DNA of 64,000 nt from Trichoplax sp. H2 (taxonomy: Eukaryota): contig NOWV01000018.1 in NCBI GenBank assembly GCA_003344405.1, positions 1 through 64,000 on the forward strand, read 5' to 3'. Numbering within the stretch: the first letter of the stretch is position 1; every line of letters begins with the position of its first letter. Shown piece after piece: positions 1 to 64,000 of the stretch. The notes beneath the pieces are model-generated. The model was not told where the DNA came from, made no database searches, and saw only the letters and a list, made by a program, of their open reading frames with translations. Both the position numbers and the translations under genes were made by a program.

Positions 1-470
1 CAGCATGCGATCCATTTTTAGGCCTAGGTGTGCGACATTATTTTTGCTAAGGATTTAAACAATCCTTGAGTAAAGATACTGCGCCGTGCCATAGTAATAA
101 CCTATACAGAATGGTATACTACGTCCGCAGATCGGTAATATAGCTGCGTGGACACATGCCAGCTGTTGCGCACGCGTTTTCTATTACTGAGTATACACGT
201 ACGTCCACACACAGTGCAGTCTCTACCAGTACAGTATTTCTACTGTACTGTACATACTGTAGATGTTAGTGGTACAGTACAGCACTGTACAGTACTAAAA
301 GGAAAAGTTCTACTGTAGACTACAGCACTGTACTGTACGTACTGTAGGTATAGGTACTGGTTCTAGTGATACGGTACGGTACTAACTGTACTCACAATCG
401 TCCCGTGTGCGCCTGTCCATTATTATGCAGGCAACAGTTCGCATTTTGCATCACACTAGTAGGATCCAAG

Positions 471-1551
471 ATGGCTGCTCTCAGGAACGGTAAGAATATG
501 CTTGCGCGACTAGGCTACTTAAACAGACGTCAATTTGCATCTGTGGCACAGAGAAGTCCACGATTGAATGTTTATGGAATCACAACAGAAAAGGCATTGA
601 GCTGGTAAGCCAAAGGGAGCTTTTTATATTGATTATTAACGTACATATGGGAAATCCTGTGGAAGAAAAATTCGCAAGTATTCGAGCATGTTTTATAGTC
701 TCGTAAATGTTTGATCAGTATAGCGACGGATTTTGAATTGAAAACAGCTTAGTAAACCAATAATTCAGTAAGTCTATGATTACGTTGCGCTGGTTGTAAA
801 TGCCGTAGTTGTATACTACTGCACAGTATGTACAGTATATTGTACGGTTAGGTTTCTTAGATAATGACATAAGAAATCAATTCATATGTTATACAGAATT
901 CAGGGGATACGATTTTTTTATTAATGAAAGGAAACACCGTTATGAAGATAGGCGAGAGCTTATTTAGAAATTAATCTTCTGACCGAAATGTGCAGTACAA
1001 TATGGAATTAATTACATCCTTGTTCATGCTTTACTTTAGTATTGAATTTCAATGCACTTTTTATTCTGATGTCCAGTCCCACGCGATACTGAGTAGTGAC
1101 AGCAAAATGGTAGTAAAAGAATAATAACTTTGATGGTCAGCCATATATTATAGTATCAAGTTCGGGTGATTCTGTATAGACTTCAAATTTAGTAAACGAT
1201 ATCCTAATCATCCAAATTTTTATCGCTATTGCTAAGAGAACATGCGGATGTTCATATTCAATTGTCAGTTAGTGGCCTCTATCAAACCTTCTTACTGTAC
1301 TCTACTGTAAATGTTGTCTGACTTGTACAGTATTTGTAGCATCATGAGCATACGCGTAAATAATGCGTAAAATATATAAAATCAACTAAGGTTTACTCTC
1401 TCGTCAATATTTTAGGTCTACCACCGGTGCTGTTTGGGGTGCTACCGGATTGATTACCCTCATATATCTTACCGACTGGGAACAAGTTATTCAGTACATA
1501 CCATTTGTCAAGAATAAGATACCACCACGTCCAAAAGAAGAAGAAGAATAG
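471..1551 (+). CDS. UQCR11: Cytochrome b-c1 complex subunit 10 (UQCR11/Qcr10), 2 exons, 89 aa
   Basis: Exons 471-604 and 1416-1551 (GT-AG, phase 2) give MAALRNGKNMLARLGYLNRRQFASVAQRSPRLNVYGITTEKALSW-STTGAVWGATGLITLIYLTDWEQVIQYIPFVKNKIPPRPKEEEE*. The W..T...WG.....L...TDW......P pattern matches UQCR11. Confidence 0.85.
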
Positions 1552-2489
1552 GTCAGCTAAGAAACAAACTGCATCTATCGTGCGGTATAAATTTCCTATT
1601 TCCTTAGTGGCAGTAAATATAGGCAAAGATACTTGCACTTAGATGCTATCTGATAAGACTAATTAATTAATAATGTATCTTTAGATTTATTTCATGTAGC
1701 AATAGATTATTATAACGCAATTTTCTAGTGATTTGGTTCAACAAAGTCGGTCATTTTTATTATAACTCATAATGTGCAATTAAGTTAATACTTTATTTTG
1801 CAGACTAAAACAAAATTAGGACGCTATTTTGAAATGCTGTATTCATCATAATCCCGGAAGTTGATGGAAAGAGCTGTTAATTACTGTAAAATTTAAAATT
1901 ATTAATGATATGGTTATGCCGTCCATGTGAGTGGATACAACATCTAGATTGTTTTTACCGTTTACCCAGATAACTAGCATTAATTTTCTCTGAAAGCTAA
2001 CAGTTCTGATGCGGTGTGGATGATGCTATATTACTAAATAAATTCTTTGGTATAACATCATGATATCTACTTATTGTGTAAGCTTTATTTGAATTATTAT
2101 ACACTGCAACACGCTTTCATACACCTGCACTTACTAAGTAACAGCATGACTAAGAAAACCGAGATCTTGGTATCATTTCTGCGGTAGTGCCCTACAGTAA
2201 TATACTCGTATGTACATAAATATAGTTTAATCTGCGACAGGAAGATAAATGACATCTAAAAATTAGAATTTGCAAAACTATCGAACATAAGGCTATACGG
2301 ACATTGCAATCATACAAATTAAATACTGGAGTTAGCATCGCCCATTTCATCCCAATTACTGTTCAATGATCATCTTTCTTCATACCAATGAATGAATTCT
2401 CCACGTACATTATAATAAAAGTATCAATACATAATTAATGAAAGGAATAAGCTACGATTGCTATTCTTGTCCATGTCGGATGTGAGAAA

Positions 2490-3720
2490 TCATTCACAGA
2501 CGTTACCAAGCACATCTAATTTATAGATTGTTATTCTTCCAAAAAAATCCGAACTACTTGTAAATATTATCTTAAGATATTCAATTTCTTCACTTGCACT
2601 TCCATCGAATATCTATTAATGGTTATATAAGTCAAGGAAGCAATTCACAATACAGTAGATAAATTTTACGTTAAGCTATTGTACTGTACATGCGTCCTTT
2701 AATATCTTTCAGCGGTAGAATCACATCACAATTAACATATTACACACTAGCAATCATAGCAAGAGAATTAAAATATTGCAATACAAAAAGATACTTGGTA
2801 AGAATTTATGTCTTTTGGGTAAAAATCTTGTAGATGATGTAGGCTTTTGCTATCCAATCCTCCTTCAAGCCTGCACTCTTTACCGGCGAATCCACCTTGA
2901 AATTGGATACCTACACTGCTTATTTTCACCCTAGCATCAAATGCCATCATAATATACTGCGGAGATCCCTTTAAAGATAATAAAACATCAATATAGTTCA
3001 ATTATCAGTTGAATTACCTCGATCCTTTCTGATTTACTGATACACACAGTGATTAATGATTAACCCCACTTCTTGTTATAGCAAGAGACTAGATTAATTC
3101 ATTTTATTGAATAAATTACAACACATCTAGGTTATTTAGTTGCAAATTATGATTATTCAAACTATAACATTTAAGTTTTCAGTTATAGTTATTCTCAGCA
3201 ATCACCATAATCATAAGGACTAGGATGAGATTACATGTAGTCTGATTAAAGGTAACCAGAGCTAGATCTGCAAATTGATATACGTATAATTGTATCAGCT
3301 TTGCTAATCAATTTTAGCGATTTGCGTTCACTGGCCATAACTGCTATGTAAAAACTGAAATTCTGAACATTTCTTAATCTGCTAAATATTGCAAAAATTT
3401 ATTCAACTATTATATCTTTACCTGATCGGAGTTCCAACACGTTTCGTCATTTCCATCAAACATAAAATTCTTACCATATGATTTTATCGCTCTGTTGAGG
3501 ACTGAACTAACTCTAATGATCGATTCAATCAATTTTTGTTGAGTAATGAAAAAAGTTTCAATTTACTGTTAGTTTACATTTGATTAATTTTAAACTCGAT
3601 GCTCTCAATGCCATGCAAACTCGTCTGCGATGGAATGATTGATGATTCAACAATATTCACTTACTTGACACGGTGAGCATGAGAGATTAGCGACGTCTGC
3701 TTAGTATTGAAGTCGTCCAT
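2490..3720 (-). CDS. NR2C2AP: Nuclear receptor 2C2-associated protein (TRA16), 4 exons, 147 aa
   Basis: Exons 3720-3665, 3512-3422, 2968-2795 and 2612-2490 join in frame. Motifs VSSVLNR...YGKNFMFDGNDETCWNSDQG, IQFQGGFAG, DFYPKDINSYQ and SSDFFGRITIYKLDVLG match NR2C2AP. Confidence 0.93.
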
Positions 3721-4041
3721 CTCCTGGGCTTATACTGTACATAATTAGAAGTATATAGTATACTGTAAATTACTTTAGCTTTTGATAGCTCCACCAATAC
3801 GATTAGCAATTTTCGACTTTTGATGCAGAAAAACTAAATCAGTACAACCTTATTTACGTACCATAGCTCTTTGCCCTGCACTCCAGTATGCAGTGTACAG
3901 TACAGTACACTACACTACCATATTGTACGTTAGGGTACTACTGTACTATAAACTGCTTGGACTGCCATCCGTCCACCAACACCGTACTCAGTCTACTGCG
4001 GACACTGGACTAGCCACTAGCTAGGTATTTGCTGCTTCAAT

Positions 4042-6283
4042 ATGGCTGATGGTGGCGAAAAATCAAAAGTAGTAATGCCACCAGTAGTAAAAATAAGCGC
4101 TCAGCAGCTAATAGAAGATAAAGACCATTGGCCGGAATACCTAAAGATTGGTAAATTTATTGCTGAATCAGGTATATATCATAGAATATTGACCTTTTTA
4201 CGCTAGGGTAGATACGATAGGATTGCTAATGGAGAAATTGAAATAACTGCAAAGGCAGGTGCATGAACTTTATTATCTGTAAATAATTGTATATTCTATG
4301 ACTACTATATGTTAAAATGGCCGTCAGCTGATTTTTGATCAAGGCAGACTTGGATATCGAAGTAGCATACGATACAATTGTTTAATCTTATATCTACTCT
4401 CTATGGATGTAGACTTACGTAGTGGGTAATCACATTTGCAGCTTGCATATCCGTTCGTAAACATAACGTTACGAATCACTAAATAACTACAGTACGAGTA
4501 TAATCATAATATTATTAATATATTATTATTGACTTCAGACTCCTTTGACTAATATAAGAGGAGAATGCAGACTGATGATTAATGTGTAGAATTTATTACC
4601 GTAGATAAATGAGAAATTTCTTTACCATTGTAATGTTGAGCGAATTTACCTGTGTGATGTGCCTTACCAATAAAATGTCTTGCTTTCATAGTTCCTCTCA
4701 TAACTAATTGGTTTAGTATCTAACAATTCATAGCGCTACAGCTATTATTACTTATCAATGTTGTATCCCACAAATTTTTTCATTGTATTGTACATACGGG
4801 TATATTCTATTCGAGTAGGTATCAAATTGAAACTTGGATCTGTTGTTATTGCAAGAGCTGCAACCATTTATCATCGCTTTTATTTCCTATGTGATATTAG
4901 CCAATTCGACCGTTATGTAAGCCTTTTGTATACTAAGAAAAGTTTAACATCAGACTTGCATTTGAAATCTCCATTCATAAATGAAAGGCAGAAAATCTTT
5001 AAAAACATTTAATTAATGATACAGTAATAATTGCACTCCTAACAATGACCATTTTACTAAAATGTTGTTGCTAAGTTATGCAATAAATCTATTTCTATCA
5101 GCTTGTAGCTGTAACTTGCTTATATTTAGCTAGTAAAGTTGAAGATACACCGCGTCGGGCGCGAGATGTGATAACAACATCCTACAAGTAAGATAATACA
5201 GTAGCTATTTTGCCTATGTTAATGATGTGTATCCGTTGCAATTTAGTGAAGAATGTATAGTAGCGACTACTCCATAATTAAATATCTAACTATCTACATA
5301 AACCCCCGAAATGAAATGTAAAAATTTCAATCCTTTATTAGAGTACTACATAAGGAGAAACCGATTTTGAAAGTTGACAGCTTTTACTGGCAATTAAGGG
5401 ACAGCGTAGTAAACTTTGAATTGTTCATGTTAAGAATGCTCAAATTCGATGTCTCTTCCGAGTTACCTCACAAGGTAGAAAATATTCGTGCATATATATA
5501 TATAAAACTGTACACTAGTGTACAGTTTAGGTGTATAATGTTTTATCAGGCCACTCAAATTATATATTTATTAAAAATCGTTACTACTGATTGTTACTAA
5601 CAATGTGATCTTGTTATAAAATTTCATACCATGCTTTCTTTTTCCTTAGTATCTTTTACATTACTTAAAATCGTTACAAGATTGGTGTGGTGAATCGAAC
5701 TGGACAACTAACCACATAAATCAACTTTGTTGGCAACTACTACAAGATACATCATTATTGCCCTTTATATTATTATATCCCCCTTCAGTTATAGCTACCG
5801 CAGTAATTTATTTAGCAGTAAAATGTAATAATATCGAAGTTCCCAGTGAAGGCAGTACCAAGCCCTGGTGGAATGTGAGTTTGATAAATTGAATTATCTG
5901 TTGTTTTACTAAAAGCTAGATGAAACTAGTGCATTAATATTCGTAAACATAAGATACAGCTTTAGTTGATAAAAATGTATGAATCTTATTATCAGTATAC
6001 GCGTAAAGCGTGGTACCGTACACCTACACTAGGTATACCGTCTACTGCTACAAACATCATTTGAAAGGGTAAATGATGAAAGTGACTAAATTTTTATGCA
6101 GTTGTAGGCTGATTTGCAATATTACCAATGTTTTTACTATTACATCATCGGATATTATTCCAGCTACAGGACTAAGACATGCCAAATTTTCATTATAATA
6201 TACTATAGGTATTTTCTCCAAACTTAAATGAAGAAGGTCTTCAACAATTATGCTATAAATTTATGGAACTCTACGACACATAA
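4042..6283 (+). CDS. CCNQ: Cyclin Q (FAM58A / cyclin M), 6 exons, 248 aa
   Basis: Exons 4042-4171, 4819-4916, 5102-5187, 5342-5474, 5650-5874 and 6209-6283 join in frame. Motifs: FIAESGIKL, ATIYHRFY, LYLASKVED, FYWQLRDSVVNFELFMLRMLKF, LPHKYLLHYLKSL, KPWWNVF. Confidence 0.93.
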
Positions 6284-6951
6284 TAAAAACGATAATCTGC
6301 CTTTATATTGTGCATTTAGTAATTTATTCTTCACGGAGATGCTAAATAATAACGGCCCAATGATATTGTACAGTTTCATATTTTATCTATTACAGTAAGC
6401 TATTCTAAACAGAAGATCACTGATATACCCGTATATCATTATCTGCCTAATTAATACACGCAAGACAAACCAGTGCGAATGCAGATCTAATGGAAATTTT
6501 TATCATTTCAGTTATTAAAGATATAGTCGCTCCGTATTTCGACTACTTGCTTGCACCTTATTACGTAGAATAGCAAACATAAAAGTACCTATTTTACAGT
6601 ACTTTTCAACAAGTAATACACGTTGCTGCAGTAAAGCTTATTACGCAATTTTAACATAATCGATAAATTCTATATTTTAGAATAGCAACAGTAGCATTTA
6701 TGATAATATAATCCTATACGAACTCTTAGGCACTACAAGCAGAGTAAATTCTTTTATACATTATGGACAGCGCATCGTGTTAGTTGAGAGAAATTATTTA
6801 CGGTTCGAATTACTCTACGCGTCTAGGTTTTGTTTACTTAGATTACTTATTATCTGCTACTAATAAGGTTAACATCGGAATAATAGCATATTATATTCAT
6901 TATCATATAGTAAATAATTATAATCATGGGAAATGGATAATTTTTTCACAC

Positions 6952-9150
6952 TTATGCCACAACACCATCTCCAAGGATATCATAGCCACTAATGAGTCTA
7001 TCATTAGATCTTCTGCACATTATGAAGACAGTACAAATCATGCATAATATCTAGAAAGGAATGAAAAATTCAATATTAAAATTTTTACAATCAAGATCTA
7101 TAACCAAAGAATCGACCTTGATGCAAAAATATGCTATCAACATTTGCTTTCCAACCTGAATTGCGGCAAAAGAAGCAGCGACTGCGATAATGATACCCAT
7201 ATCGTCATGAGCGACATTAAAGATCGCGTCGTGGCAACCCTAAATATTCATGGGATTATGAAATACATGCGTCACACTGGGGTCATTTAGTTCTAGCTTT
7301 TGAATAATAACAACAATCGTATAAACTCCATACCTCGATATAAATTATTTCGCCAGCTTGATTTCGTGGTAAAGATAGAGAATCATTCCCGCATCCGGAA
7401 GTTCTATTTTTGCAACAGCTATCCGGTACGGACGCAGGGTAAACATGATCAAATGGAGAGCTGGACCAATCGGTGTAGTTGTGGTTACCACAGCAGTGAA
7501 ACTACAATATAACAATCCATGGTAAGATTTCATCTATGCAGTATCATGATAATTTGACTAGAAAGAGCATTTGACAAATGTATTTCGCACACGGTGCTAA
7601 CACTAGGCATTATTCTTAGGTAATTCATACCAATTCCTGAATTTTATCAACGATTCTGTCGATGCCATGGTCATTATGTGTATCGTAATTCTTGATGGCA
7701 TTTTCTAAATCTTTACCAATGAAATCCGATATCTATTGCACATAACGATTATTTTTTATTTTAGCTTAATTAGTACTTGTAAAGTATATAATATTAAATT
7801 AACAAGTTGTTCTTTAAACAAAAAACTCACATTCGATTTGAAGAAAACGCCCAAAGCAACTGCTGCAATTTCCATGGCAAAGATGGCAAACAGGATAAAG
7901 AAAAACTAAATACAAGTCGACATGAAATCAATTAAGTTGTGCTATATATAGAGACATTCATAGTAAATAAAAATAATACGCAATGTAGATATACTGTACT
8001 ACAATATCGCATATGATTTCTTATAGCTTCTTCTAGAAATCTGTTAATGCAAAACATAGATACGGTTATATTTCTTACCACTCCAAAACATGCACGCGAA
8101 TTTCTGCTCGCTGCACACCAACCAAGAACAGCACAGAAGAAAAATAGCACACCGACTCCGATAATGATGCCAAACGGCAATACAGTATATTGTTCATTTA
8201 AAACAGATGTATAGTCTCCATATACTCCCATCAAGTAACCACCAAAAACGATCAAGGCAACACCTACCAGCTACCAATAGCAAGATAACACATAAATTAA
8301 TTCTATCCAAGAAGACGCATTGTAGATTAGTAGCAAAAGTCCCGTACTGCACTGCACTATAGAGAGTACAGTAGGTCATGAAAGACTGTAATTTAAATAT
8401 TTTTGATATCATGAATTTAGAAGGTGTAAAACTTTGGAGTGTGAAAATGCAGTCAAAAGAAGTGATAATTTTAATTATTTGCCTTGAGCATACTGTACTG
8501 TATACGTCAATCTGCGAGTACTCATCACAAAATGAGAAGAAATGCTGCATCATGATTTCCGATCAACTGGTTTTGTTTTAGAATAGGACGTAAGAGGTGT
8601 TAATTAATCAATTTGCTCAACTTTAAAAATTTTTGAAAACTTTTAAAATTGACTGTCTGCATTATTAGTCATACTGTTATTGCCTTGGATACAGCAGAGT
8701 ATACTTACACTGTACAGTACTACTGCACTATAACGTTAGTGTTCAAAAACATGGCATAACGTCGATTGCAACTCTAGCACTGTATTGTACGGTAAAGTAC
8801 TGTACATTCTACATAGTCAATACAGTACTGTACAGTATATGCAAAACTATGAAAAGTTTTACTTGCATAGTAAACGTTAAGGAAATTCGAGAAACTGTGT
8901 CTACGAACATATAGAAGATTTCATTAAAATTAGGCAAATAACATAGAAGCAGTTAATACGACATTTACATTACAGCAAATATTGGAAAAAATAAGTTGAA
9001 TGACTAATTCGTCAATGTCTAAAAGACCAATGGCATCCTGGAGAACATCAGTCAAGTTCAACTGTAATATCGTACATTCTGTCAACAGCTTACCCATATT
9101 ATTAGATTGAAAAAGCATAAGAAACATTTGGAACAATCTCTTTCAGCCAT
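6952..9150 (-). CDS. Tetraspanin, 7 exons, 258 aa (6-Cys large extracellular loop)
   Basis: Exons 9150-9094, 8270-8079, 7905-7831, 7732-7631, 7501-7334, 7239-7156 and 7050-6952, all phase 0. Four TM segments, N-terminal CSKCFLCFFNLIIW, FHCCG, VPDSCC, GC...EGC and a C-terminal GYDIL (YxxPhi) motif. Confidence 0.93.
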
Positions 9151-9421
9151 ATCGACGCTTCAAGGAAAATTCTCTTTAAAAGTCAATCAATTATCAACGG
9201 GAAATTGGATTTTAACTGCAAATTTTCAATTGTATCCAAGAATACTTAGATCTTGAATTTAACGAACCACCCGTAACTGTTAACAATAATAATAAACGCT
9301 ATCGTGAAGATGTAACCCGTATTTATCGGTACAAATAGTGTAACGTAAGGTACTGTACTGAGACTGGTATCGCGCGGTCCACAATTTTAGCCTGGCTGAC
9401 TTGCGCAATTCGAATTTTTGA

Positions 9422-9460
9422 ACCAATCAGCTAACACCGGTTGTCTTGTAGCCAATCACA
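9422..9460 (+). promoter_or_regulatory. Pair of CCAAT boxes (AACCAATCAG, AGCCAATCAC) between the tetraspanin start and the TPR relic
   Basis: Two NF-Y-consensus RRCCAATCA sites about 30 bp apart, upstream of the tetraspanin ATG (9150, -) and of the first donor of the + strand relic (9529). Confidence 0.5.
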
Positions 9461-9523
9461 GATAATCACCCCATTCACATGATTTCAGCAAGACTTGGAA
9501 CTAAAAATAGGGTTTGCGACTCG

Positions 9524-11620
9524 ATGAGGTAATGCAGTAGATCTGCACTATAACTGTACCGTCATAATACAGAACCAAACCTCTGACCGATCTTTTGAAG
9601 ACGTCCTATGGAATCTTGTTTGTTAAGCAATACGCTTCATAAAATATACATATTGAAGTTATAGTTAGTTATACTACGCAATAGCATGTCTAGTTCAGGT
9701 AAACAAAATAAAGAGAAATTCCAAAGCTTAACTGCGAACTGGTAGTTTCATTACGCTGTCAATAAATTCCTTTTTAAAATTTTGGAATTATGATTTTTTG
9801 AGGCTGAACCATATTGTGAGTTGCAGAACGTGATAGTATGATATTCGTGTTTTATGAAATACCAATTTCTCAGGCTTCATACGGAGTACGTTTGGAAATT
9901 AATGAAAGCAACCGATTAACTCATGTATCTAGACACTACGATTCATAGTCAGCAACTCTTAGGCAAAAAATTAGGACAAATTCAGGTACTTCCGATTACC
10001 TACAGTAAAACCCTTTCGGCCGGTCCCAAACTATGTATGCTGTACAATGTATAGTGCTCTCTCTCTCACACACTCCTAAGGTCTCTAGTGTACAGTGTAC
10101 ACTATCCTACAATATTTTGTAACTTCCTTCTTCTTCACTCCCGAAACCTGAAATCGTACTTAGTGTGTGTTGTCATGGACTTGGAGATGGCGCCAACTAT
10201 GCACTATGCAATGCGAAGAAAGTTAGTATAAAATATAATATAAGCGTACTGTATTCTGTATACAGTATACCACATATTACTGTATACTATTAGTTTAGGA
10301 CATGATATTGAATTTACAGCTGAAAAATAAATGTTTCACTTCTAAGGGCGTAGACGTCTACAATCGTTGGATAAAATACTAGCTATAGTGAATTACAACA
10401 TGAGTCCAAATGAGTCATTTTTTGGGTCAAAAGACAGTATATAAAAAATATGATTTTATATTGTTTGTCTCTTAATTATGTCCTCTGGCAAACTTGCAAT
10501 TTCAATGCATATTAGCACAGCAATTAGTATAGCTATTAGCACAGCTACAGCTGTACTAATATAATTTTGATAATTAATTATAGGAGCATTATAAATTTAA
10601 TCGGTGCAATAGATTCCTTAGCAACACTTTAAAATTGATGAGTGATGGTCAATCAAAATATTGCGAACTTAGGTAAAAAAATCAAAATTAATCAACGTAA
10701 ACGACGATCGTCGATATTTTAATTTCATGATTTTATTTGATTACAGTAATATGCTTAATGATACAGCGCAACAGTTTAGTATGTAAACCTCCGATAAGAG
10801 CTAAAGCTAAAAATATGTCATTAATCAATAGATTGCTGCAATTACTCCTAATTAATAATTTTAAGCAATATAAATTCATAATAGGCCTATTGCATTGGTC
10901 GTATAGTTTCTACGTGTTGCATAAATATGTAGCTAAGAGATAAGAAAGATTTTTTGAGACTTATCCCCATTATATATTGTATGATAGATAACCAATGAAA
11001 ATATTATCAAGCAGTATCGATACAGTGCAAATCCTTAGCTGCTCAATCACTAACTTTTGGAGAAAATATTTCTGATCTTGCTACATCACATAGTCACATC
11101 TATTGGTCTATGCAACTAAATATAAAATATAACAGCGTATATCGTAAACCTCAAAATTTTTGAAAGAAAAGATTATGGGGAAATACTTTCAATATTGCCG
11201 TTTCATTTATAAACATTGGAATTATTAGAAATATTCAAAGTAAATTTAAAGATGGCCTAAAAAATGCTATTCAAATCCTTATAACTAAATTGCAAATATT
11301 GGAACATACTTTAAACGTTGCCTCGTAAAATAATTTTGAAGTTATTCGTTGTAATTAATTTAGATAAGGGTATATCTTTCAATACCCCTAAGATTCTGTA
11401 AAGAATAGTTTGATCATTGTTATGTCATCATAGATAGAATTGACTAATTACGTCGGTGCAAATATGAGATACAGCAAACGATTCAAAAATTCGCTAGATT
11501 TTCGACTACTTTTTCGCGAGAGAACATCTAAAAGTTGCAAATTCATATTATATCTACACTGTCAATACTAAATATAACAATACGCTCTCAGTGCAACACA
11601 AGCTTCTCAAGAGTTAATTG
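9524..11620 (+). pseudogene. Decayed spliced gene encoding kinesin-light-chain/NPHP3-type TPR repeats
   Basis: Exons 9524-9528, 9685-9741, 9874-9985 and 10584-10672 splice in one frame with a single internal TAA. Positions 11000-11600 give frameshifted TPR-like peptides: KSLAAQSLTFGENISDLATSHSHI, NIAVSFINIGIIRNIQSKFKDGL, LNVAS*NNF, SLDFRL..EHLKVANSY. Confidence 0.5.
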
Positions 11621-12679
11621 CAAATTTAGAACTAATGATTTAAATGTTGCTAATTTTCACATTCATATTGGATGTATTTACTAAAATTATAATCAATATA
11701 AATTATGAAGATGCATTATTAGTGGAAAATCTTTGCAAGAGACGGCATAGATTAAATTTAAATGATTAACCTAAATTAATAGTCATGCGATAAATTGACA
11801 GAAGAAATCCATTAAAGCATTAATTGGTATTATTCATAATCATTTTACCATTAATATTATCACAATATGATCATTTTTATTTTATATCTATATTGATATT
11901 GTGTAAAATATCGTGTATTGCCGTATAGAGGCGAATTAATCACTGACTTAGATTCACGATACTAATACATGCGATCAGTACTTCGATTGTAATGATGTAG
12001 TAAACTGAGACTTTATTCATAGCAGATTGAACAAATTCCTTACAGGTCATCATAGTATTTTATACACGTACATTAATCCTACTTAGATACAAATATGGAT
12101 TTGTAGGCGTAAATAAGAGAAATACATGTATACTCGTAGTGAAGCATAATTGCATTCAAGTAAATGCCACAATATCAATTAATACGTCTCTTACACTTGG
12201 AATTTAAAATCCTTTATTTAGAAATGTGTATACAATGGAAAAAAGATTGCAACTCTTAACTATACCATAGATTTTAAATAATATATAATCATCCTTATTG
12301 CATTAAATTACAAAAAGTCAAATAAGTTTGTAACGGCTACCGTTGAGATTGTTTATGAATAATTATAATAAAGCAATATTCTCAATCATTTAGAACTTAG
12401 ATCAATATTCTTTCCAGTTATTGACTAGCGTGCTGCATTCATTGATGTCTATCTTTTATTCTTATTAGGACTGAAGAATATACGACATACACCCAGAAAC
12501 TAGAGTAATTAACAGATTGGTAATCAATAAAAATTTACTGTAACTACTGACGGTGGCTACGAAAAGTACTAGCTAGTCCAGGTAACATCAAATAATACAA
12601 TTATAGACGGTCTATCTAATCATATCCACCGTACAATGTAAATGAGAAAGTTTGATCAACTTTTGATTTACCATAGATC

Positions 12680-13050
12680 TGAAAGTTTATGGTCACTATA
12701 TGAGTAATATTAATCATGATAAGATCAGTGGCTATGATCACGGCGATAGCAGCTCGTATAATAATACGAATGCAGAGGGTACTAGCAGGATCGTAAAAGA
12801 AATAAAATATACATCTATTAAATGCATACGAACATGGATACCGATAATCTTTGTAGTGTTACGATATGTAAACATCGTTACATTTAATTATTGTAAACTA
12901 TAGCTATTGATAAATAATAATCATAGGTAGTAATGAAGATTGACGTTGATATGTGCGAAATTATGATGGGCGATAATGAAAATAAATTAAGTTGGATGGT
13001 AGATGAAATTTGACTGTCAGTATGCCGTGTTGAGATCATATCACTTTGTA
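12680..13050 (-). pseudogene. Possible decayed class A GPCR fragment (TM3-ECL2-TM5)
   Basis: Broken minus-strand peptides SHISTSIFITTYDYYLSIA, YFFYDPASTLCIR and AAIAVIIATDLIMINI; recognised by eye only. Confidence 0.25.
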
Positions 13051-13558
13051 AGATTTATGGTAGTGCTAAAACAAACGGTATTAGTCTTGCAACATGCATC
13101 ACTATAAAACTAATTTTCATTGTTATCATCACTTTTAAAAAGTATAATTCCTGATCATGATCATTTGAAGTTGTTTGCGGTATAATGTATGGTTACTAGC
13201 TTCTATATCCATTACTCAGGGATATTGCAGTTAAGTTAAGACACCATATTGACGTAATCAAAACACACTACAAAGTACAAGCTAAACTAGAGTGAATAGA
13301 TCAATTTGCCTACAAAAAAATTCTTACAGCACTTGCGTCTTATTAATTATAGCTCAGGAAATAATCATTTTACTCTTAATGAAAGAGCTCAATGTATGAC
13401 ATCATTAAATCTTTATTTCGAATAGAAATAGACAAATCAATCAACAATTTCATATGAATAATGTTGATCAATAATTATTGACCACAGCGGGTGTGTAAAA
13501 GCAAAATAAGACAATACCTATTATGAAACATTTGCTAATTATATTTATCTCAAGCTAT

Positions 13559-16779
<3,221 letters not shown>

Positions 16780-16823
16780 TATAAGTCGATATTTCTAATC
16801 ACGGATTAACCGAGAATGGACTA

Positions 16824-16835
16824 CCAAGATGGCGG
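16824..16835 (+). promoter_or_regulatory. YY1-consensus site CCAAGATGGCGG 45 bp upstream of the ATP5F1A ATG
   Basis: Match to the YY1 core CAAGATGGCGG. CCAAGATGGC also overlaps the UQCR11 ATG (466-475). Confidence 0.45.
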
Positions 16836-16849
16836 AAAGGGCAACAAAG

Positions 16850-17905
16850 TACAGTACGTGCTGTTCCTCAACTGCTTCAGCGACAGTACACGCTGCAGAG
16901 AGATCCGTTTGATGAGAAAGAGCCCTGCAGATTATAGTTGACCACCCGGATTGCGGCGTGGGTCAAACCACTACGCAAGCGTGATAGAATGATGAAACCA
17001 CACATAGACTGTGTGTGAGGTAAAAAAGTTTCTTCATCAAACGAAAAAGTACAGTACAGCACAGTACAAACTACTGTAGCCAGTATAGTATACAGTACTA
17101 CAGTATACAGTACTGTACTGCGCAGTTTCTAGAAGACCTCTATGGTAGTACAGATAGACCGTAAAGGTATTGAACCGAACCGAACCTTTCTCAGGTCTAA
17201 ATTAGTACTGGTACAACTGTACTGTACTGTACACTCAGTGTACAGTACTGTACAGCTGCCAGCTGTACCGTCGCTATAGTCATATGTACGGTACAGTGTA
17301 CAGTACTGTACTGTACAGTGGTTGTTCGACAACGGCACATACTGTACACTGTACGTACAGTACGTTGCAGAGCTGGGTACAGTAGACTGACTACAGCACA
17401 GTAGGGTGACACGTTCACTCGCTCACTAACCAAACCTTCGACAGGTGTAACTGTAAGTACAGTCTTTACGGTACTGGATGATTCGAGCACGTGCTGCGTA
17501 CCACGCATACTATAGGCAGTACAGTACAGTATCGTACGATAAAAGCTGACGCTGTCTGGTCTTGCTGTGCGATGCAATCTTGCTCCATCAAACACTTGTA
17601 GTTCTGTACTGTCCGTCAGTAGGCCATATGAACAAGGTGATCCTGTTGCTGCGCAATCTTGCAATGTCCAGTACCGTTTTAAATAATGTACAGTACACTG
17701 TACTGTACGCTCGTGTGTAAAAACGACTGTACTGGGCGTAGCGGACCGAACCAGACCGGACTAGTCGGAAAAAGGACAGTACTAGACAGTACGCCGAACT
17801 CCTACTCTACTGGGCGTGGCGGACCGGACCGGACCAGACCGGACTAGTCGCAAAAAAAGGACTGGGACACAGGGTACAGTACTCAAGATAAACGGTACTG
17901 TACTC
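16850..17905. promoter_or_regulatory. ATP5F1A/HAX1 bidirectional promoter packed with CAGTA/TACTG palindromic units
   Basis: Divergent ATGs at 16779 (-) and 17985 (+). Dozens of cagta/tactg pentamers occur, e.g. 17049-17127, 17203-17400 and 17688-17735, and GC content is higher than in the flanks. Confidence 0.7.
17731..17865 (+). repeat. Two direct copies of a GC-rich ~50-55 bp element (ACTGGGCGTRGCGGACCG..CCAGACCGGACTAGTCG.AAAAAGGAC)
   Basis: Copies at about 17731-17777 and 17809-17862 differ by one extra GGACC pentamer, a few substitutions and A-run length. Confidence 0.85.
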
Positions 17906-17984
17906 AATTTACCGAATGTCCAAATCGTAAACAGTCAACATTTTGTCGTCCTTCAAGTGATGTTAAATAGTTGAAAAAGTGATC

Positions 17985-19788
17985 ATGACGTTAATGGACG
18001 CTTTTCGATCATTCTTAGGGCTTGATGAACACAAATGGAATCCACAGTAAGTGATGCAGATCCATACAGCAAGCTAATTTCCTAACATACGTACCTCTGT
18101 AATTTTGACATCCATCGTATGTACAGTATGATGCAATGTTGAGATATTGATTTTTTGTAAAAGTCCCTCAATCAGTATCAGTCTTATTGTCTGACCATGA
18201 CTAAAATGAAATACGTAACTGATGATGCAGTATGTCGGTAGAAAATATTACAACTGATATCTTGATTGTATTCGTCATGTATTAATTAGAAAAGTTGGGA
18301 CACTGTACGCGTAAATCTGGATAAGTGATCAGTAGAATCAAATGACGATATTTTGCTATTGGTCAGTCATAGATTACAAGTATACATACGTCAATATTGT
18401 CTTAATAATCCACAGCTCAAAATGGCAGAACTGCATTTGCTTGAACTGTACAATGTTGTGTTTTGCTACTACTTCCCTAATACGACGTATTTCTAGAATT
18501 TATCTTGAACTTTGCAATTGGTTACCTGCGAATTGTAGCATGTTTTATAAAGAGCGAGCGAGCATTTTGAAAACATTTCCAATGATAAATTAAATTAAAA
18601 TTACTAGATACGCATACGCGTATGCTTGCTTTTCTTACATTTGCAATAAGCAATCAATACTGCTGTTGGTGTTGTTATACTGTACAGCATCAGCTAGACA
18701 CAATTTATAAAACGATCTGCCGTAATGACTACTTCATCAATTTTTATTTTTCTCTTTTTATACGTAGCGACATCAGGAATAGATTTGAAAATGAATTTAA
18801 CCAAAATTTGTCCACTCTTGAAGAAGAATTTGAAAACCAAATGCGAATGGCAGATGAAATGTTGAAAGGTTTATTTTCAAATCGATTCTCCTTCCAAAAC
18901 CCGATGGATGCTGAATCTGGTCAACCGGAGTCCTTCATTTTTTACGGTAAAGTAGATACAATGCATCTTGCATATCACAATTTAAATGGATTATGACTGT
19001 GGACCAACTCTGTGTAAGATGGTGCTACCTCAAAAATCGATTACATTTCAATAATATACTACTGTAGTTGCTGTATCATTTTCTAAATGCGTAATTATAT
19101 GAATGAGATATGTCTAAAACTCAATTGAGTAAACATAAATGTTTCAAATTTCGATATAGATGATGGCAATAATCAGCAAAACAATGGTAATTTAAGAGAT
19201 CACGTACTGAAACCTGAATCGAAAAATGATCGCCTGAGTGCATTACCACCACCAATTCAACAACATCCTCCTTCAGTAGATGGGAATGGAATATTCCCCA
19301 AAATATTTCGATTTAATCAGGAAAAGCAGGATATTGATTACGATGAAAGTGTACAAGACAATCGGCATTTATTAAAGGGTTTGATAGGCGATGAAAGTAA
19401 TGGTCCTACCGATCTAAATCGACAACCAAAATCTTGGTTTTCTTCCAACAGTATTTCCTTCTCTACAATTACTAAACCAGACGGTAGCTCTGAGACAAAG
19501 CGTGTTGAACGAAATTCTAATGGAGACGAAGAAATTACGGTAACTCAGTCTTTCGGAGATCAGTCCTATACATATAAGAAACGTATCAAGGCTGATGGAA
19601 GCTCAGAAATTAACGAAGATTTTGTTAATGTTGATCAAGACAAAATGAGTGAGATTCGATCAAAGTTTTTTCCGAAACATTTAAACCAAGGAAAATTAAA
19701 AGATTCGGTTATGAAAGAGAGTACTGACGATCGGACCTTTAAATCGATACTATTTCCGAAGCTTGTTGACAGATTGTTTGATGATTAA
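17985..19788 (+). CDS. HAX1: HCLS1-associated protein X-1, 3 exons, 289 aa
   Basis: Exons 17985-18046, 18768-18946 and 19160-19788 join in frame. Motifs MTLMDAFRSFLG, NLRDHVLK, QDIDYD and QPKSWFSSNSISFSTITKPDGSSETKRVERNSNGDEEITVT match HAX1. Confidence 0.88.
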
Positions 19789-20374
19789 CTTCATTAGAAA
19801 ATATCATACTAAATTGGAGTTTTCTATGTTATAGAAAGCATGATTCGTAAGATTTATACATTTTTTGCCACCTTCTCTGAGGAAAAAGTACCCTTAATAG
19901 ATTATTAATAGTAATAATTTATTTCTGACCGATTTCTTAAGTTGATGTTACGTAAAGTTTCAGTCCTATGATGAATATAATATTCTCTCATAGGAGAAGC
20001 ATATGGAGCTTCTTTCGATGAAAAATTTATAAATCATTCTACAATTATAGACAAAAACATTGATGGTTCTGTTTATAATCTTACATTTTGTACTTATCGA
20101 TACATCACGCACGTCATTGAGAATGGAAAATGGCATATTGTAAAGATGAATATGAACCTGATTTACAATGTTATTTTATTAACACAACTAAATTTATTTC
20201 AATATGCATAGTGCATGTAACTCTATTCAAAATTCTATTTCAGTAGCTACTCGCATAATCAGTACTAGATCGAAAAAAATAAATTCATTATGTCATTAAT
20301 CATATTAAACTGTACCTTTGAGTAATAAAACGTGCTACAAGTAATTTATACGATTTATGTGATAATTTCATTGA

Positions 20375-20530
20375 AAGTAATTGCAGAAAACTTTAACTGG
20401 AGTCAATCAATAAATAAACATTAAATAAGAATATCATATACAACGAAGGAAATATATCGATGATCTTGTTTCAGAAGTTAAACCGAAGCTACAAGTGTTA
20501 AGCTATATCAAGAAAATTGCTGTCCTGCAA
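20375..20530 (+). repeat. Diverged partial copy of the 287-bp unit at 21058-21631
   Basis: Shares attgcagaa, tcaatcaataaataaaca, atgatcttgtttcagaa, ttaagcta..tatcaag and ctgtcct in the same order. Confidence 0.75.
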
Positions 20531-21057
20531 TAATATCTATCTACTCGTATTTGTAGGTATTTTTACATATACAATATATATATATATAATCAAGTAGCGT
20601 AGTATTCATCGAAAGAAAATATCTATGTCGACTACAAGAATCATTTGATTAAACTAGATTTCTTACTCCTAAAGTATCGCAGTTCTATTATGCTACCTCG
20701 AGAAATTGGTTGACATACGAGTACATTCCTACACTAACGGTAGGATTAATGTTAACCACACTGCATGTCCAATCGTAAACCCAACAGTACTAATGAAGAC
20801 CTTTATTCCGATTGGATTACACCCTACTAGAAATTAAAATTATGACTGTTAGATTTATACCTGTACTACCTTCTATAAGGAAAAAGTATCCTTAAGAAAT
20901 TATGTAATTGTTAATAATAGTAATTTATTTTCATCATGTTACGTCTTGTCACTTATTGATGCATAGTAAATTTGTATTGGGAGTGAAAGATGGTATTTAT
21001 CATAGTATATAGATAAATGGTCAACCTAATTTGCTATATATTAGTTTATTAACAGAA

Positions 21058-21631
21058 CTGAGTATAATTCAACACTACATGATGTTTACAATTCTATTTC
21101 AAATTCTATTTTACTGGTTATAATATAAAGTAAAGTAAATCTATACGAGATAATGTAAGTAATCATTTCGTCGTATGTCATTGCAGAAGTTTTAACAACT
21201 AAGAATCAATCAATAAATAAACAGTAACATCGATGCATGTACGACGAAGTAAATCTATCAATGATCTTGTTTCAGAATCTTAAACTGAAAGCTTGAAGTA
21301 TGTATTAAGCTACGTATATCAAGTAAACGCCTGTCCTATAATGGCTGAGTATAATTCAACACTACATGATGTTTACAATTCTATTTCAAATTCTATTTTA
21401 CTGGTTATAATATAAAGTAAAGTAAATCTATACGAGATAATGTACGTAATCATTTCGTCGTATGTCATTGCAGAAGTTTTAACAACTAAGAATCAATCAA
21501 TAAATAAACAGTAACATCGATGCATGTGCGACGAAGTAAATCTATCAATGATCTTGTTTCAGAACCTTAAACTGAAAGCTTGAAGTATGTATTAAGCTAC
21601 GTATATCAAGTAAACGCCTGTCCTATAATGG
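21058..21631 (+). repeat. Near-perfect 287-bp tandem duplication upstream of SIRT6
   Basis: Units 21058-21344 and 21345-21631 differ at about three positions (tgtaagt/tgtacgt, tgtacga/tgtgcga, gaatctt/gaacctt). Confidence 0.97.
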
Positions 21632-21906
21632 CGTCTATCTTATATTGGATATCGATGAATCTGCAAGCAGAATATGAGTACTGTTCTTTGGACGTAGGTG
21701 GATAAACTTTTAGGGGTACAGTAAGGAAATTTAGAATTGATAGAGACATTGTACTGTTGGTCGAACTACGGTACCCAGCACTGTTTTACTGTACTATACT
21801 GTACTGTACAATACTGCAGTACTATGGGTTGCTATGGGCACCTTAGAGAACAACTGGCAAATTTAAAAAATATTTTTCTCATTCATTCTTGAAATATGAT
21901 TCAACT

Positions 21907-24406
21907 ATGTCAGTAAACTACGCAGAAAATCTATCTCATTATCCAAACAAGGGTAAATGTGGCCAAGCCGAGGTAAGAAACCTGTTGATACTACAGTACT
22001 ACGTAGTAGGGATACAGCAAAAGACAGACTGACCAGTTCACGATTCATAGTATTACAAAGGTTTGAGACCTTAAAACTCACAGTCAGCGAATGAAAGTTA
22101 ATCTAGCAAAAATCAAAATGCTTCAACAGAGCTGGGAACTTGCTGTATTACTTATAGTTTATACGTTCTACTTTCAATCCACTACTTTTCCATAACTGTG
22201 CAACAACGCTAAACTACGCTCGATATTGTGCATTGATGTAATAAGTGCTTGCTGCCGCTTTCAAAGCTGTTAAAGATTAAGTAATTGTCATCACTTCATT
22301 GATATGCGATGCTGTTTACGTAATGTTATATTTATTACTAAAGTACAGCAGCTTTACTATTAACATAAGATATTGTTAACAGTACGAGTAAATATAGACT
22401 ATGTGTTTCAGATCTTGAAGGCTTAATACCCCCATCGAGTAAGCGATAATACCACTATGCTAAAAATTTCGATATTATCTGTTGTTCTCTTAGATATTTG
22501 ATTCCACCGAAGTACTACAAAGTAAAATTAAACAACTGGCAGAAATGATTAAAGCCAGCAAGTATATTGTAGTACATACTGGTGCAGGGATCAGCACCAG
22601 TGCTGGAATACCCGATTTTAGGTGAGTGATAATTAATAATACATATATTGGATAGCCTTTAGCTAACAACTGTAACTGTAATTGAACGAGTAATTTATTA
22701 TCACTAATCTTGTGGTAAATGCTGCCTTTTATTGACGAGTAGAGTAGGTTTATACGCGTAATGTTCTATTTTAAAATAAATAAATGATATTGTAACAAGT
22801 TCGATAATAATCGCCTTTTCTTGCACATTAAATTCTCTATCCAAAAACCCTGATTTAAAACATTCAGTCTGTAAGGTACAGTACAATTAAATTGGATTAG
22901 GTACAGTACTAGCAAAGAAACACTTGCAGTACAGTAAATCTAGAGAGCAGGTATCATTAGGCAACCAATTACTTCTATTGATCAATTTTAAACTGCTCCT
23001 CTCAGGGGCCCTCGAGGCGTATGGACATTAGAGGAAAAAGGCAAAAAACCGGAAATAAATATTACATTCGAAACTGCTCAACCTACTTTAACACATATGG
23101 CAGTAGTCGAACTAGCCAGAGCTGGCATTGTGAAATATGTAATTAGTCAGAACGTTGACGGTTTACATTGGAAATCTGGCCTCCCAAGGTAACATCTAAT
23201 GTGTTTAAATTATTTTATTTCACTACTGATTCATAACAAGTATCACTTGGCTAATACTTCAGTAAAAGAAATTGTGATTACTATAACTCGTAGTTAATAA
23301 CTATCACGATTCATTCTGTTATATGCGTATAGTGCAAACATGAAGTACCGGAAATTTAACTTACTATGTCATTCTTATTGCCCATAACAGAAACAAAGTA
23401 TCGGAACTCCATGGAAACATGTTTGTTGATAGATGTGATAGATGTTATCAAGAATACTGTCATGCTCATGCCTCAGTTACCGTTGGATGTAAGAAGACAG
23501 GCACAAGATGCACTCGTAACGATCGATGCAGGTAAATTTGCCTATCCACGATACACTGACATGTCGTAATTGTCATAATTGCACACTATCATTGTCTTTT
23601 TGGCTAAAATTGCCTAGCAGATCCGCTAAATGCTGATACATATCATCTAAAATCATCGTACATGATTTGTACCTTAATTCTTTTTATTTTTACAGAGGCT
23701 ATATAAGAGATACAATATTAGATTGGGAAGATTCTCTTCCAGAAAAAGACCTACTCTCAGCTGAAGATCATCTAAGGTGATATATCACGTAAACACAGCT
23801 CCGAGCCTTGCCTTTGTTGAAACCTTAGTTTTGTCATCTAAGTTTCACATAGAACGAAAGTTGTTCCGTTGCGATACCAAATGAATTATGTTCCTAGTCA
23901 ATTTCATTAACGTATTAAATATAATTCATGGCGTACTGTTTTTAGGCGATCTGATTTATCTTTGTGTTTGGGTACTTCACTCCAAATTAAACCGAGTGGA
24001 GACTTGCCTCTGCTAACGTTAAAGAACAACGGGTGCATAGCGATTTGTAATCTACAACCGACAAAATTGGTAAGGCTAACTACTATCAATATTTAAGAAT
24101 ACGTTTCTCTAATATATTAAATCTTGTAAACGAGACTTCTGAACATTTTTCTGAGCTTTTATATTTATAATAACATGTATTACTGGATAGGACAAAAAAG
24201 CGTCATTATGTATCCATGGCTATGTTGATCAAGTGATGATCGGTGTTATGGACGAATTGGGTTTACCGATACCAAAGTATTCACCAATGATAACAGAAAA
24301 TCTATTAAAAAGGAAATTCGATTGTATCAAGGAAGAGAGGCTCGTGGATGGAGAACCTGATAATAAAAAAGCTCTCACCAATCACAAGCGTCCGTCCGGA
24401 TGCTAA
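21907..24406 (+). CDS. SIRT6: NAD-dependent deacylase sirtuin-6, 7 exons, 312 aa
   Basis: Exons 21907-21972, 22494-22621, 23006-23188, 23391-23531, 23696-23776, 23946-24069 and 24191-24406. Motifs: [78 protein letters not shown]. Confidence 0.98.
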
Positions 24407-24506
24407 AATCAAAGATGAAATTTTTATATATATTATTAACAAATTCATTAAGCTACTCTTCGTGATATTCATGAATGTAAATAACTTATTTGTAGTTACC
24501 TCACGT

Positions 24507-25748
24507 TTAGTCCCTACTACAAACGGCCAATGACATAAGATAGGGAGATACCTGTGTATAGTAATTAAAGTTATTTGTTCCGATGTAATGGACAAAACGA
24601 ACTGCATCTATATACGACACGATCTAATCATCGGTACTACTACATTTTATACAGTACACCGTTGTTCCCAATTTTGCAATAGGTACTAGATATTCCATAT
24701 TTATCTTTCGATCTGATTAATAAAACACTATTATTGAACTTCTTCGGGCTTGCTATAGTTACAGAAAGTCCTCATTAGAGCTTACCTGCAAAATTCTGAA
24801 AGCACATTCATAATCACCGTACGTGCCGGTTAGTGTAAGTGAGCTCCAGACCTTGACAGCATCTCTATATAGAATGGAATAAAGAAATAAGGCAGGGATC
24901 ATCACACTGTAAACCCCAAATCTATGGCGATGCAATTATACGAATTGTAATCAGGTACAATCTGTAAATGCATCTAGTAACCCAATTACACATAAATGGA
25001 TTGTTGTTAAATTACTTCAATAAGTATACGCCGACCATCTATACAGTAAAATTACTTATTCGTATATCATATTGCAGAATGATTAGAAAGTACAGTGCTG
25101 TATTTCATAAGATCGTTAAATTTTGACCTGGTTATGAACTAAGCCGATAGACAAAAATGTATAAATATACGCGTATGCGTATATTTACGCAGGTACACAG
25201 TGCCAAATAGCCATAGAAAGATACACGAATACTATTCATTGAATAGTCTAAATTTATATTAATAGCGAAAGGCAACTAATTCGTTTCAAGTGACCTAGAT
25301 TTCGTACGTAAGATGGCTTCAAGTTTGCTCTGATCATACTTCAAGACATCAACAGTCATTATAGAGCCAATCTTAAATACAACATTACAGAAAGTACGTC
25401 AAAAGCTTAAAGAATGGATGATCTTTGCGTATTCACAAGTATAAGACGAGATAATATAACGTACCTCTCCGTACACAGACTGCAGGCACGAAATAATGAT
25501 GGATTTAAACCCCTTTTCATCATCTACAGTGACAGATCTGTCAGTAAATTCCCTAGTATCTCAACAGAAAGAGAAGATTAAGTTACACTTAGAAAAACAT
25601 GCAATACTATATACTGTATGCCCAAGTTACGTTTAGCTGAAAAATTGATTCATTTGCAATGAGTGCAATCTCGATTATAAAGTTGATCTTCCAGTTCTTA
25701 CAATTTCACTTTAAGATAAAAGAATTCACAGCTACAATTTATCTTCAT
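24507..25748 (-). CDS. RPP14: Ribonuclease P protein subunit p14, 5 coding exons, 111 aa
   Basis: Exons 25748-25702, 25552-25465, 25371-25295, 24864-24786 and 24551-24507 give EFFYLKVKLEF...FKSIIISCLQSVYGEIG...VDVLKYD...AILR...VKVWSSLTLTGTYGDYECAFRILQVSPYLMSLA, matching RPP14. Confidence 0.9.
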
Positions 25749-25939
25749 TTCGTTTCTTCTTAATACAGCAGCCCACAATCACTCCACTACATTGCCGTAT
25801 CTCACACTGTTAACGTTTCCGATAGCACCTCCTATGGTCTCTAGTCTCTTCCTCCTTCCATAAAAATCGTAAAAATTTACAGAAGAGAGCATCTAAAACC
25901 AGAGCTAAAACAACAAGAGCTAAAGATCGTGCAGCACTG

Positions 25940-26070
25940 CGGGTCTACTGTACTGTACTATCTGGTTCAAGACTGCCCAAGAGCTGTGTCATACTGTACT
26001 GGACAGTACAGTAGTGTGCAGCGTACACAGGGTAATTTGGTCGGTCTGGCTACATGTCCGTACAACGTTC
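25940..26070. promoter_or_regulatory. CAGTA/TACTG cluster and GGTCGGTCTGG element upstream of RPP14
   Basis: ctactgtactgtacta, actgtactggacagtacagtagt and gggtaatttggtcggtctgg lie just 5' of RPP14. Confidence 0.55.
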
Positions 26071-27839
26071 TCCTTGATTCGTTCTTTTAGCAATCCAAAT
26101 AGCTTTCAATATTTTAATACTACATCTAAGTTGCAGTCTATCTCGATTTAGCGTAGCTAAAAATTTAAATCTGATGAAACTCATTACGATAGCAGAAATT
26201 TCTATTTTACCAATCGAGTTGCGATGAACAGATTTTAAAACTCTTAAATGGGCAATCTTCTAACTCAAAGTCTACATTTACTTTACCTTATATAGTGCTG
26301 TCCATTACTGTACAGTACATTGCTTTGCTCCATATAATTACTGGAAGTATTTCCAAAATATGCAACTACCGTAATTAGCTTGTAGTGTATGAGTTTTTAA
26401 CTCTAGATTCGCAATGCTACAACTCAAAATTCTGAGTTATTAAAACAGAGCAAATCTCTAATGTGCCACAAATAGTTAACATCGTATTATTAACTTTCAA
26501 AGTAACGTTTTTTTTAGGATATACTATCACAACAATTACTAACCTACCATAGCATCTTAGATCTCAAATATCCATGAACTGTTTCAATCCACTGTAAAAT
26601 TCATTACTTTCGAGCTCTTATTCTGAGTATAGATGCATTAATGACAATTGTATTTGTATTAATATCTGATAGCTTTATCCCTCCTCCCCTTTCCCCCAAA
26701 AATGGTTAGTTGACTTTAATATTGCGGGATAATTTTTTTATATATGCGTATATCAATCATATTATTTATATTTATGTATAATACTTGTGTTAACAATATT
26801 TCAATATTGAAAATGATATTTTATTATTCCACAGACAAGACAAAATTCAGCACTTGATCGGCGATAACTTACTGAATTTTGATGTAGAATTAGAGCAGTA
26901 ATAGCTTAGCAATAGTTTACAACATAATCAATCGTTTCTGCCAAGATTAGGCCTTCAATTGGCTATAAAATAACAAGAAAAGGTACAAAAGAGATGAAGT
27001 AGAACTGAAATATATCTATGCAGTAGCAACTACTGAGGTATAATACAACCCATGTATAACCTCAGAAAGGCCTGTTTTGATTGATATCAAACTATAACAA
27101 ATTTTCAAAGGAAAATGTGATCATTCATTATCGCCTGAATCAATTAATAATTGCAAGTTAATCATGAGAAAGATTGATAGATACGCAGTGTTAGAAACTA
27201 AAATAAACCCATATTTTTAACTTTGTATCTTTGATAGTAAATTATAGTTACCAATAACTATGCCACGGTAATATTGAAAGTGCAAGCCGATTCAATATGA
27301 TGAAATATTATAAGTCGTATAATAGCGTTGAATATTCAACTAACTTCTTACAGACATAATACCTTAAATACGATGTCAACAAGGAGCAAGATCAAGTCTT
27401 GCTAAACAAAATAATCTCCATTGCAAAGCAATTGCATGGATAAGTAAAACAGTTTGGTTAATGTAAGGAATTATGAATGCTGGACAAACTATAAATTTAT
27501 CGTTTCTAAAGATGGGAAACACATCCATCAACATTTAAATTTATAATACATTCGTATTTGCTAGCTCGGAGCTAGACAGCGAGTACAAATATCAGAAAAG
27601 ATGTAATTAATATCACCTTATAGCAATCTATACTTAGAACTTGTAATAAAAAATCATGATAGAGTAGAAACACAACATTCGATTTAAAAAAGAGGCTTTA
27701 AATACCGATACAAACAACTTAATTATTAATGCTTATTGAAAAGAAAGCAGAGTGCGACGAAACTCAGTTGCAAGATTGATCCCGAAAAGATGAAGTAAAT
27801 CTAGATATTTAGTATTTTTCGTTCCACTTCATTTCCCCT

Positions 27840-30545
27840 TCAAGGAATTCTATGAAGTATATCTGGCTCCGACATGCTATGCTTTTTAGTTGATTTAAAC
27901 GACCCAATCATACTACTCTGCTTGAAGTAAAAGGACAACTGATATCATTATTAATATTAATATTCTACCAAACAATCAAATTGCTATTTATATCTTAATA
28001 AAACTATAAGCTACTAGATTTTACATAAAAATGTAATAGGCGCAACTTAGAGGAATTCAACGGCTGATATGCTGTACAGTACATAGACTGCAGATGACGC
28101 TCTATTCCGATAAATTCACTAAACGATAGACTGCTTACAAGAAATTTACTAGAGAATAATATCATGGCAATTTATTTTAGCAGTCAAAAATAATTAACGC
28201 ACAATTTGATAGATAGAACTTTGTATAATATTAGGTAAGCTAAAAATATTTATAGAATTGATCAGTATACATAATTTACTTACGTTGTTTTGTAATGATT
28301 TCGCCATATCTACAAACTGTGGTCTTTGAGCGATATTATGCGACCAACACATGTTGATAATTTTCTGTTTATTGTGATTAAAAATAATAACAGGTAGTAT
28401 CAACTTAAGTATAACACTAAAAATTTCCTCATATTTATACATTTTTACTAAAATAAATATTGTTAAATATTTTGTATCTTTCTACCTTTAATTTTGGTGG
28501 ACAATTGATATGATTTAAACTCTGCTTACAACCATTTCCAATTTTCCATATAGTAACATCCTCTGGTTCGCCAGCAAATGGCCATTCAAATGCGACTAGT
28601 TCATAAAGTATAGTTCTACAATATATAAGAAAATTAAGAGTTAATATATATATGTATTCTGTAATATAAATTTATTGATATATTCGCTCGTATAAGTTCT
28701 AAGATAAAAATGATAGCGTAAAAGCCTTTACCCAAAAGCATACATATCGGAATAATATGTATAGGGCATGGACATGTTGAAATTCGGTGGATCAACAATC
28801 ATTGTTCTCATTAATTCAGGACTAATATATGTTAAATGGCCATGTGGAATAATACTGGTGTTTTCACTACGATAAGATGTGCCATTATAAGTGCTATAAT
28901 CTGTGATTGAAATTTTCACTTTTGATTCTAGAAAAATATTTCTAGAACACAATTTGGTATGAACGATTCCTTTGGCATGTAAATAACCCATTCCATGTGC
29001 AATCTGACGCGCAATTTGCAATTTAGTCTTCATCGATAATTTATCGTGGCGATGATGTGTGTGATGATATAATGAGTGTCCTTTACGCATGCTACAGTGA
29101 AAATAAGACATACTATATTACAATTTCAGAAGATTAAGAACGAGTATCGTAATTATATTTATGTAATTGCAACATCATGTTTTTAATCATTTTCTGACGT
29201 GATCTACTTGTATACTGTATACCGTAATTCCACTCAAATTGATTCGAAAAAATTCTTATCATTAATATGTACACATATTAATAATTATAACAAACGATGA
29301 ATACTAGAATGTCCATTTAATGTTTTACCTTGTAATAATTGCATAAAATGGGGGTTCGAAGCAAGCTCCCATAAATAAAGAGATATTGTCATGGCGAATC
29401 ATACTTAAAATAGATACTTCTTGCCATAAATCAGAAATTTCCTTCTTATTTAAATTCTCTCTTGTATGAATCATAACTTCTCCATGCCATCGGCCTCTGA
29501 TATCAGGTATTAGTCGCATTAGAAAAATATTAAATTACCCAAACGGATTACAACGTTATCATATGAATACGAAACTAACTTGTAGATGGAACCTTTATAA
29601 CCAGTTTTAAGTCGATCACCAAATTTTAGATCACAAAGAAGAACTAGCCATTCTTTTAAGGATTCCTGCAGCATTAAAAGGAAATAATTGTATTAAAAGG
29701 AAATCTTTTACCACGCTTAGTTGTTAATATAGCAGCAATGCTACATAATAAACGACATACGATGTATCATTAGCAAATTATTTAATTTTTAAAGAATGAA
29801 ATTTTCTTGTAACCTTAAGTTCTTCAAATTGATCGTCGAAAGCGTCCCCTGATACCAAGTGTAATCGTTCATAATTGTTATGGCCATTATAGGGAGGAGA
29901 TGAAACAGGAGTACCTAAGATTTAAAGCAATATTTTTCAACATCCAAGTTACAATCATCAGCTTTTAAGAATAGAATACAACACTCCTATCTTACCTTGA
30001 TAACTAAATTGAGTATTATCCATAGGGAAATGGTGACCAGCACTTTGAGGCCATGTACTTGTGATAGAATGGCGGCGCTCCGATGGCGCTGGTGACGGTG
30101 GCATTAGAAATTGTGATGAATGCATTGGTAATGTATTTGGTGATGTAACAAGGCCTGACAAGCTGTTAAAACTATCTGAGTAAAATGATGACGAATAAAT
30201 GGACGATGCTGATGAGGGTAACAGCGAATCTTCATCATTTGTATACGACGCTTGACTATGATATTGTACTGACTGCAAATCCGATTCATCGGCGGTACTG
30301 CCAAAGAAATTGGCATTTTTAACCCCTGGAGTGCAAATATTTGGATCGGAATGGCTATCACAATGCATTTCTAACCCAAATGTTGAAGTTTTGTCGCGAC
30401 ATAGCAAACTTTCATCCACGGTATGGCTTTGATTTAGTTCACTGAAATGACATGAGTTACTGAATCGATCTTGTTGTTTTCGTAGATCTTCAGGTTGTGT
30501 CGACAAAATAATATCCCTGCCGGTTGTTTGTATTGTTGTAGTCAT
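27840..30545 (-). CDS. KSR/RAF-family pseudokinase, KSR3-like, 8 exons, 518 aa from the first supported ATG
   Basis: Exons 30545-29996, 29914-29814, 29665-29580, 29496-29329, 29091-28732, 28615-28486, 28364-28284 and 27920-27840 join in frame. KSR signatures: GRWHGEV, IRHDNISLFMGAC..PP..AIITS, GMGYLHAKGIVH, YEL...WPF. Catalytic motifs are altered (VMIH, HTKL, DYS). An acceptor AG precedes the ATG, so upstream exons may exist. Confidence 0.9.
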
Positions 30546-31699
30546 ATCTATTAGATAATATAGACAAAATTAATTGTAAACCAACGGAAATAAATGAACA
30601 TAAACAATCATGGAGAGTAAGGGAGCATCCAATCAATCAAATATTTCATATCCCTAGGTATAAAACAAGACATGAAATGCTAAAAGAATTCTCTATTAAA
30701 CGTTATGAGGTTATTTCTTCTCGTTTTATACCAAGGTCAATTGATGAATATAAATAAATGGCACTAAATGGAGTATTGTAATGTTTATTTATGTAAAAGT
30801 AAAATTGAAAGAAATTACTATAAATTCAATTTCTATTTGCAAATAACAATTAAAATATTCTAGGACCTTGATAATCAAAATTCAACGGCACTCTCATGTC
30901 TATCAATTTCAATAATATTTAAAAATAAATACGGTAACTCAAACTATTTTACCCCATCAAGATTTAAAATATTTATATTAGTCTCTCCTAAAGGAAAACT
31001 GCAGTAGCTTTCGGAAATTGCTTTGATATTTAGAACCCAAAAAATAAAAGAAGTGCTACATTTTTAAGTCTAGTGTATAATATACATAAACACAGGAATT
31101 ATAGCAAGTCAAGAATTGAGATTTTTTGTGCTAAAAATCTTCATGAATATAAAAGTAAAATTAGCATTAAGAATTACTTATTTTACTATAATGATCTGAA
31201 AAAGTGAGTGTCGAATCTATGGTAAAGTACCCTATCCATTGATATTAATTATCTGACTTCCATCGTGGAGCGTTACCAGTCCAAAGGATATTCCTTTCAG
31301 GAATTACTAATGTCAATCATCTTGATGCATTAGATGGCCTAACTGTCACTAGTTATTTTAGTCTTCCGCTGAGATAAGAAGCTGACCAGATGGCAATTTC
31401 GGTGCAGTCTTTTACGTATAAAATATTAAAATTGTTTGAAAACTTTTTTCATCTAAAACAGATTCGCAGCGAATACCATTTAGGCTCATTTTGTTAGCTA
31501 GTGATAGTATTAGTTGATTACTACAGCTCAATGTTACAAATTTAAGTACACACTTTCACATGTTATCGCGATTGCTTCGCCTAAAGTTAGCCTTCATCCC
31601 TCGAAAATTCATATTACCATCTGTAAACATGTCAGATAAATTTCATAATAAAGCATACCGATACCTTTTCTTTCCTTTAAAGTACTGAAAACGTTCTTA

Positions 31700-32343
31700 G
31701 CTTTTTAACCAAAATACGCGTAAGTAATGATAGAATAAGCTCACTTAAAGTGCCATAAAGTAACAATTCCCATCACGAACGATCGTAATTTACCGAGAAG
31801 GTTTTTAAGATGGTATAGCCAAAAATGATAAAATAATACCTTATCTGTAATCCTTTAAAGGTTCTGCGAGTAGTTTGTTTTCCAACTTGGATATTTTTTG
31901 CATTATTATCAAAACAAATGGAAGTTCGATTATAATTAGGAAATACATTACGTGGCATCAAAGGACATCGACATAAGAGATCAATGTTGTGGGAAAAGAA
32001 AACATGACACGAAACAGACTGTTGATCTTCTAGTCAAGCATTCAATACATGAGATGATTTTCAAGGAAGATCTATCAAGAGGACTCTTAGATACATTTTT
32101 TATGCTGAACTTTCGATTTAAATCGTAATTATACGTTACTCCAAACATTGTTGACTATTACCATTAATTGTGAACGATCGCTTTCATAACGCTATCGGTA
32201 ACTTTTGAAGTTTATAATAATTGAAAAAGTGCTCATATTGATTATGACTTATCGCCTCTAATCGCAAATGAGGGTATAATAATTGTAAGTAATCAAAGAA
32301 AGTAGAATATGAGTTATTACTGTCTAGGTTGTAAAGATATGAA
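31700..32343 (-). pseudogene. Possible decayed LRR-GPCR (LGR-like) fragment
   Basis: In order: LRLEAISHNQYEHFFNYYKLQKL (LRR-like), FTINGN (TM1-like), LDRS, LTRRSTVCFVSCF, CPLMPRNVFPNYNRTSICF (ECL2-like) and YYFIIFGYTIL, with stops and frameshifts. Confidence 0.3.
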
Positions 32344-32855
32344 NNNNNNNNNNNNNNNNNNNNCTGTGTCATACTGTACTGGACAGTACAGTAGTGTACA
32401 GCGTATACAGGGTAATTTGGTCGGTCTGGCTACATGTCCGTATAACGTTCTCCTTGATTCGTTCTTTTAGCAATCCAAATAGCTTTCAATATTTTAATAC
32501 TATATCTAAGTTGCAGTCTATCTCGATTTAGCGTAGCTAAATAGCTTTCAATATTTTAATACTATATCTAAGTTGCAGTCTATCTCGATTTAGCGTAGCT
32601 AAAAATTTAAATCTGATGAAACTCATTGCGATAGCAGAAATTTCTATTTTACTAATCGAGTTGCGATGAACAGATTTTAAAACTCTTNNNNNNNNNNNNN
32701 NNNNNNNCGGTAACTTTTGAAGTTTATAATAATTGAAAAAGCGCTGATATTGATTATGACTTATCGCCTCTAATCGCAAATGACGGTATAATAATTGTAA
32801 GTAATCAAAGAAACTAGAATATGAGTTATTACTGTCTAGGTTGTAAAGATATGAA
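32196..32855. other. Assembly artefact: gap-bounded alternate copy of 25984-26245 flanked by a duplicated 148-bp segment
   Basis: N-runs at 32344-32363 and 32688-32707. The insert 32364-32687 matches 25984-26245 with a few SNPs plus a 62-bp tandem duplication (32477-32600). Segment 32196-32343 repeats at 32708-32855 with about four SNPs. Confidence 0.85.
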
Positions 32856-33689
32856 TGTAAAATATAAGATTAAAAAAATAATTGATTGGTACAACGGTAG
32901 TCTCCGATACACTAGATAGTCGCAAAGAAAAAGTAGCATTTAACCTGAATAAATGCAATGGGTTTTTACTCATGTCGAACAAGTTCTGATAATTATAATG
33001 ATTACATTGTGCAAGACAATTTTATCCGTTAAGAATAGTAAAAATCTGAAAATACAACATACAACAAAGAGGATGTGATACCTTCCTGAAATCAATGATT
33101 CAACATCCTAAGTATTGTCGCAGATCAATCCAATTTTTATGGCAAACGGTACTTATCAAGGCTTTAAAACGCCAGACTCGAATTAATTAGTACTTACTTT
33201 TCCAGAACAGTTATTCAATAAATGTTTTAGCTAATTTTTCTTGTCACCCAAGCAAAAAATTTAAAATTCAATCTCTACTTCATCCTTCAATACATAACTC
33301 GAATAGGAGGACATTTAAACAATAAATGATACGTAGGTGGAATTAGAAAGAGACCATGACAAAAAGATGCTGGAGGAAACTTCCAATAATATCATAATAA
33401 CGGGCGACAGTTATACTAACAATAAAAGGACGTTTGTTTGTGGCTCACTAACTAATTTGATATCCTGCTATTAATTCATTCCATCATTTAAGTGAGCAAG
33501 AGTTTGTTGATAAAAGTGCACCATGCCTTAGTTTGTTTTTATGCATTTTAATGACTACACTTAATCGATCAAGAAATAAAAGAAAATGACTCCGATATAG
33601 AAAAAAACCTACGCATTGGTAGCTGTGGCGTATCATAAATTAGAATGAATCAGGTCAAATTTTTTCCTTTGAATTCGCTTTTCTACAGC

Positions 33690-34600
33690 GGCTTCAAGAC
33701 CCTAAACATATCTATATTCGCTCTATCTCTAGCCATAGTGTTATCGTACGCTATTACAAAATTTATCGTAGGCAGTAGGCATGAGATTATCATTATTAAA
33801 GATATGGAGGTGGCATAGCTGGCGTATATTGACTCTTAAATAAATATCATTACCACTGCATCATTTTTCAATACCTTAATCACTTGCTATCAATCTATTC
33901 TCTATCAATACGGCATCAATTAATGTGTCTCTTTAAATTAAAATATATAGTTAGAACTATCAATTGTATTAATTAGTGATCCTTTTGTTTTCATCTAATG
34001 AACAAGGAATAGACGTTGTTGATCGCTGTACAAAAGTAATGTAGTCCGCTATTTGGGGTAAAGGGCCAAAGTGGCGAGCCATAATAGACGGCTTGTCTCA
34101 TTACTAAACAATATAATTAAATAAGACAGGAAAACTGTGTCGCTTACAATAAAAATCTTCAATTTGTGCTGTGTTTCTTCTTTTATAGTATTTTAAATAG
34201 AAAAAGTAAATATAAGCTCAAAAATACCCGAATGGAATTATTTTCTATAACAACGATCAGCCAAGACTGGCCAAGATAGAAATATAAAGTAATAATGCAA
34301 GGAAATGGTCAAAGGTAGTCTACTTGGGACACTTGAATAATTGTAGTAAGAAGCGATAGTAATCATAATAAATCCAAGCCATCACAATTCAAAATATTCC
34401 TTGAAATTATGATTTTTAAGTCAATACGTGTAAACTATTAATGTTATCGTGACTTGATATAGATTTTATAGCAAATACCAGCCGATATATCCAGTCATAA
34501 ATCTGATGCTTATTATTGATGAGGATGACACTATCGATCATAACAAGTTCGGAACCTCCAAATATCCATTACATCCATAATTTTAGGTCAATTCATTAGA
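33690..34600 (-). pseudogene. Possible decayed class A GPCR fragment(s)
   Basis: WIFG (34568), IVMAWIY (34388), LLWLATLALYP (~34085), PCSLD (~34005) and SYATSISLIMIISCLLPTINFVIAY (33820-33745) resemble ECL1, TM4, ECL2 and TM5. Confidence 0.35.
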
Positions 34601-36037
34601 AACTGATCAAAATAAGGTTAATATAACCCTGATTTCAACTGATTGGTGATTAATGATCTATGATCTAGACATTATAGGTTACTAATAATAATATACAATC
34701 TAAAGTTGATGTTAAAGAGTGTAATATCGAATATTACAATCTACGAATAATACTTCTTATCCTATCAATTTTAAGCAAGATGTCTACATGTAGTCAATGC
34801 AGAAAGGCTTGTTTGATCATTATATTATCCTGTAATATCATGCTAGTGATATCTACTTTTCAATCCGATATTTAGGTATTTAAATAAGTAATAAAGTCGA
34901 TCATAATCTATAAGCAAACATAACACAATATTAGCTTTCTCAAGTAGTATTGCTAAATGTCTTGTACAGTATATTGTGACCAAAGGAATACCAGAACTAA
35001 TTCTTATAATTGCAAGTGGTCTACAGTACAGACTCCTAAGATTTTAATAATGATAATTAATTCCTAAATTGTGCAGTCTAAAAAGGAAGTAAATAATATA
35101 CGATTTTAAAAATTACTAGTACTGATTGAGTGCTATAATATTACATCAAAGACTATTCCAGCGTAATATATGTATCTTCTTGAAATAACTTTCATTTAGA
35201 CCATTTCTTATAAAACCTAACGATTGCCTGAACAAGATTCGGTAAATAAATCTATTTTTCTGTTCTTAATAGACAACTACCAACTCAGTATTGATATTGG
35301 CAAGCTTTTAAAAGTCACAAGTATTCCATAAAAGTAGAAAGTAAATTGTAAACTTCTAATTTGCTTGAAAATAATAAATACATTTTATCAAATTGACTAC
35401 ATGTCTCTTTCTTAAAGCACGTGATTGCTTAATACTACTACTTGATTGAAGTAGATAATTTCCTATCTGATATTTTGATGACAAAATGAATACGGTATTC
35501 AATCACTTTGTTACACTTCTTGCTAGGTATATAACAATATACGAGATGATCCATCCCCATAAATCTGTATAAAATCATTATTATTGCTTATGTACAGATA
35601 TAGACTGGACCGGAGTAAATTACGACATATAGAATCACTTTTTCTTTTACATTAAAAATTGAACACAGGATGCCATTAAAAGCTACTCTAACCATTTGCT
35701 TTAGGTAGTATAATGAGACTTCAGGTGTCGATATTAGAGTATTGCCAATAGGTTATTTTTTACACTTGATAAAATTTTAGTATACTTAATTTAGACATCA
35801 CAAATCATAAATCATTATCATTATTAAGAGACATAAAATTATAATCGAAAATAAGCCCATAATTATTGCTTATCTAACAATTATCCCTGAATAATAACTA
35901 CTTTAATGTATATAAAATAATTGCTAATTATACTGTAAGTATTACTGAATAGGTTTATGGATAAAAATATACCGTATAAAATTTATAGAATGTACCACAT
36001 TAATTTTCTCCTCACTTGCAACTTAATATTTTTTATC

Positions 36038-36200
36038 AAACCAAAGAAAATAGACTATCAAGTAGCGTAATGCAGAATAAAATAGACAGCAATTATAATA
36101 TACTTTGTCAAATTTCTTCTTATGTTTTAGTACTTTCCATCCAAATCAAAGAAAATAAACTATTACCGTAATGCAAAATAAAACAAATATCAACTTAATA
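36038..36200 (+). repeat. Diverged ~60-bp direct repeat pair
   Basis: aaaccaaagaaaatagactat..cgtaatgcagaataaaa (36038) versus aaatcaaagaaaataaactat..cgtaatgcaaaataaaa (36143). Confidence 0.7.
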
Positions 36201-38329
36201 GTTGGGCAATTTTTTATGCTTGAATAAGTGTTATAATTATCGCCATCATCGTAATAAATATCTTGATGATTATGTCGCGTAGGATGTGAATAGACTCAAT
36301 AGACTTTACCGAGAAGATATATTGCATTAGTCAATAGAAGAGATTAGCTTCAAATTTAAATTCATGCATGCAGGCATTGTAGTTAAATAATAATTAGCAT
36401 TAAGGCTGATTTTAATACTTATAGATAGACATAAATATAAATTAATCGTCCATGATTGATTAATGATTATGTTATGAAACTAGAAATGATCGTATATTTA
36501 CTATTAATAATTCGAAACAAAAATCCATTCAAAATGTAATGATTATTCCGTCATGTACTATAATTGTATAAATAAATAATTATTGCCACACGTAAGTTAG
36601 TAGTGGGAAGTTCCTTCTATAGCATAACTTTATATGAGAGCAACCCATCTGTTCCAATTATCTATTCCTTTCTGTTTGTAAACAAATTTTTGATAAAAAT
36701 CTGATATATATGAGACCTTCACGAGATCTGAGAACAAATTTTTAAACATCGTGCTAACATCACGTTGGTCTTAAAAAGTTATCAGAAAAAAGCGGCTTGA
36801 CTAATACATGAAATTATCACATACGTGTACAAGTTATATTAATTATTGTTGACTCCAAATTTTCTAATCAGGGCCATAAATCATAGTGAATTTACAGAAA
36901 ATGCTTAATATAGCTGTAGATATCAAAATACGGTAGTCAATTTGGTATCATAGAAATTGTATAAACCTTTCTCTTTACTATTCTTTCATGTCTGCATTTG
37001 AAAGAGATAGATAATTATAAGTAAATATTAGAGCCGAAATGTCCTATTTTAATCTTAAAAATTGCATAATTGACTGAAATCTAGTGTATCATATTTCGAA
37101 AAAATGATTGCTAATAGCCTATAAAATTACTGTACAAGTAAATCTGCATTGAGCCATTATTATGTTGAAATTGTAGCAATCGTTTCTCCATGGTATTTAT
37201 ATAAATGTTGTAGAGATTTAAATAATCCGACTATTCTATGAAATAGCTACTATTTCTATATTAGCTGTCCTGTCACTCAATCGCGACTAATGGGCAGTTT
37301 GCAAAATGACCGATTTCGCATACGGTCACGTTCATATATACTATACGAATTTGCTTTTTAGTTGTTCATATCAATATCATTAATTTAATTCTTATTGAAA
37401 TCTTTTCGTATTTAGAAGTAACTGCAATCTAATCGTGGTTAATTCTACCAATACTTCAGTCCTGCACTATATTCCTCATATACACACAGTATGATAGGCA
37501 AATAAAGTTTTAATACTGTGCTGCTGGGTATAAAATATAAGCATATACAATAAAGATAATAGCTAAAATTAATTATTGGGTGTATACGCATATCTTCATT
37601 TATTATTAACTAAGACACTATAGTTGCTTTAAAATTTTTAAAAGAAATAAAAGCATAATCTTAGATTGATCATTAAATTAATCTTAACTCATGCAGTCTG
37701 ATCTACACAATCTTTGCAAAGCGTGCAGAAGTAACGGATATATTATGTTTCTCCAAGGAATCGCTTACTACTTACTAGCTAGTACTGTAATTAAGATTAA
37801 ATATAATTTAAAGAATTTTTATTACTGAAAATTTTCATATTCTGTTGTAGAAGGCAAAGACTTTTATTCTAATTTATAATAGTATATTATCGATTATATA
37901 CCGATGTGAAATAGTGTGTTAGCGTATTGAACTGATTTTAACAAATGCGAAAATAACTAGATAAAAATTTAACTTTTACTAAATCTCTCCTTATTTTTAC
38001 AACGTGATACTGGAAAATTATTAATCTTTATAGATACATGATTATGATTAAATGCAGTTCATTGATTAAGTGAGAGTCTTACTGCAGTAGTATTGGGTAT
38101 ATAGTAATAATAGAAACATAATTGAAGTGTCTTATTTGTTAAATAAGAAATATACTAAGCTAATATTGGATATAGCAAGGGATTACCAAAAATGAAACTT
38201 TCATTCTTAAAGTCAAATCTTTAGTAGCTCTAATAATGGGATGTAATGATTAAGAGCGGCTTACTGAACAAATGAGGACCCTACTAAACTTAATTTATAC
38301 ATTTAAGGTACAGTACACTAAGAATACGA

Positions 38330-38720
38330 TCATGATTAAAATAATGTACTGATAAAAGAGAACTTTCTATACTAAATTTGAAAGCCCAGGATATAAAAAG
38401 GGCACAATCACTATTGAAGCAGTTCAATAATAAAATGAGAATCTTGCTATAAGAAATTAAGTATTATCTTTCAACAATATATGGCGGTAGACCATCAAAG
38501 GAAAGAATTATACCAGTATATTGAATTTCATAACCCTCGGCATACTATCCACTAATTAATGAAGTAAGGAACTGAAACTGAGAATTCTTGTGGGTAGGAA
38601 AGTATAATTGTGAACGTGAACTATACGATTCATTGTGAGTCTAAGGATATGGTGCAGACGATATTTTTGTTACCGGTAATTTCTCCTGACAACCATTAGA
38701 CAATATTCTTTCAATCAATA
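38330..38720 (-). pseudogene. Possible decayed GPCR fragment (TM1-TM4)
   Basis: ITGNKNIVCTI (TM1 GN-like), NYTFL and IVIVPFLYPG in broken frames. Confidence 0.22.
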
Positions 38721-40099
38721 TTTTCGCCGTATATAAACGTATTTAATTAAGATTACCTAATTACCGCACTTGTAAGTCAGACCTATTAAAATTGCGCTTT
38801 TATCTTGGATACAGGATAATAAACTAAATAATTTGCTATGAAATCTAGTCATATACTAATATAACCCTACGATAATGGCAGCAGTGTGAGATTGATTTTA
38901 GCTTGTTTGCAAATAACATTTCTACGTGCCAATTGACGTAAATCATGATAGTCAATCATTTATAATTGAATAATTCTAGTATATTACGATATCTTGGTGT
39001 GTCAGTTTAGCTACAAGATTAAGTAAACGCATTAAGTACGATCTATGGGTCTATTAAGCATGACATTAGAAGACAGTGGCATCAATCTAACTTGGTTGGG
39101 CTATACGATGCAAAGGATAATATAATATCGTGACTTTAATTTCGAAATGAGGTTTAGGAGCCCCAAATAGACATTAGAAATATCTGTCTTCTATTTTCCC
39201 TTATTGTACATACTCGTATACACTTAGACAATGCTGACAATAATAATAATTTGATCAAAGTCACCTACCCACAAACAACAATCAACTATATTATCGAAAT
39301 CAATTTATAACATCAAGCGAAATCGTGCATGAATAATAAATTAAACTTCATATCATGTTCATGGTACCTTGAATAATAAATCTGTAGCTTATTTTTGTAC
39401 AGCACGTATGATACTATTCCATAAGGTTGTATAATACTACCTTTTGTAATATCTATCATTATATTGTCACTTCTAAATGTCATTTCGGACTGAATTAATT
39501 GCATATTCCTTTCTACTTTGAAGTCATATAGGTACTTCTGTCCTCACTGTCATTTTGCATTTCTATAATATTACGGATGTCTTAATAAAAGTTGCCTAGA
39601 ATCTTTACTATTCACAATGGATATCCTGTTTTCTAAAGTTACGGGCATATCCTTATGATTTACTTGGCAATAATTCTTTACAATCGACACAAAATAGACG
39701 ACGGAAATGTCGATCATTTATTACGGTACCATATCGAAAAAGGCTAGATTGCTGTAGCCTATACTGATTGAATATTGTTGATGATTGTCTATATCAAAAA
39801 TAGGTATCCAAACGCGTAAATTAAAGATTGTATCGTTGAAAGAAAAAAATAGAATTAATTCTTTTCTCTTTCATTTTACCTTACAGCATGACAGTAAAAC
39901 ATAGCCAACAGGGCCATCTTATTCTACAACGATATACCCATTCTACATTCTAGCCTAAGAAATAGCAACTATGGTTCACCATCCCTTTATTTTGTCAGGC
40001 CCAGTGGTAAATTAATTGTGTTCTATTTCTTGAAAATAGTTCAATGTCATTAATAAAGAAGTACCAATTTTAGTAAACAAACTGCCATGAGGCGCTAAA

Positions 40100-40570
40100 T
40101 ACTGCACGCGAGAAAATCTGATTTTCGATTATATCTATTTCTTTTGCTAAATATACTCGTAATATATGGTATAGAATAATAACATGAAGCATAAGTACAC
40201 GAAAGATTCTGATTTCTAATTCTTGATCGCATTCATATCTTTTACGAAATGTGCTCATAACATACATTTAATTTACCGTGTATAACATTCTAATACAAAT
40301 CACTAAATACAGCAAAGATTCTGATTTTCAGTTCTTGATTCTGTCAATTGTTTTTACATCATATTCTTATAACTTATAGAACAATCGAATATAAACCACT
40401 ATACGCACGAAAGATTCTTATTTTTTGTTCTTAGTTTTATCGATTGCTTTTACAAAATGTGCTCATAATTTACGATATATGGCAGTCTGATATACTAACT
40501 ATATACACGAAAAATTCTGGTTTTCGATTCCTGATTCTATCGATTTTCTGTAAAAATATACCGTACTTAT
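40100..40570 (+). repeat. Degenerate ~100-bp tandem array, about 5 units
   Basis: Core cacgaaagattctgatttt..ttct.gat...ttttac.aaatgtgctcataa recurs at about 40104, 40197, 40310, 40405 and 40506. Confidence 0.8.
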
Positions 40571-42241
40571 AACCGTCTAAATTATAACATAAGAGCATTT
40601 TCCTATATTAATTTTAATCTTGAAAATTCTAGACTAGTGCACGTATCTAGCTGATATTTCTACTTCATGCCGATAAAAGTGTACGAAGTGAGAGTGCTCG
40701 TTATAGTTGATATTAAAATACGAAAAATACGTATAGAGTATGAGCTCCTGACTTCGAGATTTAGAGGATATTTATTTACTATCTGTATTATATACCGTAA
40801 AGAACTATCTATGGCCGGATCGATATTTTTAACATGAGTGTTTTTTGCCATTAACTTTCCAATCGATATCAATCTTAGTCGATATTTTAAAGTGATATCG
40901 ATATACAATTCATAATTTTATGAGCATGTTTAGATATTTTATCTTAATAGCAGTCTTGATAAACTAGTTTTTTAAGTCAATTTATAATCATCTTTATATT
41001 TACATTATGCTAGATTGACCCTTTAAACCTGCATCTGTTTTGGAATTAATTTTAAGCCTCTTTATACAGTAGATATTTTCAAATTTTATATCGATCTTAA
41101 CAGGCTCTCTAATCCTGTATTCATTGATGTTTGAATTGATTTAGTTTAAGGTCTCATTGATGGCTATATTAGTATTTCCTATTCATATAGCCCAGAACGA
41201 ATTTATTGTGTTATAATATTTCAATATTTTAACTTAAGGTACTTCAAATTCCTTCGTAGATTTTTTTTCAAACGGAAAGTTGTAGCCATCTTGACAAGCT
41301 TTCTAATGGAATTTCAATAAAATTTTAAAGTTTCTTTCTACTTGCTTTCATGCTACTACCCATTTCTTAGTCCATATTCTATGAAATCGACTATAGGGCC
41401 CACTATTATTCAGTTATTTGTTACGCCATAATGAATTTAAATGATAACTAGTACCGATAATAGATTCTTTTCGTACTTATCATTGTAGAAATATTGTATA
41501 ACAGAAAAATTTCATTATCCTATTTTAGCATAGCAGAAATTCATTGACTTACCTTTGATGACACTACTAAAAAATGGAATTTTCTCACATTCAGTGGACA
41601 TGCATTCAGAACATTTTCGATGATATTTTTTCCTGTTTACATTTGATTGAAAATGTCAGGGAGATAGCATTACTTCAAAGTGCATGTAATTAGTTACCCC
41701 TCATAACTTATTAATAACGAAGAAATAGAATAAGCTAAAAATAAATGAAAATTTTCTTAATTTCATACATAATTATTACAGTGATTAAATCGTAGGCATT
41801 CGATACGGTGATACAATCAAACACACCAACATGAACAGAACGAGTATAAATTATATAGTCTGCGGCTTCATTAGTTTATACTCGATCAACAATAACGGTA
41901 TCAGCATTGCAAATCTTAATATTTGTTTACAAGCAGATCTACACTTAAGGCCTACAGCAAATTTTAGATCACTTGATGGATCAATTCTTTCCGTTATCCA
42001 TTAATAAAATAACGTGAAAAGGATACAAATTATATCGGTGAGTCTAGTTTATTGTTGTCTAAGCAAATAGGACTGATATAATGAGCTTTTAAACTTCTTT
42101 TAATGAAGCTTACGATAGATCGTGGCAAGGGTAAAGGAGTTAAATTTCTACTGACTCATCTAACTCTACAGTGGGTTCAAATAGTTCTATCCAATTATTT
42201 CATATTGGTGCTTTGGTTAACTAGTTCCTTCAATTAGCACA

Positions 42242-42451
42242 AATAGATCAACTGGTTAAAACTAGGCAAATTTGAATACATCCACCTTAAAAAATGACTG
42301 TTATGGCATTAAACAGAGATTTACTGTGGTGCTACTCCGCAATATTCAATAGATCAATTAGTTACAACTAGGCGAATTGGAATACATCCACTTTTAAAAA
42401 AATGACTGTTATTGCATTAAATAGAGATTTACTGTGGCGCTACTCCGCAAT
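42242..42451 (+). repeat. ~105-bp tandem duplication
   Basis: aatagatcaa...gaatacatccac...aaaaatgactgttat.gcattaaa.agagatttactgtgg.gctactccgcaat occurs twice (42242-42343, 42348-42451). Confidence 0.93.
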
Positions 42452-43172
42452 GTTTAGATGTAAGGAGAGTTTTTGTAACAACTCGGTACTAGCTATGCAA
42501 GCTAGCGTGAAATATCTAATTATTATATGTAGATACAATCCTTTAAGATATTGAAATTCATATTATGAAGTTAGGTCAGAATGTAGGTATCATCATATAC
42601 TTGTACTTAAAATGACGAGATAGGAATATTACCGTATAAGAAAGAAATCTGAAACAAGATTAGTATTCTTCGTGAATTTTCTAGTTATATCTAGTTATAC
42701 TCGTATTCTGTTTTCAGATATTGCATCATGAAAGAATATACGATAGCAAATAGAATTAGGAATAATTTAAATATAGAAAAAAATGCTTTTGGATGTTTCT
42801 ATTGCAAACTATTTTCAACTATTATTACCTATATATTGACGAATGGATAAAATCTAAAATAAAAAACCAGGTAATTCGAGATATCAATTAATAAACCATG
42901 AGTGGTATACAGGGCTTTTTCTGATGTAGGTTTAAAATATTCGATTTCGAACGGGAACAGGTCAGAAATTTCAGGCATTATTATTATTATAAGTCAATCT
43001 TGAACAATCGCTTCAGTACGAATTGAAAAATGAGTTAAAATAAACCGAGATAACGATTTATAGTTTCCTTCAGTCTTGTAAACCATAAATAAGGGGTAGA
43101 TATTGTAGAAAAGATAATTGGGAACTATCGTATGAAATAAAAATCTAAGCTAGACTGATTATAGATATTATC

Positions 43173-43520
43173 ATGGCAACACAATTTGGGAGCAAACGGA
43201 GGCCTTTTGAGGTAGACTTCTTATACAAATCAGTTCCGATAGGTGGGAAATGGTTTTTGCAGATTTTTAGAGTATTACGGGAAGATAGTTAAATCTAGTC
43301 TATTAACTAGTTCCGGATCGTGACAGGAAATACTTAAAACACAAATTAAATTGATAATTTATAGCCTCCGCCGAAGATCAGCTTCCTTTATAACGGATCG
43401 ATATCAGATAAATAGGTTCCGCCAAGAAATCTAATTAGACTTATCCTAAGTGATAATGAATCAAACACTGTACTAGGAAAGATCCGAAATGCAATGGAAT
43501 ATGAAATAACTTTTTAACAC
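43173..43520 (+). mobile_element. Possible decayed LTR-retrotransposon integrase core
   Basis: KRRPFEVDFLYKSVPIGGKWFLQIF and LILSDNESN resemble the RPF..v.vDf and I.SDNG.nF integrase motifs. Interrupted by stops; no LTRs seen. Confidence 0.25.
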
Positions 43521-43947
43521 ATGCTAAATTTCATTCTGTACGCATTTAAATTTTACTCATCGCAATAATAAGTTATAGTAGGTGTTACGGTAGTAAATTA
43601 TATGAGGACTCTATTTTAGATTATTTTTATATTTATTTTTATATTATACTGAAAGATTATCTTAGGTCAACATCTGGCCTTAGCAATGCGCACAATCTCT
43701 TCAACTAGAGGAAATTAGCCTAATGTAAAGTTTGTTAAACTGTGTCCAGGAGTTTAATAGTAAAGAAGAAAATTGAAAAAAGATTGTATGTGTGACATTA
43801 ACCAGTACGAGTAGAGTATCATGAATACGTTAAATTGGTCCATTGTTACTTGTGTAACTAAACCGTTTAAAAGACTCAAAGCCTATTTAACTTGTGATCA
43901 TCGCATCGCTAATAAATTAGATCCTGGTCTTTTAGTAAGATTAGTAG

Positions 43948-44200
43948 CCTTATTGTAATTTTCCCTAGTTTGATCTAGCGTTAGAATACCAGCGAATTGG
44001 TATTCCAATTTTAAAGTCGATTATGATTTTCCAGAAGGATTATATTATTTTACAGGCCTTATTGTGCTTCACTCTAGCGTAAATTAATCTAGCATTGGAA
44101 TACCATCAAATTAGTATTCCAATTTCAAATTCGATTATGATTTTAGAGGACTTATTATGATTTGTCCTGGCTTAATCTAATCGGTATTCCAATTTCAAGC
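43948..44200 (+). repeat. Degenerate tandem array (2 full units + 1 partial, ~105 bp) with an internal inverted repeat
   Basis: ccttattgt...atctagc.tt.gaatacca.c.aatt.gtattccaattt.aa.tcgattatgatttt is repeated. TTGGAATAC...GTATTCCAA stem at about 44095-44122. Confidence 0.8.
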
Positions 44201-45439
44201 TAAGGGAACAACATTCTCAATACAATGTACAAGTTAGGAATATTCCTGGCCTATAATTAATAATGCACTATAACTTGACCACATACCCTACAAATATTGC
44301 TAAGTATCTTGTAGTATGGACGAAAAAGTTCTAATTGAATTTGTTCAATTTCACCTTTGAGATGATTTAGTAATCTCATTCAATAATTCCTGCGAAATTC
44401 TGATAAATTGCTTTTGATAAATTAATGCTTTATTAACTCTTCTACCGAAAAAGCCCCTTTTCTATTGATTAATACTAATTTGTTCTAATTTAGAGCAAGT
44501 TATTTTTCTATTTAACCCAGTTTAAATGTATTACGTTTAAATTATTCTTTAGTACAATAAGTTAATTAATTTCAAATTAATATAAGCAGATTTTTAAGGT
44601 TTAGCTATCTAATTTAAATATGTACAAGCGGACGAAATGGAAGATCCATTCCATTTTACAAATTAATTAATGCTAAATCTAAATAGCCAATAAGACTCTT
44701 GTCTCATACTATGAAACTGGTTTAAACAGGATAGTGAAGGATAGGTCAAATTATCCCGCAAAATTTTTCCTATCTTAGGTTGTAAACCGGGGTAGCTTTT
44801 CTTAACGACTACATTAATTGTAGGTGTCAAAATCGTCAGCGAATAATTAGTATAAGATTTTATTCCTAATACTAATTGAAATGACTAACAAGATTTCATT
44901 TTCAAGGCATGAAATCGATTAAATCAAAGTGTAAAAGGTAATCAAAATAAGAAAATAAATCTTCTATTTCAAATCGGAAATCAAATTGAAGATTTAGATT
45001 CATTGCCTGGATAAAATTGTAAATAAATCATTTTAAACTAGCCTGTTTATCCTCACTAAAATACCGCAATGGTCATAAATGGTTAAATTAAAAGATACGG
45101 TAATTAAGTTGCAAAAAAATTAGATCATTTAAGCTTAGGGATATTGAATTGTCCTCACCTGCAAGATTTGCAGCGTAACCCAAGAAAAAGGATAGCTTTG
45201 TGACAACTATCACAGCGTTGATTGCATAAAATCTTCCTTGTATAGCTAAAGTAAACAAGATGAGATTAATATTGAATGAAAGAGCTAATATGAAACATGA
45301 TAATATAATAAAGTACGACAGCATATTCGATTTTTAAACAGCATACTGGCGCTAATCATTTAAAATTCAATATCAAAATCAATGGCGCCATATCTAGTTT
45401 GAATCTAGAAGTTATCATTTAAATTTCTACTTGGTCACT

Positions 45440-45640
45440 CATGGAATTTACAAGAGAAAAATTGTGGATTTTTTTGTTGGGTACCGCCTTTTAGATGCGT
45501 AAGTTACACGAGCCTTAGCCAGATTTGCGTACAAAAATGGATATTTTATATCATGCTGTTCGGTAGTTGAGCTATGTATTGGCTTTACGAACGATGTGTT
45601 AACAGGATATGTTTTCTTCTCCGTTTAAATGCAAATGAAA
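45440..45640 (+). pseudogene. Possible decayed GPCR TM6-TM7 fragment
   Basis: GFFCWVPPF (CWxP motif, 45466-45492) followed by hydrophobic, stop-interrupted peptides. Confidence 0.25.
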
Positions 45641-47299
45641 AGATAATATTAGAGACTCATGGCCCATTAGGTTGAATGTTTTGTCTTAGCTTTTCATGGG
45701 TGCCACAGTCGTTCAGAAAAGAATAATGAAGATATTGCTTATGATCGACATTTTAATTTGTTTGAAGTTTACTATCCTAAACCCAGGGCCAAAGATTGCT
45801 TTTATCTTAGCTTACTTGACTGAGTTATAGATTCAAAGGTGTCATCATAAACAAACGACTATAAAATTGGATATCTTTAATCTTAGACCGTATGAATGTG
45901 ACTATCATAACTGCTAAAGAAGAAAAACATGATGATCTTCATTTCTTGAAGTAATATTTTAAAATATTACGGTAATTATATCGCCATAATGCGAATTTTA
46001 GTTTGTGTGAACGTTATTTAGAAAACACCACTCTGCTATATCATGAGTTGGAAGTTTTACTTTATTTTATGGGAAAATTAAACATTGAAGGAAAAGAATG
46101 GAAAGACTGTTCTATAAAAGAATGATTCCATATTATTTCGTACGGTTAAAGAATTAGCTTGAAGCCGTCCATAGAATAGCATCCAAATGGGTATTCTTGT
46201 TTTATTTTATGCTGCCATTTTGGTCAAAGAAAAATGAGTATATTGCTTTAAAAGTAGATATTCTGATATCAGAAAGTGAATAACGGGTAATAAAAAATCC
46301 CTGCATATCAATTCTATTATGGATTTATTGTACAATTCTAGAATGGGTTAATACTTAGGGGTGAACTAGTTACTCTTCTATTGATTAACTAAGTTGGCAA
46401 GGTCTGTATCAAGTGGCAAGCGGTCCTCTTTTTTGGCTTGGATAGTCAATATGAATTAATGTACGAGTACAGTCATGGCTGGAAAAAGAAACTATCTCGT
46501 GACTATAAATATAGCCGTTTCCGCCTAGAGATATATAAATCAGGTATAGACTATTTGTTCATTAAGCATTGATACGATGTACTGTGTTAGTATTGAAGTA
46601 GATATTTTTGTAGCCTTCTTTTCGTATTGAAAAGAGGCGGCAAACCTTGAAGCCACCGCTTACGCAATCAATGATTTGATGTGAATGATTTTAGAAAATA
46701 AGCCATCAAATGTACCTTTTAATAGCCATTTTAATCCTTTATTAAGTTGGAATTGGTTATTTCTACCCTATAGAAAGGACCTATTAAACTTATACTTTCT
46801 TTAACTCTATTTATTAATTATCAATCTTCTCTAAATTCAATCTTTAAGTTTATGCTTGTAACTAAGACAAGTGCTATGAGTAAATTAATTAAGTTTACCT
46901 TAGTCGAGAGATCAATTGTTCCTACTAGGGCAACTGATCTTTCATATTACTGTAATGTCGTAATTGTCCATCTGACATCAACATCCAAGAACTATTGATT
47001 TAGTTGTATAATACAATTCCTACTATTGATTCGTATATTTTATACAGTAGTAAAATACATTGCAGCTAAGAGCGATTGAAATAGTTAACAATTTGATATT
47101 AGTTTTACATAGAAGGTAGCAATTTGGTCATTGATCCATTTATACAATCGACAATAGATTGATTCTTACTTAGCTAAAATGGATACCAGTCTATTAAGTC
47201 ACCAATAGATGCATTTTTCTCTCCTTGAGAACTGTCTATACTGTAGTATTGAACTGAACTAACGCTAGAAAATAATATTTTTACCTTTAATAATGCCGT

Positions 47300-48000
47300 T
47301 AATGATACTTTTAAGGAGGAAAAATAGACTTGGATGGAGACAACGTTGTGGAAAAATTTAGGGGAAACACGGCTGATGAATATTTTTCAATCTTCAATTC
47401 TACTAAAATAACGGTGCTTCTATTGATTGACGACGCTTTAGAAGATTAGATGTTGATTATAGTATACTAACATGGGTATAAGCATATGGAATTCATTTCT
47501 TCTAATAGCGCCATTTCAACCAAAGTAGGACTATAGGAGGAATAGTAATAAGGCCTAATTGATGTATAAGTAATACAATTGCTATTCTAGACCATCAGAT
47601 CAAATTGATCATCATCCGTAGAATATATAAACTACTTGTGGAGAAAAACAGAGGGTAAAATAACTAATCAAGATGGTAAGACTTTGAAAAAAAACACTTT
47701 ATTGTGTAATAGCGGTAAGAAAAGAGAAACCAGGAAAGAACAGCAGTATCGACACCACCATTTATAAGCGACATTTGATAAAGCCATTGCTGAATCGTAT
47801 CAGAAGACGATAAAGAAATTTGAATGTCTTAATAATAACAGTGGAAAATGATTGATGACTGTAGTTGGATTATAATGCCATTAATCCAATCAATTATATA
47901 TATAACCCATCTACTAAGAGAAAACTCCTTTTGGACAGAAAACTTTATTAAGCTAGGCTACAGCAATACGATGCTATAAAATTAAAGTTGAAATCATTAT
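47300..48000 (-). pseudogene. Decayed LGR-type (glycoprotein-hormone/relaxin receptor-like) 7TM region
   Basis: Collinear motifs SYCCSL (hinge), IGLMAL*SN (TM1), HSNFFIV (TM2), KWW...C, GFSFLTAITQ*SVFFQSLT (TM3), LITIPP (TM4) and NSICL (ECL2), with stops and frameshifts. Confidence 0.45.
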
Positions 48001-48117
48001 CTGATTTACAAATAGACTGAAAGGGATACGAGTGATTTTCGTTTAACTTTCAGAAAAATAAATGTGGAAAAATTCAAATATAGATCATGGATGAGTCAAA
48101 ATTCTTTGTGGTTTAAT

Positions 48118-48277
48118 AGGAAATCTCCTGTTCAATAGCTGTATAGACCAAGCGAAATTCATGTAATAAGGCAACATTAAACAGTCAAAGTTCATAGTGA
48201 TTCAATAAGAAATTCTCCTGTTCAGTAGTTACTTCGATCAAGTAAAATCCATGTAATAAGGTAATGTTTAACCGTAG
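48118..48277 (+). repeat. Diverged ~70-bp direct repeat pair
   Basis: gaaat.ctcctgttca.tag...caag..aaat.catgtaataagg.aa occurs at 48118 and 48207. Confidence 0.75.
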
Positions 48278-48519
48278 CTGAAGTGATGACTCGGTTAGCT
48301 AATAATTTTGTAATAATAGAGATACAAATTGGTATAAATACGATTAAAAAGAAACGAAGAAACAGATAGAGGGTTGACTAATTCTCCTTTCCTTCCCCCG
48401 GAATTTCTAGATGATTTCATAGGAAGAATCCTTTAGATCGATATTTGGTATGTATTAAAAATATGTTTAAAGTTCTATTGCAGTACTATACTATAATTAG
48501 AATTAGAATTCAATTTACT

Positions 48520-49180
48520 AATAGATCTAAAAGCGTATAAGTATTCAATCTCCACGATAAGAAAGTTAGGGAGAAAATAGAAGATAAGATAATGCCACTG
48601 AATGCTAATAAAATTTCACATGGTTTACGGTTAAGCTCTTTCAAGATAGCTGCGTCATATTTCCACATTATACTGTTGTTCTAGTCATAGCCCCATCTAT
48701 TAATGGAATGGCAAGGAGTAAATGTCTAATATAAATAAGCATGCAATCATAAAGAAGTAAAGAAATGTAGATGATAGGTGATGTCATTGGCTAGCAAAAG
48801 ATTATTCGAATGTTTTCTCCATCATACTTTCAATAATAAAACCGGATAATCGAGTAAAAATCAATCTAGTCAATACATAAAAAAAATAAATTATAATTTT
48901 CTAGCGTGAATATGAGAGAAAATAACTATCATATTTTGATAATCATACAGATAAAAAAATTGGCCACCAATTGAGTTACTCTTTGAAAGTGTCAAAAGGC
49001 GATGATAGAAGTAGCACAGCTTGGACAGATGGCAATATACTACGGCTAGTAAAACTGCAATAGAGTCTTACAATATTAGAGGACGTTGCTATTGCCGATA
49101 TTGATTTTAAGGATAGGTAAATCAATATTCCTAGCATTTACAGATGGATATAACAGCATCAGAAAGTGATGGAGAAAGTG
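48520..49180 (-). pseudogene. Possible decayed class A GPCR
   Basis: IGNSNVL (TM1-like), LLLAIPLI/WGY (TM4 end) and AFSGIILSSIFSLTFLSW (TM5-like) in broken frames. Confidence 0.25.
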
Positions 49181-49779
49181 AGACGTCTTACGATATCGTG
49201 AATCTTCAATAAAAGCTAAATCAGATAGCTTTAATTTTGAAGTAGCGACAAGGGAAAAAATAGGAAACTGCTTTCAATAATATTGAGTTGAGTATGAGAA
49301 GATCACTAAATGTGTATTATTCACAGTTATTGGGAATGGACTTTTTTTATGCAGATTAATCCATCATCAATTAGATTTATCCTACATCTAAAATGAATCA
49401 AATAGATTTCCAGCCAAGACTACTGTAGTAGCACCGTATCCCTTGACTGGAGAGAGCCTATACCCAATCTGTCGATTGATTTTATTTTTAAGTCAGAGTA
49501 TGGCGCATAGTATATAGAACAATCAATAATTATTGGCGATTAGAGTAACAAGGAAGATCCAGATAAAAAAAATAATGGAAAGATAGAAAATTGAATTTTG
49601 TTAAAATTTTGTTCATTTTATAACTAGTTTATATCATAGTGGGAACTGAGCTTCGAGTTAAGATCTTTTAATTTACCTATGCTGGCGTTTCATCATGTTT
49701 AGATCAAATTGAAGCAATCTGAGTCATGAACCAATTAAATATTCACCCAATAATACCTCGATTCACCTTGGCAGCGAGC

Positions 49780-50480
49780 CACTTCTAGAAGAAGAATTTT
49801 CAAATATCTAGCGGATATAGCCCAAGAAAGGATCGACGTATAACTAGCTAAAAAATAGTCAAACAGCTTCAGTTTAATAGAATACCAATGGAATTGAAGA
49901 TCAATGCCAAGATGATAAAGATCGATAGACTAAAATGTGTCAATACTTGCCCCTGAATGTTCCTATTGAATGTGCTTAAATTTCTTTTCTCTTGACTACT
50001 TTACCCTTCAAGCCTTTTCTTTTTTACCCTGCAGTTGGTTATAAACTTGATGTAATACTAGGCCTTGCGACGCAATCCTGTTGGTAGATATAATAACCTT
50101 CGGTCAATAGCATCAACAAAATTTGTTCCGTTATTCACTTGATGATGGCTTTGTTCTATTCTAATTATATTGTTCAAATGATGTTGGAATAGTGTATAGA
50201 ATAGCGTGGATATCAATAAACAACAAGATCATATAGAAATCATGATAATAATGGATATTTTCTTCAACTGTATTTTCAGTTCTTTTCATCATGGTCGTAT
50301 CTATTCATCAAGCAGTTGTCAATATTGTAAAGAAATTGGGAAATATATTCATTGATATGTGCAAAATACCAGTAGCCCCTAAGGATACGATCCAGCCTTC
50401 ATATCCTCTATCGATGCACTTTTAAATGGCCCAGTTATGTGCTACAAAATGATACTGAATGACTGAATATTGAGAACAAA
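49780..50480 (-). pseudogene. Possible decayed class A GPCR
   Basis: GWIVSLGATGILHISMN..TILTT, NRY, KKISIIIMISI*SCCLLISTL (TM4 with W to stop) and IFIILALIFNSIGILLN. Confidence 0.3.
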
Positions 50481-52539
50481 GTCATTTGATTATGGATGAT
50501 TTTTTTCTCACCATCTCCTAATTCAATTCAATTTCCTTCCAACCAAGTAAATAAAGTCGTTTCTCAGAATTACTATCATATTAATTATAATTTGTCCATG
50601 CAATCACAGATAATTCATAGTATTGGAGCACTTGGCTATCCGTTAACCTATTATAATCAACAATCATTTATTCCAGTAAAACTTCAAAAGCACATTGATA
50701 ACTATCGTCTTTGCGTCGTACAATTTGATAATCTATGATCATCTTCATTGACTATATTATTAATCTTATACATTGACCGCTTATATTAGCTAAAATGGAG
50801 CTAGTATACAGGCTAAAAACTGTGTAGAAAACGCACATTTTTTTCTTATGATTGATAATTATACTGTAATAGTTATTCTCCAAGACATATAAGGTGTCTT
50901 TGCATTACTGACAACTTACTGTTGAGATCAAGAAAAGAATTAACTTAGATATCCTTCAAATATTCACTGATTATGCCTATTATAGACAGAGCTACAAGAT
51001 GTGCAATAATAAATGATCCTAATGACTTTAAAAATCCAATCTTCTTATATTGTGTAAATGCGTTATTTTTGATGATTTATGAACACTAAATTACATTGTT
51101 AGTAAATGCCTTTTCCAATTAAGTAAAAAATTAATTATAAAAGATTAACTGTGATATGGTCCTACTAAACATTTGCTGCTTATGACGATTAAAATGTAGC
51201 TACTAAATGCAATTTGCTCATGGTCTAAAAAAGTTTTCCAATATTTACGTTACTGTAAGGAAAGCAATCATTTCTTCAAAGTCTGCAACAATTCCTCTTA
51301 CAATTCGTATTCATAGGCTTCCGGAATACGTAAGGAAATAAACAATCGATATGCAATCAATTCTAATATCACTCCCTTAGACCCACCTTTTATGTCTACT
51401 AGCATACAGTGGCTTTTGTTTCACTAAAATCCAAACATTTGTTCTACTCGTCTAAGAAATTGCTGTTGTGCAGGATTTGTACAACATTATCTTTCAGCTC
51501 AAGTAAAGAATCGATAGACTTTATTCATTTCATCTCTGCTCTATTATTATCAGTAAACGGAAGATACCCTTATATTAGACTATAACCATGTAAATCAGTA
51601 AGTTTCAAATGGATCGATATCACGAAGGTTATTATGTCATAATCTCAATTTCCATTAGCTGCAATATGTGCCGTAATCTACAAATAAATTTGAATAAAAA
51701 GATGGATGTTACTCAATTTTTCCACTAGTTATAGAATATTATTCTATTTGTTATTAAGTTAACCGATAAGTTGAGGGTATGAGCCCCTTTTAGAAATAAA
51801 ATAAATCTTGCTTTGCATCCTTGAGCTACAGTGGATACCGCATAGTATCATTATGATCGATTTTTATTCAAATTGTCTACTATTTATATGCATTTAACTA
51901 TAGCCATAAAGCGAAGACAGTCTGGATGGGAAATTGTTTTATGATATTAAAAACAGATTACACTTAGGTAATATTACAGCGATCATTTCAATTTTTATCC
52001 ACTAGCTATAAATTTCACGTTTATGCCTAACCCGAGCGATAGAGAATTTTGATAAGCGTATTTCTAAGAATCGTTAAACACCCATTTTGGTGTACATAAC
52101 GGACACTATTTGACTAGAATAACATCAATTTACACCATTTTAGTCGTTCTATACTGTATTTAATTAAGCATCCAGTATTTGTGCAATTATGTGTCTACCT
52201 AAATGACTATGACCTTAATTTTTCCCATATCGGGATAAAACGCTACTTTTGCACGACCAAGGATACTGAGGTATACTTTTACGAATCCTAAAACCCGGAC
52301 GTAATCATGTTAAATCAATTATTTTTCACTTTCTCATTTAAGGTGAAATAATGCTGTTCGGCTGTTATTTCAATGACCGTATGATATCTTCTAAAAGTTA
52401 TGATGGTAATTGTCTAGATAGGTAATAAGTATTCGATTGCATATTCGGAGAAATTATGACTGATCTCATTTCGATATAAGAAGTAACCCATAAAAGCTAA
52501 AAATTACCTTATTATTCAGGTTTTACCTTCGAATTAATA

Positions 52540-53476
52540 AAGAATCAATTCTTTAAACTTTGAAGTAATTTCTTGCTCGATTTTCAGAAAGGCGAAGACA
52601 ACAATTGACAGACGATGATACAGTTGATGCAATTATGAAAATACCGCTACTCTATCTTAACAACTGTTATAAAGATAATTAGATTATAACAAACATCTTA
52701 TGAGCGAAATATAGCAGCCAATTTTGCAAACGGTCATTTTAATTCATAATAAGATCAATTCTATAACTATTATCAATTTTGACCAACCAATAGTGCTATT
52801 AAATTAAATATTACTGACTAGTTAGCGCCCACACGTTATAGTCTGTTACATAGTTCTGGATAATAATTGTCTGATATAGAAGCCTTATCATCATTATGTA
52901 GAGAATGCGCTTGATGATTATAATATTAAAGGATAGTATATCCATCTTAATAGTCGACCGTCAAGATTTCATTATTCCTGCGCGTCTATCCAAGATAGCA
53001 TTTCTTGTATAGATATTCAATACAGAAATATAGATACCAAGAAATTGGTAAAAATTTCTTGAAGTAAGAATAGGTTAGAGCTAATTGATACTTATCCTTT
53101 CAAACAATCATCGAGTAGCTTGGACAATGTTATGAAAGGCCAGCTGCAATTTAGTGTTTACTTACTAATTAAATATCGTATTGTTAGTTATGGAATCCTT
53201 ACACTTTTGTTGCTAAGCAATAGGGTGGATATTTCTGGTGTTCAGACAGATATATTTGAAATTCAATTAACAAAAAATCTCATTTTTTATCATACCGTCC
53301 ATCATTTATTTCATGCTATAGTTCCGGACCATGCTGATATTGAGCTTGTTAGTAAAATTATTCAGTATGACATTATTTTAAATTCATGGCATCATACAAT
53401 ATATAGCGTAGTATTTGTCATAGTTGCAATGCAAAATACTGGATATTCGATAAATAAAAGTCAAAAGGTTGACTGA
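52540..53476 (+). pseudogene. Decayed leucine-rich-repeat coding sequence
   Basis: LQTVILIHNKINSITIINF, YIVLDNNCL, LILILSNN and LTLLLLSNRVDISGVQTDIF fit LxxLxLxxNxIxxI...F. Stops separate the repeats; the region includes ORF 53120-53476. Confidence 0.35.
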
Positions 53477-56400
53477 AAGAGATTAATAAACGGTGGAATA
53501 TTAATTAAATGTCATTCAATAGGAGCAAATATTACTCGTTAGGATAATTATTTATTCGATATTTTAGTTCGATATTTGCTACTAATTCATTAATTATGAA
53601 AAGATTATATCAGATAGTCTAGATATTTTCTGGATCAAGTAATATTGAATCACATCGAGTTTTAGCTACATACATCATAGCAAATTTAAAATTGTCGTAG
53701 ATTAGAGAAGAAATTGAATATCCAGATACGATCTACACACTGGTTGTTTGTAGAATATTTCAATGTTGCATTTTTTATTGCTATAACATAGTCTGCGTTT
53801 AGTAATTTATAAAATCCTCTCAATATATAAAGCGCCACGTCATATATATCTTTAATTATTAATATAATAATGGACTCTTATTATATATATTATATTTATG
53901 TTTTTCCCAGTATCATGTTATATGGTTATTAAAGGAAGTGATTTCATAAAATTATATTTCTTTAGAATATAACATTGATTTGGATATGAAACTTGAAAGG
54001 TTAGGGATAAAGTTTAAGCTTTAAAAAGTTAGATTATGAAATGAATCTTATAAACAAATGCCCGTAGTGCCTAATGAACTGTCGAGTACAATAAGTAGCT
54101 AAGTCCTACAAATGATTTTAATGTTAGTTGTTCTGGATCAAATAGTATTAGGGTCGAATGCTATAGCTGTTGCCTGATAGTTTTTCTTCCTCCAATCAAA
54201 TACTAGATGTACTCGTATACATTACGCCACTACCATGGGTAACATGATACGATTTTAAAGAAACATTTTACATATTTCTTTCATCCCAAATACAATAAGG
54301 TAATTGTTAATTTAAAATAAAAATAAGCTTAATTTTACTGTTGGATAAATGTAGGTTATAACAATTAGGCTCAGCGTAATGATCCTGAAGGCCATATTAA
54401 AATTAATTCGATTGAATAGACAGCATTGTTAGATGTTGTGACCAAAATTTTGTTATTTTAAGTTACGCAAATTACAATCTATCACTTTGGAATAGTATCA
54501 CTGATCAGTCTCTTGCCCATTCCACATCTAAATATAATGATGAAAACTATTGCACCATCAGAGTAATAAAAACTTAATATGAGATGAGATTCTTATATCA
54601 TTAACAATAATAATGCTAAATCATAGCTCTATTTTAGCCTTTGCTGCAGAGAAATTGCTAATATCAATACTTCGACGAAATTAATATAATATCTATGAGA
54701 TATTCTGTCCAATAATTTACCATGATTATTCAGTATAGTAATTTATGGAAATGATACTGTGTGAAATCTTACAGATCCAATAGATTTAAATTTAATATAT
54801 TCGTATATTACGGGACGATACAGTACCATGCAATCCCTAACATCGAACAATCATTAATCAACTGATTTTGCATTTTAAATTAATATCGCTTTCTGATGTA
54901 CTGTATAATTTGTTTCTATTGTAAAGGGATTGGCTAAATGAAATAAATACAATTAGCAGGCAGAAGGCGACTTTATCTACATGATGGTTAGCAGAACTTG
55001 TGAATGATAGCTTTTATGTACATTAAATCCATAATTGCTGAAAGGCTATTTCTTCTTGTTTCAGAAATATTTTATACGCATACGTTCAATTCCCCATTTT
55101 TATGTTATTTTTTTGGTGGAAGAAGGCTTTAATAAGACTACTATCTAATATAGAGTACACTCTTCCTTATTCGTACATTCATGCAGAAGTGCTTGAAAGT
55201 TCTTGGTTATTTCATTCCGTCTAATATTAAGAAAAATTAAATTGGGGTGGCGATGATAGGATAACGTAAATAGTTATTTTTAATTAGCCATGTTGTGATT
55301 AGTGCATCAAAATATCATCTTACTAGGCCTTAGTTGATGTTGATTACATTTACAATCTTAGAGTATCTCCAAGAGGTATATGAAAGAAAAAACAATCAAA
55401 ATTTACTAACTGTTTATAATGAAAATGGATATCGTTAATAGTAAATGAAGAATAATATCAAATCGTTGCTTTGTTAAAATTTGTTTACATGAACATCTGC
55501 CATGGTATTAATTAAATTAATCTCTCTTAATGTAATAGACAAGATAATATTGGTTTTGTATTTTACATTTTTAAGGCTTACTTTTGAGTAGGATGCACTA
55601 ACATTTATTTCATTGCATACTTGATATGTACTTTGTAATATATATTAGGTCCTTGTACTAAGTGTCCTGAATGCCTAAAATTTTTTTAAATTTTTCACTT
55701 CCTGTCATAAAATTGTTAAGATATTTATGCTGTATAACAACTTTGCTAATAGAGTTTGACTACAGGGTAAATTGACTCTAGGTTAGTGCATGCTGTAATT
55801 CTGGCTATGATATTGATAGAATGACAGCATGAACAAACTCAAACCGAATTATGTTGATAAGTAGCTTGAAGTGATAGGCAATAGATTAATAGAGGAATGT
55901 AGTATAATATATAGATATTACTTATTTGTAGTATTGTGATATTTTAAATACGTTACCGGTAATTATTTTATAGCCTAGAGTAAGATATATGATCGCTATA
56001 AGCCTGGACATTCTTTACATAGTTCTTCTAAACCCGGCATGGGAAATTTGTTTTGATAACTATTATGTATAGTACTCATGAGTATATGCATATATGGAAT
56101 ATTGTGATATAAGCGACTATCAATTGTGGATTAGTGGACAGTATTCCATATACCTATAGCATAGTTAACTATATTTTACGTAATGTGACAGATTACGTGA
56201 AATAATAATGATATAAGAAATAGATTCTATAGCAACGTATATATCTCTGATGATAAATAGTAAGATAACGGTACCAGTCGCAGATGAGTCTAGTAGTATC
56301 AAAGGTGTTACATTTAGGCACTAGGATAGTCGAATCCTACTAGTAAGTAATTTAGAGACGAAAGCTATAGCCTTAAGTGTGAATAGAAGACGCTTCGATA

Positions 56401-59400
56401 GCCGATATCAGCAGGTATTATTAACTAACGTCTGATGGGTCCAGAGTGAGGGATGGTGATCAAACCTGACTTAGGATCTCTCACTCTAACATACCATACT
56501 AAATGTAAGAGTTTAGATAAGGGAATCTATAAGATAGATTTCGATTATGGTCTACGAGAAATTAACTAGGTTAGCTTGGCTAATATGTTGCTATGAAAGA
56601 TATAAATGACTGACTCCTTTATAAAGGAGTTCAGTCTAAGAACTAGCAGAGCATCAGTTACGTTATCTAAGTTTTACTACTGTAATATACGACAACAATT
56701 CTGATGTAATATACTGCCTTGGACTACTAGATGTAATTTAGCTGTCCATGATGCTGCTTCATCAGCTATGACCGCAATCATAGTGCAACTTAGCAATAAT
56801 AAAGCTAAATTATTATAACTGGTTTGATTGCCTTTCTTGGTACGAGATGCTATGTTAATTTTAGGTATAATATCTGACTGAATAGCAGGAATAAATAGCT
56901 AAAATAATTTATTTATGCTTTAAGTCTGTTGTAGAGTGCAATGTAATGTATAGACATTTTCATCACCAAGTATAAAGCACTGTTTTAAAATCAGATATCT
57001 CTCACATTTATACGAACAATTGCTGATACCTAATTTGATTTAGACATATTACCGTCCGTTAACATCTAAACGAGAATTTCTCGTTTGCATTTTGCACGTA
57101 TGAGGGAAGAGTAGAAAGAAAACAGTACCTACAGTTTATATACATTTGTCGGTAATATTGATTAATTAAACAAATTTATTTTTAATAGTATGCGTATGAT
57201 CCTATATTAATATATCATTATACAATAAGCACTTGCGTATGATCGCTGGGCATCGATTAAGCAAGCAGCTTTTATTATCGTTCTATCTACACGTCTATAT
57301 AATGTGATAAGGTGAGAACGTTTTAGAATTGTCACAATATAGATCACCAGATTGGGAAAGAATTTTATAAACTTAAAACTGTACGCAATTATTAGATTTA
57401 ACCGAATTCGCTAGTAGTAAATATAGTTTTTGTCGTTTGTTTTTTGATCGGGTGCTGAATAGGTGTTTATAATAGTAGAATTTTATGACGATATTTTGTT
57501 TTTGAAAATATAGGAAAGACTCAATTTTCTACCGTATGACCTGCTAATTGGATACGGTAAGCTGAAATTGGACTAATCAATTGCTAGTACTTAGCATAAA
57601 CGGTAGATGGACTAATCGAAGATAATAAAAAACACTTTTAAAGATTCCTTTAAAATCAACAAGACGATGTCATACTATCACGGAGTCGGAAATGTCGTAA
57701 AATGTGACTGTGTACTAATTAGTACGTAAGTCAATCTAGTTGTCAAATCGTATACCGATATTTTTAAATCTATATCATTTTTGGCAGTAAATTGTAATGA
57801 AACTATCATAGACTTATCGTTGTACTGGATTATTCAATAGTAGTTGTTGTTATAATAATAAATAGTCTAGACAAAGTCATATACTAAATTCGATGCTTAG
57901 TATTGATCCTATAGCTACTGATGTGGTATTTGTAATAATATAACTAGCCGAAATCATAGCCACTTACAAACTTGCTTTAGATCGTAAAATGTGCTAAGGA
58001 AAGAGAAAATTAGTTTGCTCCTAAAGAAAGGATAAAATTAATAGCTGATGGCGAAGAACTACGAAAACTCGAAGTATTAAGGTATTTATGCCATAATTGC
58101 ATATATACTAATTTGCACAGTTTACGGAATATTAGTTTATCACTAGTTAACATCGGGATTAAATGTAGAAATCTATGTGAGTCCATCTAATTTTAAAATA
58201 AAGTATCAGTTGCTTAATTTCTTCACGAATCTTTACCGTAAATATGGATTCTTAGGAAATTAGGGCCAATAATTAATAGATCTAGGTGATTGTATGAATC
58301 AGAAACGAGCATGATTGCAGTAAGATACTAATCAAATTTGATCAATTTCAAACTTTAAACTTACCAGATTTAAAATAGCACGGTACGTTTTACAGATTAC
58401 TCCGTAGGAGAATGTAGTTTTCCAGTTGAAATTTTTCGTTAGTACTAAATCTAACGTAAAATCGAATAATTTTAGATCGATTGCTCAGAATTGATGTTCC
58501 ATGGGAAAATCTATTAATTTACCGTAGAAATAATATGGAATTATTTCATAGACATTAAAGTTTAAAGGAGTGAACTAAACTGTCATGAGATCCTGAATAA
58601 GGCATTTTGGCTTCGTTGTCATCTATGCTTGGATAACGTAATGCGAAATAATATTATCGTTGTAATAGCCACTAGATAATAGGTCTAATAGTAAATTATT
58701 CAATTTTCAACATGAAAAATGGCTATGACTTTATAAATAGGATAATAGAACGGCTATACAGTCCCAAATTACATATAGCATCGTTCTGTAGCATTGACAT
58801 CTGATACTCAGTCTGTGACAGGTGCGATATTATACATGACGGGTAGAATTCAGATACATCTACATAAATATATCATATTACAAGCATCGAACTTGACAAT
58901 GTAATCGATGAAAATTATATACTTCAAGCACAGCTGGGTTGCTAATCCGGCTGATAATTTACTAAAATAATAATTATACTGTATGCAGTCACGCTTTAAA
59001 AAAATTAAAACTCTATTTATGCTGCAGAATCTTGAAAAAAATCGATTTCCGATTTTTTCCAGATTTTCTTCGTATAAAGCACCGCCTACTCGTTAGCTAG
59101 AGATCTTTAAAGAAAGAGTAACATCTCTATACCGGATTACTTGGTAAACTGTAATTTTAGACTAAATTTGAAACACTAATGCTGTAGGAGTGGTGTTATA
59201 GCGACAGTGATAAGGTGGAATTACTTTCTCGCATTGTCTTAATCTCGACAAATCTTCTAGTTCGCAATACATAGCGCTCATAATGCATCGTCAGGCATAG
59301 GAATAGCATACACTGCACCAATAGGTATACATTATTTATTAGCGAGATACTGCATTATTTGTTTGCATACTATCGCATAGTACAAAGACCAGTAATATTA

Positions 59401-60920
59401 TAAGATATGCAGTAAGCAATGATTGAGATTAGTAAATTAATTATGGATTTATTTTATTTACATAAAGGATAAGTTAATATGCTTACTTTAATTGCTACAT
59501 TGTCATGACTCATAACTTAAAAAGTTACTAGGTCAAAGTGAATGGTTGAAATTTGTATATACGAGCAATAGTTAAGAAATCAAGTATGATACTTTGTAAC
59601 GGAACCTGGGGAGAGGCTACTTAAACGGCTCTTAAATAGGGGTGTAATAATTCATAAATGCGATAAAGATTAATTTTTTTATTTTATTTAATTAAAGTCT
59701 GTTTTTATTTGCTATTTTTTTACAAATCAAACTATGATCTTCAGGAGCGAAGATTTAAGCGATAATTTAAATAGCTTATGTATTAATTATTCAGATAATA
59801 GCTGTGATGATTAATAGATACTATAAAGAATTATTCTTGCTGCATTCTATTTCATTAAAAGATGACCCCTTACACTCAATTTGACTGCTGTTATATTATA
59901 TACCCAAAGTCGATACTTTTAACAATAACACCTTAAGAGATAATTTAAAGATAAAATAATATTTGGTAATATGCAGCAGCTGCTGTATATGCTGTGAAAT
60001 AATTGATTAAACATTGTTAGAAAACGAAGGTGGATATTATGAGTTGATTTATACTAGCGTAAGTGTTGGCAGGGCTACATTGATCCGGATAACAAATCAC
60101 GTAAAGTTCAGATCATAATTATTATTAGACTTTGCTTCACTATTTACAATAGTTAAAATATTAATAGCTGAATAGAGTATTTTTATTTATTTTTTTTGAT
60201 TTCTATTCGATTTTTAGTATCACCGAAATATGCTGGCTAATTATAATTGTTCTGTCGATTATCTTTCGAAGCAAAAAATTGATCTTAAATGGAACTTAGT
60301 TAATAACTACGTATGGCATTTTTGTTGTTTTGTTAATTTTTACTTGTATAGGTACACCTATACTGTGGAGCCAAATAGGAAATAATAGAAATAAAAATTA
60401 TAATTGTAGTGGATCTCCAGGCTATCAGTTACTCTGCTATTATGTAAAATGTTGATAAAAACTAAAGTGTACGGACAATAGTAATTGTATAGCTTTGGCG
60501 ATAAATTAAAGTTCACTAAGAATATTCTATTCTATGCTCTCATAGGGTTACGACTTTTCCTGTATAATATTATACTCGTACAAGTTGGGTGCTAGATTAA
60601 GAGTTCGGAGCTTTAGTCACTGATATTACTGTTTTGATATTGTCTTTTATTGCATTCATTCTATTATCTGTCGGATATACAATACGTACTGTAGATGAAT
60701 CTTCTATGTCTAGTCATTAACTATGATAAGGTCCAATAGTTTGCATTATTTAATTTTAGTGATGGTGTAACGGGCTAATTTCTTGGCCGTAATAAAGTAA
60801 ACACATGATAGATGGACTAACTAATGTTTTAACGACTATGAAGATTATTTAATTCAAATTTAATAGTAATAGACATAACTAAAATAACAGTAGATTGGAA
60901 TTCTAATTTCAGATGAAGAA

Positions 60921-60956
60921 TAATTATTAATTATTAATTATTAATTATTAATTAAT
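60921..60956. repeat. (TAATTAT)n heptamer microsatellite
   Basis: taattattaattattaattattaattattaattaat. Confidence 0.9.
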
Positions 60957-63900
60957 CGTAAGAATCATTAATCTAGCGACGATTATATTGTATCTTATTA
61001 TTATATTAGCAACCATTGCATCATAATAGGCAAATTATGGTGGTGGAAAATCTCTTTGTCAGATTTAATTATAGGTAGATTTACATAATTTGGTATAAAT
61101 TACTATAGCAAAATATCGCAATGATTGCACCATCAAAGTACCGTACTAGATACGAAAGGAAATGAAATATTTCATTGAAAAAGTTATTGGATATAAGTTG
61201 CACACTAGACCAATGTCATTCAGGCCACTAAAGTAATTCAATAGGCTTAATTATTACAAGCTAGATAAAACAGCATATTTTTCGATTGTGATAATATCCT
61301 TACTGTTAGTGGGATGTCTTAGGAGTAGTACACCGTACTGTACCTTATCGCTATTTTAATTTGACTTAGTTAGTTGACATAAGTATTGCAGTCAAAGCTA
61401 GCACAATGATCATATTGACCAAATGACTAGATTAATTTTATTACAGTTTTGTGTATATCTTGGGTACGAGGTTTTTTGCCTTCAATAATCCATTTGAATG
61501 TATCTTTTATTATAGTACTTGTATGTTAAAATATATCGCGTTATGAAAAATAATTTATACTCAACAATTTATTATTTCAAGTATATAATGAAAATACTTT
61601 GTCGTCTGATAGTAAACGGTTATAGATATTTATGCAGTACATAATTACAGTCTATATACAGTATCATTTAGTGTAATAGTAAATTAATTGTATTTTACAT
61701 ATTTTTTGACAAATAGCAGATAATTTTGAAGCCTAGGTATACGTATATGACCTTTAGTATTCGATAATCAATCACTCTATCGCAATAGTAAGTAGTTGTG
61801 GGTTAATGTTCCAGAATACTTGTCTTTTGGTACAATTAATTATAATATTTACATGGTATTGGGCTACGTTGTATACGGGTATACGAATATACTGTAGCTT
61901 AGGAAAAGATTTATTCAATTTTTAATATATATTCGGGACATGTTTGAGCTTTCTATACATGATTTCGGTGATAAAATGACAACGGTGTATCACGATAGCC
62001 TATAATTTTGAGTTTAATCCGCATCTTTATGCTCTATGTCATGAGGATATCTGAAAGTAAGCCCTAATTCTACGTATGTAGGAGTATATATGTACAATTA
62101 TGGTCTTACTGTCTTTGATTTCGATAATACGTTGCATTTTTAGTTGGAAAGTAGTTAATTTCTGCTAACGAGCATAATACTTATAATCTAATTTCATGCA
62201 CTCTTTTGTATATTGATTTATTTGTCACGGATACATTTCTCTCTTCTTTTGTACTGTAGTTGGTGCTCTCGGAAATGATTCATATTTTAGATGCGCAGAT
62301 ATATATAATGTAGACGACTTTAATACCAAGAGTGATACGACGTAATAGGAAATGAAGTCATGTTAGTGGATTTATTTTTAAAAAATGAGTCATAGGAATA
62401 AGAAAGAGGCAACAGTCGCATTCTACGAGGATCTAACGATTTTATTCTTTTAAACCAAGTAGACAATTTAATATGGAAGGATTAAGGATAGGTGTTAAGA
62501 AATACAAAGGTTGTTGCCTAGTCTGTTAATAGTATTATCGTATGCGTAACCTTCGTGAAAGTAAGAAAGGATTAATTAGATATTACCCAAGTCAAAACTT
62601 TATAGGGGATCATAATTATCGTGAGAGTGAATGATTCACATGTGAGTCATTACTGTACAATTGTTTATTGGAATCTTTCTAAGGTGATGATTTTAATCTC
62701 AATCACTAAGAATTACAATGCGACTGTACAGTAGATAAAATAAATATGAACGATCTCGATAGGACGATACGTTCTTTTATTTAGGCTTGTAATAAAGTGA
62801 TTTGTTAGCTCCAAAAGATTGGATTTTGAATTGTTCTTTTATAGCTTGAAGAACTTTTAGCTTTTGAATTCGTATTCTACCCAGTTGTCACATAGTAATC
62901 GTGCCAATATGTCTGTTCGATCCTAAAGGTGGAACTGATTGGATCCAATTTATTCATCATGAAAGATATTCTACTGCACGCATACCTACAGTTTAATCGA
63001 TTTAATTTGATGACATGTACTGTATGTGTATAACTATAATTGTATTTGAGAAGTTACCACACACTCGTATTTCCAGTTTTATACTTAAAACTAGCCGAAC
63101 CAGTACACAAATATAGAAGTTTAACAATTTATGCACCATCTTCATTTCATATTGTAGTCAGTCCAAGCTTTACAATATACAGTAACGTATATTCTACGAC
63201 GATATAAATCGCCACATAATTGATACAAGCTGTAACTGAATTCTTCTGGTAAGAATGCTTTGTTGATATTACTTTAGTCATTGATTTATGAGAGTGGGCG
63301 GTTAGGGTTAGGCACCAACAGGTAAAAAAAGTTAAGGTTTCTGTAACTTATGCATCGTACCGACTGAGAAGGCCAGTTAATAAACTAAATTAATGTCCCG
63401 CATCTAATGAATTAGTTTTTATTTAATTTACTGTAAATAGATGTAATCGTAGACATCATTCTATATTCGTATAACAAAATCTGTTCTACTAACTCTACTC
63501 AGCGTATAGATCACCTAGAGAATTTTATACGGTAATAATCGATTTTATTACTGATTCTTTAACGATTGAAATTCGATAGAGATACTCTATAATGGTATAA
63601 AAAGTTCTACGGATAAGAAAAAACTTCTTACAACAGTAGATCTTAGAAAAGAATGAATAAGAACAATCACAACAGCAAAACGTAGCTACTTAAAATAAGC
63701 TACTTAACTTATTTACAACATAAAGGTTACGAAACAAGTTCACTCATATACTTAAATTATCATAAACATTACTCATAGGAGTGTATACCTAATACTGTCA
63801 ACAGCCTTTATTTGGTGTTATTTTTAAGTTATATCTAATAATTTACTTCTACATACCACGTTGATAACAATAAGTTGTACTGTGTAACAGTTTCACTATA

Positions 63901-64000
63901 ATTCGTGATGACTAACCTATTTCCGTGTTTATTTAGACAGGACCAACTGAGAGTTGGCGTATGGCGCAGTTTTGGAGATAGAAAGAAGAATCCTTTGAAT

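Follow-up and report, generated by a model that had tools for sequence, protein, structure and literature searches.

The minus-strand gene at 27840-30545 of the window, the 64,000-nucleotide stretch of Trichoplax sp. H2 DNA analysed here, raises the question of whether this placozoan encodes a KSR3, a kinase-dead activator of RAF that switches on ERK without RAS, as an earlier note made from the sequence alone had proposed. The reading of 518 residues, opened by the ATG at 30545 and closed by the stop codon at 27840, contains every motif quoted for it (KTGYKG, VMIH, MIRH, HTK, DYS, an acidic stretch followed by Trp, RRHSITSTWP and KHSMSEPDIL). It stands far above chance level, because the exon at 28732..29091 alone matches both Pfam (PK_Tyr_Ser-Thr, E 3.1e-16) and KSR-like proteins (best E 4e-31). 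The presumed placozoan origin was borne out by the adjoining ATP synthase alpha gene, which is 99.8% identical to Trichoplax adhaerens ATP5A1 by an ungapped per-position count. A gapped tblastn of ATP5A gave a misleading 80.6%, its matches extending into introns, and an ATP5A exon search placed Trichoplax, Nematostella and Sphingomonas all at ~89% among the 120 matches listed of 8000 scored, and so did not discriminate between them.

The gene is expressed as spliced RNA, as seen in contigs from four public runs (X7 recorded as RNA, X4, X5 and X6 classed as RNA by guess). All seven junctions of the first model (Table 1) were seen as contig joints, five of them in all four runs, with the joint 28364/28486 in three and exon 11 carrying acceptors at both 27920 and 27917, 3 nt apart (joint 27917/28284 in 3/4 runs, 27920/28284 in 2/4), which give forms with or without Gln556. 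Contigs from every run also splice from 30547 to upstream exons at 41.6 kb and 45.2 kb (joints 30547/41553 and 41632/45159, each in 4/4 runs), and those from three of the four reach a first exon at 49.7 kb. The joint 30547/41553 skips 11005 positions and leaves exon 4 in frame with the upstream exons, making the ATG at 30545, formerly taken as the start, the internal Met64.

The extended gene comprises 11 exons over 27840-49696 of the minus strand, at least 21.9 kb, with a product of 581 residues (CDS 1746 nt), of which the upstream exons encode 63, a C1 domain among them. The contigs join all ten junctions, GT..AG borders are present at all ten introns, and a genomic in-frame stop lies 11 codons upstream of the ATG at 49696. 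The introns that split the C1 exons from each other and from the rest of the gene measure 4.4, 3.5 and 11 kb. Within the long introns, contigs were observed at 36-41 kb, and contig cover is missing from other parts.

Table 1. Exons, alternative 5' exons and first model of the minus-strand gene, in positions of the window
Feature	Position	Strand	Content	Basis
Exon 1, coding part	49677..49696	(-)	ATG 49696 and 6 2/3 codons; first zinc-ligand His of C1 (H6)	contigs
Exon 2	45159..45245	(-)	first C1 half, CxxC pairs C18/C21 and C32/C35	AG acceptor, GT donor
Exon 3	41553..41632	(-)	second C1 half (H40, C43, C51) and linker start	Cys/His pattern search
Exon 4	29996..30547	(-)	Ser-rich linker with RRHS(223)ITS(226)TWP candidate phospho-site	joint 30547/41553
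Exon 5	29814..29914	(-)	linker end and acidic stretch ahead of kinase domain	joints in 4/4 runs
Exon 6	29580..29665	(-)	NtA-type motif with Trp286; degenerate Gly loop K300-T-G-Y-K-G305	model, joints
Exon 7	29329..29496	(-)	beta3 (H319 for Lys), R321, short beta3-alphaC link, W333, E335, S340-M-I-R343 dimer interface	Pfam kinase match, joints in 4/4 runs
Exon 8	28732..29091	(-)	H409-T-K411 (no Asp), K422-V423, D429-Y-S431, activation segment, S-P-E for APE	Pfam
Exon 9	28486..28615	(-)	kinase C-lobe	model, joints
Exon 10	28284..28364	(-)	kinase domain end	weak Pfam match to kinase profile end
Exon 11	27840..27920	(-)	tail with 14-3-3-type site S570-M-S572-E-P and stop codon	joints
Possible alternative first coding exon	46716..46729	(-)	ATG and 4 2/3 codons	joint 45245/46716, weak
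Minor 5' exon	ending at 33082		in-frame stops	
First 8-exon model	30545-29996, 29914-29814, 29665-29580, 29496-29329, 29091-28732, 28615-28486, 28364-28284, 27920-27840	(-)		GT..AG introns

The second exon was matched by tblastn with the C1 N-termini of six KSR-like proteins (45158-45262). The first was located from a loose contig end at 45248 (runs X4, X5 and X6) with one exact match in the window and none expected by chance; it has a GT donor at 49676, and its 5'UTR extends further upstream, where the 30-letter contig consensus confirms only 13 nt ahead of the ATG. A rule-based search for this exon (ATG to the C1 His, then a GT donor) had produced three candidates, all wrong, and it was the RNA contigs that gave the true exon. 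Taken separately, neither C1 half-exon reaches C1_1 in Pfam. The spliced domain has all eight zinc ligands (H6, C18, C21, C32, C35, H40, C43 and C51) and matches a profile made solely of 19 Pfam-verified KSR1/2 C1 domains at 34.8 bits, covering profile positions 3-50 of 55.

The absence of C1 stated previously is thus literally correct for the 518 residues and wrong for the whole protein. Upstream C1 exons had also been named as grounds for rejecting the KSR3 assignment, which was mistaken: an N-terminal C1 is part of the published KSR3 proteins, and the sea urchin protein needs it for activity (PMC10322840), so that the upstream C1 completes KSR3 membership. The stated lack of CC-SAM and RBD, in contrast to that of C1, extends to the full gene. 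Searches of the window with 27 CC-SAM queries remained at chance level, yielding just four scattered matches (E 0.16-0.65), all on the opposite strand; a scan of 134 window ORFs found neither SAM_KSR1 nor RBD. Only 5 residues precede C1 in the protein, which leaves no space for an RBD, and there is neither CC-SAM nor a proline-rich N-terminal region.

Downstream of C1, the linker has no detectable relative: exon 4 matched no Pfam family, and none of 1019 candidates in a protein search with it reached E <= 0.001. It contains the candidate phospho-site R-R-H-S223-I-T-S226, which has no Pro at +2. In sea urchin KSR3 the inhibitory N-terminal phospho-site is Ser84/Ser87 (PMC10322840). The Lytechinus protein P0015, used here as a stand-in for sea urchin KSR3, has an RRH..S..S look-alike at about residue 100, not at its residues 85/88. 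Sea urchin KSR3 is restrained by this N-terminal phosphorylation and needs PP2A (PMC10322840), making the earlier description of the family as controlled transcriptionally incomplete. At the linker end, the 13 residues before Trp286 include six acidic ones, and the NtA pair directly before it, K284-E285, contains one acidic residue. The NtA pairs mutated in the published work are S-E or D-E, with Ser in sea urchin and Asp in Saccoglossus (PMC10322840); Lys occupies this position in 10 of the 44 KSR3-like rows compared.

The kinase domain, spread across six exons, is of RAF/KSR type and, judged from its residues, catalytically dead. All four catalytic motifs are degenerate, with K300 for the first Gly of the loop, H319 for the beta3 Lys, H-T-K for HRD and D-Y-S for DFG. 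An active kinase relying on unconventional catalytic residues might be read from the retained DFG Asp (D429), catalytic-loop Asn (N416) and alphaC Glu (E335), but is exceedingly improbable given the His for beta3 Lys, the Lys for the catalytic Asp and the Lys for the loop's first Gly, and given that PMC10322840 describes the family members tested as non-catalytic.

Spacing and residue states point to the KSR3 family. The beta3 to alphaC Glu spacing of 16 reported before was reproduced in the residue table, where 16 is also the mode of KSR3-like rows (24/44), compared with 18 in RAF (3/3 rows) and most often 19 in KSR1/2; the link is two residues shorter than in BRAF, and in most KSR3 it is three residues shorter (PMC10322840). 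Arg343 is invariant. H319, K411, I342, W333, K422 and V423 each represent the commonest KSR3-like state, which few if any KSR1/2 and RAF rows share. The KSR3-specific residues present are R321 at the BRAF L485 position, W333 at the K499 position, K422-V423 in beta7-beta8 and S340-M-I-R343, with the first of these, Arg, in only 10/44 KSR3-like rows (Phe in 19, Tyr in 12). The predicted 14-3-3 site S570-M-S572-E-P lies 10 residues from the C-terminus, and an S.SEP motif occurs in the last 45 residues of 29/44 KSR3-like proteins versus none of 30 KSR1/2 proteins.

Database searches, phylogeny and profile scores agree with this placement. The best database matches of exon 8 are KSR3-type proteins, including those of Limulus, a tick, Hydra, Saccoglossus and Lytechinus. 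In an 82-row kinase tree, a branch of SH-aLRT 100 separates 44 KSR3-like rows and the window sequence from the remainder, with 30 SAM-bearing KSR1/2 rows (98) and three RAF rows (95) placed apart. The tree came from a 'quick' search, with the window sequence on a long end branch (0.97) and inside no starred small set, and group labels were taken from Pfam architecture plus a few source names instead of from the accessions in PMC10322840. SAM_KSR1 and/or SAM_KSR1_N was found in 33/108 proteins scanned; no RBD-bearing RAF was among these 108, and the RAF rows are three kinase-domain fragments recognised by motifs. With the window sequence excluded from all profiles, it scored 418.4 bits on KSR3, 295.3 on KSR1/2 and 193.4 on RAF. 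The N-terminal hallmark of KSR1/KSR2 (SAM_KSR1_N with SAM_KSR1) is lacking, as are those of RAF, an RBD and a catalytically intact kinase domain, both catalytic residues (Lys and Asp) being replaced. Taken together, tree, profiles and residues support the earlier assignment of the gene as a KSR3-type, catalytically dead RAF-family pseudokinase.

It could be proposed instead that the gene is a RAS-dependent scaffold of KSR1/2 type that secondarily lost CC-SAM and its catalytic residues and mainly holds MEK for RAF rather than activating it constitutively. KSR1/2 and KSR3 are sister clades with C1 and the interface Arg in both, among solved structures exon 8 scores highest against a chain labelled KSR (84.1 bits, versus 64.7 for B-raf), and an AU test with the window sequence forced together with KSR1/2 lowered the log-likelihood by 37.26 without rejecting that grouping (p-AU 0.0785). 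Such a scaffold is nonetheless unlikely in view of the position of the sequence within the KSR3-like side of the tree, the advantage of 123 bits for the KSR3 over the KSR1/2 profile, and the KSR3 states at sites where 30/30 KSR1/2 rows share a different residue (Ile at the T508 position and replacement of the HRD Asp and the DFG Phe). The S.SEP motif absent from KSR1/2 and the separate T. adhaerens KSR1 listed alongside RAF in PMC10322840 also argue against it.

A pseudokinase that is decaying or has been re-purposed and plays no part in RAF activation, such as a relic paralogue drifting after duplication, would account for the long end branch, the degeneracy of all four catalytic motifs, the linker without detectable relatives and the lack of any protein more than 57% identical to the window protein among the fetched representatives. 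This is very unlikely, however, for a gene with an intact frame over 11 exons, canonical splice sites and spliced contigs in 4/4 runs, in which, of the nine coding differences listed for run contigs against the window, eight are synonymous, and the non-catalytic features that transactivation requires (Arg343, Glu335, Trp286, the C1 ligands and the C-terminal site) are retained.

The KSR3 assignment agrees with the published architecture of the family. Like the KSR3 proteins of Paracentrotus lividus, Saccoglossus and Nematostella (PMC10322840), the gene encodes C1 near the start and neither CC-SAM nor RBD; a degenerate Gly loop, beta3 Lys, HRD and DFG and a short beta3-alphaC link; Arg at BRAF L485, Trp/Leu at K499, the S-x-I-R interface and K-V in beta7-beta8; and a C-terminal H-S-x-S-E-P site. 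Its kinase domain is ~44% identical to that of Lytechinus P0015. It differs from sea urchin KSR3 in an NtA pair of K-E rather than S-E, a link of 16 rather than 15, and a retained DFG Asp (DYS). The sister clade KSR1/KSR2 has in common with it C1, the interface Arg, the Trp preceding the kinase domain and, probably, dependence on RAF-family dimerisation. The order in KSR1/2 is CC-SAM, Pro-rich region, C1, Ser/Thr-rich region and pseudokinase, whereas the window gene lacks CC-SAM; KSR1/2 also retain HKD, DFG and mostly the beta3 Lys, with a longer beta3-alphaC link. Kinase-impaired oncogenic BRAF (for example D594G and beta3-alphaC deletions) likewise provides a protomer that is dead or weak, has a short link and altered P-loop and DFG, and activates a partner RAF via the dimer interface (PMC10322840), as proposed here for the window gene. 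Those, however, arise by somatic mutation of a kinase that has an RBD and is regulated by RAS, while the window gene is natural and has no RBD.

The gene is therefore likely to encode the Trichoplax member of KSR3, built of C1, Ser-rich linker and dead kinase domain, that would allosterically activate RAF without RAS. By analogy with the family, the protein probably activates RAF through pairing, and would bind RAF, be controlled by 14-3-3 and act independently of RAS. The dead kinase domain, with its short beta3-alphaC link, Arg at L485, Trp at K499 and lack of DFG, would adopt an active-like shape and form a side-to-side pair with Trichoplax RAF via the interface around Arg343. Binding of 14-3-3 to phosphorylated Ser572 at the C-terminal site would hold the KSR3-RAF pair, in which RAF may be switched on allosterically with no need for RAS. 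C1 probably provides membrane or lipid contact, and the linker RRHS site is a candidate inhibitory phospho-site.

Minor 5' exons may add a further layer. The joint 45245/46716, seen in a single contig, from run X5, and with a shorter side of 28 letters, links exon 2 to a possible first coding exon that is in frame, has a GT donor, and would swap the first seven residues and drop the C1 ligand H6. Since the exon ending at 33082 has in-frame stops, translation of transcripts carrying it would start at Met64 and yield the C1-less form of 518 residues. Such short forms could be inactive or interfering, because sea urchin KSR3 activity needs the C1 cysteines. That promoter choice sets the N-terminus (full C1 from the main transcript, C1 without H6, or no C1) and so tunes RAS-independent ERK signalling among placozoan cell types is speculative and rather unlikely.

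KSR3 in this early-branching lineage was inferred before as if new, but Chessel et al. 2023 defined the KSR3 family and listed a T. adhaerens KSR3, XP_002110813.1 (PMC10322840), the only paper in which a literature search found this accession. It comes from the same species or a sibling strain and bears the same family name, and is probably this gene. In the protein collections searched, no entry of at least 210 residues holds exon 8 and none of at least 322 holds exon 4. The absence of a full-length match from such large collections suggests that public annotation of the locus may be incomplete, and the XP_002110813.1 model may be short, lack these exons or derive from another locus.

Because of that report, the KSR3 finding is correct but already known, and the picture of ERK pathway evolution is unchanged. 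The main gain is a corrected, longer, transcript-supported full-length gene model, including the C1 domain, which is spread over three small exons and which an ab initio model from the internal ATG at 30545 overlooks. The model also pinpoints residues for functional mutation in this placozoan KSR3, namely R343, S572, C18/C21 and S223/S226.

The minus-strand interval 27840-30545 was found to be the 3' two-thirds of a eukaryotic gene, in which splicing of eight open stretches at GT..AG sites gave 518 residues from an ATG at 30545 to a stop at 27840. An earlier note had placed a KSR3-like kinase here, and every motif string it listed was present in this reading. Exon 8 (28732-29091) matched Pfam PK_Tyr_Ser-Thr (E 3.1e-16). 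Contigs from four public sequencing runs (X4-X7), of which X7 is recorded as RNA and X4-X6 are RNA by guess only, were aligned to 27650-47649. All junctions of the eight-exon model were seen as contig joints with CT..AC ends, five of them in all four runs and junction 28364/28486 in three. The last intron has two minus-strand acceptors 3 nt apart, 27917 (three of four runs) and 27920 (two of four); use of one or the other adds or drops a single Gln (residue 556) immediately ahead of the C-terminal tail.

The gene continues upstream. The C1 N-termini of the first 26 database matches gave weak, recurrent tblastn matches at 45158-45262, on the same strand as the gene, where an exon supplies the N-terminal half of a C1 finger; the other half was located by pattern search at 41553-41632. 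Two further joints, 30547/41553 (skipping 11005 nt) and 41632/45159, were present in all four runs. Contigs of X4, X5 and X6 extend past 45248 with a common sequence whose sole exact match in the window, 49677-49696 (0 expected by chance), is directly followed by a GT donor. The complete coding sequence comprises 11 exons (1746 nt, 581 residues) with all ten introns GT..AG, and in the genome the ATG at 49696 is preceded in frame, 11 codons upstream, by a stop. Because the coding sequence runs on to this ATG, the start previously proposed at 30545 is Met64. Two minor 5' joints on the minus strand come from a single contig in a single run each, with a short side of 27-28 letters: 45245/46716 (exon 46716-46729), giving an alternative in-frame start and a product without the C1 His, and 30547/33082, where the exon ending at about 33082 has in-frame stops and the start would then be Met64. 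Among the coding differences listed between run contigs and window, eight of nine were synonymous (chance of at least eight 0.0002 if 27% of changes are silent).

The upstream exons, joined by contigs, encode a C1 domain, which the earlier note had not found in its 518 residues. It occupies residues 6-51, retains all eight zinc ligands and, on a profile drawn solely from 19 Pfam-verified KSR1/2 C1 domains, aligned end to end with a score of 34.8 bits; neither half-exon searched singly reached a Pfam match. The first 200 residues of 27 KSR1/2 proteins with a CC-SAM at the N-terminus gave only four scattered matches in the window (E 0.16-0.65), all on the opposite strand. Of the 162 ORFs in the window with at least 55 residues, 134 were scanned with Pfam, and neither SAM_KSR1 nor RBD was found in them, nor any domain in those within the long introns; the remaining 28 lay over KSR3 exons (10), or in repeats or overlapping other ORFs (18). 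As read from its sequence, the gene is without CC-SAM.

Exon 8, used as a query, brought back 26 of 54 candidate proteins, led by KSR3-type proteins from chelicerates, Hydra, Saccoglossus and Lytechinus, with an insect KSR2 carrying SAM_KSR1 scoring lower. When 1.84 billion representatives were searched exhaustively, 1903 matches reached E <= 0.001, none above 53% identity across exon 8; kinase-domain identity did not exceed about 48% among the proteins compared. No Trichoplax KSR3 protein was returned by protein-database searches with the window exons, including that of the 1.84 billion representatives. Pfam divided 108 fetched proteins, none with an RBD, into two kinds: 33 with SAM_KSR1 and/or SAM_KSR1_N and strong kinase scores, and shorter proteins having no more than a C1 at the N-terminus. 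A maximum-likelihood tree of 82 rows has a branch (SH-aLRT 100) that sets the window sequence and the 44 KSR3-like rows apart from the rest, with support of 98 for the 30 KSR1/2 rows and 95 for three RAF kinase fragments. On its side of this branch, the window sequence splits off later than a group of seven rows, Hydra and Rhopilema proteins among them, but earlier than the other 37, with support of only 82-87. On profiles built without it, it scored 418.4 bits (KSR3-like), 295.3 (KSR1/2) and 193.4 (RAF). The tree and profiles agree with the KSR3 assignment made earlier, though holding the sequence with KSR1/2 lowered the log-likelihood by 37.26 and was not rejected by the AU test (p 0.0785).

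Catalytic residues, numbered on the 581-residue product, are lost: the first Gly of the loop is K300, the beta3 Lys is H319, HRD reads H409-T-K411 and DFG reads D429-Y-S431. Residues found necessary in KSR3 (PMC10322840) are kept: R321 and W333 (BRAF L485 and K499 positions), K422-V423, and S340-M-I-R343 at the dimer interface. At 16, the beta3-to-Glu spacing equals the mode of KSR3-like rows (24/44); RAF has 18, and the KSR1/2 mode is 19. The C-terminal S570-M-S572-E-P fits a motif that 29 of the 44 KSR3-like rows contain and none of the 30 KSR1/2 rows does. The N-terminal acidic (NtA) pair ahead of Trp286 is K-E, versus S-E or D-E, and linker RRHS223ITS226 is a candidate phospho-site only.

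Over 449 of 453 residues, the product of the ATP synthase alpha gene (13.5-16.3 kb) shares 99.8% identity with Trichoplax adhaerens ATP5A1; identity to the Nematostella protein is 87.1%. The window therefore derives from Trichoplax or from a sibling very close to it, which confirms the description 'probable placozoan'.

Neighbouring genes assigned by Pfam on window ORFs
Feature	Position	Strand	Source
Cyclin C-terminal domain	5650-5889	+	Pfam
Tetraspanin	7286-8270	-	Pfam
Mitochondrial-type ATP synthase alpha, at least 10 exons	13562-16257	-	Pfam
MLF1IP-like protein	19129-19785	+	Pfam
Sir2-family exon	22992-23189	+	Pfam

The stretch 17129-17760 (GC 0.43 versus about 0.31 elsewhere) has long open frames on both strands with repetitive TVQY/CTVQ-like units, and has the look of low-complexity repeat sequence rather than of a gene. 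A dispersed repeat, with copies 97-98% identical, occurs at 25984-26245 and 32196-32855, one copy about 1.6 kb past the 3' end of the coding sequence and a tandem pair within the 11-kb intron, where there are two 20-N runs (32344-32363 and 32688-32707). Low-depth unspliced contigs cover much of this intron at 36100-41550 (for example 38428-40747 in X5), in whose ORFs no Pfam domain was found, and loose contig ends with divergent continuations cluster at 37292-37342 in all four runs, resembling a repeated-element edge.

Chessel et al. 2023 (PMC10322840) define KSR3 as an allosteric activator of RAF that is kinase-dead, has a C1 and lacks CC-SAM; it was therefore wrong to hold that upstream C1 exons would argue against this identity. 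[quoted passage not shown] Transcriptional control, as previously stated, is an incomplete account, since N-terminal phosphorylation and PP2A also act, so that control is not transcriptional alone (PMC10322840). The same source lists KSR3, RAF and KSR1 for Trichoplax adhaerens, and the evolutionary point of the earlier note had thus been published already. Judged on sequence, the window gene is a correctly identified gene of a known kind, in a species already reported to have KSR3, and the gain over prior knowledge is a better gene model of the Trichoplax KSR3-type gene.
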